DNA of 64,000 nucleotides. Source: Nitrospirota bacterium (GTDB lineage: Bacteria; Nitrospirota; Thermodesulfovibrionia; Thermodesulfovibrionales; JdFR-86). Below the pieces are notes generated by a model, which worked only from the letters and a program-made list of their open reading frames with translations, had not been told where the DNA came from and did no database searches. The translations under genes and the position numbers were made by a program. Within the stretch, counting starts at the first letter, position 1. The number at the start of each line of letters is the position of its first letter. The stretch covers positions 384,001-448,000 of the forward strand of contig CAVRJY010000001.1 of NCBI GenBank assembly GCA_963721805.1, read 5' to 3'. Positions 1-64,000 of the stretch are shown piece by piece.

Positions 1-2
1 GG

Positions 3-176
3 TCGGCGTTGGAGGTTTTGACGGAGATCGGCGAAAAGCAGCAGATAAGCCTTGATATCATCAGGGCGCTTATAGCCAGAAACAGAAAGTCCAAACCTGA
101 TTACAGGGACTTCGTGCTGTCGTCGTACAAGCGGGGGATCGAGCCGAAGGTTAATTCGTATGGGGTAGTTCAGTAG
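3..176 (+). CDS. 3' end of a hypothetical protein truncated by the window edge
   Basis: Open frame from base 3 (SALEVLTEIGEKQQ...YGVVQ) to TAG at 174-176. Confidence 0.55.
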   Translation, partial: SALEVLTEIGEKQQISLDIIRALIARNRKSKPDYRDFVLSSYKRGIEPKVNSYGVVQ

Positions 177-206
177 ATATTCATATTCTTTTTTGTTTCT
201 TTTTTG

Positions 207-405
207 AAAGCGCGCCCAAATCGCTTGATACTGCGTTGGGCTTCAAAGACTCGCCCTCCATGTACGTCTCAGTACACCATCGGGGTGCCACGGGCACCTC
301 TTTCCAAGGAGAGGGGCCAACCGGCCCCCCTTGCCTGAAGACGATTTGGGCGCGCTTTCGGGGGCACGGAAGAAGGTCGCCCCCCGCGCCCCGGTGGTCA
401 ACGGC
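207..405 (+). repeat. Long structured intergenic element, copy 1 (type A core with nested REP doublet)
   Basis: AAAGCGCGCCCAAATCG...CGATTTGGGCGCGCTTT hairpin, 3' GC hairpin and GGTCAACGGC end; closely similar to 20901-21099. Confidence 0.9.
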
Positions 406-414
406 ATTGATTGG

Positions 415-1143
415 TTATCGCGCGTGCGGATCAGCGCCTTTTGATATCAGAAACCGTGCGGTTTCAGCTGCTCCCATAGTCGATGCCAGCATCCAGGCGG
501 TTATCCCATAATCGTTCGAGGCATTTACATCAGCGCCATTTGAGAGGAGAGTTTCCGCAATCTCCGCATATGCCATTGAGGACGCCATCATTAATGCGGT
601 CGTGCCCGTTTTCGATTTTGTATTTACATCAGCGCCGCCTGATATGAGAGCCAATACGATGTCATGTTTCCCCATGCCGACCGCCATAAATAATGCGGTG
701 TTACCAACTCTATTCTTGGCTTCCAGATCAGTGCCTTTTGATATGAGGGCCTGGACAACTTCAGGATGCCCGGCAAAGCACGCCAAACTTAAAGATGTTT
801 CACCATCGCAATTCTTGGCATTCACGTCGGCACCATTTGATATAAGAGCCTGCATAATTGCGATGTCCCCAACCGCTGCTGCCAACATCAGGGCAGTTCC
901 ACCATCCGTGTCCGCGGCATTCACGTCAGCGCCGTTTTCTATCAGGATACGTACAACGTCAGGATGCTCCATGACTGATGCGCACATCAAGGCCGTCTTC
1001 CCGAAATTGTCGGCGGCATTCACGTCAGCGCCACTGGAAATAAACTTTTGTACGGTATCGGCAAGCCCATCCAGGGACGCGGCCATAAGGACAGTCTTGC
1101 CCAGATTGTTTCGGCCATTGACGCCCGTAACCGGTCCCTTCAT
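415..1143 (-). CDS. Ankyrin-repeat protein
   Basis: About 7 tandem G.TAL..A...G....V..LI..GADVNA repeats; lower GC than the core genes. Confidence 0.93.
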   Translation of the reverse strand: MKGPVTGVNGRNNLGKTVLMAASLDGLADTVQKFISSGADVNAADNFGKTALMCASVMEHPDVVRILIENGADVNAADTDGGTALMLAAAVGDIAIMQALISNGADVNAKNCDGETSLSLACFAGHPEVVQALISKGTDLEAKNRVGNTALFMAVGMGKHDIVLALISGGADVNTKSKTGTTALMMASSMAYAEIAETLLSNGADVNASNDYGITAWMLASTMGAAETARFLISKGADPHAR

Positions 1144-1151
1144 CGCGCCGC

Positions 1152-2759
1152 CTACTGCTTGAACAAATCTTTCTGCGTCGTCTTCGTTTCCTTGGCCGCC
1201 TGTTTGAAGGTCAGCCCCCCGGCCCCGAGGTCGGGATAGACCGGCCTCTCGGTCCCATCTAACAGACCCTGTATCGTAAGGATCTGGATCTTGGGGAAGC
1301 TCCGGCCAGTCAGCTCAGAGAGGTAATACCCGGCCTTCGTGGCCTCGACCTCCATGGGCTTGGTTTTTTCGGCGAGCGTGACGAACAGCCCTATCTGGGC
1401 CTTGTCGCGCTCGATCACGCCTACGAGGTCGCGCACCATAGCGACCGAGACGTTCTCGCCGCCCTTGACCGAGACTATGATCTTTCCGGTCGTCTTCTGG
1501 TCTTCATGGAAGTAGATGATCCCGTCGATGCCGCTGTCAGCGCCCTTCTTCTTGCCCTGATACGGGATAGCGCCGACGAGAGAGCAGGCCCACCATTGGA
1601 ACTGGTACTTGTCGCGCTCGGCGAGATTGCGCGCTCCGTCATAGTCCTTGGGCGTGCCGTGTATCTCGAACTTGATGCCGGGGAACGCGTCCTTCATCCG
1701 CTTCTCTATGAGCGAGATAGCGAGGTGCGTAACGTCTATGCCTATCCACTTGCGATTCAGCTTCTCGGCCGCGTGGATCGCGGTGCCGCATCCGCAGAAC
1801 GGATCGAGCACCACATCACCCTCGTTGGAAGAGGCCTTGAGGATGCGCTCAAGCAGGGCAAGGGGTTTTTGGGTTGGATAGCCAAGGCGCTCTTGTGCCT
1901 GTGAGTTTATAAAGGGTATGTCATCCCAAATTGTCGTGACAGTAGTGCCTTTCATCTCATCTAGATACCGCTTATATCTTGGCATCCCTGAACTTGTATA
2001 AACCAAGCGGCCCTCGTCATGATTATGCTGCATTCTCTCTTTAGTCCAACGCCAAACTTTCATTATTCCATTCCATTCGTATGTCAAGTTAGGACGATTT
2101 TTGTTTGGATTTGTGCAATCGCTTAAAGTGTATCGTCTGCCTGATTCTGGATCGACATTAGAATAGTGGCTATCCAAATAGTCGGTATCATAAGAAGAAA
2201 ACTGAGTATTCCATATCGTATTACTGCTTTTTGAGTAAAACAGAATTACATCATGAGTAGAAGGAAAGCGAGTAAAGGCGTGCCCTTTGGGGTCTGAGCG
2301 TTTCCATATTATCTCATTTCTGAAATTCTCTTTCCCAAACACACCGTCCAGCACGATCTTGAGGTAATGGCTTGCGGTGGGGTCGCAGTGGAGATAAAGG
2401 CTTCCGGTAGGCTTGAGCACGCGGTGGAGTTCGATCAGGCGGTTAGCCATCATGGTAAGGTAGGCCATCATGTCGTTTTCGCCGAGGAAGCGGCGCAGGG
2501 CCTGAATCATCTCGGCGACATTGGTGTTGCGGCCATGGATGATCTGGGCGAACTCGGCCTCGGCCTGATGGCCCCAGTGCCACGTGTCCTCGAAGGCCTC
2601 TATCTGGGCATGGCTCTCGTGGCCCTTGGGGGACTTAAACAGGACGTTGTAGGTGGCCGAGCTGTTAAACGGCGGGTCGAGGTATACGAGGTCGACGGAC
2701 TCGTCCTTTATCTCGTCCCGGAGCACTTGGAGGTTGTCGCCGAAATATAGCGCGTTCAT
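1152..2759 (-). CDS. Beta-class N6/N4 DNA methyltransferase fused to a C-terminal Mrr-like PD-(D/E)xK domain
   Basis: DPPF catalytic motif precedes DPFCGCGT SAM-binding motif; YPTQKP; C-terminal ADSGIDG...VSVKGG. Confidence 0.9.
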   Translation of the reverse strand: MNALYFGDNLQVLRDEIKDESVDLVYLDPPFNSSATYNVLFKSPKGHESHAQIEAFEDTWHWGHQAEAEFAQIIHGRNTNVAEMIQALRRFLGENDMMAYLTMMANRLIELHRVLKPTGSLYLHCDPTASHYLKIVLDGVFGKENFRNEIIWKRSDPKGHAFTRFPSTHDVILFYSKSSNTIWNTQFSSYDTDYLDSHYSNVDPESGRRYTLSDCTNPNKNRPNLTYEWNGIMKVWRWTKERMQHNHDEGRLVYTSSGMPRYKRYLDEMKGTTVTTIWDDIPFINSQAQERLGYPTQKPLALLERILKASSNEGDVVLDPFCGCGTAIHAAEKLNRKWIGIDVTHLAISLIEKRMKDAFPGIKFEIHGTPKDYDGARNLAERDKYQFQWWACSLVGAIPYQGKKKGADSGIDGIIYFHEDQKTTGKIIVSVKGGENVSVAMVRDLVGVIERDKAQIGLFVTLAEKTKPMEVEATKAGYYLSELTGRSFPKIQILTIQGLLDGTERPVYPDLGAGGLTFKQAAKETKTTQKDLFKQ

Positions 2760-3254
2760 CGTGGGGATATGTTAACGCAACTTGAAGCAGGGTTGCCAAT
2801 ATATTTTCATTGAACTGGCACGGTTTCCCCTTATCATTAACCGCTGTTTATAAATATTTTCGAGGGCCGCACTTTTTTACAAACCTCTGTTATTAATATA
2901 AACCGTAGTTGGATCGACATTTGCGCCGGGGTATGCTTCAATACGTGATGATGCTCGGATGGGTATTTTTGAGAGCGCGGAAAGGGCGGCCGGAGCCGAT
3001 GGGATACGCGGAAAACGTTTCTGAACGCCTGAACACGGGGGTCGAGAAAAAGCGATGAATTCCGCTGTGTTAGATCATGTTTTCTTCGTTCATTTGAACG
3101 CTCTAAAAAAATACGCGCGGCCGTGCGCAGTAAGTACATATATAACTAAGCCGTTGACCGCTCTAATCATGCCGTTGACCTTGGGGGCGCGGGGGGCGAC
3201 CTTTTTCCGTGCCCCCCGAAAGCGCGGCCAAATCGGCTTCAGACAAGGCAGGGC

Positions 3255-4349
3255 CGCGGATTGTAATGTGAAGTGCAACACCTGTGAAAGAAAAAGCCCA
3301 TCGTCATCCTGTTCTGTTAGAGTCAAGTACCAACCAGACGAAACAGAGAGGGAGGGACGATGGGCTACAGTCATTTTAGCATTGATGAGCGGGAGGGCAT
3401 CGCAAGGATGCGTTATGCGGGGGTGAGCATACGTGAGATCGGGCGCCAGCTTGGCCGCTCGCCATCGAGCGTGAGCCGGGAGCTGCGGCGCAACACGAAG
3501 AAGTCTTTCTATGGCGCGCACGCCGCAACCGTGCTCTATGTCCGCCGAAGGCATTTTGCGAGCAGACGCCTGAAGCGCTGGCCGGACGGCCTGATCGGCT
3601 ATGCGATGGCGGGACTTTGCAGGCGTTGGTCGCCGGAGCAGGTGTCGGGCCGCCTTAAGCTTGACCATCCACATAGCACAGAGATGCGGATATCCTTTGC
3701 CACGCTATACAGATGGATACGGCAGGACAGGGCGATGGGGGGCTCGATGCATCGCATGCTGAGGCGTAAGGGAAGGAGCTACAGAAAAGCCCGGGGGCCT
3801 GAGACCAGGGGCCGGTTCAATGGGGCGTTGAGCATCAGGCAGCGCCCCGAGATCGTGGTCCGGAAGGGACGCTTCGGGGATTGGGAGGCGGATACCGTCT
3901 ACGGGTTCGACGGGAAAACGTGCATCGCAACGTTTAACGAGCGCAAGAGCCTCTACCTTATATCGAGGAAGATGCCGAGGCCCGGCTCGGAGGCGTTGAG
4001 GGAGGCCGCCGTATCGGCGCTGGGAGGCCTGCGGCAGGGCATGCGTATGACCATGACCGTGGACAGGGGCAGCGAGTTTGCATGCTACAGGGACTTAAAA
4101 TACATGATGGGGATCGACGTATACTTCGCCGACCCCTATTGCTCATGGCAGCGCGGCCAGAACGAAAACCTCAACGGGCTGCTGCGGCAGTACTTTCCGA
4201 AGGGGATCGACTTCAACACAGTAACGCAGGAGCAGCTGGATCGCGTCGTTGATGAGATTAACAACAGACCAAGAAAAACGCTGGACTACAGGGCACCCGC
4301 CGAGGTTGCGGCAAATGCGCGCCTGTTGCACTTGGCTTGACAATCCACT
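3255..4349 (+). mobile_element. IS30-family insertion sequence (1095 bp)
   Basis: 26-bp imperfect terminal inverted repeats (CGCGGATTGTAATGTGAAGTGCAACA vs revcomp AGTGGATTGTCAAGCCAAGTGCAACA, 20/26); 2-bp GC target duplication at 3253-3254 and 4350-4351. Confidence 0.93.
3360..4340 (+). CDS. IS30-family DDE transposase
   Basis: N-terminal HTH (SIREIGRQLGRSPSSVSRELRRN), WSPEQ, GDWEADTV, TVDRGSEF, QRGQNENLNGLLRQYFPKG. Confidence 0.96.
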   Translation: MGYSHFSIDEREGIARMRYAGVSIREIGRQLGRSPSSVSRELRRNTKKSFYGAHAATVLYVRRRHFASRRLKRWPDGLIGYAMAGLCRRWSPEQVSGRLKLDHPHSTEMRISFATLYRWIRQDRAMGGSMHRMLRRKGRSYRKARGPETRGRFNGALSIRQRPEIVVRKGRFGDWEADTVYGFDGKTCIATFNERKSLYLISRKMPRPGSEALREAAVSALGGLRQGMRMTMTVDRGSEFACYRDLKYMMGIDVYFADPYCSWQRGQNENLNGLLRQYFPKGIDFNTVTQEQLDRVVDEINNRPRKTLDYRAPAEVAANARLLHLA

Positions 4350-4449
4350 GCGAGAAGACCGCCCGATGGTGTACTGTGACGTACATAGAGGGCGAGTCTT
4401 CGATGCCCAACGACGTATCAAGCGATTTGGAGCGCTTTGAAAAGGGGAG

Positions 4450-6306
4450 TTATTTGCGCGAAAGTTTCAGGTTGTCGGGGAAGGTGATGGTAAACGCCGC
4501 CCCCCCCTTGTCTTCGATCGAGAAAGTGCCCCTGAGCTGTTCGGCCAGTATCTCGACGAGCTTCAGCCCGAGCCCCCCGGCCCTCACTCGCCCGAAGCCC
4601 TCCGGCAGCCCGTTTCCGTTGTCCGCGACCGTCACCGAGATCATCTCCTCAGAGGTCCGTCGGATCTCGACCGAGACCTCGCGCTGGTGCTCGACGCCCT
4701 CGAAGGCGTACTTGAAGGCGTTCGTCAGGAGTTCGTTTATCAGCAGCCCGCACGGTATCAGGAGGTCGATGTCGAGGTCTATCTGCTCGACCTCGACGCT
4801 GGTGCGGACCATGCTGCGGGGGCCGAAGGTCGCCTTGACGTTCCGCACGAGCGCCGAGACGTAGTCCTGGAGGTCTATGCGGGTGAAGTCCGCGCTCTGG
4901 TAGAGCCTCTCGTGCACGAGCGCCATCGAGCGGATGCGGCTCTGGCTCTCGCGAAACATCGTCCGGTCGTTTTCGTCCTTGACGTACGAGGCCTGCAGCT
5001 TCAGGAGCGAGGAGATGATGGCCATGTTGTTCTTGACCCGGTGGTGGATCTCCCGGAGCAGGACCTCCTTCTCCCTTAGAGAGCCGAGGATCGCGCCCTC
5101 GGCCGTGACCTTCATGATCGCGAGCGCGAAGACGTCCGCGACGCGCTCGATGGCCGAGAGCGCCTCGGGCGTGAAGCCCTCATGTGCGTTGGCGAGCGCT
5201 ATCTGCCCGATCAGCTCGCCGCCGTGCAGGACAGGCACCGAGAGGAAGCTTTGGATCGCAACGTGGCCCTCGGGCAGGCGGCCGGAGGAGCCCTCGTGGC
5301 CTGCCGCGTCGTTCGTGAAGAGCGATTTTTTCGTGTTGAGGACATGGCCCCAGAGGCCGGGGAACCTGCCCTCGGCGTCGGGGCTGAACGCGTACCTGCG
5401 GTCGCCGGACTCCGGGATGCCGGACAGCATCTTCTCCAGCGTGTAGGCGACGTTCTGCCCCGTGCGCCTGTCGATGACCGATACGAAGCCGTGGCCGGCC
5501 CCGGCCAGCAGCTTTGCGTGCAAGAGCGTGGCCTCCGATACCTCGCCAAGCGTGGTCTCGCCGAGGCAGGCCCTGGAGAGCTCGCTCAGGGCGCGGTTGA
5601 TCGCGAGTTCGCGCTCGAGGTGCGAGAAGGTGCGCGATACGCTCTCCGACAGAGAGTTGATCGTCGAGCAGAGCACGTCAAGCTCGTCGCCCTCGGCCGA
5701 GTGCTTCCGCTTGAGGTCGATGCAGGTGATCCCGTGGCCGTCCTCGTCCCTGCCGGTGAGCTGGCCGGCCATGCGCTCCAGCGGCGAGGTGACGTTTCGC
5801 TTTATCACCATGAAGCAGAACAGCGAAATGCCGAAGATCAGGAGCGCCTGAAACGCCACGCGGTACTTGGCGTGCTCCCATATCCTGGCCGGGCTGAACA
5901 TCTCCAGATTCGCGTCGACCCTGAGCGTGCCGAGGTTGATCTCCCTGCCGTCGTGGAGGAAATAGATCGGGTACTCGCGCGATTTAAGCGCCGAGGCGTG
6001 GCCCTCGGTGGCCTCGACGAGCTTCCTGCCGTCGACGTATACCGCTGCCCCGGTGAGGTTTGTATTGTGGACTATGCCCTCGAGCTGCGATTTCAGAAGG
6101 TCGGTGTCCATGACCCAGAGGCTAAGGGCGATAGAGGGCAGGTTTTGGTCCTGCACCCGCTGCAGCAGCCTGTCGATGGTCCCGGCCTCCTCACGGTAGT
6201 TGATATAGAGCTGCAGGGCCGAGACGAGCAGGGTCGCGGCGAGGCTGAAGGTGAATATCTTCAGCAGGAGCCTGTAGGCTATCGAGCGGGTGTTTATGCG
6301 CATCAT
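4450..6306 (-). CDS. Membrane sensor histidine kinase (HAMP, GAF, HisKA_2-type)
   Basis: [10 protein letters not shown]-box, [19 protein letters not shown]; two TM segments; start set at MMRINT overlapping the upstream stop. Confidence 0.88.
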
Positions 6307-7046
6307 TCGGCCTTGATCGCCCCGGCGAGGATGCGCCGGTATGTGCCGTCTTTTTTCATCTGCCTGATCGCCCCGGCTATCCGGGGGACGAGCGCGGCGT
6401 GCCTCTTGTTGAGGTACAGATACATATCCCGCGTCTCGATCGGGGGCTCGTATATGTGCAGGCCGGTATACCCGTTTTTGCGGATCAGGTACTCGGCCTG
6501 CCTCCTGTCGTATACGATCACGTCCACCCTGCCCGTGACGAGGAGCCTGAATAGCAGCGGGTCGTCCGAGACTTTTGTAATGGACTTGGCCTTCTTGAGG
6601 TTGACCTCGGGCAGCTGCCAGCCCCTGATGAATGCGACGTCGTATGGCTCGAGCGAGGCCCACCCGCTGATCGGCAGGTCCGCCTGCCTTGAGACCGCGA
6701 CGAACTCGAAGGCCGTTACCGGCTCCGGGACCATGACGAGGTTCGGGTATGACATCTGCATGCCCGCGATGCGCGCGTAGATGCCGTCATCGATCCCCTT
6801 GTCGACGTTAATCAACGCGCGCTCCGAGGGCAGCGACACCAGCCTCACGCCGATGCCCAGCCTCCGGCACGCCTCGGCGACGGTCCTGTCGGCGATGCCG
6901 GCGTGCGATTGCGTTGAGTTCGGCGGGTCGTTCGCAGTGTTTATGGTCAGCGTCCCGGCCGCGGCCGCAAGCGGGGCCGCGAGCAGCAGCGATACGCAGA
7001 TCAGACATGGCAAGAAGCGCTGTCGCAACTGTTCCCCCCTCCCCAC
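6303..7046 (-). CDS. Periplasmic substrate-binding protein (family 3-like), start uncertain
   Basis: Signal peptide, LPSERAL, GRVDV, C-terminal MKKDGTY; translationally coupled to the kinase. Confidence 0.8.
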
Positions 7047-7160
7047 GCAGATGCCCGACCATGATTCGGCAAGTCCTTCCTATTGTATATGGGGGCAGCG
7101 CTCACTTTCAATCAATGCCGTTGACCCCAAGGGATCGGATTTCTGCTAATATACTTTGTT

Positions 7161-7928
7161 ATGCGGACGTTGGTGGTGCTACCTACATATAATGAGGTCG
7201 AGAACTTGCCGGTGGTGCTCGAAAAGCTCCTCGCCATGGACATCTGCGACGTCCTGGTCGTCGACGACAATTCCACCGACGGCACGCGCGACGTCGCCCG
7301 CCGGTGGATGGAGCGCTCAAGGCGCGTGCACATGCTCGAGAGGCCGGGGAAGCTCGGGCTCGGCACCGCGTACATAGCCGGATTCAAGTGGGGGCTCGAG
7401 CGCGACTACGGCGTCATGGTCGAGATGGACTCGGACCTCTCGCACAGGCCGGAGGACCTGCCGCGCTTCCTCGCCGAGGTCCACGGCAACGTGGGGCTCG
7501 TGATCGGCTCGCGGTACGTGGGCGGGATCATCAGCGTGGTCGGCTGGAACTTCAAGCGGCTGCTGCTTTCGAGGTTCGGCAACTTCTACGCGGCGTATCT
7601 GCTGAAGTCCCCGCTTTCGGACATGACGAGCGGGTTTCGCGCTTACAGCCGCGAGGCGCTGATGCTGCTGGACCTCGACGCGATACGCTCCGAGGGCTAC
7701 GCGTTTCAGATCGAGATGGCGTACTACGTCTGGCGCAGCGGCCTGCGCGTGATAGAGATACCGATAGTGTTCACCGAGCGTCTCAGGGGCGTGTCGAAGA
7801 TGCACGGAGCGATTGTGAGCGAGGCCATCCGGCTCCCGTGGCGCATCAGGGCGCTGGAGCTGTTCGGCCTGAACCCGGGCGGCAGGGTCCGCCGCAACAA
7901 GACAGGGAGGGCCGATGGCTCCGGCTGA
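7161..7928 (+). CDS. Polyprenol-phosphate mannose synthase-like GT2 (Dpm1/Ppm1 family)
   Basis: PTYNE, DDNSTDGT, KLGLGTAY, MDSDLSH, SGFRAY, GYAFQIEM. Confidence 0.9.
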   Translation: MRTLVVLPTYNEVENLPVVLEKLLAMDICDVLVVDDNSTDGTRDVARRWMERSRRVHMLERPGKLGLGTAYIAGFKWGLERDYGVMVEMDSDLSHRPEDLPRFLAEVHGNVGLVIGSRYVGGIISVVGWNFKRLLLSRFGNFYAAYLLKSPLSDMTSGFRAYSREALMLLDLDAIRSEGYAFQIEMAYYVWRSGLRVIEIPIVFTERLRGVSKMHGAIVSEAIRLPWRIRALELFGLNPGGRVRRNKTGRADGSG

Positions 7929-9375
7929 GGCAGAAGGGCTTTCTGGTATCTACGTGGTCATCATGGCCGGAGGGAAGGGGACCCGCTTTTGGCCCCTCAG
8001 CCGCGAGACGTTCCCGAAGCAGTTTCTGAAGATCGTCGGGGAGCGCACGCTCCTTCAAGACACCATACACCGTCTGGGCGAGGAGGTCTCGCCCTCGCGG
8101 ATCACCTTCGTGACGACCGCCGCGCAGCGCGACCTCGTCAGCTGGCAGGTGCGCGACCAGATAGGCGAGGCCGAGGTCATAGTGGAGCCCGAGGGCCGCA
8201 ACACCGCCCCGGCCATAGCGCTCGCGACCTATAAGATCTTCAAGCGCGACCGCCGGGCGATGATACTCGTGCTGCCCTCCGACCACCATATCGCCGAGCC
8301 CGGGAAGTTCCGCGATACGATGAGGGAGGCTATCCCGGTCGCGGCCAAGGGCAGGCTCGTCACCTTTGGGGTGGTCCCGTCAAGGGCCGAGACCGCATAC
8401 GGCTATATCAAGCGCGGCAAGCCCCTGGGCCCCGGGGGCGCGTATCTGGTCGAGAGGTTCGTCGAGAAGCCCGACCACAAGACCGCGGCGCAGTACCTCA
8501 AGGACGGCTCGTATTACTGGAACGCCGGGATGTTCCTGTTCCGGGCCAAGGACATGATAGAGGAGTTCGCGGCCCACATGCCGGAGCTCCACAAGGCGAT
8601 GAGCGCACTCTCGAAGTCCTTTGACACCGACGGCGAGACCGAGGCGCTCAAGAAGGCCTACCCGAAGCTGCCCGAGGACTCCATAGACTACGGCGTGATG
8701 GAGAAGTCCACGCGCGTCGCGGTCGTCGAGGCAGGGTTCGCGTGGTCTGACATCGGGAGCTGGAACGCGCTTGAAGACGTGCTGGAACGCGACGCGGCCG
8801 GAAACGTCAAGATCGGCAACGTGACAGAGATGGGCTGCGAGGGATCGATATTCTTCGCTGGCGGAAAGCTGATCGCGGCCATCGGGCTTAAGGACACCGT
8901 AGTGGTCGACACCGTCGACGCCACGCTGATCGCGCCCAAGGACAAGGTCCAGCAGGTCAAGGAGCTGGTCGGCCTGCTCAAGAAGGAAGGCAAGGGCGAA
9001 TACCTTTCACCCGCCATCGAGGAGAGGCCCTGGGGGTATTTCTCGGTGCTCGAGCACGGCTCTTCCTACAAGATCAAGCACATATACGTCAAGCCCAAGT
9101 GCAAGCTGAGCCTCCAGATGCACAACCACCGGAGCGAGCACTGGATAGTAGTGGCCGGCTCGGCCCTGGTGCAGCGCGGCGAGGAGACGTTCTTCGTGCA
9201 CCGAAACGAGAGCACCTACATACCGCCCACGGTCAGGCACCGGCTCGAGAATACCGGCATGATACCGCTGCGGATCATCGAGATACAGAGCGGCGAGTAC
9301 CTGGGCGAGGACGACATAATGCGGTTCGACGACTCCTACGGCAGGCTGCCACAGGCCGGGGAGAAGGAAAAATGA
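7915..9375 (+). CDS. manC: Mannose-1-phosphate guanylyltransferase / mannose-6-phosphate isomerase
   Basis: MAGGKGTRFWPLSR, FVEKP, SIDYGVME, WSDIGSW, C-terminal cupin SLQMHNHRSEHW. Confidence 0.93.
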   Translation: MAPAEAEGLSGIYVVIMAGGKGTRFWPLSRETFPKQFLKIVGERTLLQDTIHRLGEEVSPSRITFVTTAAQRDLVSWQVRDQIGEAEVIVEPEGRNTAPAIALATYKIFKRDRRAMILVLPSDHHIAEPGKFRDTMREAIPVAAKGRLVTFGVVPSRAETAYGYIKRGKPLGPGGAYLVERFVEKPDHKTAAQYLKDGSYYWNAGMFLFRAKDMIEEFAAHMPELHKAMSALSKSFDTDGETEALKKAYPKLPEDSIDYGVMEKSTRVAVVEAGFAWSDIGSWNALEDVLERDAAGNVKIGNVTEMGCEGSIFFAGGKLIAAIGLKDTVVVDTVDATLIAPKDKVQQVKELVGLLKKEGKGEYLSPAIEERPWGYFSVLEHGSSYKIKHIYVKPKCKLSLQMHNHRSEHWIVVAGSALVQRGEETFFVHRNESTYIPPTVRHRLENTGMIPLRIIEIQSGEYLGEDDIMRFDDSYGRLPQAGEKEK

Positions 9376-9400
9376 CCGGCGGGATGATATAATACCCGTT

Positions 9401-11269
9401 ATGAAAAATATCATGCCATGGATATCCGAACACCGCACGGTGCTCCTGTGGTGGCTGCTGCCGCTTGCGATTTTCATGTTCATGTACGGGGCCATGCTCA
9501 ATTTCCCGCTCAACGACCCGGACATCTGGTGGCACCTGAAGACAGGCGAGTACATCGTCACCCACTGGGAGGTGCCGAGCGTCGACCCCTTCGCCTACAC
9601 CACCGTAGTCCCGATGGACCACGACAAGCTCCTGGGGATGCGATCTCAGTGGCTCGGGCAGGTGATATTCTACGAGGTATTCAGATTTTTCGGGCTGCCG
9701 GGGCTGGGGATGTTCCGAAACCTGCTCGTGCTGATGCCGATGCTGATAGTCTATCTGTGGCTCATAAGCAGGGGGGTCGGCCATCTGCGGGCCTCGGCTG
9801 TCACGTTCTTCCCGCTGTACATATACGGATACCAGATATTTTACTCCTTTGAGCGTCCGCAGGGGCTGTCGTTCGGGCTGATAGCGCTCGTGCTGGTCCT
9901 GATCGAGCGCGTGCGCGAAAAGAGCCTCAAGCCTGGGATGGACTTCTCTTACTGGCTGCTGCCTCTGGCAATGGCGCTCTGGGCCAACATCCACGGAGGC
10001 TACGTCATCGGCGTGGCCGTGATAGGCATATATCTGGGCTCGGAATTCGCGGTCGAGCTTTATCGAAAGGTGCGCAAAAAGATCAATTTCCAGAGGGGCA
10101 GGGCCTTCTACGCAGCGGGCATAGGCTCGATAGCCGCCACGATGCTGACCCCTAACGGTCCATACCTGTTCCTGTCATATATGTTCGGCGGGATCGACAT
10201 GCTCCAGCGCGACCTGGCGAAGGTCACCTCCGGGATGGTCGGCGGACAGTCGGCGGCCAGCGGCCAGTGGGTCGAGAACATCGTGCTGGAGTTCCGCCCG
10301 CTGAGTTTCTTCTACCACGACCTGGGCTATACGTGGCTTAGGTACTACTGGGCGATGGTCGTGATCGCGATCGCCCTGATGCTGCTGAAGTTCATCCTGC
10401 GCCGCAGGGTCGAGCTGGCGCAGCTGCTCGTCTTCAGCCTGATAGCGTTCATGGCCGAGCAGCACGCGAGGATACTGATGTTCGCCCTGGCGGTGGTGCC
10501 GTTTTATATCGGCAAGGACCTCTCGGAGATCAAGGACCTGCCCGGCAAGCTGTGGGTATCGCTGAGGCTCGGGGCATACGCCTCTATGGTCATCCTCGCG
10601 GTCGGCTTCATGACTTATATGAAGGAGGCCGGCATCTCGCTGAAGCCCAACTTCAAGGCCACCGACCAATGGATAAGCCCGTGGTACCCGTTTGACCTCG
10701 CGCAGTTCATCGAGCAGAACAAGATACCCGGCCCGATGTACAACTACTACACATGGGGCGGGTTCCTCATCTGGAGCCTCTATCCCGACTACCGCGTGTT
10801 CATCGACGGCCGGGCGCTGGACGACCTGGTCAACCGCACCGCGGACAGCATCCTGAAGACCGCGCCCGGATGGGACCAGCAGCTTGACGTCTACGGGATC
10901 AACTTCGTCGCGATACCGGTCATATACCGCGAATCCGGCCATATCATCCAGCTCGCCCCGGCCCTCGCGGAAAACCCGAACTGGAAGCTTATCTTCCTGG
11001 GCAACAACAGCGCCCTGTTCATACGCGACGTGCCGATGAACAAGGACCTGATAGACAAGTACAGCATCGACAAAAACGCGGTCTTCACCGAGATCATCGA
11101 CCTCGAGAACATGTTTTTGAGGGGCAACCCCACCAGCCCGGTCTACAACTTCGCCAAGGCCGACAGCCTGTTCCTGCTCGGCAAGTACGACGAGGCCAAG
11201 GCGATCTATTCGAGGTTCCCCGACTTGGCAGCCCCGGCGCTGCAGCGTCTCAAGGAGATGGGGCACTAA
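9401..11269 (+). CDS. Polytopic membrane protein, GT-C-like glycosyltransferase candidate with C-terminal TPR-like helices
   Basis: DPDIWWHL..G, ERPQ, WANIHGG, FIDGR motifs; many TM helices. Confidence 0.65.
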   Translation: MKNIMPWISEHRTVLLWWLLPLAIFMFMYGAMLNFPLNDPDIWWHLKTGEYIVTHWEVPSVDPFAYTTVVPMDHDKLLGMRSQWLGQVIFYEVFRFFGLPGLGMFRNLLVLMPMLIVYLWLISRGVGHLRASAVTFFPLYIYGYQIFYSFERPQGLSFGLIALVLVLIERVREKSLKPGMDFSYWLLPLAMALWANIHGGYVIGVAVIGIYLGSEFAVELYRKVRKKINFQRGRAFYAAGIGSIAATMLTPNGPYLFLSYMFGGIDMLQRDLAKVTSGMVGGQSAASGQWVENIVLEFRPLSFFYHDLGYTWLRYYWAMVVIAIALMLLKFILRRRVELAQLLVFSLIAFMAEQHARILMFALAVVPFYIGKDLSEIKDLPGKLWVSLRLGAYASMVILAVGFMTYMKEAGISLKPNFKATDQWISPWYPFDLAQFIEQNKIPGPMYNYYTWGGFLIWSLYPDYRVFIDGRALDDLVNRTADSILKTAPGWDQQLDVYGINFVAIPVIYRESGHIIQLAPALAENPNWKLIFLGNNSALFIRDVPMNKDLIDKYSIDKNAVFTEIIDLENMFLRGNPTSPVYNFAKADSLFLLGKYDEAKAIYSRFPDLAAPALQRLKEMGH

Positions 11270-11324
11270 GGCCGCCCCCGCAGGCGCGCGGTTGGGGGCG
11301 ACGGGAGACAGCGGGGCCATCGGC

Positions 11325-12972
11325 ATGCGCTTGGGCCCCCTGTTTGACAGGATACTCCCAGCTGCGTTTATTGCCGCCTGCGCGCTGTTTTATCTCGGCC
11401 CCATCGTAGAGGGCGATTTCTTCTGGCACCTGAGGGCCGGGCAGCAAATTGCCCTCAAGGGCATACCCTCCCATATACCAATACCCACCGAATGGGCCGG
11501 CCAGTGGCTCCTTTATGATATCTGGCGCCTGGGGGGCGGGGCCGCGGGGATAGTCCTGTTCAGGGCCACGGCGTACGTGCTGCTGCTGTGGCTGCTCTAT
11601 GCGTGGATGAGGCGCGGGGGGGCGGGGCGGTACGCCTCGCTGTTGCTGCTGTTTTTCCCTGCCGCGCTGTTTATGTCCTTCCCCAACGAGAGGCCGCAGC
11701 TCTTCACCTTCCTGCTATTCCCGCTCTGCGTGCTGCTGCTTGAACGGCACCGCGTTCGAGGCGGGCTTTGGCCCGCCGTCCTCCTGGGCCTGATGCTCCT
11801 CGTCTGGGCCAACGTGCATGCCGGGTTCCTGCTCGGCTACGCGGCCGCCTGTGTCTACTTCGCCGTCGCGGCATGGAGGGCGGCCACAAGGACCGCTCCG
11901 CCGTCGAGGGCCGTATCGCTCGGCGTCGTGCTAGTGCTGCCCGTGCTGCTGATGCTGTTTTACGGGGTCGATATCCCGGGGCTGGCGCGCCTGGTATGGG
12001 CGCAGGTCTTCAGCCCGACCGGCTATAGCGAGAGCCTCCAGGAAAACCTGCCCCCGCTTGTGGCGGCGCGGGCGATGGGCGAGTATTACCCCGCTTACTG
12101 GGGCTCGCTCCTGATGGTCGCGCTCGGGCTCTGGCATGGCCGCAAGCACCGCAGCATGCAGGCCGAGCACGCACTGCTGCTGATAATGTTCAGCGCCCTG
12201 TCGCTTCGGTCGCTGCGGTTCATGCCCTATCCGGCGATGCTCCTGCCGCTTGCGGCCGCGCAGGTCTCCGGCGCACTTGAAATCGACGGACGCCGCCTCT
12301 CGAAGTTCATGGGGCCCGCGGTCTTGGGCGCGGTGCTGGCCGCATGGTTCATCCTCGCCCACCCGGTGATAAGCCTCGATGCCAGCCCGGAGTTCCCGCG
12401 CGGGGCGGTGGAGTTCCTGGGGACGGCGCAGACCGGGGGCGATCTGTTTGTCTACCACGGCTGGACGGGGTATCTCTACTGGATGCTCCCCGGAGAAGCG
12501 GCAGCTGATGCGCGTCGAGGGCATCACGGAGGCGATGGACGAGGCTTACGACAAGATACTCTGGGCCGACGGGACGGACGTGATGGGCGAGCCCCAGTGG
12601 AGCGCGACGCTCGACGCCTACGGCCTCGACGTGATCGTCGTGCCGGCCATGAGCCCGGTATCGGGCGAGCGGTTCCCGATAGTGGACGCGCTGCTTCAAA
12701 GCGCGCATTGGTATCTCGTCTACCAGGACGATGTCGCGAACGTATATCTGAAGGACACCCCCGAAAACGCGGCCGTCATACGCCTGGATTCCCGGCCCAA
12801 GGCCAACGCGTATCTGCAGGGCGTGGAGCAGGCCCGGCGTGAGCTTGCAGGCGAGCCGCGCCGCGCCGCCGCATGGCGGAGCCTCGAGGAGCTTTACCTT
12901 AAACTCGGCCTGAAGAACGAGGCCGCCAGGGCCGCGCGGCGCGAGCTTCCGCCCCCGCTTGTACGGCGCTGA
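11325..12972 (+). CDS. Second GT-C-like membrane protein (frameshift near 12490)
   Basis: GDFFWHL..G, ERPQ, WANVHAG paralogous to the upstream gene; C-terminus continues in ORF 12379-12972. Confidence 0.6.
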
Positions 12973-13054
12973 GTGCGGTTAAATACCGTTGCGCCGGATG
13001 GCCCCCGGGGGGCCCCCTGCACGCGGCGCGGTATTTTGTTAGAATAATAGCCTT

Positions 13055-13534
13055 ATGAAGAAGAAAGCCAAAATCGCGGAGCGTCCGGGCTGGGACAGGT
13101 ATTTCCTGAACATCGCGCGCGAGGTCTCGAGGCGCGCCACGTGCTTCCGCCGCCGCTACGGCGCGGTCATCACCAAGGACAACAGCATCGTGAGCACCGG
13201 GTATAACGGCGCACCGCGCGGCATGACCGACTGCCTTACGGCAGGCGTATGCACCCGCAAGGAGCTGCAAGTGCCGCACGGCGAGCGCTACGAACTGTGC
13301 CACAGCGTCCATGCCGAGGCCAACGCGATTATCCGCGCCTCCATGCTCGAGATGAACGGCTCGGTGATATACATTAACGGCGCGGACGATGCCGATGCCG
13401 AGTGCGACTCGGCCCCGTGCATGATGTGCAAGCGCATGATCCTCAACGCCCGCATAGGGCGCGTGGTATACGCCGACGGCAAGGGCGGCATCATCGACGT
13501 CGACCCAGCCGACTGGCTGAATGAACGGATATAG
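13055..13534 (+). CDS. dCMP deaminase / ComEB family
   Basis: RPGWDRYF, TGYNGAP, HAEANA, PCMMC zinc motifs. Confidence 0.9.
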   Translation: MKKKAKIAERPGWDRYFLNIAREVSRRATCFRRRYGAVITKDNSIVSTGYNGAPRGMTDCLTAGVCTRKELQVPHGERYELCHSVHAEANAIIRASMLEMNGSVIYINGADDADAECDSAPCMMCKRMILNARIGRVVYADGKGGIIDVDPADWLNERI

Positions 13535-13569
13535 ATGAATGAGCGGATACAGATGAGAGGACGCCCCCG

Positions 13570-14347
13570 GTGGAGATGATCGACACGCTGATGCACATCG
13601 GCTGGCGCGACGCGCTCGACATCGCGCTCGTGGCCGCGATCCTCTACCGCCTGCTGCTGATCATCCGCGGCACGAAGGCCGCCGAGATGCTGATCGGGCT
13701 GCTCGGTGCTGCTGGTGGCCTCGATCGTCGCCAAGATGGTGCCGCTCCACACGCTGGACTGGCTCCTGCACGGGTTTTTGGGCTATATCATCATAGCCAT
13801 GATCGTGATCTTCCAGCCCGAGATCAGGCGCGCGCTGGCGCACATGGGCCAGACCTCGTTCCTGCAGGCCTTCGCCTCGGCCGAGGAGCTCAAGGGGCTC
13901 GAAGAGATCGTCAAGGCCGTCATATCGCTTGCGGACCGCAAGATCGGGGGCTTGATCGTGATAGAGCGCGAGACGAGGCTCCAGGACTTCGTGGAGCTCG
14001 GCACGCAGCTTGACGCAAAGGTCTCGCGCGAGCTGCTGATGAGTATTTTCCACCCGACCTCTCCGATACACGACGGCGCGGTCGTGATCAGGGGCAACCG
14101 CGTGGTCGCGGCCGGGTGCTTCCTGCCGCTCGCGGTGGCCGGAAACCTCAGCTCCACGATGGGCACCCGCCACCGCGCCGCGCTCGGCATAACCGAGGAG
14201 ACCGACGCGGTCGTGCTGATCGTCTCGGAGGAGACCGGCGGCATCTCGATGGCCATGGACGGAGAGCTCACCACGCACCTCGACATGGGCACGCTGCGCG
14301 ACGTCCTGCGCGACCTGTTCGCCGACAAGAAGGCGGCCCGGAAATGA
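13570..14347 (+). CDS. cdaA: Diadenylate cyclase CdaA/DacA (frameshift near 13705)
   Basis: N-terminal TM helices, FQPEIRRAL, HDGA, GTRHRAA. Confidence 0.9.
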
Positions 14348-14985
14348 CGAAGAACATCTGGCTTAAGATAGCTTCCGTACTCCTGGCCCTGACGCTCTGG
14401 GTCTTCGTGATGTCCAAGGGCCGCACGGAGGTCCTGATGGAGGTCCCGCTGATCTTCAGGGACGTGCCGGTCGGCCTTCAGGTCAAGGAGGCCAACAACA
14501 TGAACGTGACCGTGCACCTGCGCGGGGCCGAGAGCGCCGTGACCGCGGTCAAGAGCGGCGACATAAAGGCATACGTCACCCTCAGCGACGCCAGAAGCGG
14601 GGTCAACGCCATAAACATCTCCCCCTCGGACATCAAGAGCCCTCCCGAGGTCTCCGTCGTGATGGTCAACCCCTCGCAGGTCAAGGTCGAGCTCGAGGCC
14701 GTCCTGAAAAAGACCCTGCCGGTCGATGCCGTGGTCACCGGCGAGCCGATCCCCGGCTATGAGGTCACGAGCGTAGTGGTCACCCCGGCCAAGGTCGAGA
14801 TCGAGGGGCCGCAGTCGGTCGTGAAACCCATGAAGGAGATCAAGGCCCGCCCGGTGGACATCACGCTCGCCTCGGGCAGCGTGGCCGAGCGCGTGGCGCT
14901 CGACATACCGGCCGAGGGCGTCAAGACATCGGTCCGCAACGTGAGGGTCATCGTGAGGATCGCCAAAAAGGAAACCGGCAGATGA
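14344..14985 (+). CDS. cdaR: YbbR-domain regulator CdaR
   Basis: N-terminal TM anchor, YbbR-like repeats (GEPIPGY..VTP..VEIEGP), located between cdaA and glmM. Confidence 0.82.
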
Positions 14986-16332
14986 GGCTCTTCGGCACGG
15001 ACGGGATAAGGGGCCGCGTAAACCACCAGCCGATGAGCCCCGAGACCGTGCTCAGGGTCGGGATCGCGGCCGGACGAGTGCTGAGGCGGCCCAAGGGCCG
15101 CAACATGGTCATCATCGGCAAGGACACCCGGCGTTCGGGCTATATGATAGAGAGCGCGCTGACGTCCGGCCTCTGCTCGATGGGCATGGACGTCACGCTC
15201 GTGGGCCCCGTGCCCACGCCCGGCATCGCGTACCTCACGCGCGCGCTGCGGCTCGATGCCGGCATAGTGATATCGGCCTCGCACAACCCGTTTGAGGATA
15301 ACGGGATCAAGATATTCTCCCCGGAGGGCTTCAAGCTCCCGGACGATGTAGAGGCGCGGATCGAGGCCCTCGTACTCGACGACGAGGCCCTGATGGGGGG
15401 CCGCCCCACCGGAGACGCGATAGGGCGCGCCTACAGGCTCGAGGACGCGACCGGGCGGTACATCGAGTACGTGAAATCCACCGTGCCCAAGGGCATGACG
15501 CTCGAGGGGCTGCGCGTGGTCGTTGACTGTGCAAACGGCGCGGCGTACAAGGTCACGCCATGGGTCCTGCGCGAACTCGGGGCCGAGGTCATCTCGATCA
15601 ACGACAAGCCCGACGGCGTCAACATCAATGCCGGCTGCGGCTCCCAGCACCTTGAGGGGCTCGCCCGTGCCGTCAAGCTCCACAAGGCCCATGTGGGAGT
15701 GGCCCACGACGGCGACGCGGACCGCACTTTATTCGTGGACGAGCGCGGACGGGCCGTGGACGGCGACCGCATACTCGGGATGTGGGCCGTCGAGATGAAG
15801 GCGCAGGGCAGGCTAAAGGGCGATACGGTAGTGGCTACGGTCATGAGCAACCTCGGGCTGGAACGCTATCTTGAACAAAACGGAATACGATTAATCCGCA
15901 CGAGGGTCGGCGACCGCTACGTTACCGAGCGCATGATCTCGGGCGGGTATAACCTCGGAGGGGAGCAGTCGGGGCATATCGTGTTTTTCGACTACAACAC
16001 GACCGGCGACGGCCCGATCACCGCCCTGCACGTCCTGCACCTGATGAAGATGCGCGGCAGGCCGCTCTCGGAACTTGCCGGGCGCGATAAAGACATACCC
16101 GCAGGTGCTCATCAACGTGCCGGTAAAAAAGAAGGAGCACCTCTCGGAGCACCCCGAGATCGACGCCGCGATCAAGAAGGCCGAGGCCGGGATGGGCAGC
16201 TCGGGCCGCGTGCTCGTGCGCGCCTCCGGCACCGAGCACAAGATACGCGTTATGCTCGAGGGCAAAAGCAAAAAGCAGATTGATGCGCTTGCCGATTCGA
16301 TAGCAAAGGTCATAAAGGACAAGATGTCGTGA
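14982..16332 (+). CDS. glmM: Phosphoglucosamine mutase (frameshift near 16080)
   Basis: [28 protein letters not shown]-terminal RASGTE domain in ORF 16075-16332. Confidence 0.92.
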
Positions 16333-18630
16333 CCCCGCTTCTGTGCCTGCTTGCCGGGGGAGCGTCCCCGTGGGCCGCACAGTGGTTTCCGTTCTCGATA
16401 GCGATCCTCGTCACCCTCGCCGCGATATACCTGATCAGACACCGCCGGTACGCCGCGCTTGCGTTCATGGCGCTCGGCCTCATCATAGGATTCATTCAGT
16501 TGCAGTCACCCGGCCCGAGGGTCGAGTTCGGGGACAGGCCGGTGCAGGGTCGAGGGGTATTTCGTCTCGCCGGCCGCGCGGCGCATGACCGGATACTCGC
16601 AGGAGTTCCGCGCCGTCAGGCCCGAGGGGCTCTTAAGCGCGCCTGTGCAGGTGCTCGGTGAGCGGAGGTATGACATGGGCCGCTGGCATGAGATGGCACT
16701 TGAGATCCACGGCCCCGCCGCGAGGCTCAACCCCGGCGAGCTTGACCGCAAGCCATACGCGCTGGTGCATGGCGAGCGCGAGCTGGAGCTGCCCGACCCC
16801 GGCGGGGTGGGGCTCGCCTTCGGCAGGATGCGCGAGCGCATAGACCGATACTTCGAGACGCGCTACGCGGCGGACGAGGCCGCGCTCCTAAGCTCGGTTA
16901 CGACGAGCGGCAGGGGCCTGATGAGCCCGGCGGTGCGCGCGGCGTTCTCAAACTCCGGGCTCGCGCACATGCTCAGCATCTCGGGCTCGCACTTCGGGCT
17001 CCTGATCGGGGTGCTCTATTTCATGTCGCTTCAGGGGATGAGGCTCCTTCCTGGACGGGCCCTGGAGCGCATGGCGCTATACGTCTCGGTCAGGCAGGCC
17101 GCGGCCCTGCTCACGCTCCCGGCGCTGGCGTTTTATCTGGGCCTGAGCGGGGCGAGCGTCCCGGCCCTGAGATCGGTCATGATGGTCGGGCTTACGATAT
17201 TCGGGCTGTTTCTGGGCCGCCGGGGGGACTGGCTCAACATGCTCCTGCTCGCGGCCTCGCTGATCGTGCTGTGGGACCCATCCGAACTAGGCTCACTCTC
17301 GTTCGAGCTCTCGTTTCTTGCGGTGTTGTTTATATGCATGTTCATAAAAGACAGAGAACCGGTCGAACCCGGAGAGACCGGGATCCACTGGGCGGGGCGC
17401 GCGACAATCAAGCTCAGGGACATGCTCATAGTCGGGGTCGCGGCGGTGCTCGGCACCGCGCCGCTTACCGCATACCACTTCCATAACTTCTCGGTCGTCT
17501 CGCCGGTGGCGAACCTGTTAATAGACCCCCTGATGGGCATGCTGATGGTCCCGCTGGCCCTGTTCGGCTCGATTGCCTATCTGCTGACCGGCTGGTTTCC
17601 CCTGTCGGACCTCCTTGGGCTGGTGGCCAGGTGGAGCCTGGACGCCACGCTCTGGATGGGGACGCTCAAGTACGGGGCGCTCCGGGTGCCGAACATCCCG
17701 CCCATAGCCATAGGGCTGTATTATGCCGGGTTCGTCGCGGCGTGGGCCACGCGGTTCAGGCCACGCGCATGGCTGTATGCGCTTGGCTCCGGGCTCTGCC
17801 TCGCGGCATTCGCGGCCCTGGCTCCGGCGCCGCGCATGAGCGTCACGTTTCTGGACGCCGGGCAGGCCGACGCGGCTGTCATCGAGACGGCGCGCGATAC
17901 CGTGGTCGTGGACACGGGCCGCACAGGCCGCGAGGTCGGGCGGTACCTCAGATGGCGGGGCATCGGGCATATCGACGCCCTGGCCCTGAGCCACGGCCAC
18001 GTCGACCACTGCGGCGGGACGGGATACCTTGCCGAGGCATTCGGGGTGGACGAGATATGGGACAACGGGATGCTCCAATACCCCGATGCGGTCCTCAGGA
18101 CCGCGCGCATCAGGGGCCTCAGCCGGGGCGACGTGATCAGTTCTACGGGTGGCGCGGAATTCAGCGTGTTTCACCCGCCCGTGGGGTATGAGGCCGCCGC
18201 CCGCGACGACAACAGCGATACGAACGACCACTCCCTCGTGCTCAGGCTTCATACAGGGGCGCTCTCGGTGATGTTTGGGGGCGACACCGAGGACGATGCG
18301 CTGGGGGACATGCTCTCTATAGGGCCTGACCGGCTCCACTCGCTCGTGCTCAAGGCCCCGCACCACGGGCATGTCAATTCAGAGACGGACGCGTTCCTCG
18401 ATGCGGTCGACCCGGGCTTCGTAGTGGTAAACGCCAAGATCCGGGAACCGATCGAGGACAGGCTGGCAGGTGCGCGCGTGCTGTATCCCCCGCTGGACGG
18501 CGCGGTGCGCATAGAGGAGGCCGCGTCCGGCCGCATCTCGGTGCGCGCTTACGGGGATTATCTTGTACAGCCGGCGAGTTCCGCGAAAATGGAATGGGCG
18601 AACCTCAGGCGGCTGTTCATGGCATGGTAA
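16329..18630 (+). CDS. comEC: DNA-uptake channel ComEC/Rec2 (frameshift near 16570)
   Basis: GLAHMLSISGSH competence domain; MBL domain FLDAGQAD, SHGHVDH, HHG. Confidence 0.88.
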
Positions 18631-18652
18631 TGCTGGCGTTATTTCCCGATCA

Positions 18653-18689
18653 TGACAAAAAAATACAATGAATGTGACATAATTTGTCA
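18653..18689 (+). promoter_or_regulatory. Putative enhancer-binding-protein (PilR-like) sites
   Basis: Inverted repeat TGACA-N5-TGTCA at 18675-18689 plus a half site TGACA 22 bp upstream, about 60 bp before a sigma54-like promoter. Confidence 0.55.
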
Positions 18690-18749
18690 GTTACAGGACC
18701 GAGCGAAAAACTTTTCCTTGATTTTAAAGCTGATTTCTGTTAAGTTCAA

Positions 18750-18765
18750 TGGCATGGAACTTGTA
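18750..18765 (+). promoter_or_regulatory. Sigma54-like promoter of the pilin gene
   Basis: TGGCATGGAACTTGTA vs TGGCAC-N5-TTGCW; correct spacing, T in place of C at -12. Confidence 0.55.
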
Positions 18766-18957
18766 CTATACTGACCGGACCGGAAAGACCGGGGAGGGTG
18801 ATAAGGCGTAAAATTCAGCAATATAGATAGCGCAAGTATACGCAAAGGGGGTGGTCTTAAGAAGCAGGCTCTGGTATCAGGCGGGGGACTGACTGGAAGC
18901 TCAAACCCACCTGTGGCGCAGGTTCATAAAAATCCAAATTCCTCAAAAGGAGGCAGC

Positions 18958-19665
18958 ATGTTCAAGATGGTTAACAAAGTAAGGGAGCGCAAGGGTTTTA
19001 CCCTGATCGAGCTCCTCATCGTCGTGGCGATCATCGGCATTCTCGCCGCTATCGCTATCCCGGCATACCTCGGCCAGCAGAAGAAGGCCAAGGCCCGCGC
19101 GCTCGAATCCACCTGCTCCAACACCGCGAAGGCCGCATCCGCGCTGGTCACTTCGGCCAACACCCTTGACGTTTTCGTTCTTAACGTAGACCCGTCCACT
19201 CAGGCCTGTTACGCGAACATTAACAGGCAGACTGTCGACACGACCGGGACCGGCGTACAAGGTCCCGCCTGTACGGCCAAGTATTCGGCGATCGTTACTA
19301 CGGGCACATACGGCACCGTCGGCGGGGGCGCTGACCCGCACGGCGTGATGGGCATCGCTTTGGGACTCCATGCCCAGGCCTGCGGCACCCTCGCCGCTGG
19401 CGACCTCGATGCCACCGCCCCGATAGCCGATGGCGGTGCGTTCGCCGGCCTCATGGAGGTCAGCCCGTACGATCCCGGTAGGTGCATTTTACACGACGGA
19501 GTCGATACTACGGCCGCTCCATACACCGTAACAGATGCCGACGCTGGCACCTGCGTTGTCGGCTACGATGCGACCGCCGGCTCGATGCGCGTCCTGATGG
19601 TCGACGATGACGGTACCGGCAAGAAGGGCGAAGTCACGGTGTTCCCGGTCGTCGGGAGCAACTAG
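18958..19665 (+). CDS. pilA: Type IVa major pilin
   Basis: AGGAGG RBS; KG/FTLIELLIVVAIIGILAAIAIPAY prepilin motif; followed by a terminator. Confidence 0.88.
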   Translation: MFKMVNKVRERKGFTLIELLIVVAIIGILAAIAIPAYLGQQKKAKARALESTCSNTAKAASALVTSANTLDVFVLNVDPSTQACYANINRQTVDTTGTGVQGPACTAKYSAIVTTGTYGTVGGGADPHGVMGIALGLHAQACGTLAAGDLDATAPIADGGAFAGLMEVSPYDPGRCILHDGVDTTAAPYTVTDADAGTCVVGYDATAGSMRVLMVDDDGTGKKGEVTVFPVVGSN

Positions 19666-19688
19666 TCTCTTATCTACAAACAACCTTA

Positions 19689-19722
19689 CGGGGCAGGGGT
19701 ATCGTACCCTGCCCCGCTTTTT
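19689..19722 (+). terminator. Intrinsic terminator after pilA
   Basis: CGGGGCAGGG...CCCTGCCCCG stem followed by CTTTTTT. Confidence 0.8.
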
Positions 19723-19743
19723 TATAGGGGGACGCGCGTATAG

Positions 19744-20289
19744 ATGAAACACTCAAAGGGCTTCACCCTGATTGAACTCCTCATCGTCATAGCGATCATA
19801 GGCATACTCGCGGCCATTGCCATCCCCGCTTACCTCGGCCAGCAGAAGAAGGGCGCAAACCAGGAGGCATACGCCAACCTCCAGAGCCTCCGCGTCCTGC
19901 TCGAGCAGCGCTACGCCGAGAGCGGGAAATATCTGGACCCGCCCGACGGCACGGTATATAACTATAACGTCACCGACACCAAGCTCCAGATGCTCCAGTC
20001 CTCCGGAGGAGCCGGGCTCACCGGGTTTCAGCCCGGCAACCCCCGTGACCTGAAATTCGACTACGCGGTTGTGAGCTGCCCGACCGACAACCCGCCGGTA
20101 CCCAACAAAGGCTACGGCAAGTGCGACGCCACCGGCCTTCCGTCATGTGTCGGCGGAGGCACGCTCGCCGGACAGGCGTTCATCGCATGTGCTGTCGGCA
20201 GGGCGGGCACGCTCGTCGGGGGCTCGGGGGCTGCCAACACCGGGGCCGAGGTCTTCTGGATAAACAACTTCAACCAGAACGATTTCTGA
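19744..20289 (+). CDS. Second type IV pilin (minor, PilE-like)
   Basis: KG/FTLIELLIVIAIIGILAAIAIPAYLGQQKK; Cys-containing C-terminal domain. Confidence 0.88.
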   Translation: MKHSKGFTLIELLIVIAIIGILAAIAIPAYLGQQKKGANQEAYANLQSLRVLLEQRYAESGKYLDPPDGTVYNYNVTDTKLQMLQSSGGAGLTGFQPGNPRDLKFDYAVVSCPTDNPPVPNKGYGKCDATGLPSCVGGGTLAGQAFIACAVGRAGTLVGGSGAANTGAEVFWINNFNQNDF

Positions 20290-20299
20290 TCCGCCAGCT

Positions 20300-20890
20300 G
20301 TGCGGATCGTCGTAGCCACACGCAACCGTAAGAAGGTCGAGGAGATAGCCCGCATCCTCGAAGGCACCGGTGTGCAACTGCTCTCGCTGGACGATTGCCC
20401 GGGCTGCCCCGAGGTAGTGGAGGACGCACCGGACTTCAGGGGCAATGCGGTCAAAAAGGCGCTCTCTATCATGGAGCATACCGCAGAGGCCGCGCTTGCG
20501 GACGACTCCGGCCTTGCCGTCGACGCCCTCGGCGGCGAGCCCGGCGTATACTCGGCCCGGTACTCCGGCGAGGGCGCAACGGACGCAACCAACCTGCAAA
20601 AGCTGCTCAAAGAGCTGCAGGGCGTGCCATACGACCATCGTACCGCGAGGTTCGTGTGCGTCATCGCGCTCGCTGTGCCGGGCGCACAGGCCATCACGTT
20701 CGAGGGCAGGGTCGAGGGCCGGATAGGCACAGCGCCCCGTGGCTCCAACGGGTTTGGTTACGACCCGGTGTTTTTCCCCGAAGGCCACACCCGCACTTTT
20801 GCCGAGATGTCGGCCGCTGAAAAAGACTCGATGTCGCACCGGGGCCGGGCGCTAGAGGCACTCAAACGATACCTTATAACTCTTTTGTGA
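20300..20890 (+). CDS. rdgB: dITP/XTP pyrophosphatase
   Basis: ATRNRKK, ADDSGL, PGVYSARY, GFGYDPVF, SHRG. Confidence 0.95.
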   Translation: MRIVVATRNRKKVEEIARILEGTGVQLLSLDDCPGCPEVVEDAPDFRGNAVKKALSIMEHTAEAALADDSGLAVDALGGEPGVYSARYSGEGATDATNLQKLLKELQGVPYDHRTARFVCVIALAVPGAQAITFEGRVEGRIGTAPRGSNGFGYDPVFFPEGHTRTFAEMSAAEKDSMSHRGRALEALKRYLITLL

Positions 20891-20900
20891 TACCTCTTTG

Positions 20901-21099
20901 AAAGCGCTCCAAATCGCTTGATACTGCGTTGGTCATCGAAGCCGCGCCCTCTATGTACGCCCAAGTACACCATCGGGGTGCCACGGGCACCTCTTTCCAA
21001 GGAGAGGGGCCAACCGGCCCCCTTGTCTGAAGCCGATTTGGGCGCGCTTTCGGGGGGCATGGACGAAGGACGCCTCCAGCGCCCCACAAGGTCAACGGC
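20901..21099 (+). repeat. Long structured element, copy 3 (type A with nested REP doublet)
   Basis: Starts 10 nt after the rdgB stop; ends GGTCAACGGC. Confidence 0.9.
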
Positions 21100-21124
21100 A
21101 TTGATGAGAGTTTAGCTAAAAAGG

Positions 21125-21198
21125 AAAGGGGCCTATCGGCCCCTTTTAAGTGAGAGGTGCGATTTGCACCTCGAATATTTGCTGGGGGGCGCTGCCCG
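21125..21198 (-). repeat. Composite short palindromic element (GGGCAGCGCCCCCC.GCAAATATTCG-hairpin-CTCAC + REP)
   Basis: Same layout as 40161-40227; begins at the TAG of the HD gene. Confidence 0.7.
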
Positions 21199-21927
21199 CT
21201 AGGCCATGCGCGTGTCGTTTATGAACAGCTGGAACTCCGCGTTGAGGGCGAGCGCGGCGCGGCGGCAGCCGGTCATGCGCGTAAGGAAGATCTCGAAGTA
21301 CTCGATCACGCGCGTGATGCGCATGTCGATCATGAGCGACAGGGTGATGGTGCGCAGCTCGGGGTCCACGGTGAGGTCGCTTTTCGTGGCCGCGTAGTTT
21401 ACGCGGTCGTGGATGTCCTCTTCGATGGCCGAGAGGGCGCGCACGCGGCTGCGGTGCACGTCGGATTTGTCAGCTATCAGGAGGGCCGCGGCGACCGGGT
21501 CAGGCTTGACGATGCCCTCGTCCTCCTCGTGCATGACGATGGCGGTCATCACCCGCCCGATTTCGGGCATCGAAAAACCGAGCTCTCCCATCAGCTCCTT
21601 GGCGATCATCGCGCCGAAGCGGTGGTGCTGGGCCCGGCCTGTCATGTTGCCGGTGTCATGGAGCATCCCGGCGCAGGCGGCGAGCTCGGCGTCGCGCGCG
21701 CTGTAGCCCAGGACCTTGAGTATGTGCTGAGCGGTCTTCGAGACTATGTCCACGTGGCGGTAGCCGTGCTCGGTATACCCGATGCCCTCGAGGTACGCGT
21801 CGGCCATCGCGATATACTGGCGGGTCTTCTCATACCGCCTGAGGTCGTCTATGCCCGGCAGGTGCGCCGTTGCCTCCGGCGCGCCGCCGGGGCTAGTCTT
21901 CGTCTGCGTCTGTTCTGATTGCTGCAA
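21199..21927 (-). CDS. HD-domain phosphohydrolase
   Basis: GYTEHG..H, LHDTGN, IADKSDVHRSRV, DIHDRVNYA; start uncertain. Confidence 0.85.
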   Translation of the reverse strand: MQQSEQTQTKTSPGGAPEATAHLPGIDDLRRYEKTRQYIAMADAYLEGIGYTEHGYRHVDIVSKTAQHILKVLGYSARDAELAACAGMLHDTGNMTGRAQHHRFGAMIAKELMGELGFSMPEIGRVMTAIVMHEEDEGIVKPDPVAAALLIADKSDVHRSRVRALSAIEEDIHDRVNYAATKSDLTVDPELRTITLSLMIDMRITRVIEYFEIFLTRMTGCRRAALALNAEFQLFINDTRMA

Positions 21928-22273
21928 TTGCGCTCCGCTCGAACTTGATCTTGACGTTCTCGGCGACCTTGACCGTGATGGTCCTTGCGCCGACCTGCTC
22001 GACGAGGCCGAATATCCCGCTTGAGGTCATGACCTTGTCGCCCTTCTTCAGGGTCTCGAGCATGGCCTTGTGTTCCTTGGCCCGCTTCTGCTGCGGCCTG
22101 ATGAGCAGGAAGTAGAAGATAACGAAGATCACTACGAGGGGCAGGAAGCTCATTAGCGAGTTCGCCGTCCCGCCCTGAGGAGCGCCCCCGGCCTGCTGCG
22201 GCGCCTGCCCCATCGCCCATAGCGCGGCGGGCGTGCAAAGCAGAGCGCAAATCGATGCGAGTATCCTTTTCAT
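21893..22273 (-). CDS. yajC: Preprotein translocase subunit YajC
   Basis: FYFLLIRPQQKRAKEH..L.KGDKVMTSSGIFG. Confidence 0.93.
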   Translation of the reverse strand: MKRILASICALLCTPAALWAMGQAPQQAGGAPQGGTANSLMSFLPLVVIFVIFYFLLIRPQQKRAKEHKAMLETLKKGDKVMTSSGIFGLVEQVGARTITVKVAENVKIKFERSAIAAIRTDADED

Positions 22274-22379
22274 AAACGAAAACACCTCCCGTTGGTTGGT
22301 CATGTATATTAATCGCAAACACCGGCCATAATCAACGGGGGGCCGACTGGGGGGCCGACCGGCCCCTCCTCCTATGCTT

Positions 22380-23774
22380 TTATCGCCCAGCCGCCGACAA
22401 GTTCAGAAGGGCTGTGGTGACATCGGCGATGACTTGTGTCCAGTCCCCCATTGAAGACTGGTGGAAAAGCCGCATGGTTCCCGGATACCACGGCGAATCC
22501 TCACGGTCCGTGAGCCAGCGCCAGTCAGCCATGTATGCAGGCAGCAGGACCCAGCACGGTTTCCCCATCGCACCGGCCAGATGCGCGACTGCCGTATCGA
22601 CACAGATGACCAGATCGAGGTTCGCCACCACGGCGGCGGTATCCGCGAAGTCGCCCAGCTTCGACCCAAGCTCGACGAGGGGCTGCTCATCGCGCAGCCT
22701 TGCGGCCTCATCCTCGCCGCCTCCCTTTTGGAGGCTGATGAAACTCACGCCGGATACGGTCCATAGGGGCGCAAGCAGCCGAAGCGTCGGCAGGGACCGC
22801 TCCGCGTCGTTTTCGAACCTCGGGTTGCCCTTCCATACCAGCCCGGCCCGGAGCCCGTGCGAAGGGACCATCGGCTGCCACTTTGCGATGCGCTCGGCTG
22901 TGGCATGCAGATAGGGGATTGCCGCCGGGATAGTATCGATGCGCGTATCGCAATAATATGGGATGCTCAGCGGCGGGCTCCAGAAGTCCCAGCCCGATTC
23001 CGGGATATGCTCGTCCAGTGCGATAACGGCGTCCACGCCATCGAGCGTCTCAAACAGCGCCTTCAGGGCCGGGTGGCAGAGGATCGTGACCGATGCCGCC
23101 CCCCGCCCCCTGAGCACTGCCGCATACCGGCTAAACTGGATCATGTCCCCGTGGCCGGCCTCGATGCCGATGAGTATGGATTTTCCGGTGAGGGACTCGC
23201 CCCGCCAGCGCGGGCAGCGCATGCGTGCGGCCAGGGCCGCATACCAGTCGCGGGCCTCAAGGCAGCGCCAGCCTTCCTCGAACCTGCCCTGTCTAAGCAG
23301 AAGATAGCTCAGGTTGTAGCGGGCCTTCGCGTATGACTCATCGAGCTGCAGGGCTGTGCGAAAACAACTCTCGGCATCGTCCTCGCGCTTCATGCAGGCA
23401 TACAGCACCCCGAGGTTCGACCAGCCCGCGCCCGATGAGGCAGGGCCGAGCGCGATAGCCTGCCTGTATGCCGCCTCTGCCTCGCTGAAGCGTTTATTCA
23501 GCGCGAGCAGGGCCCCGAGGTTTAGGTGGGTTTGCGGGTTCGTGGGGTCAAGCTCGATGGAACGCCGATACCCTGCCTCTGCGGCATCCGTCATGCCCCG
23601 CTTGCCCAGGAGATAGCCCAGGTTGGCATGGGCCTCGGCAAGCTCCGGCGCGATCCGCACCGCCTTGCTGAAGCGGTCTTCTGCGCCGGCGTCATCGCCC
23701 GCCTGCATCCTGCGGACACCCTCGAAGAACAGGGCCTCTGCGCGTCTGACCGAGGCGCTATCGCGGCTTCCCAT
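22380..23774 (-). CDS. TPR-repeat protein with C-terminal GT9-like glycosyltransferase domain
   Basis: N-terminal TPRs; EAGHGDMIQFSRY, VDTAVAHLAGAMG, DWRW..REDSPWY. Confidence 0.85.
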   Translation of the reverse strand: MGSRDSASVRRAEALFFEGVRRMQAGDDAGAEDRFSKAVRIAPELAEAHANLGYLLGKRGMTDAAEAGYRRSIELDPTNPQTHLNLGALLALNKRFSEAEAAYRQAIALGPASSGAGWSNLGVLYACMKREDDAESCFRTALQLDESYAKARYNLSYLLLRQGRFEEGWRCLEARDWYAALAARMRCPRWRGESLTGKSILIGIEAGHGDMIQFSRYAAVLRGRGAASVTILCHPALKALFETLDGVDAVIALDEHIPESGWDFWSPPLSIPYYCDTRIDTIPAAIPYLHATAERIAKWQPMVPSHGLRAGLVWKGNPRFENDAERSLPTLRLLAPLWTVSGVSFISLQKGGGEDEAARLRDEQPLVELGSKLGDFADTAAVVANLDLVICVDTAVAHLAGAMGKPCWVLLPAYMADWRWLTDREDSPWYPGTMRLFHQSSMGDWTQVIADVTTALLNLSAAGR

Positions 23775-23956
23775 TACAATTACCCTCTCGCCGTTCCTTG
23801 TGAGCGGAATGGGCCTTCCGGTCCCACGTGGCGCCCTCCAGTTTCAAAATAAAGGGCAAAACCTGTAAAATAGTGAATCGCGCCTGTACCGGATACTGCG
23901 GGCGCGTTGATAGCGGGGGCGTATGAATCTTTTTTCTGCATGGAAAGAGGTGCCTC

Positions 23957-24426
23957 ATGGTTCAAAGAGTCGTTGCGTTGTTGCTTGCCTTTGTCATCAT
24001 GATCCCGGCCATCGCGTTCGCGGCCGATGAGACTCCCCCCCGATCGCTCCTCTCGCCCCTGTCGGAGGCGCGGTCGAGCCCGGTGGCGGAGAGATAAACA
24101 AGCCCGCGGTCCGCAGGGTCGAGGTGCAGGAATCCCATGATATCTATCGCGAGCTGGCAGGAGGCTTTCTCCTCGGCGCGCTTGTCGGCGGCGGCATCAA
24201 CCAGATCGGCCGCATGGATGCGATGGCGCCGATGATACTCGGCGGCGCGGCAGTCGGCACGCTGGTTGGACTGATCTATCATTACACCGGCCGCAGCGCC
24301 CTTATGACGGTCGACAGCGGCCAGATGAAGCTGGCGATGCCTGTGGTGCTCCCTGACGACCAGAGGATGACCTTCGGAAGCAAGGACGTCGCGGTCAGGA
24401 TGAACCTGCTCACTATAAATTACTAA
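23957..24426 (+). CDS. Secreted hypothetical protein (frameshifted near 24040-24120)
   Basis: GAGG RBS, signal peptide MVQRVVALLLAFVIMIPAIAFA; C-terminal part in ORF 24124-24426. Confidence 0.5.
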
Positions 24427-25046
24427 TCAGCCCCCTGACGAGGGCCAGGATCGAGGCGGCGACCTCATCCGGGTTAGCGGAGGCATCCACGCGTCTGACG
24501 CGCGCGGGCTCGGACTCCATGATATGCAGAAACCCCTCGCGCACCTTGCGGTGAAACTCCAGCGGCTCGGCCTCGAAACGGTCGTGCTTCCCGGCCGCCC
24601 GGTTCCTGGCGGTGCCAGCCTCCGGCGCCATGTCCAGAAGTATCGTGAGGTCCGGCCTGAGCCCACCGGTCGCTATGCGGTCGACCTCGGCTATCAGCGC
24701 CGCATCGAGCCCCCTCGCATGGCCCTGATACGCGAGCGTCGAGTCCGAGAACCTGTCCGAGACCACTACCTCGCCGCGCCCGAGCGCCGGGCTTATCAGC
24801 TCCTCGACGTGCTGCCTCCGGGCGGCCGCGTACAGCAGCAGTTCTGCGACCGGGTCCATCGCCCCATGAGCAGGATTTAACAGCACCGCCCTGATCTCGC
24901 GGCCTATCGGCGTGCCGCCCGGCTCTGACCGTATGCACCGCCTTGATGCCCTCGGCCAAGAGCGCCTCCACGAGCCTCCGGGCCTGGGTCGATTTCCCCG
25001 CGCCCTCGATGCCCTCAAGCGTTATGAGCAGCCCCCGGCGTGGCAT
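24413..25046 (-). CDS. tmk: Thymidylate kinase (frameshift near 24930)
   Basis: ITLEGIEGAGKSTQ P-loop in one frame; EPGGT, DRFSDSTLAYQG, DRFE in another. Confidence 0.9.
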
Positions 25047-26053
25047 CAGCCCAGCGACTCCCGGAGCCGCATCAGGATCTGAAAGGCCTTGAGCGACTGC
25101 GCGACGCTCAGCGAGCCTGTGCCGCACGAGGGCGTAAGCAGGATGCGCTCGCGGAGCAGCGACTCAGGCACCTTGCGGCTGAGCGCTCCCATGCGTTCGT
25201 CGAATATCCTGCGGATCGAGTCCGGGTCCTCCGAGTCGATAGCCTCGGTCGTCGGCACTATGCCCCAGGCCAGGTACCCCCCGCCCTTTAAAAACCCGGT
25301 GATCTCATCAGGATATATCGCGAGCGTGTCGCCGTAGCCGTAGGCGTCGAAGTTCAGTATCGAGATCCCCGTCGAAAGCAGCATGCCCCAGTCCGCGCGG
25401 CCGCAGCAGTGGATGGCCGGGATGCCTCCGGCCTTCTTTATCGCCTCCGAAAGCGAGCTTATCAGCCTGACCGTCTCCGCCTCTTCCACGCCCATGTAAG
25501 CGGTGCTCCCGAGCGCCGAGACTATTGGCTCGTCGATGAAGATGATGACCTGCGAGGCATGCCGCCCGAGGGCCTCGATCTGCCAGCGGGCCTTGGCCTG
25601 AAGCAGCATCAGCGCGATCTCCCTGAGTTCCTCGTCAAAGTATATCGCCCGGCCCTCGCGGTCCGTAAGCCCCAGCGTGAAGGTCAGCGGCCCGGTGACG
25701 TGGCCCTTCAGGAAATCGAACCGCCGCGTCTTTATAAGGTCCAAAAAGGCATAGAGCCCCTGCGCGTGGTCGCGCGATATCGCTATCCTGGCCCCCTCGC
25801 CGCAGTTCTCGTGAAAGCGCGCGATCTGCTCCTCGTCGCGCTCGACCCAGACCGAGCCCTTCGACTCGTCGCTGCGGAGCGAGGGCATGCCCTCGCTGTA
25901 CTGCGGGATCATCTGCTCTCTGAACGATACCGCGGGCAGCTGCGGCCAGAACGGTATGTCGAAGCTCTTCAGGCAGAACTCGGCGGCCTGTACGGGATCT
26001 TTCACGGGGAGGGTGCCGATGCCGGTCGTACTATATGGGGGAATAGTCATCAT
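25046..26053 (-). CDS. Core folate-independent methionine synthase, MesB-like
   Basis: Single MetE C-terminal barrel: FWPQLP, KGHVTGPLT, FIDEP, HCC, WGIVPT, TPSCG. Confidence 0.75.
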   Translation of the reverse strand: MMTIPPYSTTGIGTLPVKDPVQAAEFCLKSFDIPFWPQLPAVSFREQMIPQYSEGMPSLRSDESKGSVWVERDEEQIARFHENCGEGARIAISRDHAQGLYAFLDLIKTRRFDFLKGHVTGPLTFTLGLTDREGRAIYFDEELREIALMLLQAKARWQIEALGRHASQVIIFIDEPIVSALGSTAYMGVEEAETVRLISSLSEAIKKAGGIPAIHCCGRADWGMLLSTGISILNFDAYGYGDTLAIYPDEITGFLKGGGYLAWGIVPTTEAIDSEDPDSIRRIFDERMGALSRKVPESLLRERILLTPSCGTGSLSVAQSLKAFQILMRLRESLG

Positions 26054-26085
26054 CGGGTATTTTATCCTATCGCGAGGCTTTCTTC

Positions 26086-26257
26086 AAAGCGCTCCAAATC
26101 GCTTGATACTGCGTTGGGCATTGAAGACTCGCCCTCTATGTACGCCCAAGTACACCATCGGGCGGTCTTCTCGCCCTGCCTAGTCTGAAGCCGATTTGGG
26201 CGCGCTTTCGGGGGGCACGGAAGAAGGTCGCCCCCCGCGCCCCACAAGGTCAAAGGT
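26086..26257 (+). repeat. Long structured element, copy 4 (type A)
   Basis: Full hairpin; ends GGTCAAAGG; lies in a divergent intergenic region. Confidence 0.9.
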
Positions 26258-26665
26258 GTGTTCGGATGCTCGCGCTTAGGTATAGTTACGCATACCGCGC
26301 GCGCGCGTTTTATTTTATGTGTTCGGATGTTTGAGGCAAATACGCGGATAAGCCCCTGGAAAACATCGTTTTTCCGAGTCCGGCGCTGTTCGGATGTTCG
26401 AATAATTCGCGCGGTTTTCGACCCTGCCTCCGAAAACGCGTCGATGCCCGCTTCATTCGTTGCCCCGCCCATTGGATATGCGATTATCTTGCTCATAGCA
26501 CCACTATACAACAAACAATGCGATACTTTGGTTTATATATAAACCGAAGTTGATAGTAAAAATTGATGCCCGTGCGTTTTCAACTAACTTACGATTAACC
26601 AAAGTTTATGAGTGAGGCCGGCAGAGAGTTCGAACCAACCGAATCCGGCAGGATATCCGCGCAGT

Positions 26666-26684
26666 GATAATGAGAATCACAGTC
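26666..26684 (+). promoter_or_regulatory. Fur-box-like site
   Basis: GATAATGAGAATCACAGTC, 15/19 match to GATAATGATAATCATTATC. Confidence 0.35.
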
Positions 26685-26879
26685 GCCCGCAGCGGGTTAA
26701 CTGCGCTTTCCCAATAAGCCATTGATGTTACCCCATCCCCGGCGGACATTACGATTTGTAACATAAGCTGATTGCCCTCCCCAAATATTCCTTTAAAATC
26801 AATGGATAGCCCTCTGGCAGCCTATTTGCTTGGTTTATCGCATGGTTACGTTACATTCATCCGGGGCTCTGAGTTGCTG

Positions 26880-28783
26880 ATGCCTAAAGAGCAGCACGAT
26901 ATGTGCGAAAACATCGGGGAGATGCCGCCCTTCAGGTTCATGGAGCGCGGGATGCTCAAGCGGCTCTGCCGGGGCATGGAGGCCGAGCAATACGCAATAG
27001 GCGAGGAGGTCCCGGCCGCTGACGAGTCGGTCGTAGGCAACCTGCGCGTCGTACAGTCCGGCGCGATCAAGCGCTATCTCGTAGGCCAGAACGGTGAGCT
27101 CATCCCTGTGGACGTCCTCGGCCCCGGCGACAACTTCGGCTTCATCCAGAGCCTGCACGAGGAGTACCGCAAGGTAAAGGCCATAGCGACCGAGCCCACG
27201 GTCTGCTGCATGATACCCATGGAGGACGTGTTTGCTGTCCTGAGCGAGAAGCCCTCGCTGCCTGAGCTATCTGACCGCCAAGGGACAGGCGGTATACGAG
27301 GCAGCGGCCGAGCGAGCGCGCCATGAGGGCAACGCCCTGATGGGCGGCGAGAAGCTCCTGTTCATCACGACCGTCGGGCGAGATACTCACGCGCGAGGCG
27401 GTCACGGCGCGCGAGTCCGTGACGGTAGGCGAGGCCGCAGCTATGATGTCGGAGCACGGCATCAGCTCGCTTGTCGTGCTCGACGCCGGGGGCGCACCGG
27501 TCGGCATCGTCACGGACCGCGACCTCAGGGACAAGGTGCTCGCTCGCCGCCGTAGCCCTGAGGAGCGCATCACGTCGGTTATGACCTCGATTGTCGTGAA
27601 GGCCGAGGCCTCCGAGTACTGCTACGAGGCCCTGCTTCGGATGATCCGCTATAACGTCCACCATGTCGTCGTCTTGGAGCACGGGGAGTTAAAAGGCGTG
27701 GTGACGAACCACGACTTCATGCTCCTGCAGGGCGTCTCTCCGCTTGCGATACTCAAGGAGATGGAGGCCCAGCTCCGGGCCCGCACCGCGGTGACCGCAT
27801 CGCGCGGGATAGAGCAGCTCGTCGGGCTGCTTGCCCGCGACGGCGCGCGCGCCACGAGCATCACGCGCATCATCGCCGAGATGAACGACCGCCTCGTGAT
27901 ACTTGGCGCTGGAGCAGGCCGAGGCCCGCCTGGGCCGGCCGCCCGTGCCCTACTGCTGGATAGCCTTCGGCAGCGAGGGCCGCAAAGAGCAGACCTTCCG
28001 CACCGACCAGGACAACGGGATCATCTACGCCGACCCCTCGTCCGAGGCCGAGGCCGGCCGCTGCGAGGAGTACTTCGAGGCGCTCGCCGAGGCGATGGCC
28101 GAGACGCTCGAGCCGCATAGGGTTCCCGCCCTGCCCGGCCGGGTACATGGCGACTAATCCGAAATGGCGGCGTCCGCTTAGTCAGTGGAAGCGGTCCTTC
28201 ACGGACTGGATCGAGACCCCGACGCCCGAGGCCGTGCTCTCCTCGCTGATATTCTTCGACTTCCGCGGCATAGGCGGCGACCTCTCGCTTGCCGCCTCAC
28301 TGCGCGAGCACCTGCACCACGCTATAGAGGACAAGCGCATATTCCTGGGCGCTATGGCCAACGTGATCACCAAAAACGCCCCGCCCGTGACGATCTTCGG
28401 GGCGCTAAAGCTGGAAAATACGCCCAAGGGCACGTTGAACCTCAAGATCAAGGGCTCGGCCCTCGTAATCGATATCGTCAGGCTGCTGAGCCTGGAGCTC
28501 AAGACCGAGGGCCACTCCACGGTCGAGCGCATTGCACGCGCTCCGCGGCAGGCACTCGATCATCGACACCTATGGCGACGAGCTCGAGCAGGCCTTCGAG
28601 CTCACGATGATGCAGCGCATCCTGCACCAGCACCGCGCGATACAGGCCGGGCTCCAGCCGGACAACTTCGTCAGGCCCGAGGAGATGGGGCAGTTCGCTC
28701 TAAAGCAGCTCAAGCAGGCCTATTCGCTTATAGGCCGCGTGCAGCAGGAGATCATGGACCGCTACAAGTTCATGATCGTATAG
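26880..28783 (+). CDS. cNMP-binding + CBS + DUF294 nucleotidyltransferase-like protein (several frameshifts)
   Basis: Fragments in successive frames: cNMP domain, GIVTDRDLR CBS, GSEGRKEQTFRTDQDNG, MATNPKW, IFFDFR. Confidence 0.8.
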
Positions 28784-28940
28784 GGAAACGGTCAAGGTTT
28801 TTTTGTATCACATAAACCGAAGGGTTCGGGCGCGGCTGGATGGCCGGCTCCGGGAAGGGGAGGTGTGCGAGGGGCAGCATGCAGTGAAGTTAACCGTCGG
28901 GGTTTGATCACCGTAGAAATAGTGAAAGGGAGGAAGTTCA

Positions 28941-29255
28941 ATGACGACAAAGAAGACGACTCAGGAAATCATGGATGACCCTGATTTCAAGGAAATCGTA
29001 GTGACGAGGGGCACGGTATCGTGGATACTTACGATCCTCGAGCTCGTGCTTTATTTCGGGTTCGTGGCCCTCATCGCGTACAACAGGGAGTACCTCTCCC
29101 AGAAGCTGACGCCGGGCAAGGCCATGACGATCGGCATCCCGATAGCCGTTGGGGTTATAGCGCTCTCATGGGTATTCACCGGGATCTATATCTGGTGGGC
29201 TAACAGCAAATACGACGCCCGGGTCAAAGCGATCCGGGAGAAGATAGGAGGGTAA
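28941..29255 (+). CDS. DUF485 (YjcH-like) membrane partner of ActP
   Basis: Two TM helices, [10 protein letters not shown]; immediately upstream of actP. Confidence 0.88.
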
Positions 29256-29259
29256 CGCG

Positions 29260-31152
29260 ATGGGCGCAGCCGCACAGACGTCGATTGGCACGGCCAATCC
29301 GGTCTCGATAATGTTCTTCCTTGCCTTCGTCGCCGCCACTCTCGTAATAACCTACTGGGCCGCGAAGCGCACGCGCACGACCAAGGACTTCTACGCCGCC
29401 GGACGCTCGGTCACCGGTTTCCAGAACGGCCTCGCGCTCGCGGGAGACTACATGAGCGCCGCCTCGTTTCTGGGCATCGCCGGGCTCGTCTCGCTCAAGG
29501 GCTATGACGGCCTGATTTACTCCGTCGGCTGGCTCGTAGGCTGGCCGGTCATCATGTTCCTGATCTCCGAGCCGCTTAGGAACCTCGGCAAGTACACGTT
29601 TTCGGACGTCGTGGCCTACCGCCTGAAGCAGCGCCCGATCCGGGGCGCGGCCGCCGCGGGCTCGCTCGTGACGGTGCTTTTCTACCTGATCGCACAGATG
29701 GTCGGCGCCGGGACGCTCGTGAAGCTCATGTTCGGTCTCCCGTTTGAGGTCGCGGTCATAGCCGTAGGCATACTGATGATCTCCTACGTCCTGTTCGGAG
29801 GCATGATCGCCACGACGTGGGTCCAGATCATCAAGGCCGGGCTGCTCCTTGGGCGGCGCGACCCTGCTCGTATTCCTGACGCTCTCGAAGTTCGACTTCA
29901 GCTACGCAAACCTCTTCGGGCAGGCCGAGAAGCTCTACACCAACAAGTTCCTCGAGCCCGGCGGCCTGATCTCAAGCCCGCTTGAGGCCTTCTCTCTGGG
30001 CCTCGCGCTGATGTTCGGCACGGCCGGGCTCCCGCACATCCTCATGAGGTTCTACACCGTGCCTGACGCCAAGGCCGCGCGCAAGTCCGTGTTCTACGCA
30101 ACCGGGTTCATCGGGTATTTCTACATCCTCACCGTGACGATCGGCTTTGGCGCGGCGGTGCTCGTCGGCCAGAAGTTCATCATGGGCATCGACGCCGGGG
30201 GCAACATGGCCGGCACCGCTGCTGGCCGAGGTCTTGGGCGGCAACGTATTCCTTGGGCTTCCTCGCGGCCGTCGCGTTCGCGACGATCCTCGCGGTCGTC
30301 TCGGGCCTGACGCTCGCCGGGGCATCCGCGCTCTCGCACGACCTTTACGTCGGCGTGATCAGGCGCGGCGAGGCCTCCGAGCGTGACGAGGTGCGCGTGG
30401 CCAAGGGCGCGACCGTGCTGCTCGGCATCACGGCCATGGCGCTTGCGATACTGTTTAAGGGCCAGAACGTCGCGTTCATGGTCGGCCTTGCGTTTGCGGT
30501 GGCATGCAGCGCGAACTTCCCGGCCCTCCTGATGTCGATCCTCTGGAAGAAGTTCACTACCGCCGGGGCGGTCCTGAGCATCATCACCGGCCTCGTGCTC
30601 GCGGCCGGGATGATCTTCCTGAGCCCCACGGTCTGGGTCGAGGTCATACACAAGGCAGACGTGGCGGCGGTCGGCAAGAATGTCGCTGGCATCGACGCCG
30701 CAATGAAGGCCAAGGTCGCGGATATCGAGAAGCAGACCGCTTCCGCCAAGGCGGCGGTCGAGCAGGCGGACAAGGACATGGCCGCGATGATGGCCCCCGC
30801 GGCACCGGCAGCAAAGGGCGCCAAGACGATGAAGAAGTCCACAAAGGCAGAGGCTGAGGCCAAGACAAAGATGGCCGCGATCGATAAGCAGAAGGCCGAC
30901 GCGACCGCACTCATCGCCAAGGCTGACGCCGATACAAAGGCGGCCAAGGACGAAGCGTTATCATTGACCACCGAGGCCAAGAAGGCCATGCCCAAGGCGA
31001 TCTTCCCGTACCGCAACCCGGCCATCTTCTCGATGACCGCCGCGTTCCTCATAGGCATATTCGCCTCGCTGATCGCCCCTGACAAGGAGGCGGAGAAGAA
31101 GTTTGCGGGACAAAAAGTTCGCGAATATATCGCATTAGGAGCTGAGGACTAG
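29260..31152 (+). CDS. actP: Cation/acetate symporter (SSS family), frameshifted near 29850 and 30200-30250
   Basis: [52 protein letters not shown]. Confidence 0.9.
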
Positions 31153-31176
31153 TCGTAGCTCACCACCGCTAGCATC

Positions 31177-31217
31177 AAACAAGGGGGCCGACTCTGGCCC
31201 CCTTGTTTTTCCTTTTT
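31177..31217 (+). terminator. Terminator after actP built on a REP-like palindrome
   Basis: AAACAAGGGGGCC-GACTCT-GGCCCCCTTGTTT plus T-tract. Confidence 0.8.
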
Positions 31218-31218
31218 C

Positions 31219-31252
31219 AAAGCGCTCCAAATCGCTTGGGGCCGACCGGCCC
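31219..31252 (+). repeat. 5' fragment of the long element fused to a REP palindrome
   Basis: AAAGCGCTCCAAATCGCTTG followed by GGGCCGACCGGCCC. Confidence 0.8.
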
Positions 31253-31311
31253 TCTTCACATTGAACATTGTCGCTGTAACTTTTCTATTGGTTGTTTTAT
31301 ACTTTATTACC

Positions 31312-32013
31312 ATGACCGATTTGGATGCCATATGCCAGGACTTTGAAAAGAAGCTCTCGCTTTTCAGGGCAGAGGTTTCATCGGCCGAAGACTGCTACTA
31401 CTTGCAAAAGACGATCCATGGGCTGATCCTCAAAAACGACAAGATATACGCAGAGCTCTACAGGAACGGTTTTTTCTGGCAGAGCGTATTGAACGCAGCC
31501 CGCGATAACCTGATCGGCACCCTTAGCAGGATATTCACCAGAAGGCAAAAGGATTTCTCCATTGGCGAGCTTTTAAAGACCTGCCGCCTGCACAGGGAAA
31601 TCTTTTCGAAAGCAGAGCTTAGAAAAAGGAAGTCAAAGGACCTGTCGCCGGACGTCCTCGTGAATATCTTGCGAGACATCCCCGAGGAGCCTGCATCTGA
31701 GGACGACATCATGCTGCTCGAAAAACAGATCGAGTCCTGTACCGATATCTTCGACAAGAACTACCGGGAAATCAGGGATGAGTTTTCGGCGCAGCGGGAT
31801 CTGAAATTTCTGGGCAAGGAGGGCGAACTGGCAAGCGGTGCCGCAGTTGGAGAGATCGAGGCCATACTCGACCTGCTCGACAGGGTGCACAGCTCGCTTT
31901 ACATGCTCTACTATAACGGCTTCCCGCTGGACGTGAATGTGGCGGAATCGACGAACTTTAAATATAAGCTGATTAAACAGACCGAGAGTGTGCTTCTAAC
32001 CCTGACAAAATAG
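31312..32013 (+). CDS. HEPN/AbiU2-like protein
   Basis: All-helical character, LSRIF...SIGELL, IRDEFSAQRD at the HEPN Rx4-6H position; low GC. Confidence 0.55.
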   Translation: MTDLDAICQDFEKKLSLFRAEVSSAEDCYYLQKTIHGLILKNDKIYAELYRNGFFWQSVLNAARDNLIGTLSRIFTRRQKDFSIGELLKTCRLHREIFSKAELRKRKSKDLSPDVLVNILRDIPEEPASEDDIMLLEKQIESCTDIFDKNYREIRDEFSAQRDLKFLGKEGELASGAAVGEIEAILDLLDRVHSSLYMLYYNGFPLDVNVAESTNFKYKLIKQTESVLLTLTK

Positions 32014-32048
32014 TATTGAATGGTTTGTCTTATCACTTACCTGTTTTT

Positions 32049-32225
32049 AAAGCGCTCCGAATCGCTTGATACGTCGTTGGGCATCGAAGACTCGCCCTCT
32101 ATGTACGTCACAGTACACCATCGGGCGGTCTTCTCGCCCTGCCTTGTCTGAAGACGATTTGGGCGCGCTTTCGGGGGTTGGTCGCGGCTCCGCCGCTGGA
32201 CCCCCGCTTCCATAAGGTCAACGGT
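32049..32225 (+). repeat. Long structured element, copy 5 (type A core, Y-type 3' hairpin)
   Basis: Starts 35 nt after the upstream stop; near-identical to 32821-32997. Confidence 0.92.
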
Positions 32226-32268
32226 TTGTGTTCTTATGTGATATAATGTACACAAGGAGGCACAAGCC

Positions 32269-32532
32269 ATGCCACAGACCACCACGATGACCGTCAGGAT
32301 TCCATCAGACGTAAAGGACAGGCTCGAGCGTCTGGCCCGATCCACGGACAGGACGAAGGCCTACATCGCGGGCCGGGCAATAGAGGATTACCTCGATGTG
32401 CAGGAATGGCAGGTAAGCGCCATTAGCGACGCGGTGCGCGAGGCTGACTCTAAAAAAGCCGTCTTCCTGTCACACGCAGAAGTGGAGTCAAGGGTCAATA
32501 AGAAGATCATCGCCACCGGAAAGCGTAAGTGA
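32269..32532 (+). CDS. CopG/RHH antitoxin
   Basis: TMTVRIP..VKDRLERLA..TDRTKAYIAGRAIEDYL. Confidence 0.88.
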   Translation: MPQTTTMTVRIPSDVKDRLERLARSTDRTKAYIAGRAIEDYLDVQEWQVSAISDAVREADSKKAVFLSHAEVESRVNKKIIATGKRK

Positions 32533-32810
32533 GGGTTCAGTGGCTTACTAGCGCGGCGGATGACATGGAACAGCTCATTGACTACATTGCCGCTGATAAT
32601 CCCTCAGCCGCCGCCACCGAGGCCCGGAAGGTCATGGAGGCCATAAGGCAACTTGCCGAGCATCCCGCTTCAGGCCGTACGGGCCGGGTGTTCGGCACGC
32701 GTGAACTGGTCCTGCCTCCATATATTATTGCCTATAGGGTCAAGGGCGAGGCTGTCCAGATACTTCGCATACTCCACTCCGCCCGGAGATTTCCAAATAA
32801 GCTGCCGTAG
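32529..32810 (+). CDS. RelE/ParE-family toxin
   Basis: YIAADNPSAA, GRTGRVFGTRELV, ILRILHSAR; GTGA overlap with the antitoxin. Confidence 0.9.
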   Translation: MRVQWLTSAADDMEQLIDYIAADNPSAAATEARKVMEAIRQLAEHPASGRTGRVFGTRELVLPPYIIAYRVKGEAVQILRILHSARRFPNKLP

Positions 32811-32820
32811 CCCTCTTTTC

Positions 32821-32997
32821 AAAGCGCTCCAAATCGCTTGATACGTCGTTGGGCATAAAAGACTCGCCCTCTATGTACGTCTCAGTACACCATCGGGCGG
32901 TCTTCTCGCCCTTCCTTGTCTGAAGACGATTTGGGCGCGCTTTCGGGGGTTGGTCGCGGCTCCGCCGCTGGACCCCCGCTCCCCTGTGGTCAACGGC
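32821..32997 (+). repeat. Long structured element, copy 6
   Basis: Starts 10 nt after the toxin stop; ends GGTCAACGGC. Confidence 0.92.
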
Positions 32998-33105
32998 ATA
33001 GATTAAAAGTTATGAGTGTGCAAGGCGGCGGGGTGCTTAAAATTCTCTGGCATGCGCAATGGGGTTGTGGTATCCTTGGCACATGAAACTGCCAAGGTTC
33101 GGGAA

Positions 33106-33594
33106 ATGACAGGAACTACGCCTAAACGTCATGTTCTCCTCATTGTTGCCGTCTCGTTCACAATACTTCATTTCATCATAACCTCTCTTGTCGGGCATTA
33201 CATAGCAATTCAAGTTGGATCCATTGCCGGCCAGTCAGTTGCTAATATGTTGAAAGAATCCACTGGAAACACTTCGTCTTCAGATAATGAGATCAATGAT
33301 CGCCTTCAGGCAATGCGGAATAATATCGACGAACAAATATCCAGATGGAAGCTGCCAGTGATACTGATATCGTTACCGATCAGGCCGATAATCCAGCCCT
33401 TGCTTAGTGTTGCGCGTAAAGGTTGGATTTATGGGCCGGTTGTTTCTCATCAGCTTTCTAAGGAGCAGGCAGCTACGCGCCTTGTTATCATTGATACTGG
33501 CGTTAAAATCTTAAACTCACTTTCGTTTGGACTGTTGATTTATTTGGGCTGCTGGCTATTCTATAAACGTAAACGCGTAATGACAACAGAATAG
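33106..33594 (+). CDS. Hypothetical membrane protein, low GC
   Basis: Open frame with 2-3 hydrophobic segments and AT-rich codons; start uncertain. Confidence 0.65.
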   Translation: MTGTTPKRHVLLIVAVSFTILHFIITSLVGHYIAIQVGSIAGQSVANMLKESTGNTSSSDNEINDRLQAMRNNIDEQISRWKLPVILISLPIRPIIQPLLSVARKGWIYGPVVSHQLSKEQAATRLVIIDTGVKILNSLSFGLLIYLGCWLFYKRKRVMTTE

Positions 33595-33630
33595 ACGATT
33601 CAAAGTCCCCTACACAGATAACTCAAACAA

Positions 33631-33681
33631 GCCGTTGACCTTGGGGTGCGGGGTCCAGCGGCTGGGCCGCACTTAACCCCC
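33631..33681 (-). repeat. 3' module only of the long element
   Basis: Y-type hairpin plus GGTCAACGGC, abutting the hicA stop codon. Confidence 0.82.
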
Positions 33682-33861
33682 TCAGCAGGCCCCGAGTTGC
33701 CTCCTGATAAGGTCGCAAAGCGTGTTTTTGATTTCCGCATGTCTTGGGATAGGGGCCTTGCGGCCATTGGTGGGGTTCAGATAAATGTCATGGTTCGCGC
33801 CATGCCTCTTAAGCACGCAGCCTTTATCCAGCAACTCCCGGATCAGTTCTCCGCGCTTCAA
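33682..33861 (-). CDS. hicA: HicA-family toxin, 59 aa (absent from the ORF track)
   Basis: Manual translation MKRGELIRELLDKGCVLKRHGANHDIYLNPTNGRKAPIPRHAEIKNTLCDLIRRQLGAC; TTG start overlaps the hicB TGA. Confidence 0.88.
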   Translation of the reverse strand: MKRGELIRELLDKGCVLKRHGANHDIYLNPTNGRKAPIPRHAEIKNTLCDLIRRQLGAC

Positions 33862-34064
33862 ACCTCTACGCCTATCTCCTTGCGCTCGACGGCCCCTACC
33901 GGCGGGGCTTCTTCGTCATCCATCAGGAGCTGGTAGACCTCCCTGATGTTGTTTTCGAGTTCGTCGAGGCTCTCGCCCTGCGTGAATACGCCGGGGACCT
34001 CTTTGAGCCTGCCCACGTACCATGTGTCGTCCATCCAGTATTCAAGGGTAAAGTGCCTGAGCAT
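33858..34064 (-). CDS. hicB: Short HicB-family antitoxin without DNA-binding domain
   Basis: YVGRLKEVPGVFTQGESLDELENNIRE; AGGAGG RBS. Confidence 0.88.
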   Translation of the reverse strand: MLRHFTLEYWMDDTWYVGRLKEVPGVFTQGESLDELENNIREVYQLLMDDEEAPPVGAVERKEIGVEV

Positions 34065-34118
34065 CGCGCACCTCCTTAGTTGAATTATAACAGATGGCCG
34101 TCAGGCGCTTCTAATCAA

Positions 34119-34293
34119 GCCTTTGACCTCGGGGTGCGGGGTCCAGCGGCTGGGCCGCTATTAACCCCGCAAAGCGCGATAAATCGTGTCAGACTAGGAG
34201 CCTGCGAGGAAAACGTCCGACGGTGTACTGAGACGTACATCGAGGACGGATTTCCGAGCGGTGACAACGTATCACGCGACTTTAGCGCGCTTT
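34119..34293 (-). repeat. Long structured element, copy 7 (diverged type B core)
   Basis: Same hairpin architecture with compensatory substitutions; starts 13 nt after the PhoU-like gene stop. Confidence 0.88.
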
Positions 34294-34306
34294 CAGAGAG
34301 CGTTCC

Positions 34307-34897
34307 CTATGGACATTTGGTTTCCGCGATCTCTCTGGCATACCACGCTATCGACTTGATACAGTCCAGCATCTCAATGAACAACCCCGACGCGACCGGC
34401 AGGCACAGCCCCTCGATCAGCCGGTCCTCGTGCGCCGTGGCCGCGTCGTCGGCCGCCTTCTCGACGACCGTCTCGGTCCTGATGACGTGCAGCGCCCCCA
34501 GGGCCGAGCCGGTCAGCACGTAGTCCTTCGTATGCACGATTATGTCCCTGAGGCGCTCCATGAGGTAGCCGAGTTCCTTATATGCCTTGTCGCTGAACAG
34601 TATCTGGCCCGAATGCTTGGCCGCGATGGCCGCCTCGATGCGCACCATATATCTGAGCATCTGCTCTAGCCGCGTGACGGTCGGGATCAGGCAGGCCACG
34701 TTGGGGTCCTTCCTGACGTCCTTGACCAGGGCCTCGACGAGCATGTGAAGCCCGCCCTGCATCTCGTCGAGCCTGGCCCTCGCCCCGGCGATCAGGGGGG
34801 CGTCGAACCTCTGCAGCGACTTGTGCGATGCGTCGAGCCCCTCGGTCAGGGCCGGGAAGAAATCCTCCATTATGGCGGCGAATGCGGTCTTGGCCAT
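34307..34897 (-). CDS. PhoU-domain-like protein
   Basis: ILFSDKAYKEL, HEDRLIEGLC.P.ASGLFIEMLD, resembling the Na/Pi-cotransporter C-terminal PhoU-like region; GGAGG RBS. Confidence 0.65.
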   Translation of the reverse strand: MAKTAFAAIMEDFFPALTEGLDASHKSLQRFDAPLIAGARARLDEMQGGLHMLVEALVKDVRKDPNVACLIPTVTRLEQMLRYMVRIEAAIAAKHSGQILFSDKAYKELGYLMERLRDIIVHTKDYVLTGSALGALHVIRTETVVEKAADDAATAHEDRLIEGLCLPVASGLFIEMLDCIKSIAWYAREIAETKCP

Positions 34898-34952
34898 GGC
34901 TGCCTCCTGTACGCGGTTCGGTTCAAGTCCGGGCGTTTCTGCCCTCAGCCCG

Positions 34953-34981
34953 ATCATATCAGATAACCCGCCGGGACGCAA
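34953..34981 (-). promoter_or_regulatory. Sigma70-like promoter of the PhoU-like gene
   Basis: TTGCGT-17 nt-TATGAT on the minus strand. Confidence 0.5.
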
Positions 34982-35131
34982 AAACCCCCGCAAACGCCGG
35001 GGGCTGGCTGTCTATTAGGATCAATCATCTATCCATTAATATAATTTATTTGACCGCCGCGCGCTAGGTATATTAGGCTTAAACGCATTTTCCCCGCACA
35101 GATAATGCAAACAACTCATAAGGAGGATCGA

Positions 35132-36316
35132 ATGAAGAAGTACGACACGCCTCTTCTGGACGAACTGGAAAAGGGGCCCTGGCCGAGCTTCGTGACCGAG
35201 ATCAAAAAGGCCGCGAAGACTAACGAGGCGGCCAACGATGAGCTTGGCCAGCTCGAGAAGTCCTACAGGACGAAGCGCGGCTACTGGAAGCACGGTGGCA
35301 TCGTCGGCGTCCTCGGCTACGGCGGAGGCGTCATCGGCAGGTATTCCTCGCTCGGCGAGGAGTTCCCCGGCGTTGCACATTTCCATACCGTCCGTATCAA
35401 CCAGCCCAGCGGTTTCTACTACACCAGCGCCGCACTTCGCGAGATCTGCGACATATGGGACAAGTACGGCTCGGGCCTCACGAACATGCACGGCTCCACC
35501 GGTGACCTCGTGCTCCTCGGCACCAAGACCGACGCCCTCGAAGACATCTTCGCCGAGTACTCCTCGCGCGGATGGGACCTCGGGAGCTCAGGCTCCGCCA
35601 TGAGGACCCCGAGCTGCTGTCTCGGAAAGTCCCGCTGCGAGTGGGCCAACATCGACACCATGGACATCTGCAACCACTTCACCCAGGTGTTCCAGGACGA
35701 GATGCACAGGCCTTCCTTCCCCTACAAGTTCAAGATCAAGGTCGCCGGCTGCGCGGTTGACTGCGTGGCCTCGATAGCTCGTTCCGACTGCTCCATCATC
35801 GGCACCTGGAAGGGCACCATCGCCGTCGACCAGGCCGCCGTGGCGGACTATGCCAAGAAGGGCATGAACATCAAGGCCGAGATCATCGACATGTGCCCGA
35901 CGAGCTGCATGAGCTATGACGGCAAGACCATGACGATCAACGACAAGGAGTGCTCGCGCTGCATGCACTGCATCACCAAGATGACCAAGGCCCTCAAGGC
36001 CACCGGCGAGAAGGGCTGTTCGATCCTCGTGGGCTCCAAGGCCCCGATCGTCGTCGGCTCGCTCTTAAGCTGGGTCATCGTGCCGTTTATGAAGGCCGAG
36101 AAGCCCTACACCGAACTCGAGGACCTGATCAAGAAGATCATCGAGTGGTGGGATGAGCACGCCAAGCCGCGCGAGCGCATCGGCGAAGTCATCGAGGTAG
36201 AGGGCATGAGGAGCATGCTGGAGTTCATCGGCATACCGCCGATGCCGCAGCAGGTCAAGGCCCCGCGCAAGGACCCGTTCTTCTTCTGGAGCGAAGAAGA
36301 CCTCACGAAGTACTAA
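35132..36316 (+). CDS. dsrA: Dissimilatory sulfite reductase alpha subunit
   Basis: TPLLDELEKGPWPSFV, WKHGGIVGVLGYGGGVIGRY, CLGKSRCE, YKFKIK.AGC..DC; AGGAGG RBS. Confidence 0.98.
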   Translation: MKKYDTPLLDELEKGPWPSFVTEIKKAAKTNEAANDELGQLEKSYRTKRGYWKHGGIVGVLGYGGGVIGRYSSLGEEFPGVAHFHTVRINQPSGFYYTSAALREICDIWDKYGSGLTNMHGSTGDLVLLGTKTDALEDIFAEYSSRGWDLGSSGSAMRTPSCCLGKSRCEWANIDTMDICNHFTQVFQDEMHRPSFPYKFKIKVAGCAVDCVASIARSDCSIIGTWKGTIAVDQAAVADYAKKGMNIKAEIIDMCPTSCMSYDGKTMTINDKECSRCMHCITKMTKALKATGEKGCSILVGSKAPIVVGSLLSWVIVPFMKAEKPYTELEDLIKKIIEWWDEHAKPRERIGEVIEVEGMRSMLEFIGIPPMPQQVKAPRKDPFFFWSEEDLTKY

Positions 36317-36350
36317 TACATAAAATACCAATTCATATAGGAGGATTTGC

Positions 36351-37424
36351 ATGGCTACCACGGCTAAAAGGCAGACAGACGTCGGACCCCCGCATTACTC
36401 GAAGTTTCTTCCTCCGGTAATCGCGAAGAACTACGGCGACTGGAAGTACCACGAGGAGATTGACGGCGGCACGATGGTGCACGTCGCAAACAGCGGCGAC
36501 AAGATCTGGACCGTTCGCGTCGCATCGCCCAGGATCATGTCCACCGTAACGATCCGCGAGCTCCTTGACCTCGCCGACAAGTACACCGGCGGATACATCC
36601 GCTGGACCACCCGCAACAACGTCGAGTTCCTCATCTCCGACGAGAAGAACGTCGAGCCGCTGAAGGCCGACCTCAAGAGCAGGAAGTACCTCCTCGGCGG
36701 CATCGGCGACCGCATCTCCAACGTTGTGCACACCCAGGGCTGGGTGCACTGCCACAGCGCGTGCACCGACGCATCGGGCCTGGTCAAGTGCATCATGGAC
36801 GACGTGGCCGACTACTTCACCCACAAGACGCTCCCGGCCAAGGTGCGCCTTGCGGTCGCGTGCTGCGTCAACATGTGCGGCGCGGTCCACTGCTCCGACA
36901 TCGCGGTCGTCGCGGTGCACAGGAAAGTCCCTGTCATCAACCACGACCTCGTAAAGAACATGTGCGAGACCCCGACCACGATCTCCGCGTGCCCGACCCG
37001 CGCCATCAGCCCGGACCCGGCCAAGAAGTCCGTGAAGATCAACCCCGAGAAGTGCATGTACTGCGGCAACTGCTTCACCGTCTGCCCGCCGATCGACATC
37101 CACAACCCCGAGTTCGATGGCGTCGCCATCGTCGTCGGCGGCAAGATCGGTTCGCTCCGCAAGGGCCCGATGTTCTCGAAGCTCGCGATCCCGTACATCA
37201 AGAACGAGCCGCCGCGCTGGCCGTCCGTCGTCAAGGCCGTCCGCAACATCCTTGACACCTACGCCGCCAACGCGCTGAAGCACGAGCGCGTCGGCGAGTG
37301 GATCGACCGCATCGGCTGGGAGCGCTTCTTCTCCCTGACCGGCATCGAGTTCACTTTCCAGCACATCGACGACTTCACCTTCATGAGGGAGACGATGAGG
37401 ACCTCAGCCGCGTTTAAGTACTAA
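36351..37424 (+). CDS. dsrB: Dissimilatory sulfite reductase beta subunit
   Basis: GPPHY, TTRNNVEF, HTQGWVHCH, ACCVNMCGAVHCSDI, CMYCGNCFTVC, EPPRWP. Confidence 0.98.
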   Translation: MATTAKRQTDVGPPHYSKFLPPVIAKNYGDWKYHEEIDGGTMVHVANSGDKIWTVRVASPRIMSTVTIRELLDLADKYTGGYIRWTTRNNVEFLISDEKNVEPLKADLKSRKYLLGGIGDRISNVVHTQGWVHCHSACTDASGLVKCIMDDVADYFTHKTLPAKVRLAVACCVNMCGAVHCSDIAVVAVHRKVPVINHDLVKNMCETPTTISACPTRAISPDPAKKSVKINPEKCMYCGNCFTVCPPIDIHNPEFDGVAIVVGGKIGSLRKGPMFSKLAIPYIKNEPPRWPSVVKAVRNILDTYAANALKHERVGEWIDRIGWERFFSLTGIEFTFQHIDDFTFMRETMRTSAAFKY

Positions 37425-37441
37425 GACAGCGCATCGTTATG

Positions 37442-37471
37442 CGGGCGGCGGCCCATCAAGGCCGCCGCCCG
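37442..37471 (+). other. Strong intergenic hairpin between dsrB and dsrD
   Basis: CGGGCGGCGGCC-CATCAA-GGCCGCCGCCCG, 12-bp stem, no U-tract. Confidence 0.65.
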
Positions 37472-37509
37472 TTAACCATCCGCACACACACAATAAACGG
37501 AGGCAACCT

Positions 37510-37758
37510 ATGAGCAATGACGAGCTGAAAGAGAAGATTTTTGCTTTCGTCCAGGCCGCCAAGGGCAAGAAGAAACTCAAAGAGAAAGATATCATCAAGG
37601 GCATGTCCGCTGACGGCACCTACACGGCCGACGACGTAAAGAAGAACATGCGCGAGATGATCGACATAGGCCGCCTCATGTATTCCTACGGCGGCGGCGC
37701 CAGCTCCGTTGAGATCCCCAGCGATGAGTATCTCAGGGAGAAGGGCATGATCAAGTAG
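37510..37758 (+). CDS. dsrD: DsrD
   Basis: 82-aa basic winged-helix-like protein directly after dsrB, G.L.YSYGGGAS C-terminus. Confidence 0.8.
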   Translation: MSNDELKEKIFAFVQAAKGKKKLKEKDIIKGMSADGTYTADDVKKNMREMIDIGRLMYSYGGGASSVEIPSDEYLREKGMIK

Positions 37759-37812
37759 CACCCGCCCCGGGCGGCTAACGCCTGGAAGCGCGCAGCAGGG
37801 CGAAATCGCCCA

Positions 37813-39240
37813 ATGCATAAAAGGAAAGGCATTACCATACATACCGCAATACCAAGGGTAGTCGTTGCCGGGCTCAGGGGAGGCTCGGGAAAGACTACCC
37901 TTTCTATCGGCCTCATCGCCGCGCTCCGCCTGCGCGGGATGCGGGTCGCCGCGTTCAAGAAGGGCCCGGACTACATCGACGCCGGCTGGCTGAGCTCGGC
38001 CGCATCGTCGCCCTGCTACAACCTCGACCCCTTCCTGATAGGCGAGCCCCGCGCCCTCTATTCCTTCGTCTCGCATTCCCAGGGTGCGGACATCGCGGTG
38101 ATCGAGGGCAACCGCGGCCTGTTTGACGGCATGGACGCCGAGGGCACGCTGAGCACCTCGACGCTCGCCCGCCTGATAAAAAGCCCGGTCGTGCTCATCC
38201 TCGACTGCACGAAGGCCACCCGCAGCATGGCCGCGCTCGTGCTCGGCTCAAAGACGCTCGAGCGAGGGCTTCAGCTCGGGGGCGTCGTGCTAAATAATAT
38301 CGCCGGGGCCAGGCACGAGCGCATCACGCGCCAGTCGATAGAGTCCCTTACCGGGGTGCCTGTGCTCGGGGCGATACCCCGGATGGCGTCTATTGGCCTG
38401 CCGGAACGCCATATGGGCCTCACCCCGCGCGACGAGTACCCCGAGGTCTCCGAGGCCATCGAGGCGCTCGCGCGCCTGATCGAGACGCACGCCGACGTCG
38501 GCCGGATAATCGAGATCGCATCGAGCGCGCCGCGCATCGTTACTAAGCCTGCTGATGCCCCTGTGCAATTTAAACAGCCCGTGGCTGCCCCGCGCATCGG
38601 CGTGATCCGAGACAGCGCGTTTCAGTTCTATTACCCCGAGAACGTCGAGGAGCTCCGCCGCGCCGGGGCCGAGGTCGTCGAACTTAGCGCGCTTACGATG
38701 AAGCGCCTCCCCCCGATCGACGCGCTGTATATCGGCGGCGGCTTCCCCGAGACCCACTCGGTTGGCCTTTCCAAGAACAAGAATTTCAGGGCTGGCCTGC
38801 GCGATGCGGTCGAGGACGGCCTGCCGGTCTATGCCGAGTGCGGGGGGCTTATGTACCTCGGCTCGGGCCTGACCGTGGGAGGCAGGAGGTACGAGATGAG
38901 CGGCGTCCTGCCGCTGGAGTTTGAGATGCACGCGCGCCCGGCGGCGCACGGCTATACGGTCGTGAGCGTGGCCGGGGCCAACCCGTTTCTCAAAAAAGGC
39001 ACAGTGCTGCACGGCCACGAGTTTCATTACTCCGCGGTCAATCCGGGCTCTATTCCCAAGGGCAGCCGGTATGCCTACCGCAACAAGCGCGGGGGCGGCA
39101 TCAGCGCGGGCCGCGACGGGATCGTTTATAAAAACGTCGTCGCGACCTACACCCACCTGCACGCCTTGGGCGCGCCCGAATGGGTCGAGGGCATGATAAG
39201 GGCCGCGCTTCGGCATATGAAGCGGCGTGCGGCGCGGTAG
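37813..39240 (+). CDS. dsrN: Siroheme amidase / cobyrinate a,c-diamide synthase
   Basis: GGSGKT, FKKGPDYID, EGNRGLFDG, YAECGGLMY, GHEFHYS; follows dsrABD. Confidence 0.88.
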   Translation: MHKRKGITIHTAIPRVVVAGLRGGSGKTTLSIGLIAALRLRGMRVAAFKKGPDYIDAGWLSSAASSPCYNLDPFLIGEPRALYSFVSHSQGADIAVIEGNRGLFDGMDAEGTLSTSTLARLIKSPVVLILDCTKATRSMAALVLGSKTLERGLQLGGVVLNNIAGARHERITRQSIESLTGVPVLGAIPRMASIGLPERHMGLTPRDEYPEVSEAIEALARLIETHADVGRIIEIASSAPRIVTKPADAPVQFKQPVAAPRIGVIRDSAFQFYYPENVEELRRAGAEVVELSALTMKRLPPIDALYIGGGFPETHSVGLSKNKNFRAGLRDAVEDGLPVYAECGGLMYLGSGLTVGGRRYEMSGVLPLEFEMHARPAAHGYTVVSVAGANPFLKKGTVLHGHEFHYSAVNPGSIPKGSRYAYRNKRGGGISAGRDGIVYKNVVATYTHLHALGAPEWVEGMIRAALRHMKRRAAR

Positions 39241-39306
39241 CCGTATCCGCTTCCTTAGCGTCTCCCCGACGGCAGTCCATCCCGCGACATCCACGAGGTA
39301 TCCTGA

Positions 39307-40140
39307 TTGAGAATCCATCACCTGAACTGCGCGACGCTCTGCCCCTTGAGCGCAAGGCTCGTAAACGGCAGGGGAGGGCTGTTCTCGCTCGGCGAGATGG
39401 TCTGCCATTGCCTGCTGATAGAGACCGGCGATAAGTTGATCCTGGTCGATACCGGGCTCGGATCGCAGGACCTGAACCATCCCGAGGGCCTAGGCCATAT
39501 ATTCCGCACGGTCATCAGGCCCAGGCTGAGCATGGCCGAGACAGCGGCCGAGCAGGTCAGAAGGCTTGGCTTCAGCACCGATGACGTCCGGCATATTGTC
39601 TTGACCCACCTGGACCTCGACCATGCCGGAGGGCTGCCGGATTTCCCGCACGCGGAGGTCCATGTCTCGGGCCCCGAACATGGCGCGGCGATGGCAGCCA
39701 GATCGTTTCGGGACAGGTTTCGGTACCATCCATCCCACTGGGCTCATAGCCCCAAATGGAAGACACATGCGGTTGATGGCGAGAAGTGGTTTGGGTTCGA
39801 GGCGGTGCGCGCCATAGATAACGCTGAAACCGAGGTCTTGCTGGTCCCCTTGCGCGGGCATACCGAGGGGCATTGCGGTGTTGCGGTAAAGGTCTCGGAC
39901 AAGTGGGTGCTGGATTGCGGGGACGCGTATTTTTTCAATGCCGAAATGTCACTTGATAAGCCATCCTGCACGCTCGGCCTGAGCATGTATCAGGGCCTGA
40001 TGCAGAGCGACCACAAGGCTAGGGTGCATAACCAGTTCAGGCTCAGGGAACTGAAGCAAAACCATGGCAATGAGATACGGATGTTCTGCTCCCATGACCA
40101 TAGCGAGCTATGCAAATGCCAAGTAGGGGCCCCTTTGTAA
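39307..40140 (+). CDS. Metallo-beta-lactamase-fold hydrolase
   Basis: THLDLDHAGG, GHTEGH, GDAYF, CSHD. Confidence 0.88.
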   Translation: MRIHHLNCATLCPLSARLVNGRGGLFSLGEMVCHCLLIETGDKLILVDTGLGSQDLNHPEGLGHIFRTVIRPRLSMAETAAEQVRRLGFSTDDVRHIVLTHLDLDHAGGLPDFPHAEVHVSGPEHGAAMAARSFRDRFRYHPSHWAHSPKWKTHAVDGEKWFGFEAVRAIDNAETEVLLVPLRGHTEGHCGVAVKVSDKWVLDCGDAYFFNAEMSLDKPSCTLGLSMYQGLMQSDHKARVHNQFRLRELKQNHGNEIRMFCSHDHSELCKCQVGAPL

Positions 40141-40160
40141 ATGAGCGAAGCGAATAGTTA

Positions 40161-40227
40161 AGGGGGCTAGTCGGCCCCCTTTGTAGGTGAGCGCATAGCG
40201 CGAATATTTGCCGGGGGGCGCTGCCCC
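40161..40227 (-). repeat. Composite short palindromic element, second copy
   Basis: Matches 21125-21198; adjacent GAGCGAAGCGAATA at 40143. Confidence 0.7.
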
Positions 40228-41295
40228 CTACGCCGCTCTGACCTTTCCGGCCGCGCCGGCCTTGCCCTCCGAGGGCTCCTTCTTGATCTGGAACGTGACG
40301 CGCGTGCCTATGTCGACCACGTCCCAGCGTATGTCCTCGAGGTCCGAGAGGTGGAAGAAGTACTGCCGCCCGTTGTCGGCGTTGATGAACCCGTAGCCCT
40401 TCTCGATCTTCTTGTCGCAGATCTCGCCCGAGAGGGCCGCGCCCTCGGGGTCCTTGATGATGTTGCCGGCCATGTCCTCGTCCTCGTCGGCCTCGCCTGA
40501 CGGGGTGGCGACTGCGGTCTGTGCGAGGTCGCGGTGGGTCGCGGCCTTCTGCTCGCTGAACCGTTTACGGCAGTCGTCGCAGAAAAACGGCATCCCGCGG
40601 CGGGGCCTGAAGGTCGTCCATTCCTTGCGCTCCCCGACATGCAGCGGCGACTGGCAGTCCAGCTGCCGCCGCTCGTACTTAAGCTCGATGTCCGGGATGA
40701 TGTCGTTGATCCATATGATCGAGGTGTCCTTGACGCGCTTTGGGTCAAGCGGGTCTGAGTACTCCGGGGGGCAGCTGTTTTTGATGCTCGCTATCACGAT
40801 GCGCTTCCCGATCCTGCGGACGCTCTGGAGCACCGGGACGTAGTCGCGGTCCCCGATGACCACTATCGCGAGGTCGAAGGCGTCTATCGCGGCGTTAAAG
40901 AGCAGCGAGGTCGCAAGCGCGATGTCCACGCACTTCTCCTTGGGCTCGAACTCGTCGCTCTCGGGCCGGTCCTTCTTCTTGAGCCGCCTGCCGTGGAAGT
41001 TTATCGGGAAGATCTCGACCTCGTAGTTGTATTCCTCGCGCAGGCGGTCGAAGAAGTCCTGCCGCCGCTGCACCGCGTCGTCGTCCAGCACGTTGTGGTT
41101 GGCCGCGATGCTCCCGAAGAGGTGCGTGCGCACTATGTCCAGATCCGGGATGCTCATGTACTCGCTGACCTTCGCCCCGAGCACCTTGGGCAGCAGGCCG
41201 TAGTCGATGTGGTACTCCTGGTCCTGTTCGGTTGCGAGCTTTGAGGTGTTGAGGTAGAGCCAGGTGCCGTCGATGAATACCATTACCTTAATCAC
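40228..41295 (-). CDS. NYN (PIN-like) nuclease + putative zinc ribbon + cold-shock domain
   Basis: VFIDG, EKCVDIALA, GDRDY NYN motifs; C..PLH...CDDC; KGYGFI...FFHLSD RNP motifs. Confidence 0.82.
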   Translation of the reverse strand: MIKVMVFIDGTWLYLNTSKLATEQDQEYHIDYGLLPKVLGAKVSEYMSIPDLDIVRTHLFGSIAANHNVLDDDAVQRRQDFFDRLREEYNYEVEIFPINFHGRRLKKKDRPESDEFEPKEKCVDIALATSLLFNAAIDAFDLAIVVIGDRDYVPVLQSVRRIGKRIVIASIKNSCPPEYSDPLDPKRVKDTSIIWINDIIPDIELKYERRQLDCQSPLHVGERKEWTTFRPRRGMPFFCDDCRKRFSEQKAATHRDLAQTAVATPSGEADEDEDMAGNIIKDPEGAALSGEICDKKIEKGYGFINADNGRQYFFHLSDLEDIRWDVVDIGTRVTFQIKKEPSEGKAGAAGKVRAA

Positions 41296-41416
41296 TTTGA
41301 AATCCTCCTTGTGCGTGCGCACCAATAACGCGTTATTCAGCTTGTGATCAACTGTGACCTCTAATTATACATCAATATCCGGCCGGCCGCAAAGCGAAAT
41401 TTGCAGCCTTGCAGGC

Positions 41417-42145
41417 TCAGTCGGCCGCCTTGCCCTCGGCCACCGCGCGAAGCGACGAGGCGAATTCGGCCGTCCCGTCCCTGGCCAGCCGCGAGAGCGC
41501 CTCGGCGGTCTGGGCCGTAAATACCGGGTTTTGGGCCGGGGCGCTCCTGTACGTCGTCACGTTGTAGAGCACGGCCCCGTTTGCGTCATACATTATCCAG
41601 TCGAGCCTGAGCAACATCATGTATTTCTTTTTAAACATTATGTATTCGGTCGAGCCGTCCACCGTCAGAGCGGCGTCCAGGGAGTTGGCCTCCACGAAGG
41701 CCGCGACCTTCGGCACGCCCGGCTCCGGGAGCTCGAGCATCAGGAACTTGCCCCCCTTGCCCCTGCCGGTCCTCTGAAGCGCGATGGGGGGGATTACCGT
41801 GAGCTTGCTGTCTATGAGCGCGAAGACCGAGGCCCTCCTGAGCGTCTGAGCGATGTTGCCCCGAAAACGCGCGCCGAAGGTCTTGGCCCGCTCGTCAATC
41901 GCCTCGGACCTTGCCTTGTCCATCTCGCCCATCGCCTTGACGTAGTGGTATCTGGCATGTATCAGTCCGACCTTCATCGTCTTCAACGCGCCGGGCGTAA
42001 GCCCCTTAAACGCGTTTGCGTGCCTGTCGAGGTAATCGATCGAATACGACCCGGGCTTCGCTACCTGCGCCGGGCCGCGGCAGCCGAGCAGCCAAGGCGC
42101 GGCAAGCAGGGCCAATATGATTATGAACACCCGTGCGGACATCAT
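41417..42145 (-). CDS. Hypothetical lipoprotein
   Basis: Signal peptide ending in an LLGC lipobox. Confidence 0.65.
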   Translation of the reverse strand: MMSARVFIIILALLAAPWLLGCRGPAQVAKPGSYSIDYLDRHANAFKGLTPGALKTMKVGLIHARYHYVKAMGEMDKARSEAIDERAKTFGARFRGNIAQTLRRASVFALIDSKLTVIPPIALQRTGRGKGGKFLMLELPEPGVPKVAAFVEANSLDAALTVDGSTEYIMFKKKYMMLLRLDWIMYDANGAVLYNVTTYRSAPAQNPVFTAQTAEALSRLARDGTAEFASSLRAVAEGKAAD

Positions 42146-42188
42146 ACTATGCTACCTATCGGTCACATTTCGGTCAAGGGGCCAAGTG

Positions 42189-42224
42189 AAAGCGCGCCAA
42201 ATCGCTTGGGGCCGACTGGCCCCC
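42189..42224 (+). repeat. 5' fragment of the long element fused to a REP palindrome
   Basis: AAAGCGCGCCAAATCGCTTG followed by GGGCCGACTGGCCCC; same junction as 31219. Confidence 0.8.
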
Positions 42225-42442
42225 CTCCTTCAGGTGGCTCCGCCCCCTTGGCCCTCGTGGGCTATTGAAAGCCACTGTGCCGCCTGGAAAAGTGAGCGTG
42301 GCCAGATGGCCACGCGAATAGGGAAAGGGGCCATCCGGTCCCATTGACAGCTCCCGGAACTCGCGGTAGACTTCACTCAGGGAACACGTTGGCGAGAAAT
42401 ATCACAACCTAACGCGTGGCTGGGATCCGGAGGTGACGGGCT

Positions 42443-42724
42443 ATGGGACGCTATCTGGTGCTGAGCAACCTTACCGAAGAGGGCCGCAAGACGATACAGA
42501 AGAACCCCGAACGCATACTGGCCGTCAACAAGGAACTCGAAAAGATGGGCGTAAAGGTGGTGGAGCAGTACGCGCTGCTGGGGCCCTATGACTTCGCGAG
42601 CGTAATCGAGTGCCTCGACAACGAGACCGTGATGCGCATGATCGTGGAACTCGGCGCGCGCGGCACCCTGAACCTCATGAGCCTCCCGGCCATCCGCGTC
42701 GAAGACCTGATAAAAACCCTCTAG
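42443..42724 (+). CDS. GYD-domain protein
   Basis: LTEEGRKTI..PER, YALLGPYDF. Confidence 0.85.
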   Translation: MGRYLVLSNLTEEGRKTIQKNPERILAVNKELEKMGVKVVEQYALLGPYDFASVIECLDNETVMRMIVELGARGTLNLMSLPAIRVEDLIKTL

Positions 42725-42769
42725 GGGTGCCACGGGCACCTCTCCCCCGCATAGCAGGAGGTCACGGCG

Positions 42770-43597
42770 ATGGAAAGCGCGATCTGCCCGGTCGCCTCGG
42801 CGCACCGCGGAGTGATGGTCACGGACGGCGCTGGCGTCAGGATCAACCGCATAATCGGCACCCGCTCGCTCGACCACGTAGACCCGTTCGTCCTGCTGGA
42901 CGAGATCCGAAGCGATGACCCCGACGACTACGTCCTGGGGTTCCCGACCCATCCGCACCGCGGCATCGAGACGATCACATACATGATCCACGGCGCGTTC
43001 CGCCACCGCGACTCAAGGGGCGGCGGCGGGCTCCTCACCGCCGGATGCACGCAGTGGATGACCGCCGGGGGCGGCATCCTGCATAGCGAGATGCCGGAGT
43101 CCCCGGACGGCGTATGGGGCTATCAGCTCTGGCTGAGCCTCCCGCGCAGGCACAAGATGGTCCCGCCCCGATACCAGCACATCGCGCCGGCCGACATGAA
43201 GGTCTCCGAGTCCGGCGGCGTGCGAGTGCAGATCATCTCGGGCCGGTACGGCGGCCTCGAAGGCCCGGCCTCAAACTGGGTCAGGACCGATTACTTCGAC
43301 GTAAGGCTCGGCGCTGGCGCTACGTTCAGCCACAACCTTCCGGCCGGGATGGAAGGGTTTTTCTACGTCCACAGCGGGACCGTCAGCGTGTGCGGCGAGG
43401 AGGTCCCGGAACGCGTGCTTGCGAGGCTCGGCCCCGGAGACCGCGTCGAGCTAAAGGCCATAGCGGAGGCCGGGCTGCTCTTCGTGGCCGGAGTGCCCAA
43501 CAGGGAGCCTATCGCGCGCGGCGGCCCATTTGTCATGAACACCTGGGCCGAGATCGAAAAGGCCTTCGAGGATTACCGAAACGGAACCTTGTTTTAG
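42770..43597 (+). CDS. Pirin-family protein
   Basis: DPFVLLD, FPTHPHRGIETITY, QWMTAG.GI.HSE, GPFVMNT. Confidence 0.93.
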   Translation: MESAICPVASAHRGVMVTDGAGVRINRIIGTRSLDHVDPFVLLDEIRSDDPDDYVLGFPTHPHRGIETITYMIHGAFRHRDSRGGGGLLTAGCTQWMTAGGGILHSEMPESPDGVWGYQLWLSLPRRHKMVPPRYQHIAPADMKVSESGGVRVQIISGRYGGLEGPASNWVRTDYFDVRLGAGATFSHNLPAGMEGFFYVHSGTVSVCGEEVPERVLARLGPGDRVELKAIAEAGLLFVAGVPNREPIARGGPFVMNTWAEIEKAFEDYRNGTLF

Positions 43598-43659
43598 GGC
43601 GCCACGGGCACCCTTTCCATTTACGCCGAACGGGGGTAGGGACGCGTAGGGGGGTGGGA

Positions 43660-43735
43660 TGGTGGGCAGTCGCAGAATCGAACTGCGGACACGTAGCTTT
43701 TCAGGCTACTGCTCTACCGGCTGAGCTAACTGCCC
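43660..43735 (-). tRNA. tRNA-Phe (GAA)
   Basis: 76-nt cloverleaf GGGCAGT...ACTGCCC-A-CCA, anticodon arm GTAGC-CTGAAAA-GCTAC, T-loop TTCGATT. Confidence 0.96.
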
Positions 43736-43823
43736 GTCCTCCCGATAAGAAACCGTAGTTTAACCGTTCAGCCCCAACAGTTGTCAAGGCGCCACGGGGG
43801 GCCGACTGGCCCATCTTCTAAAA

Positions 43824-43994
43824 GCCGTTGACCGCGAGGCGCGGAGGCAGCGGTTGGGCCGCGCACTTCGCAAAGCGCGATAAATCGCGTCAGACTAGGA
43901 ACGGCGAGGAAAACGTCCGACGACGTACTGAGACGTACTTCGAGGACGGATTTCCGAAGCCGTGACAACGTATCACGCGACTTTGGCGCGCTTT
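43824..43994 (-). repeat. Long structured element, copy 8 (type B)
   Basis: First A coincides with the TGA of the nitroreductase; ends GGTCAACGGC. Confidence 0.88.
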
Positions 43995-44644
43995 CATTCC
44001 ATCCACTTCATAATTTCGCCAAGCGGTGCCCGTTCGGTGCGGAACTGGTTCATGGGGTGCCCCATGTCCGCGTACCCGACCGAGAGCCCGAGGCAGAGCC
44101 GCTTTGAGGCGTCGATGCCGAGGACCTCTTTCACGATGGCCGAGTAGTCGGTCAGGAATGCCTGCGGGACCGAGCCCACGCCGTGGGCGAATGCGGCGAG
44201 CATCAGGGTTTGGGCGAACAGGCCCATGTCGAAGAGAGACCACGCGCCGAGGGCCGAGTCCTGAAAAAGGTATATCCCGTGCGGGGCGCCGTAGAACCTG
44301 AAGTTGGCCTCCTTCGACTTGCGCGCGAGATCGGGGTCCGAGGCGTTTATGCCGCGCCTGCTAAACAGGGCGTCGATGCGGGTCTGGTTGACCGCGGGCC
44401 ACGAAGTGGCGGCCGGGATGTCGGGGGTGGGCGGAAACCCGGCGGCAAGGGCCTCGACGAGCCGCGCGCTTAACGCCTCCTTGGCCGCGCCGCTTAGTAT
44501 GATGGCCTCCCAGGGCTGGGTGTTTTTGTATGACGGGCTTCTGAGCGCGGCCTCTACAATGGCCTCGAGGGTCGCGCGAGGTACTGGGTCGGGCCTGAAC
44601 TTCCGTACGCTCCACCTGCCTTTGATGCACTCGATAGCGTCCAT
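43994..44644 (-). CDS. Nitroreductase family protein
   Basis: RWSVRKF, SPSYKNTQPW, FYGAP, GLSVGY. Confidence 0.92.
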   Translation of the reverse strand: MDAIECIKGRWSVRKFRPDPVPRATLEAIVEAALRSPSYKNTQPWEAIILSGAAKEALSARLVEALAAGFPPTPDIPAATSWPAVNQTRIDALFSRRGINASDPDLARKSKEANFRFYGAPHGIYLFQDSALGAWSLFDMGLFAQTLMLAAFAHGVGSVPQAFLTDYSAIVKEVLGIDASKRLCLGLSVGYADMGHPMNQFRTERAPLGEIMKWME

Positions 44645-44650
44645 GGGTGT

Positions 44651-45103
44651 CTACCTCCTGAGTTTGATGACTACCTTGGTTACCTGGCCGGGGCCGCCCG
44701 AGATGAGCTGCGGCATGTGGCCGTCGCTTGGAGCGAAGAGCGCGAAGAGGCCGGGCCTGAGCGTGACGATGCCTTCGGGGACATCGGGCCGTTCGTAAAA
44801 CGCTATATCGCGTGTCGCGTCATACGGGGTGCGCTCCTCGAGCCTGTATAATGTGAACCACTCGATGGCCTCGGCGCCCGCGAGCAGCAGCTGCACGTCG
44901 GTGTATACGAGGTGGGCCTCGGGGTATGCCTCGTCCCTGGGCTTGGTCTCATAGTTCGATACGCTTGCGTAGATCTCGCGGCCCCGGATCTCGTATTCGC
45001 CTTGGGGCGTGGCGGACGTGAGGGTCAGGATGAACTCGGTCACCGCGCGGTCCTCGCGCTCGGTGAGGTGCAGCGACAGCCTGTCGATGGTATCGCAGAT
45101 CAT
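44651..45103 (-). CDS. YhcH/YjgK/YiaL (DUF386) family protein
   Basis: EAHLVYTDVQ..L.G.E, FALFAP.DGHMP, KVVIK; ATGA overlap with the upstream DGC. Confidence 0.85.
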   Translation of the reverse strand: MICDTIDRLSLHLTEREDRAVTEFILTLTSATPQGEYEIRGREIYASVSNYETKPRDEAYPEAHLVYTDVQLLLAGAEAIEWFTLYRLEERTPYDATRDIAFYERPDVPEGIVTLRPGLFALFAPSDGHMPQLISGGPGQVTKVVIKLRR

Positions 45104-46644
45104 GATGATGCCTCCCGGGTGTCGGCCTCCACCCTGTTTCTGCCGTTGGTCTTGGCCCTGTACAGGGTCTCGTCGGCCCGATTTGTGAAGCTTTCGAGCG
45201 AGTCGCCGGGCCCGAACTCCGCGACCCCGAAGCTGCATGTCACGCGCCCGGCGCCCTCGAATTCGCTCTCGCCGATCAGGGCGCAGAGCTTCCCTGCCAT
45301 GACGAGCGCGCCCTGGCGCGGGGTGTCCGGCGCAAGCAGCATAAATTCCTCCCCTCCCCAGCGCGCGAAGGTATCCGGCAGCCTCTTGTTTGCGCTCACG
45401 AGCCGCGCCAGCTCCCTCAGCACGCTGTCACCGATCTGGTGGCCGTAGGTATCGTTGACCGCCTTGAAGCGGTCGATGTCCAGCATGATCAGCGACAGCG
45501 GCGTGCCGTAGCGCCGCGCGCGGCTTATCTCGCTCAGGAGGACCTCGGAGAACTTCAGCCTGTTGCAGACGCCGGTGAGGACGTCCGTCGTGGCCTGGCG
45601 TTCGAGTATCCTGTTTACGTACTGCAGCGAGTCCTGCGCCCGCTTGCGCTCGGTGATGTCCATGAAGGTGCCGATTATGCCCCCAACACGCCCGTTTTCG
45701 TCCATGAAGACGTTCTTATTATAGACCACGTCGAGGGTCTCGCCCGAATGTGAGTTCACCTTGAAGTCATAGACCTGATGGGCCGGATTTTTCAGGAGCT
45801 CCATGTCGTGCTGGTGGTAGGTGCGCGAGAGCTCGCCCGGCCACAGGTCAAAGACGGTCTTGCCCGCGACCTCGGCGGACGTGACTCCCATGACCCTCGA
45901 GAACTCCTCGTTGCACCCCAGGTACCGGCCCTCCGAGTCCTTGTAGAAAACCGCCACCGGGATCGTGCTTAAGAGAGTTTCAAGAAACCGCAGCTGGCGC
46001 TTCAGGGCGTCCTTGGTTCTCTTGCTTTCGGAGATGTCCGAAAACGCGGCTACGGACGCCACCACGGCCCCGCCTTGTATTATGGGGGTCGCGACTATCG
46101 AGACAGGCACCATTACGCCATCTTTGCGCGTGAAGGTCTCCTCATCGATGCGGCACGGTCTGGCGGCCTGCACCAGCTTGTGTATCGGGCACTCGGATTG
46201 GAACACCTTCCAGCCGTCAGCGCATTGAAAGTGTACGGTGTCATGGAAGTTCCTGCCGAGCAGTTCCGAGGCCTGCCATCCGAGGATGCGTTCGGCCTCG
46301 GGGTTCATAAACGTAAGGAGGCCCTCAGCGCTAACGACGTAGACCCCCTCGCCGAGCACCGAGGTGATCGAGCTCAGATGCCCCTCGCTGTCGGCGAGCG
46401 CGCGGCCGGACTCGCGCAGCCGTTCAAGGAGCATTATAAAGAGGGAAAACACAAGCGTCCCAACCAGCGCGGCCGTGACGAAGCCGGTTATCATAAAGTC
46501 AGGGGTGACCCTGCCGTGGAAGAATACGCACAGCGGGGCTACGACTATCTCGACGAGGAATATGGTCAGGCCTAAGGAAATCAGCAGGAGGTATGAGGAC
46601 CTGATCTTCAGCAGATAAGAAAACGCTCTGTCTTTGAAGTCCAT
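45100..46644 (-). CDS. Membrane-anchored PAS-PAS diguanylate cyclase
   Basis: Two TM helices, two PAS domains, RLPD I-site, GGEEF. Confidence 0.92.
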   Translation of the reverse strand: MDFKDRAFSYLLKIRSSYLLLISLGLTIFLVEIVVAPLCVFFHGRVTPDFMITGFVTAALVGTLVFSLFIMLLERLRESGRALADSEGHLSSITSVLGEGVYVVSAEGLLTFMNPEAERILGWQASELLGRNFHDTVHFQCADGWKVFQSECPIHKLVQAARPCRIDEETFTRKDGVMVPVSIVATPIIQGGAVVASVAAFSDISESKRTKDALKRQLRFLETLLSTIPVAVFYKDSEGRYLGCNEEFSRVMGVTSAEVAGKTVFDLWPGELSRTYHQHDMELLKNPAHQVYDFKVNSHSGETLDVVYNKNVFMDENGRVGGIIGTFMDITERKRAQDSLQYVNRILERQATTDVLTGVCNRLKFSEVLLSEISRARRYGTPLSLIMLDIDRFKAVNDTYGHQIGDSVLRELARLVSANKRLPDTFARWGGEEFMLLAPDTPRQGALVMAGKLCALIGESEFEGAGRVTCSFGVAEFGPGDSLESFTNRADETLYRAKTNGRNRVEADTREASS

Positions 46645-46665
46645 GCTTTTATTACCCCGCGATGT

Positions 46666-47568
46666 CTAACTCACAACCCCGGACTCGGCCTCCACCCTGT
46701 TCCTGCCGCCGGACTTGGCCTTGTAGAGGGCCTCGTCGGCCCGTCCGGTAAAGCTCTCAAGCGTATCGCCCGCTCTGTAGGCGGCGACCCCGAAGCTGCA
46801 GGTCACGCGGCCCGCCCCCTCAAACGCGCTTTCCTGGACGATCGCGCGGAGTTTTCCGGCCAGTGCGGCGGCGTTTTCCAGCGAGTCGTTCGGCGCAAGC
46901 AGCATGAACTCCTCGCCGCCCCAGCGCGCGAAGGAATCGTAGTTTCTTATGTTCGCGCTGATGAGCCGCGCCAGCTCCCTCAGCACGCTGTCGCCCGCCT
47001 GGTGGCCATAGGCGTCGTTGACCTCCTTGAAGTGGTCGATGTCCAGCATGACCAGAGAGAGCGGCGCGCCGTAGCGCTCGGCCCTGCCGATCTCGGCCGA
47101 GAGGACCTCGGAGAACTTGAGTCTGTTATATATTCCCGTGAGCGTGTCCGTCGTGGCCTGGCGTTCGAGTTCCTCCTCGACCAGCCGCTTTTCGCGCAGC
47201 GACTCTATCATCGCGTTAAAGGCGGCCGAGAACTCCCCGAGGAACGTGACCCTCTGGCTCAGGTCCCCCTTGGCTATCTGCTGCGTCTGCCAGGTGAGGT
47301 GCCTGAGGTTGGCGTGAAGCTGCTTGAACCGCGAGACAAGGAAGTTGCGGGCCGGAGGGTCCGCGTCGAGGTTGCCCTTCGAGAGCGAGGCGATGAACTC
47401 GTTGGACTCGTTAAACGCGCGCAGGAGCCTGTCTATCGAGGCATGAAGGCGCGAGAGTCCCTCGTCGTCGCATCTGGCTGCATCGAGGCGCGGCGGCGGC
47501 TGGCCCGCAAGGAGCATCTCGACCGCCTCGTTCAGCCCCGCGACGGCCGATACGTCGGCCTGCGTCAT
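46666..47568 (-). CDS. Soluble HAMP-like diguanylate cyclase
   Basis: LRHLTWQTQQIAKGDLSQRV..LGEFS.AFN, RNYD I-site, GGEEF. Confidence 0.9.
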   Translation of the reverse strand: MTQADVSAVAGLNEAVEMLLAGQPPPRLDAARCDDEGLSRLHASIDRLLRAFNESNEFIASLSKGNLDADPPARNFLVSRFKQLHANLRHLTWQTQQIAKGDLSQRVTFLGEFSAAFNAMIESLREKRLVEEELERQATTDTLTGIYNRLKFSEVLSAEIGRAERYGAPLSLVMLDIDHFKEVNDAYGHQAGDSVLRELARLISANIRNYDSFARWGGEEFMLLAPNDSLENAAALAGKLRAIVQESAFEGAGRVTCSFGVAAYRAGDTLESFTGRADEALYKAKSGGRNRVEAESGVVS

Positions 47569-48089
47569 GCCTGGCTGGCCTTCGCGCTGAACCGGCATAT
47601 CCTCTCTCCAGAGGCCCAGCAATCGACCTCTCTCACCTTAAACTCCCTGCCGGTGTAGCAGCCCAGGACGCCGGAGAGGAAGCCCTCGTCGTAGTCACAG
47701 ACGGTCTCGTCCGTCACGGGCAGGCCCGAGCAGTCGAGGTCCTCCTCCATCGTGAGTACGCATTCCATCTTCTCGAGGTCGGCCTTCTCGACGCGGAGCA
47801 CCCCTATATTGAGGTCGAGCATCTTCTGGTGGAAGTCGGCCATGAAGCGGTCGAAGTCCAGCCCGGTGTCCAGGACGTTGAGGCAGAACTGCGTCCCGGC
47901 CAGCCGGCCGGCCTCGTAGAGGATATCGCCGGCGGCCTCGGGGCCGTATTTTGATATAAGGACGCTTCGCAGGGTGTACTGCATCAGGCGGTAGACCGCG
48001 ACGTCGGTCAGCTGGCCGAGGTTAGGCCTCCCCAGGCGTATGTCGCCCAGGTCGCTCCAGCGAAAACCGTGCCGCTCACGCTCTTCCAT
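47565..48089 (-). CDS. V4R-domain protein
   Basis: GRPNLG, EDLDCSGLP, CDYDEGF, EVDCWASGERICRF; ATGA coupled to the DGC. Confidence 0.88.
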   Translation of the reverse strand: MEERERHGFRWSDLGDIRLGRPNLGQLTDVAVYRLMQYTLRSVLISKYGPEAAGDILYEAGRLAGTQFCLNVLDTGLDFDRFMADFHQKMLDLNIGVLRVEKADLEKMECVLTMEEDLDCSGLPVTDETVCDYDEGFLSGVLGCYTGREFKVREVDCWASGERICRFSAKASQA

Positions 48090-48141
48090 GACAAATACTA
48101 TCACGATTTCCGGAATGTAAAAAGCTGTTATTATAAGAGCT

Positions 48142-48969
48142 GTGAGGGCCGGGGCAATAGACCTGCACGTGCACGGCACGGGCAAACACGACACGCGCGG
48201 CGGCGAGCGCGACATCCTCGCGATGTCCCGCAGCCTGGGGCGCGCCGGGCTGGCCGCTTTCCTGCCGACGGTATACCCGGCCCCTGTCGCCGAGATGCAC
48301 CGGGCGATGGGCGAGGTGCGCGCTGCGATGGCCCGCGGGGCCGAGCCCGGAAGCGCCCGCATACTGGGCGTGCACCTCGAGGGCCCGTTTCTGAACCCCG
48401 CGCGCCAGGGCGCCCTCGATAAGGACAGCCTGATCGTCCGCCCGCACATGATGGATTTCAGGCGGCTCGTTGACGGCTTTGATGACATCATCCGCATCAT
48501 CACGATTGCCCCGGAGCTCCCCGGGGCGCTGAAAATAATCGAGGCCGCCTCGAACCTCGGCATCCGCGTGAACATGGGCCACACCGACGCGACATACCGC
48601 CAGGCGCTGGACGGCAAGAAGGCCGGGGCCACCGGGGTCACGCACCTGTTTAACGCGATGAGGCCCCTGCACCACCGCGAGCCCGGACTGGTCGGCCTCG
48701 CGCTTACGGACCCCGAACTCTACGTCGAGCTCATCGCGGACGGCGAGCACGTATCGGCCGAGGTCGTGCGCATGGTGTTCGCCCTGAAGCCCAGGGACCG
48801 CATAATAGCGGTCTCGGACTCGGTGATTGGGCCGCACCTGCGCGAGGGCGTCCTGCAGGGCAGCAACATAACGCTCGGCGAGGGCGTCAGGAGGCTGATA
48901 ATGATGGGCATACCCGGCTCGGCCGTCGCGCGCGCGGTGCGCGCAAACCCGCTGGCTTACCTGGGCTGA
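48142..48969 (+). CDS. nagA: N-acetylglucosamine-6-phosphate deacetylase (short form)
   Basis: DLHVHG, HLEGPF, GHTDA, THLFNAM, IADGEH. Confidence 0.85.
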   Translation: MRAGAIDLHVHGTGKHDTRGGERDILAMSRSLGRAGLAAFLPTVYPAPVAEMHRAMGEVRAAMARGAEPGSARILGVHLEGPFLNPARQGALDKDSLIVRPHMMDFRRLVDGFDDIIRIITIAPELPGALKIIEAASNLGIRVNMGHTDATYRQALDGKKAGATGVTHLFNAMRPLHHREPGLVGLALTDPELYVELIADGEHVSAEVVRMVFALKPRDRIIAVSDSVIGPHLREGVLQGSNITLGEGVRRLIMMGIPGSAVARAVRANPLAYLG

Positions 48970-49033
48970 TTGCGCGTCCCGGAGTTCTGCGGTATAGTTT
49001 CGGTATGGCTGGGCTGAATACAGAGGCATACGC

Positions 49034-49735
49034 ATGAGGCACATTTGCGCCATAATTTTGATCATCCTCGCCCTCGCCGCGCAGGCGGCATGGGCGGGCG
49101 AAGGGGGTACGGCGGCCTTGATGAAAGACATACACTGGCTCGGGCACGATACGTTTAAGATCACCTCCGGAGGGAAGGTCATATACACCGACCCCTTCAG
49201 GCTCAAACACGGCGATGCGGCCGACATCATCCTGATCACCCACGAGCACTACGACCACTGCTCCCCGGAGGACGTGGCGCGCATCCAGAAGAGCAATACC
49301 GTGATCGTCACGGTAGCGGACTGCGCGGCGAAGCTCTCGGGCAACGTAAAGACCGTCCGCCCCGGCGATAAGCTGGTAGTCGGGGGCGTCTCGATCGAGG
49401 CCGTCCCCGCGTACAACATCGGCAAGAAGTTCCACCCGCAGGCGAATAAATGGGTCGGTTACATATTCAGCGCGGGCGACAGGCGCATATACATAGCCGG
49501 GGACACGGACCGCATCCCTGAGATGAAGTCGATCAGGTGCGACATAGCGCTGCTGCCCGTGGGCGGGACGTATACGATGACGGCCGAGGAGGCCGCGCTC
49601 GCCGCGCTCGATATCAAGCCGAAGGTCGCGGTGCCGATGCACTACGGCACGCTCACCGGCACGCCGGACGATGCCAAACGCTTCGCCGCCGCGCTGAAGG
49701 GCAAGATCGATGTCGTCATCCTCCCGCAAGAGTAA
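49034..49735 (+). CDS. Secreted MBL-fold metallohydrolase
   Basis: Signal peptide, WLGH, THEHYDH, AGDT, PMHYG. Confidence 0.85.
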   Translation: MRHICAIILIILALAAQAAWAGEGGTAALMKDIHWLGHDTFKITSGGKVIYTDPFRLKHGDAADIILITHEHYDHCSPEDVARIQKSNTVIVTVADCAAKLSGNVKTVRPGDKLVVGGVSIEAVPAYNIGKKFHPQANKWVGYIFSAGDRRIYIAGDTDRIPEMKSIRCDIALLPVGGTYTMTAEEAALAALDIKPKVAVPMHYGTLTGTPDDAKRFAAALKGKIDVVILPQE

Positions 49736-50717
49736 TAAACCCGCCGGCAGCCGGGGGACCGCGTTAGTTCGCTCGCTGCTTGCGTCCGATGCGCTCTCGG
49801 GCGAGCTTATGGCCCGCAAGCTCGGCGTCACGCGCGCTGCGCTCTGGAAGCAGATCTCGGCGCTCCGCGAGCGGGGCTTTTCAATCGAGGGCGCGCGAGG
49901 CGAGGGCTACAGGCTCATCGGCATGCCGGAACTCAGCGCCGAGGGGATCATGGCCTCGGTGAGCGGCCCTATAGGGCGCGAAGTCATATGCCTGGATAAG
50001 ACCGAATCGACCAACGACGTGGCGATGGGGCTGGCCTCGGAGGGCGCGGCGCATGGCACGGCCGTGGTCGCGGACTCACAAGCGCACGGCCGGGGCAGGC
50101 GCGGGAGGCCGTGGATCTCGGCCCCCGGCGCGGGGCTCCTGATGAGCGTAATTCTGCGCCCGGCGATCTTCCCCGAGGACGCCCCGATACTGACATATAT
50201 CTGCTCACTTGCCGCTGCCGAGGCCTTGCGTAAGGCCACCGGGATCGAGGTCACGCTCAAGTGGCCCAACGACCTTATGGTGAACGACAAGAAACTCGGC
50301 GGCCTCCTGATCGAGATGCGCACCGAGCCCGGCGCGGTGCTGTACGCCGTGGCAGGCTTCGGCATCAACGCAAGCACCAGGCGCGCCGCGATGCCCGCCT
50401 CGATACGCCAGAGCGCTACCTCGCTCTGGCTGGAGTCCCGCAGGAAGTTCACGCGGACCGCCCTGGCCTCGGCCATACTCGATGCCCTATCAAACGAACT
50501 CGACTCTTATACCTGCTTCGGGCCGGACGCGATCATGGCGCGCTGGCGGCTGCTGTGCGGCACGCTCGGGCGCAAGGTCACGGTGCTCGGGCCGCAGGGC
50601 GCGATTAGCGGCATCGCGAGCGATATAGACCGCCTCGGAAGGCTCGTGCTCGTCACGCCGGACGGCGCGAAGCACGCGCTTAGTTCGGGCGACGTGACGA
50701 TAGGCGGGGCAGCCTGA
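49710..50717 (+). CDS. birA: Bifunctional biotin ligase/repressor
   Basis: N-terminal HTH, STND, GRGRRGR.W, KWPND, KLGGLL. Confidence 0.93.
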   Translation: MSSSSRKSNKPAGSRGTALVRSLLASDALSGELMARKLGVTRAALWKQISALRERGFSIEGARGEGYRLIGMPELSAEGIMASVSGPIGREVICLDKTESTNDVAMGLASEGAAHGTAVVADSQAHGRGRRGRPWISAPGAGLLMSVILRPAIFPEDAPILTYICSLAAAEALRKATGIEVTLKWPNDLMVNDKKLGGLLIEMRTEPGAVLYAVAGFGINASTRRAAMPASIRQSATSLWLESRRKFTRTALASAILDALSNELDSYTCFGPDAIMARWRLLCGTLGRKVTVLGPQGAISGIASDIDRLGRLVLVTPDGAKHALSSGDVTIGGAA

Positions 50718-50718
50718 T

Positions 50719-51480
50719 ATGCTGGTCGCTATCATCATAGGCAACTCCTCGATCAGGCTGGGGTTCTTCCATGGCGCCGAGCTCCTGCATTCCGATAGGG
50801 TAGACGCGGCGGAACTGCTCTCGTCGTCATGGTATGCCGAGCGGATAAAAGCGCTGATGAAGGAGCACGGGGCGGAAGGCCCACAGGTGGTGATCGGCTC
50901 GGTCGTGCCTGCGCTTACGGGCGTCGTTGCCGAGGGGGCCGGGATTGCTACCGGCACGATGCCGTTTATGGCTTCATACGCGCACGCCGCGCCGATGAGG
51001 ATAGACCTCGAGAGCCCCGAACTGCTCGGGGTGGACCGCATCGCGGTGGCGCGGGCGGCATATGACAGGGGAGGGGGCCCGGTGGCGGTCGTGGATTTCG
51101 GGACCGCTACGACGGTGAACTTCGTGGACGAGGGGCAGGTGTTTCTGGGCGGCGCTATCCTACCGGGGCCGGGCCTGATGCTCCGGGCGCTTGGAAGCGG
51201 CACGGCCGCGCTGCCCGAGATCGAGCCCCGCGCCACGGACGACGCGCTCGGGCGCGATACCGCCTCCGCGATGCTTTCTGGTATCATTATCGGCAGCGCC
51301 GGCGCGGTTATGCGCATAATAGACGAGGTCGGCCGAAAGCGGGGCCGGGCGTTCCGCACCGAGGCCACCGGAGGCTATGCCGGGCTGGTCAGCCCGCACC
51401 TCGGCGCCGGGGTAACAACGGACCCTGTGCTTGCCCTTAGGGGGCTCAGGCTCATGTACGAGGGCCATGTGAATGCATGA
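50719..51480 (+). CDS. coaX: Type III pantothenate kinase
   Basis: IGNS, SVVP, GVDR, VDFGTATT, GGAILPG, ATGG. Confidence 0.9.
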   Translation: MLVAIIIGNSSIRLGFFHGAELLHSDRVDAAELLSSSWYAERIKALMKEHGAEGPQVVIGSVVPALTGVVAEGAGIATGTMPFMASYAHAAPMRIDLESPELLGVDRIAVARAAYDRGGGPVAVVDFGTATTVNFVDEGQVFLGGAILPGPGLMLRALGSGTAALPEIEPRATDDALGRDTASAMLSGIIIGSAGAVMRIIDEVGRKRGRAFRTEATGGYAGLVSPHLGAGVTTDPVLALRGLRLMYEGHVNA

Positions 51481-52486
51481 ACTCAGAAAAGACCCGATAG
51501 TATCGCGCTGGGTCGTGGTATTGAAGGACTCCATAGGGCCCGAGGCATACGGCACCGAGGGCCACGAGCCCCCGTCATCCAGCCCTGCATCGGCAGGGGA
51601 ATGCCCGGTATGCTCGGCCTTCGACTCCACCCCGATACTCGACCTCCCCTCGCCCGTGGAGGAAAACCCCGGATGGCGCATAAAGGTGTACAAGAGCCCT
51701 GTCGGGCTCTTTCAGGACGACGGCGAGCTCAGCCGCAAGGGCCACGGGATGTATGACGAGATGAGCGCGCTCGGGCGTGACGAGGTCGTGGTCGAGAGCC
51801 CCGGGCACACCACCTGCTCCGAGGACCTCGGCGGGGAGCACATGGCCCGCATCTTCGGCGTGCACCGCATGCGCGTCGAGGCGCTCGAGGCCGACGAGCG
51901 GGCGCGCTACGTCATGGTCTCGAAAAACTCGGTCACGCACCAGGGCGGCCTGCTCGACCACCCGCACTCGCGGATCGTCGCCGCGCCGATCATCCCGCTG
52001 CGCGTGAAGGCCGAGCTCGACGGCGCGAAGCAGTACTACTCGTACAAGGACCGCTGCATATTCTGCGACGTCCTGACCGAGGAACTCCGCAACAAGACCC
52101 GCATAATCCGCGAGAGCGCGCACTTCGTCGCGTTCGCCCCGTTCGCCCCGCGCTATTCGTTCGAGTTCTGGGTGATGCCCAAGCGCCACTCCTGTGCGTT
52201 TAAGGACATTACGCCCGAGGAGACGGCCGACCTCGGCCGCCTGATGTCATGGGCCCTCGGGAGGTTCCGCCGCGTGCTCGGCGGGCCGTCATACAGCTAC
52301 GTCATCCACAACAGCCCGAACCGCATCCCCCGCCGCAACTACTGGCACACGCTGGGGGACGATTACCACTGGCACATAACCGTCATGCCCAGGCTCCGCA
52401 AGTTCACGGGGCTTGAGTGGAGTTCGGGTTTCTATGCGGTCGAGACCTCGCCCGAGGCAGCGGCGGGGTACCTGAGAGAGGAGTGA
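51473..52486 (+). CDS. GalT-like sugar-1-phosphate nucleotidyltransferase
   Basis: ELRKDP, HPHS, CIFCD, YHWH; the usual HPHxQ reads HPHSR here. Confidence 0.8.
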   Translation: MHELRKDPIVSRWVVVLKDSIGPEAYGTEGHEPPSSSPASAGECPVCSAFDSTPILDLPSPVEENPGWRIKVYKSPVGLFQDDGELSRKGHGMYDEMSALGRDEVVVESPGHTTCSEDLGGEHMARIFGVHRMRVEALEADERARYVMVSKNSVTHQGGLLDHPHSRIVAAPIIPLRVKAELDGAKQYYSYKDRCIFCDVLTEELRNKTRIIRESAHFVAFAPFAPRYSFEFWVMPKRHSCAFKDITPEETADLGRLMSWALGRFRRVLGGPSYSYVIHNSPNRIPRRNYWHTLGDDYHWHITVMPRLRKFTGLEWSSGFYAVETSPEAAAGYLREE

Positions 52487-52494
52487 GAGGCGCC

Positions 52495-52932
52495 ATGAAG
52501 CTTGACAAGATCGTCTACGCCACGGACTTCACCGAGGGCTCGGAGGCAGCAGGCCGCTACGCGGTCGAGATGGCAAAGTGCTGTAGCGCGAAGCTCATCG
52601 TCCTAAACGTCGTGTTCGACATCGCGCGCACCGCGGGCTGGAACATATCGCACATCGACACCGACACGCTCTACGAGGCGATGGAGACGGCGGCGCGCAA
52701 GGACCTCGACCGCGTGGTCGCGGCCCTCAAGGCCGAGTACCCGGACGTCGAGGGCGCGATAGTGCGCGGCTTGCCCAACGACGACGTAATAAAATACGCG
52801 GTCGACCAGGGGGCCGGGATGATAGTGATCGGGACGCACGGAAGGCATGGACTGGACAGGCTGCTGTTTGGGAGCACTGCCTCGAAGGTCGTGCGCAACT
52901 CGCCTTGCCCGGTGCTGACAGTCAGGGGCTGA
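52495..52932 (+). CDS. Universal stress protein
   Basis: ATDF, IGTHGR.G..RLLFGSTA.KVVR.SPCPVL. Confidence 0.92.
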   Translation: MKLDKIVYATDFTEGSEAAGRYAVEMAKCCSAKLIVLNVVFDIARTAGWNISHIDTDTLYEAMETAARKDLDRVVAALKAEYPDVEGAIVRGLPNDDVIKYAVDQGAGMIVIGTHGRHGLDRLLFGSTASKVVRNSPCPVLTVRG

Positions 52933-52933
52933 C

Positions 52934-54049
52934 CTGCGCACTCTAAGGACCCGCGCGCTCGTGATCGGAGGCGGTCCGGCCGGGACCTCGGCCAGCCGGG
53001 TGCTTGCGGCCTCGGGCATAGAGACCGTGCTGGTGGAGAAGGACCTCGCATTTAAAAAGCCCTGCGGCGGCGGGATGCCCCTGAGCGCGTTCGGCCCGCT
53101 CGGGATACCGGCCTCGCTCGCCGCGCGCACGGTGCGCGAATTCCGGCTAGTGGCCCCCTCGGGCCATACCGCGGTGACAAAACTCCCTGAGGCCGATGTC
53201 GTTGCGATAGTCGAGCGCGGCACGTTTGACGCCGCGCTGCGGGGGATCGCCGAGGCCGCTGGCGCGAGGGTCGTCGAGGCGCAATTCATGAGGTTCGCAG
53301 ATAAAGGCAGGACCACCGTGGCAGAGCTTCTAAGCCCCGGGGGCGAGGCGTTCTCCATAGAGGCCGATCACGTGATAGCCACGGACGGCGTAAACTCAAG
53401 GGCGGCTATCGGCATAGGCCGGGCGGATGCGGTATATACGATGAACATCAAAACCGCCGCGCTCCCCGCGGGCCGGAGCGATGCCTGCGAGTTCTGGTTC
53501 GGGATGGGGCATGCGCCGGGGTTTTACTCCTGGGTATTCCCGGCCCGCGATGGCGTATCGCTGGGCACGGGATGCGCCGAGGGCCGGGAGCTGCGCGGCC
53601 GCATGGCCGCGTTCCTGCGCAGGCTCGGGGCTGCCGATGATCCCATGGAGGGCGCGAGGGTATACAGGATACCCAGGTGGCGCTCCGGTGCGGTGCCGCT
53701 CAGGCACGGCGGGATACTTTTTGCGGGCGACGCGGCCGGGCACGTGATGCCGCTTACCTTCGAGGGGATATACTATGCCATGCGCTCCGGCGCGCTCGCC
53801 GCGAACTGCGTGGCAGGGGGACGGCCGGAAAAATACGAGAGGCAATGGAAGGCCGAGTTCGGCATGACCTTCGGCCTGATGCGCATGCTGCGCGGCTGGT
53901 TCCTGCGCTCCGACGACAGGATGGAGAAGTTCGTGAGGCTGTTTGAGAGGCCCGAGGTGATGAGCTTCGCCCTCGGCATATGGACTGACAAGCGCCTTCT
54001 AAACGGGCGCGGGCTGCGATGGTATGCAAATATACTTAGAAAGATATAA
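52934..54049 (+). CDS. Geranylgeranyl-reductase-family FAD oxidoreductase (start uncertain)
   Basis: VIGGGPAG, KPCGGG, YSWVFP, GDAAG...EGIYYA. Confidence 0.85.
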   Translation: MRTLRTRALVIGGGPAGTSASRVLAASGIETVLVEKDLAFKKPCGGGMPLSAFGPLGIPASLAARTVREFRLVAPSGHTAVTKLPEADVVAIVERGTFDAALRGIAEAAGARVVEAQFMRFADKGRTTVAELLSPGGEAFSIEADHVIATDGVNSRAAIGIGRADAVYTMNIKTAALPAGRSDACEFWFGMGHAPGFYSWVFPARDGVSLGTGCAEGRELRGRMAAFLRRLGAADDPMEGARVYRIPRWRSGAVPLRHGGILFAGDAAGHVMPLTFEGIYYAMRSGALAANCVAGGRPEKYERQWKAEFGMTFGLMRMLRGWFLRSDDRMEKFVRLFERPEVMSFALGIWTDKRLLNGRGLRWYANILRKI

Positions 54050-54899
54050 CCCCCTGCGCGGACCCTTCGCATGGTTCGTCGCGGCCTCGCTTGTGGCGCA
54101 TGCGCTGGCGCTCGTGCTCATAACACAGCTTGCGCACGAGGCTGTCCATAACCCCTCGGATTCCATGATCGTGCGCCTTCTGGACGCTCCCAGTCCTAAG
54201 CCCGCGCCTGTGCCAGCGGTTCCGGCGCGAAGGGCCGCGCCTGCCATGCCTCCGCATAGCAGGCCTATGCCGCGCCCCGCGGCCCCTATACCGGCAATCC
54301 CTTTGCCTTCGGCGCCCGCGCCGGGCGGGACCTTAAGGAGGGGGGCAGTTGCCCCCGCCCCCGCCCCAATGCCGTTTCCTCCTGACGCTCTGGCCCCATC
54401 GAGGCCCGAGGGTGCGGTCAGGCGAGGGGCCGCGCGCCCGAAGATCGACTTCTCGGACATCCCGCAGCCCTCGCGCGGGGCCGCTCACGAGGAGGCGAGG
54501 CTCGTGGACCCCGCGGTCATAGATCAGTATGCCGAGCGGGTCGAGCGCAAGGTGGAGGACCAGAAAAAGATCGGGATCACGACCGACGAGTTTAAATACC
54601 GCGACTACATGCGCAGGCTCAAGGCGCGCATCGAGGGCATCTGGGACTACCCGCGCGAGGCCGCGGAGCGAGGCATATCCGGCGACCTGGAGATAGAGTT
54701 CACGATCAACCGCGACGGGACGCTCGGCAAAGTCAGGCTTGCGCGGACCTCGGGGTTCCCGGACCTCGACGAGGCCGCGCTGCGCGCGGTGCGGGACGCT
54801 GCCCCGTACTGGCCGATGCCGGCCGACTGGGAGGAGAAGGGGATCATCATAATGGGGCACTTCATATATCACGGCCCCTCGGGCAAGTACATCAGATAA
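54024..54899 (+). CDS. TonB/TolA-family energy transducer
   Basis: TM with SLVAH motif, Pro-rich linker, YP..A..G, SG...LDEAA. Confidence 0.82.
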   Translation: MQIYLERYNPLRGPFAWFVAASLVAHALALVLITQLAHEAVHNPSDSMIVRLLDAPSPKPAPVPAVPARRAAPAMPPHSRPMPRPAAPIPAIPLPSAPAPGGTLRRGAVAPAPAPMPFPPDALAPSRPEGAVRRGAARPKIDFSDIPQPSRGAAHEEARLVDPAVIDQYAERVERKVEDQKKIGITTDEFKYRDYMRRLKARIEGIWDYPREAAERGISGDLEIEFTINRDGTLGKVRLARTSGFPDLDEAALRAVRDAAPYWPMPADWEEKGIIIMGHFIYHGPSGKYIR

Positions 54900-54953
54900 C
54901 GCGCCTGCGCTGCCGGAAGCTATTTTCAGACGGATTCAAATATAATCATCCCC

Positions 54954-55832
54954 ATGGATATCCTGGTGAATCTCGACAAGCCGCGCGGCATCACCTCTCA
55001 AGACGCCGTCACGCTCGTCAAGCGCATCCTCAAGGTTAAGAAGGCCGGCCACTGCGGCACGCTCGACCCGCTCGCCACCGGCGTGCTCGTCATTTGCACG
55101 GGCGAGGCCACGAAGATCGCGTCTCTCGTGACCGACGCGGACAAGGAATACTCGGCTGAGCTGAAGTTCGGCACGCGCACCGACACCTATGACTCCGAGG
55201 GCCGCGTGATCGCAACGGCCGATTTCTCGTGCGTGATGAAAGACGCTGTGCTCGCTGTGCTCGGGCGTTTTCGCGGCCGCATCATGCAGCGCCCTCCGAT
55301 GTACTCTGCCATAAAGGTTAAGGGAACTCCGCTGTACAAGCTCGCGCGCAAGGGGATCGAGCTCGAGGTCCCGGAGCGCGAGGTCGAGATCACGCGGCTT
55401 GAGCTTGCTTCGTTCGATCCGCCGCATGCGTCCATCCTCGTCGAATGCGGCAAGGGCACTTATATCCGCTCGCTCATAGACGACATCGGAACGGCGCTCG
55501 GATGCCTTGCGCACATGACCGGACTAAGAAGGCTGAGAGTAGGCCGCTTCAGGGCCGAGGATGCGGCACGGCCGGAGGAAATTTTATCGAAGCCATTTTC
55601 TTCTTGCACTATAGATAATGCTCTGTTACAATTGAGCGAGTTTGCAGTGGAGGGACCCGATCTGAAGCGGGCCTTAAACGGGGGAGCTGTAAGAGTTAGT
55701 GCTTGCGCGGGTTTCCGCGATGGGGGGCTTCTAAGAATCAAATCCCCAGATGGCGCGCTGATCGGCATAGGCGTATGCTCCGGCGGGCTGGTAAAAATGC
55801 AGAGAATGTTCAATTTGGGGGGCAAGACATGA
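54954..55832 (+). CDS. truB: tRNA pseudouridine-55 synthase
   Basis: DKPRG.TS, GHCGTLDPLATGVL, PPMYSA, GTYIRSL. Confidence 0.95.
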   Translation: MDILVNLDKPRGITSQDAVTLVKRILKVKKAGHCGTLDPLATGVLVICTGEATKIASLVTDADKEYSAELKFGTRTDTYDSEGRVIATADFSCVMKDAVLAVLGRFRGRIMQRPPMYSAIKVKGTPLYKLARKGIELEVPEREVEITRLELASFDPPHASILVECGKGTYIRSLIDDIGTALGCLAHMTGLRRLRVGRFRAEDAARPEEILSKPFSSCTIDNALLQLSEFAVEGPDLKRALNGGAVRVSACAGFRDGGLLRIKSPDGALIGIGVCSGGLVKMQRMFNLGGKT

Positions 55833-55923
55833 AGCAGTTTGTAATGGTTCAAAACGCAAGAGGCCGATTTATCTCAAAAAAATACTTGACAATGCCGTTT
55901 AGATCTGTTAAACCATAAACGTT

Positions 55924-56976
55924 ATGTTTTTCGGATCTAAGGACACCATAGGTCTCGACATCGGGTCGAGCAACATAAAGCTCGTGCAGCTGCGCGAGCG
56001 CAAGGGCGGCTATGAGCTCGATGCGTTCGAGGTCATGCACCTGCCGCCTGACATCATCGTCGAGGGCTCGGTCATCGACTCCATGCGCCTTGCGGATTCG
56101 ATAAAGGAGATAGTAAGGAAGGCCAAGGTGCGAGCCAAGAACGTCGCGCTGGGCATTGCCGGAAACTCCTTCGTCATCATAAAGCGCATCACGCTGCCGG
56201 AGATGACCGACGAGGAACTGAGCGAGTCGATCAGGTTCGAGGCCGAGCAGTACGTGCCCTTCGACATCGACGACGTCAACATCGATTTCCAGATCATCGG
56301 CCCGAGGGACGAGCCCGGACAGATGGACGTCATCATCGTCGCGGTCAAGAAGGACATCATTAATGAATACATCAACGTCGTGCGCGACGCGGGCCTCTCG
56401 CCCGTGGTCGTCGACGTCAACGCATTCGCGCTCGGCAACATGTACGAGATCAACTACGAGGTCGAGCCGAACCGCAACGTGGCGCTGGTCAACATCGGGG
56501 CCAATACGATCAACATAAACGTCTTGAAGGGCGGCGAGACCGTATTTACGCGCGACGCCTCCATCGGCGGCAACCTGCAGAGCGAGGCGCTTCAGAAGGC
56601 CCTCGGCATCACGTTTGAGAACGCCGAGCGCGTAAAGCGCGGCGGCGCTGTAGATGGCGTGGTCGAGGCCGAGGCCGAGCAGGCCCTCGCTTCCGCTTCC
56701 GAGGACCTCATAGCCGAGATCAGCCGTTCGCTGGACTATTTCAGGAGCACGGCCTTCCACGAGGAGATCAACGAGGTCATACTCTCAGGCGGCGGGGCGC
56801 TCGTGAAGGGCTTTGCAGACCAGCTCAGCAACCACATGGGCATACAGGTCAGGCGCTCCGAGCCGTTTAAGAACATCCACATACCCGCGAGGTTCGACTT
56901 GTCCTCCATCGAGGAGACCGGCTGCATAGCGGCCGTGGCGGTGGGGCTCGCGATCAGGAGGGCCGGCGACAGATGA
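55924..56976 (+). CDS. pilM: Type IV pilus assembly protein PilM
   Basis: GLDIGSS actin-like fold, EAEQYVPF, LSGGGA. Confidence 0.94.
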   Translation: MFFGSKDTIGLDIGSSNIKLVQLRERKGGYELDAFEVMHLPPDIIVEGSVIDSMRLADSIKEIVRKAKVRAKNVALGIAGNSFVIIKRITLPEMTDEELSESIRFEAEQYVPFDIDDVNIDFQIIGPRDEPGQMDVIIVAVKKDIINEYINVVRDAGLSPVVVDVNAFALGNMYEINYEVEPNRNVALVNIGANTININVLKGGETVFTRDASIGGNLQSEALQKALGITFENAERVKRGGAVDGVVEAEAEQALASASEDLIAEISRSLDYFRSTAFHEEINEVILSGGGALVKGFADQLSNHMGIQVRRSEPFKNIHIPARFDLSSIEETGCIAAVAVGLAIRRAGDR

Positions 56977-57518
56977 TGATCCGTATCAACCTGATCCCGA
57001 CCAAACGGAAGAAAAAGGCCAAGCCGGTCCCCTCGTTCGTCGTCTGGGCGGTGCTGATCCTGGTGCTCTCGGCGGCCGGGACGGCCTATACCGCATATTT
57101 TATGAAGTCCAGGATCTCGGCCCTGAACGCCCAGAAGGCCGCAAACGACAAGAAGCTCGCGGACCTCAAGGAGCGCATAAAGGCGGTGAGCAACTTCGAG
57201 GCCCTCAACAAGGCGTTCACCGCCAAAAAGCAGCTGATCGAGAAGCTCCGGGCCAACCAGAGCATTCCGGTCAGGCTGCTTACCGAGATCAACAAGTACC
57301 TCACCGAGGGCATATGGTTTAACTCGCTCACGATGAAGGGCGATTCGATCGAGATCGAGGGCGCGGGTTTTTCGAACTCTGACATCGTGGCCTTCATCCA
57401 GAGCCTGAAGGGCTCGCAGATGCTCGGCGACGCGGTGCTTCAGGAGACCCACATGAACAAGCAAGACGGGGTCGACGTATACATCTTCAAGCTTATCATC
57501 AAGATGAAGGCGGGCTGA
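56973..57518 (+). CDS. pilN: PilN
   Basis: RINLIP motif, TM helix, coiled coil. Confidence 0.9.
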   Translation: MMIRINLIPTKRKKKAKPVPSFVVWAVLILVLSAAGTAYTAYFMKSRISALNAQKAANDKKLADLKERIKAVSNFEALNKAFTAKKQLIEKLRANQSIPVRLLTEINKYLTEGIWFNSLTMKGDSIEIEGAGFSNSDIVAFIQSLKGSQMLGDAVLQETHMNKQDGVDVYIFKLIIKMKAG

Positions 57519-57522
57519 AAAC

Positions 57523-58203
57523 ATGGCTCCGAACCTTAAAAACCTGAAACTGAATATCGATTTCAACGCCATCCCGAAGGCGGCGAGGGTCGCTATAGCG
57601 GTCCTCCCCTCGGCCATCCTGATCGGCGCGTTCCTATTCCTCTCGGTCGTGCCGAACAAAAAGACGATCGCCACCCTCAGGGGGCAGATAGCGGCCCAGG
57701 AGGCCGAGATCTCAAAGAGCCAGAGCATGGCCGACAGGCTCGAAGACCTGATCAAGCAAAACGAGATCCTCAAGCAGAGGCTGATAGAGCTCCAGAAGCA
57801 GCTCCCGGAAGAGAGGGAGATATCGGTGCTTCTAAAGCAGGTCTCGGACCTCGGCATCGAAAACGGGCTTGAGATACTCAGCTGGAAGCCCGCTGCGCGC
57901 AAGACCCACCCCAGCGGCATTGTGTACGAGATCCCGGTGGGCATCGAGTTCAAGGGCTCGTACCATCAGCTCGGGCACTTCTTTTCGAGCCTGACCTCGC
58001 TGGACCGCATAGTCAATGTCGCGGACCTGAAGCTCAGCTCGCCCGCGATGGTGGGCGACAGCGTCCGCCTCAACATTTCGTTCACGGCGAACACGTATAC
58101 GGCCGTCGCGTCGGGCGGCCTCACAGACACCGGCGAGAAGGCGGGCGTGACGAATGCGCCTGCGGCCAAAGCGCCTGCGGCGAATCCGGGGGAGAAGAAA
58201 TGA
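57523..58203 (+). CDS. pilO: PilO
   Basis: QLP..REI..LL, YEIPV, GSYHQLG.FF, RIVNV. Confidence 0.9.
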   Translation: MAPNLKNLKLNIDFNAIPKAARVAIAVLPSAILIGAFLFLSVVPNKKTIATLRGQIAAQEAEISKSQSMADRLEDLIKQNEILKQRLIELQKQLPEEREISVLLKQVSDLGIENGLEILSWKPAARKTHPSGIVYEIPVGIEFKGSYHQLGHFFSSLTSLDRIVNVADLKLSSPAMVGDSVRLNISFTANTYTAVASGGLTDTGEKAGVTNAPAAKAPAANPGEKK

Positions 58204-58727
58204 TCCCACGCATAGCGATTAAGCTGGCCATCATGCTTGCGCTCGCGCTTGCCGGCCCCGCGGCCTTCGCAGCCGGTATGCCCGCTCCCGCCGCACCCGC
58301 AGCCGCACCCGCAGCGGCCAGCGCTCCAGCCCCGGGCCGGACCGTCGCCGCAGCGCCGCTGCCCGAGGTCACGCCTTATAACTCCGAGGGCGTGCGCGAC
58401 CCCTTCCTCTCGATAGTGAAGGCCGCAAAGCACGCCCGCGAATCCAAGAAGCTCAATGCGGGCTCGCCGCTCGAGAGCTACGACCTGCACCAGATAGAAA
58501 ACGGCCTTGTTGCGATAATATGGGACGCTAAGATGAGTTACGCGCTAATGCGCCTGCCTGACGGCAAGTTCTACACGGTGCGCGAGGGGATGCCGCTTGG
58601 CATACACGGCGGCAAAGTTTACAAGATACTAAAGGACAGGATCGTCGTCCGCGAAATGCTCCGAGACTTCCGGGGTCAGATGAAACCGCAGGACACGATC
58701 ATCATGCTCCATAAAGAGGAGGGGTAA
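58200..58727 (+). CDS. pilP: PilP
   Basis: RDPF, PLESYDL, DGKFY.V..G..LG..GG.V. Confidence 0.85.
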   Translation: MIPRIAIKLAIMLALALAGPAAFAAGMPAPAAPAAAPAAASAPAPGRTVAAAPLPEVTPYNSEGVRDPFLSIVKAAKHARESKKLNAGSPLESYDLHQIENGLVAIIWDAKMSYALMRLPDGKFYTVREGMPLGIHGGKVYKILKDRIVVREMLRDFRGQMKPQDTIIMLHKEEG

Positions 58728-60841
58728 TGAGCACGAGGGTTCCCAGACTGATATTTATGCTGATGCTTATGGCGCTCGCGCTTTCCGCCTGCGCCACGGG
58801 CCAGATGAAAACCGCCGAGAAGCAGGAGACGCTCATCACCGGCTATGCGTTTTCCGATGGCGCTCTCACCCTCGCGATGAACAACCCCTACTCAGATTCG
58901 TACACGATCTACAAGCCGGGCGACCCCTTCACTGCGGTGGTCGAGATCCCCGGCGTCGGGCTCGGCAATGTCGCCGCCAGCGCCGCATCCAGCAAGGGCG
59001 GGATCACCGAGGCCAAGTTCACCGTGATCAATACGCCGAAGCTCATGACCCGCGTCGAGGTCTCGATGGATTCGCCCTCTGACCTCGTGGCCGAGCGCAC
59101 GGGCAACACGCTCAGGCTCCGCGTGGTGAAGGCCGAGGAGCCCAAGGCCCCGGCGGCAGAGGCTGCACCGGCGGCACCGGCGCAAGAGACCGCCCCGGCG
59201 GCATCCGCGCCAGCGGGCGAGGTCACCAGCATCAGGTTTGAGCCCGGCGCTGGAGACACGCTGAACCTTGTAATCCAGGGCGACGGAGCTATCACGCCCC
59301 AAGTGTACGCCATGGGCGGGAAGGTCATCCTCGACTTCCCCGGCATCAAGATGTCCGCGATGGTCCCGATGAAGGCCGTCCCTCCGGTGCTCGGCATACG
59401 CAAGGGCCTCTACGAGGGCAGCCCGAGGCTCATACTGGATCTGGACCGCGACAGCAGGTTTGACGTCGCGTCGGTGGGCAACTCGGTCGTCCTGACGTTC
59501 AAGAGCTCCTCGGCCGGCAGGTCAGCCGCCACGGCCAGTGAGGCCGCCGAAGGCACCGAGGTCGTCACCGGCACAGCCGCCCCCACAGAGGAACTCAAGG
59601 CGCCTCACGCGAAATACACCGGCAAGATTATCTCCCTGGATTTCCAGGATGCCGACATAGTGCCGATCTTCAGGTTCATAGGCGAGGTGGCCGGGCTGAA
59701 CGTCGTCATACACCCAGACGTGAAGGGCAAGATAACCCTCAAGCTCCTCAACGTGCCTTGGGACCAGGCCCTGGACATAATCCTCAAGCTCTCCGGGCTC
59801 GGAGATTCCATTGACGGCAACATACTCACCATCGCGCCTACCAAGGTCTTCACGGAACAGAAGGAAGATGCGCGCAAGCTGCAGGAGGCCTCAGCGAAGG
59901 CCGCCGATATCGTGCAGGCGACCGTACACCTCGACTATATCGAGGCCGCCGACTTCCAGGCCAAGCTCAAGGAGGCCAGCGTGTTCAGCGACCGCGGCAA
60001 GTCCCGCATCGACCCGCGCACGAACACCCTGATCGTCAACGACACAGAGGACGTCATCAACAGGATCATAAACGAGGAGCGGCCCTACTGGGATACCCCC
60101 GAGCACGGCAAGTTGCAGGTCATGATCGAGGCCCGCATGGTCGAGGTCGACAGCTCGCTTAACCGCACGCTCGGCGTAGCCTGGGGCGGCAACGCCACGA
60201 ACGACAACTTCAGCTTCATACATGACGCGTCCTCGTATGACGTTTCGGTGAATACGCCGGTAGTGCCTGCGGGGCCAAACGTCAACATCGGCGGCCCCGG
60301 AGGGGTCCTGTCAATCGGATATACCGAGACCTTTAAAGCCAACCTGTCCATACAGGCGCTCGAGTCGGTCGACGAGGCGAGGAGCCTCGCCAACCCCAAG
60401 GTGCTGACGATGGACGGCCATGCGGCCAAGATCGAGCAGGGCGCGCAGATACCGTACCAGACAGTCAGCTCAAACGGCACGCAGACGCAGTTCGTCAGCG
60501 CCACGCTGAGCCTCGAGGTGACGCCTGAGATACAGCCCAACGGGATAATCAAGATGAAGATCAAGGCCAAGAACGACTCGCCTACGACGGTGCAGGGGGC
60601 CTCGGCGCCCGCCATCAACACACAGAACGTTGAGACCAGCGCCCTGATCCGCGACGGCGAGACGCTCGTACTGGGCGGCATCTACAAGCAGAAGAACGAG
60701 GATACCGAGGGCGGCATTCCGTACCTGCACAATATACCGTTCCTCGGCTGGCTTTTCAAGACGAGAGGGACGATCAACAACCAGACGGAGCTGCTGATAT
60801 TCATAACGCCGACCATCGTCAACCGCACGGCCAGCAGGTAA
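58727..60841 (+). CDS. pilQ: Type IV pilus secretin PilQ
   Basis: LSAC lipobox, AMIN-like domains, ISLDFQDADI, VPWDQALD, IP.LGWLFK, ELLIFITP. Confidence 0.94.
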   Translation: MSTRVPRLIFMLMLMALALSACATGQMKTAEKQETLITGYAFSDGALTLAMNNPYSDSYTIYKPGDPFTAVVEIPGVGLGNVAASAASSKGGITEAKFTVINTPKLMTRVEVSMDSPSDLVAERTGNTLRLRVVKAEEPKAPAAEAAPAAPAQETAPAASAPAGEVTSIRFEPGAGDTLNLVIQGDGAITPQVYAMGGKVILDFPGIKMSAMVPMKAVPPVLGIRKGLYEGSPRLILDLDRDSRFDVASVGNSVVLTFKSSSAGRSAATASEAAEGTEVVTGTAAPTEELKAPHAKYTGKIISLDFQDADIVPIFRFIGEVAGLNVVIHPDVKGKITLKLLNVPWDQALDIILKLSGLGDSIDGNILTIAPTKVFTEQKEDARKLQEASAKAADIVQATVHLDYIEAADFQAKLKEASVFSDRGKSRIDPRTNTLIVNDTEDVINRIINEERPYWDTPEHGKLQVMIEARMVEVDSSLNRTLGVAWGGNATNDNFSFIHDASSYDVSVNTPVVPAGPNVNIGGPGGVLSIGYTETFKANLSIQALESVDEARSLANPKVLTMDGHAAKIEQGAQIPYQTVSSNGTQTQFVSATLSLEVTPEIQPNGIIKMKIKAKNDSPTTVQGASAPAINTQNVETSALIRDGETLVLGGIYKQKNEDTEGGIPYLHNIPFLGWLFKTRGTINNQTELLIFITPTIVNRTASR

Positions 60842-60977
60842 TGCCGGCGTCGGATCATGGCATCGGCGGGTGCAGCGGCACCACAGGTGGCACAAGCGCG
60901 CGCGAGCGCCGTAATAGCTACGTGGCCGGACAGCTGCCCGGCACTTACAGACCTATCGTGATGAGGGGACAACTGAA

Positions 60978-63726
60978 ATGATACGCAAGAACGCTTCATT
61001 CATAGGCATACTGATGCTCCTGCTAATGCCCTCGCTGATGGCGGCTGTTTTCACGGGCTGCGGCGGCTCGGGCAACAGCGCCTCGTCGGGCGGCTCCTCG
61101 GCTGCGGTCAGCTCCGCGTCGCTGGGCAAGATCGGTATCCAGGGCCTCGTCAACTCAGCGTCCGACCTCCTCATCACGAACGCTGCGGGCGACCAGTCCG
61201 AGCCGGACGTCGCCTATGACACGAAACACCCGCAGTATTTCATCGTATGGACCGACAACAGATTAGGTGCATCTCGAACAGCGACATATACGGCGCTCTG
61301 GTTAACGGCCTCGACAATTCCGTATCGATGGACCCTTTCATTATCTCGGACGACGCTTCAACGGCCGACCAGGTCCACCCCGCAGTTGCTATAACAGCGG
61401 ATACGCACAAGTTCCTCGTCGTATGGGAGACAGCAGAAACGGCTATTCCCAGATATAGCGGCCAGTTCGTCGACGGCCTGACCGGGACAAGCGGCGAGGG
61501 CGCCAACTTCCCGGTAACCTCGGCTTATACTGCTGACCAGGACGAAACATATCTAGAACCGATTGACGGCAGCGGTATCACAAACGCTTTGACCGGCACC
61601 GTCACAAACACCACGACCTACCAGGCCCAGCATACGCCGTCGGTTACTTACAACACTGTAAAGTCCAAGTTCATGGTGGCATGGCAGGAGAGCACGGACG
61701 CCGACTATCAGTATTTGTATGTAACAGATGTGTGCACCGAATTCGCATTGTTCCCTGAGAAGTATCTCAGGGCTGCCACGGCAGACAATATCATGGTGCG
61801 CTACGCGGTGCTCAATCGTCCTCAGACATAGAGCTGCCAGACGGCAATGGTGACCTTCCAAGGGCCAATTTCAGCTCGCTTGTCATTACTGACGGCCCAC
61901 ATATACAGACAGCTGCTCCGCGACATCAAAAGCAGGCAGACCGTTATAAAATTACGACGCTCATGGGCAGCGAGTCCTCTCCGAGGATAGGTTTCCACCC
62001 CACAGACGGCGTCCCTATCATTATGTGGTCGGGCAAGAAGAAAGCAGTTACATACACAGTCAAGTTCGCTGGCACTTATGACAGCTGGGACCGACAGTTG
62101 GAAATGGACGGAAACCGGCCCTACGTTCACAACGAGCGACGCGGATACCTACAGGAATATCTATCTCAGGAAGGACACTCTTGGGCTCGTTACTGATCTG
62201 GCCCTTACGCCGGATTCTACTAATTTCTATAATCCGTCCTTCGCGCCAGCGGTCGACAGGCTGCTCGTTGTTTGGGAAGCTGCTTCAACTAACAGAGATA
62301 TCTATGGCGAGTTTGTAGACTATGACCATTAGTCCGCTGAGCTTCACGCCTCTCGATCTCTACCGCGCAGGGCAACCAGACCAACCCGAAGGTTGCTTAC
62401 GAATCCAGCAATGACAGGTTCTTCGTGATCTGGGAGGACGGCCGCAATCTCTCGGTCAACCCCTCGAACATGGACGTATACGGCCAATTCATAGACTCGA
62501 GCGATACGCTCTCGGGTGCGAACTTCATTCTTGACCACGAATACGAGCAACCAGTCCCAACCGGCCCTCTCGTTCGCGACGACACGGAGTCACAGAAGTT
62601 CCTGGTAGGCTGGAAGGACGGCCGCAACGCCTCGCTTCCGGGCTCACCGACCGGGCAGTCGGACTTGTACGCCAACCTTTGGAGTGGCTCAACCGCACCG
62701 AACCTCGTTGTGGCGGACAACGCCACCCCTGCGTGCCGCTTTATACGCAGTCACACGACTTCGGCGGGCTCGTAAACGGGGCCGCCCGTTACGTTTCGTC
62801 ATCAGGATATACAATAACGGCAACGCCCCCTTAACATACGGAACCTTTACGGGCGAGCGCAATCGTAAATGTCGGAGTGGCCAACAGCGCCAGTGCCGTT
62901 TAATATCGACGAGCACGATCCCGACAATGATCCTCGCCGGTGAGCTACACCACCATAGGCGTGCAGTTTCAGCCCGGCCGGTCGGCCCCAATCTACAGCG
63001 GCATCGCTCACGATCAACAGCGACGGCGGCACAACAGTGCTCCAGTTCACCGGCTCGCTGATCTCGGGCACCGCAAGTCCGATCTCATCAACGTAGCCTC
63101 ATCATCCGTCCCAACCGGTACGTAGAACACGACCTATACTGGCACTGTTGTGGCTAGCGGTGGGGTTATCCCCTATACTTTCAGCATAAGCTCGGGCACG
63201 CTACCTAACGGTCTTTCAATCGAAGGCTCAAGCGGCGTGATCAGCGGCACACCTACAGCGAATGGCACGAACAATTTCACAGTAATGGTGACTGACGCAA
63301 TAGCTGCCCATGCCAGCCAGTCAATTCAGCGTCACGATCACCGGTGCACCTTCTGGCGGCGGTGGTGGCGGCGGCGGCGGTGGCGGTGGCGGCGGAGGCA
63401 GCAGTAGCGGCGGGAAAGAGGCGTGCTTCATAGCCACGGCTGCGTACGGGAGCTACCTTGACCCGCACGTCATGGCGCTGCGCGTGTTCCGCGACAGGTA
63501 TCTGCTAACGAACCCGGCAGGCCGCGAGTTCGTAGCGTTCTACTACCGCAACTCGCCGCCCATAGCGGACTTCATATCACAGCACGAGGCGCTCAGGACG
63601 GCCACGCGCATGGCCCTGACGCCCATCGTATACGGCGTCCAGTACCCGCTGTTCGGCTTCGGCATGATCGCCGCCGCCGGAGCGGCCCCGCTGATAAGGC
63701 GGCGTCTCAGGAAGCGCCAGAAGTAA
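60978..63726 (+). CDS. Large surface protein, heavily frameshifted: lipobox, propeller-like repeats, Ig (He_PIG-like) domain, poly-Gly linker, CFI-box-CTERM
   Basis: FTGC; repeated P.VAY...F.VW.D.R...DIYG..V units; [27 protein letters not shown] + TM + basic tail. Confidence 0.7.
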
Positions 63727-63770
63727 GACTCCAGTCCAAAACCTGCGGGCCGGGTCGCGCGTAAGCGCCC

Positions 63771-64000
63771 CGGCCCGCTTGCACGTTCAGCCCCCCGCTT
63801 ATCACGCTTGCAGCAAGAGAAGGGCCTGTGGCCCCCCGGCCCGCTTGCACGTTATTTATCACGCTTGCGGTAGGGGAAGGGGGCAGTCGCCCCCCGGCCC
63901 GCTTGCACGTTCAGCCCCCCGCTTATCACGCTTGCAGCAAGGGAAGGGGCCTGTGGCCCCCCGCCCGCTTGCACGTTAGTTATTTATCACGCTTGCGGTA
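63771..64000. repeat. Tandem alternating A/B palindromic repeat array running off the window end
   Basis: CCCGCTTGCACGTT...TTATCACGCTTGC units at about 63771, 63837, 63895, 63961 (66/58/66 bp), separated by GC hairpins. Confidence 0.85.

Follow-up and report, generated by a model that had tools for sequence, protein, structure and literature searches.

Between an SSF/ActP-like symporter gene, which is located behind a DUF485 gene, and a conserved gene that precedes dsrAB, a Nitrospirota bacterium carries a row of small accessory genes that alternate with hairpin-forming elements. This arrangement raises the question whether the elements are sites at which genes are captured, as in the cassette arrays of integrons, or whether genes and elements came together in another way. 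The original prediction, which was based on a stretch of 64,000 nucleotides (hereafter, the window), favored the former. The best explanation of the data presented here is that the locus is a small accessory-gene islet on genome-wide structured repeats, and not a series of integron-type cassettes.

Organization of the locus

As predicted, ~3 kb of DNA, at 31203-34306, contains four small cargo units together with five pieces of a single repeat of ~190 nt. The symporter gene is followed by a terminator-like hairpin (31177-31208, plus strand), i.e., a 14-pair stem and then TTCCTTTTTC, and the T-run of this hairpin runs into the leader of the first element piece, stub E0 (31203-31257, plus strand). 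E0 combines a leader that is rich in T with the initial ~20 nt of the core (AAAGCGCTCCAAATCGCTTG) and with a small GGGGCC hairpin. It belongs to repeat families D6 and D13 and is 90% identical to 42189-42227, and one 278-nt contig from sequencing run X2, which represents a ~90%-identical relative, links a core end plus 3' module to position 31238. E0 is probably a full copy with an internal deletion.

The first cargo unit is a HEPN_AbiU2 gene (31312-32013, plus strand; PF18734, E 3.6e-10, 40.1 bits vs. a cut-off of 26.8) with a GC content of 0.50. It is followed by E1 (32036-32225, plus strand; nhmmer 32044-32225, 178 bits), a full element with leader, hairpin core and type-b 3' module. The second unit encodes an RHH/RelB-like antitoxin (32269-32532, plus strand; RHH_1 E 4e-4, and a RelB-like match of 44.3 bits, below the cut-off of 50) and a ParE/RelE-family toxin (32529-32810, plus strand; ParE_toxin E 2.2e-18, and RelE_StbE 31 bits, above the cut-off of 27.9). 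The leader of the next full element, E2 (32808-32999, plus strand; nhmmer 32816-32999, 183 bits), begins directly behind the ParE stop codon, and the tail of E2 opens a tail-to-tail slot. E1 and E2 (family D2) are 94% identical, the best other match of E1 in the genome is E2, and both trail accessory genes, not native ones.

The third unit is an orphan low-GC ORF (33106-33594, plus strand; GC 0.43) with an alternative GTG start at 33016. It has no family match in Pfam, PADLOC or NCBIfam, and its translation, read by eye, shows hydrophobic stretches. A 52-nt motif located 5' of this ORF (33035-33086) was found again in two other slots. The fourth unit consists of hicA (33682-33861, minus strand; HicA_toxin E 4.9e-8) and hicB (33858-34064, minus strand), the latter being assigned by weak HicB-like and UPF0150 matches under the cut-offs. 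Both cargo toxin-antitoxin (TA) pairs consist of adjacent small genes of known type II TA families, with the HicB-like partner being weak. Immediately behind the hicA stop codon, without any spacer, a solo 3' module, or tail, starts on the minus strand (33629-33681; family D15, 91% over 56 nt; tail HMM match), which forms a direct repeat with the tail of E3. E3 (34117-34306, minus strand; nhmmer 34298-34117, 137 bits) is a full element with a divergent core subtype and a type-b tail. It trails the native core gene 34307-34957 (minus strand; no known family; divergent from dsrA), and its tail closes the slot.

Two tandem gene-plus-element units and hicBA with its own tail locally resemble a co-oriented ORF-plus-site array. 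The view that the units end at a co-oriented element has to be amended for hicBA, which does have a trailing solo 3' module, but which is not trailed by E3. The cargo had also been described as defence/TA genes. The defence label is carried by the HEPN_AbiU2 domain only, since PADLOC matched none of the seven proteins tested; the HEPN gene was also without a match in NCBIfam.

Three of the cargo units lie between direct repeats, i.e., the HEPN gene between E0 and E1, RHH/ParE between E1 and E2, and hicBA between two 91%-identical tails. Such bracketing is the trace that integration of a circle at a single site would leave. Hence, the locus might belong to a true cassette system, in which circular units of a gene plus an element, or of a gene plus a 3' module, would enter at the element through site-specific recombination, catalysed by an enzyme whose gene lies elsewhere. 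The tail that abuts the hicA stop codon is in line with this idea, as is a second HicA unit, in another slot, which is followed by a partial element. On the other hand, the locus cargo is single-copy, including the HEPN gene, with no paralogue elsewhere in the genome, and the solo tail matches the tail of E3 no better than it matches other type-b tails. Taking these points together with those discussed below, we consider a true cassette system doubtful, but worth keeping in mind.

A family of structured repeats

With nhmmer, 236 copies of the repeat were found in the 2.78-Mb genome, of which the family makes up ~1.6%. The repeat of ~190 nt consists of an 8-nt T-rich leader, a core of 135 nt that forms a hairpin, and a tail made up of a variable GC hairpin. 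The core is closed by terminal inverted repeats of 16-17 nt, with AAAGCGCNCCAAATCG pairing with CGATTTGGGCGCGCTTT at the core ends. The tail terminates in the near-invariant sequence GGTCAAYGGCAT (174 tails), and conservation stops ~20 nt past this terminus. In 74 aligned copies, 18 of the 32 predicted pairs in the core stay paired through two-sided changes. At the locus, the core hairpins have z-scores of -5.21 (E1), -6.54 (E2) and -3.51 (E3), with none of 200 shuffles folding as well, while among the four 3' modules only that of E3 beats the shuffles (tail z -3.65). A search of the whole window against Rfam 15 at the gathering threshold yielded only a tRNA, and a search of 31100-34400 with E-values up to 1 yielded two chance-level matches, neither of which lies on the core of an element. 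The family, the fold of which is supported by covariation, is uncatalogued.

The 12-nt terminus is the best-conserved part of the otherwise variable 3' module, as could be expected if it were the recombination site of a cassette system, and core and tail subtypes combine in several ways, as exchange at the core-tail junction would yield. Against such a system pleads the number of solo tails, which is only about ten genome-wide. The machinery argues in the same direction. As predicted, no integrase is encoded in the window, where none of the seven Phage_integrase (tyrosine-recombinase) matches of the genome is located, and a whole-genome search for IntI (TIGR02249) gave a best match of 68.8 bits vs. 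a cut-off of 265. The predicted lack of canonical attC ends was confirmed as well: by eye, the nearest sequence is GGTCAAC in the tail terminus, which is one mismatch away from RYYYAAC and has no partner GTTRRRY. The terminus also has no likeness to a dif site that is visible by eye. All six matches to the Y1 transposase family (PF01797) are identical 144-aa frames in an IS200-type unit of ~603 bp, the copies of which lie 170-977 nt from elements; a RAYT-like single-copy Y1 gene was not found.

Placement of the elements relative to native genes

The genome is 94% complete and, according to a crude in-house gene caller, which underlies all spacer and distance statistics given here, ~87% coding. 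In 130 of 193 full copies, the head of the element is turned toward the end of a co-oriented gene, at a median distance of 9.5 nt and within 30 nt in 105 cases, and the tail is directed away from that gene. The 121 genes that immediately precede heads resemble native genes, with a median GC content of 0.622 and only 5% below 0.55. Since heads trail mostly native genes, a gene plus a trailing element is not the mark of a cassette, and on this point the original prediction is not supported.

The elements cluster beyond chance. Five pieces are present at the locus vs. a genome mean of 0.26 elements per 3.1 kb, and genome-wide 88 neighbor pairs are less than 2 kb apart, where 36 were expected. Among 108 close pairs (<3.5 kb), 57 are oriented tail-to-tail and 11 head-to-head, and this ratio is reversed among far neighbors (16 vs. 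60). Seven of the tail-to-tail pairs have at most 65 nt between the elements, which is too little for cargo. A polarity of left and right slot ends was considered and rejected (19 mixed-tail-type pairs vs. 15.8 expected, P 0.17). Most tandem pairs enclose native genes (GC 0.57-0.65), which, like the native-like genes in front of the heads, is unfavorable to a cassette system, but outside the locus, DNA with a GC content of 0.54 or lower lies between the elements of about 8 of 40 tandem pairs, as such a system would predict.

The prevalence of inverted pairs suggests another possibility, i.e., that a pair and its interior form a composite non-autonomous transposon. The elements would then function as long terminal inverted repeats with their heads outward and be moved by a transposase, and both near-empty pairs and solo copies would be accounted for as deletion forms or MITE forms. 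Indeed, of the 68 close pairs with opposite orientation, 57 have their heads on the outside, the core has terminal inverted repeats of its own, and cargo-holding pairs are also found between tandem or divergent native genes, with one head facing a gene start. Furthermore, composite units bounded by MITEs are known in Acinetobacter (PMC3934969). However, in a test of the flanks of single copies, the longest words shared by the flanks of 168 full copies matched the control distribution, save single cases of 16 and 11 nt, and target-site duplications of at least ~5 nt were not seen beyond this control. Also, the partners of a pair share their subtype no more often than by chance, no module was found twice, and the placement of heads at stop codons is too regular for ordinary transposition. 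In the searches made, no transposase with the element's ends and no parent insertion sequence was recognized. A composite transposon is, therefore, very unlikely.

Association with foreign DNA

Throughout the genome, the repeat marks where foreign DNA sits, and it does so on its tail side, above all where two tails are turned toward each other. An element adjoins 68 of 164 low-GC islets, where ~18 would be expected by random placement, and of 96 flanking elements, 93 have their tail side toward the islet. The gaps between tail-to-tail elements mostly have a GC content of 0.34-0.52, and a minority of 0.53-0.62, as compared to 0.60 for the genome. Of 166 spacers with an element, 81 contain extra DNA of at least 600 nt, as compared to 115 of 1938 element-free spacers, a contrast that is kept in convergent, tandem and divergent gene pairs. 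Thus, the anticipated enrichment of accessory DNA beside the elements holds genome-wide. The cargo of 49 slots includes TA pairs, MmeI-type and methylase/Mrr restriction-modification systems, Abi_C, HEPN, KAP NTPase and HNH proteins, and insertion sequences, and orphan ORFs also belong to the foreign DNA beyond the tails. All 16 copies of two insertion-sequence families are located 0-977 nt from an element, and five of seven copies of a third family reside inside the core, at one position. A module of ~360 nt with repeated TGTTCGGAT motifs and no conserved ORF, which follows ~30 element tails, is absent from the slot of the locus and, therefore, cannot explain it.

Elements and extra DNA would also be associated if they merely accumulated together in permissive spacers. 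Such passive co-accumulation, in which repeats and foreign genes survive in the same few spacers without any mechanistic link, fits with the compactness of the genome and with the gathering of three unrelated insertion-sequence families in or near elements, and 96 of the 164 low-GC islets (~59%) have no element nearby. The observed geometry, however, appears too strict: tails are turned toward foreign DNA with few exceptions, head-to-head pairs make up only 11 of the 108 close pairs, elements are not scattered among cargo genes, and the enrichment exists within every orientation class, with extra DNA in 4-13% of element-free spacers vs. 72-82% of those with two elements. We regard passive co-accumulation as improbable.

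The locus in relatives, metagenomes and sequencing reads

Thirty relatives were searched, all of them from the family or order of the bacterium, but from other genera. The repeat was found in none of them, and ten dsr neighborhoods were without an nhmmer match. In five family relatives, a homologue of 34307-34957 with 32-37% identity is located beside dsrA, and in all five it is directly followed by a radical-SAM gene, an orthologue of which is lacking in the genome studied here. The cargo is not syntenic at the family level, since none of it was found at the orthologous place in these five relatives. Synteny breaks at the stop codon of 34307-34957, where E3 abuts, and the break spans a lineage-specific 21-kb segment, the left end of which (~12972-13055) is not at an element; the latter would suit passive co-accumulation. 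Homologues of hicBA, with 68-71% nucleotide identity, are present in three of the 30 relatives, on contigs other than those with their dsrAB match. In these three relatives, which belong to other genera, they have no element or tail motif, which argues against a cassette system.

Scans for exact patterns did not find the repeat, either in 185,579 species genomes or in metagenome contigs, but as 21-28 positions must match exactly, diverged copies would be missed. For the protein encoded by 34307-34957, one weak 1.3-kb locus was found in metagenomes, which was uninformative. Sequencing run X1 stems from the same organism (depth 2-4, contigs of 150-220 nt). In the covered parts of the locus in runs X1 and X2, no contig spans a unit, and none of the joints leaves out a cargo unit. 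Two opposite-strand joints, 31255/34259 and 32923/34176, were each present in one low-depth contig and probably derive from other element copies.

A model for the origin of the locus

From the observed anatomy, copy number and geometry of the repeat and its statistical link to foreign DNA, we infer that the tail is an entry site, and we give an about even chance to the idea that a REP/MITE-like repeat offers its tail ends as landing pads for mobile DNA. Either the conserved tail terminus or an inverted pair of tails would constitute the landing pad, at which mobile DNA inserts or recombines, and insertions may persist because the structured elements shield the neighboring genes. At the locus, the symporter gene and 34307-34957 may initially each have had one element. 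Successive arrivals beside the tails would then have generated the array of HEPN gene, RHH/ParE, membrane ORF and hicBA. Along with these arrivals, element copies may have been duplicated or have recombined locally: the closest relative of E1 is E2 and vice versa, and two tails bracket hicBA. The resulting array would mimic gene-plus-site cassettes. As E1 and E2 are located behind accessory genes, the landing-pad model needs spread or duplication of elements as an extra step.

The role of capture sites that had been proposed for the elements is thus upheld in part: they are tied to accessory DNA with a strict geometry and direct-repeat bracketing, but no integron integrase, attC site, target duplication or cargo paralogue was found. 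In its most far-reaching form, the proposal would mean that the repeats are attachment sites for chromosomal gene capture without an integron integrase, where some fifty tail-bounded slots in one small genome exchange modules for TA, restriction and other kinds of defence. The exchange would take place by recombination at the invariant terminus of the tail, mediated by a host enzyme or an unrecognized enzyme that acts on the folded DNA or RNA element, and the slots would make up a cassette platform of a new kind for this lineage. This we consider unlikely.

If the tails truly direct the entry of foreign DNA, they would represent a new way to organize a repertoire of defence and addiction modules, which would be distributed over dozens of small, bounded chromosomal slots and not gathered in one integron or a few large islands. 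It would bear on the question of how compact genomes take up genes without damage to operons, and it could yield a portable landing-pad sequence. If, however, the link is passive, an abundant repeat merely decorates what is an ordinary accessory islet. In both cases, the repeat family is new to the catalogues.

Comparison with known systems

Integron attC arrays, including those without an integrase, share with the locus the small ORFs, often of TA systems, the closely trailing folded site, the co-oriented tandem units and the site that abuts the stop codon. Sites of the attC type are 57-141 nt long. The 190-nt site described here exceeds that range, and the genome has no IntI. Moreover, the heptamer in the tail is one base off the attC consensus and, as judged by eye, unpaired within the element, most elements trail native genes, and inverted pairs, not tandem arrays, dominate.

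The dif modules of Acinetobacter are discrete accessory modules, often TA pairs, between inverted XerC/D sites and resemble the slots in having short, conserved, inverted bounding sites and no dedicated recombinase gene inside (PMC6449649; PMC13141974). These modules have 28-bp Xer sites and are mostly found on plasmids, in contrast to the 190-nt chromosomal repeats. In Neisseria, the intergenic mosaic arrays of dRS3/RS repeats function as sites of integration and recombination, and minimal mobile elements are small cassettes that are swapped between conserved flanks. Both are similar to the present case in combining mosaic intergenic repeats with small gene cassettes, but sequence, size and phylum are different, and exchange in Neisseria proceeds via natural transformation and homology of flanking genes.

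MITE-like repeats, such as Correia/NEMIS, ERIC and RUP, have been reviewed (PMC3184786). Like the repeat described here, they are intergenic, 100-200 nt long, have terminal inverted repeats and form long hairpins, and they can be co-transcribed with neighboring genes. The terminal inverted repeats are present in the repeat as well, but target-site duplications of at least ~5 nt were not detected and a parent insertion sequence was not identified. We know of no counterpart among MITE-like repeats for the additional 3' module, which includes an invariant 12-mer.

The REP/BIME and REPIN-RAYT systems of Proteobacteria are, like the repeat, abundant extragenic palindromes that occur in inverted doublets. 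Many REPs are located within a few nt of stop codons, and REPs are known targets of insertion sequences. The location near stop codons and the doublets fit with the repeat, but its size and modular build do not, as it is about five times longer and has a leader, a 135-nt core and a variable tail, and unlike in REPIN-RAYT systems, the Y1 genes found are six identical IS200-type copies. The strict geometry between tail and foreign DNA goes, to our knowledge, beyond the properties that have been described for REPs.

The Structured Repeat

The genome examined (2.78 Mb in nine contigs, GC ~0.60, 94% complete) contains 236 nhmmer matches to a structured repeat of ~190 nt, here called the element. 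Its consensus begins at the head end with an 8-nt T-rich leader and a 135-nt core, whose ends are formed by AAAGCGCNCCAAATCG and its inverted partner, and continues with a variable GC hairpin, of which at least three types are found, and GGTCAAYGGCAT at the end of the 3' module, or tail. The latter sequence is near-invariant, and conservation is gone ~20 nt beyond it. RNAalifold predicted 32 core pairs from 74 aligned copies, 18 of which are preserved despite two-sided changes; the fold is thus under selection, acting as RNA or as single-stranded DNA. No Rfam family matches the elements. A search for target-site duplications at 168 full copies revealed none of a general kind: the longest words shared by the flanks follow the control distribution, apart from one case of 16 nt and one of 11 nt.

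One copy in the window (43822-43997) lies ~90 nt from a tRNA gene (43663-43735; whole region 43663-43997, minus strand). Outside the window, at C1:1057230-1057335 on a contig of the genome, a 113-aa ORF stops 1 nt before GGTCAACGGCATTGATATGG. This terminus of ~21 nt is met again 60 nt further on, after a partial core end and tail, so that the tail terminus stands in direct repeat at an ORF stop. The window ends with two 95-nt direct repeats (63765-63983), 89% identical and with an internal 44-nt sub-repeat, which are unrelated to the element.

Tails Face Foreign DNA

Placement and enrichment were tabulated from 2746 genes called with a crude codon-usage caller written for this analysis. No full element copy lies within a gene. 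Of the 193 full copies, 130 have their head pointing toward the end of a co-oriented gene (median gap 9.5 nt; 105 within 30 nt), and the median distance from the tail side to the next gene is 245-316 nt. The 121 genes immediately 5' of heads have a median GC of 0.622, as compared to 0.619 genome-wide, and 5% of them fall below 0.55. These genes look native, and a gene plus trailing element is therefore doubtful as a sign of an accessory cassette.

It is beyond the tails that the foreign DNA lies. Elements were found within ~400 nt of 68 of the 164 low-GC islets, where random placement predicts ~18. Of the 96 elements that flank these islets, 93 have their tail directed toward the islet. Likewise, at least 600 nt of extra DNA separates consecutive native genes in 81 of 166 element-bearing spacers vs. 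115 of 1938 element-free ones, a contrast that is repeated within convergent, tandem and divergent gene pairs. The association of elements with accessory DNA is real, extends to the whole genome and follows a strict geometry. That the two have simply accumulated together passively is considered unlikely.

Neighboring elements less than 3.5 kb apart are arranged tail-to-tail in 57 cases, in tandem in 40 and head-to-head in 11, whereas more distant neighbors show the opposite bias (60 head-to-head vs. 16 tail-to-tail). The tail-to-tail gaps mostly have a GC content of 0.34-0.52, with a minority at 0.53-0.62; in seven such pairs, five full-core ones among them, the two elements are separated by no more than 65 nt, which is too little for cargo. 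Tandem gaps mostly have a GC content of 0.57-0.65 and contain genes of ordinary size, and approximately eight have a GC content of 0.54 or lower.

The Array between Symporter Gene and Conserved Gene

The original prediction described the array as defense and toxin-antitoxin genes alternating with elements, a layout that was confirmed by reading the sequence (30400-35200), by a repeat search and by an nhmmer model derived from 137 near-full copies in the genome. The SSF/ActP-like symporter gene, located downstream of a DUF485 gene, ends at 31152, and its terminator-like hairpin (31177-31208) is followed by the element stub E0 (31203-31257), a HEPN_AbiU2 gene (31312-32013; GC 0.50), the full element E1 (32044-32225), an RHH/ParE pair (32269-32810; GC 0.56-0.58) and the full element E2 (32816-32999). 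Next come an orphan low-GC ORF (33106-33594), a solo inverted 3' module (33629-33680), hicA/hicB on the minus strand (33682-34064) and, as the last piece, the inverted full element E3 (34117-34298). The cores of E1, E2 and E3 form long hairpins, with z-scores of -5.2, -6.5 and -3.5, respectively. NCBIfam adds the labels RelB-like and RelE/StbE to the family assignments, and PADLOC matched none of the seven proteins tested. The HEPN gene preceding E1 is among the few exceptions below GC 0.55 at heads; the RHH/ParE genes are slightly above this value.

E3 had been assigned to hicBA as its trailing element, an assignment that has to be revised: E3 trails the conserved gene at 34307-34957, and the piece trailing hicBA is the solo 3' module, which starts right behind the hicA stop codon. 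The stretch between E2 and E3 (33000-34116) is an ordinary member of the class of tail-to-tail slots, i.e., tail-bounded stretches that hold cargo. Within it, a 52-nt non-coding motif (33035-33086) lies 5' of the orphan membrane ORF. Two further slots of the genome (at C1:479855-479906 and at C4:139500-139553) contain copies with 81-87% identity, and the motif may be a promoter or regulatory site common to slot cargo.

Stub E0 is probably derived from a full element, since a single short contig from a ~90%-identical relative has a full core end and tail fused to position 31238. A second short form, consisting of a head plus GGGGCC hairpin, is found at 42173-42227; it shares 90% identity with 31219-31257 of the stub, which suggests a recurrent variant rather than a one-off deletion.

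The symporter gene (29260-31152) is read in three frames (29260-29985, 29849-30310 and 30253-31152). These breaks are probably assembly indels and not the mark of a pseudogene, because single bases at 29849, 30210-30215 and 30252-30258 are missing from public contigs from freshwater sediments, both from those assigned to the same organism and from those of a relative.

Relatives

The repeat is absent from all 30 relatives searched, which belong to other genera, and exact-pattern scans of two public collections gave no element match. Directly behind the homologue of the dsr-adjacent gene 34307-34957, five out of five family relatives carry a radical-SAM gene, followed, in all three with enough sequence, by a block equivalent to 7173-12972 of the window. 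An orthologue of this radical-SAM gene is not found in the genome examined here; its place is taken by 21.3 kb (13055-34306) without a counterpart there in three family relatives. At the family level, the cargo is therefore not syntenic where elements are absent. As for breakpoints, which the original prediction placed at element boundaries, the right one is the stop codon abutted by the head of E3 and the left one lies away from any element. Since the relatives are distant (proteins 32-84% identical), this comparison of gene order constitutes weak evidence.

Cargo and Insertion Sequences

A Pfam scan of 131 ORFs in 49 slots revealed toxin-antitoxin families (HicA, Gp49+HTH, ParE+Phd, HepT+MNT, DUF4160+DUF2442, DUF2283+DUF4258 and MazE), restriction-modification proteins (an MmeI-type enzyme and a methylase-Mrr fusion), Abi_C, a HEPN protein, a KAP NTPase, an HNH nuclease and two insertion-sequence families, besides numerous ORFs without a Pfam family. 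All 16 copies of these two insertion-sequence families lie 0-977 nt from an element. A reading of the elements and their cargo as composite transposons is considered very improbable.

A third insertion sequence, of ~1.1 kb, interrupts an element copy at 3169-4447 (minus strand). Its ORF (3360-4340, plus strand; 326 aa) contains an HTH_38 domain, is transposase-like and reads as IS30-like. This insertion sequence appears to target the element core, as one and the same core position was hit in five of its seven genomic copies.

At 26079-26599 (plus strand), an element is directly followed by an AT-rich module of ~340 nt, module X. The module lacks a conserved ORF and contains repeated TGTTCGGAT motifs, a CGCGCG run and a TTTGGTTTATATATAAACC stretch that is palindromic. 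Approximately 30 elements in the genome have this module behind the tail.

Possible Cassettes, Proposed Landing Pads

In the original prediction, the elements were possible capture or recombination sites of an integron-like array, a reading that is supported only in part. What stands of it is the bracketing of three units by direct repeats: E0 and E1 around the HEPN gene, E1 and E2 around RHH/ParE, and two tails around hicBA. This is the pattern expected from a circle integrating at one site. E1 finds its best match in E2 and E2 in E1 (94% identical), the tails on either side of hicBA are 91% identical, the relative's contig implies that E0 was originally a full element, and another slot holds a second HicA unit with a partial element behind it.

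Other results speak against cassettes. No integron integrase was found: the top match in the genome scored 68.8 bits, where the cut-off is 265. All seven tyrosine-recombinase matches fall outside the window, and the only Y1 transposase genes are six identical IS200-type copies. No attC architecture is seen in the elements, and only ~10 solo tails exist genome-wide. The cargo of the locus is single-copy in the genome, where only the 52-nt upstream motif recurs; the hicBA homologues found in three relatives are accompanied by neither an element nor a tail motif, and subtypes of paired elements agree no better than expected by chance. An undescribed site-specific cassette system built on the elements is considered rather unlikely.

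The favored model, to which we assign an even chance, is that of a REP/MITE-like structured repeat located at gene ends, the tail ends of which would serve as landing pads where mobile DNA enters or persists.
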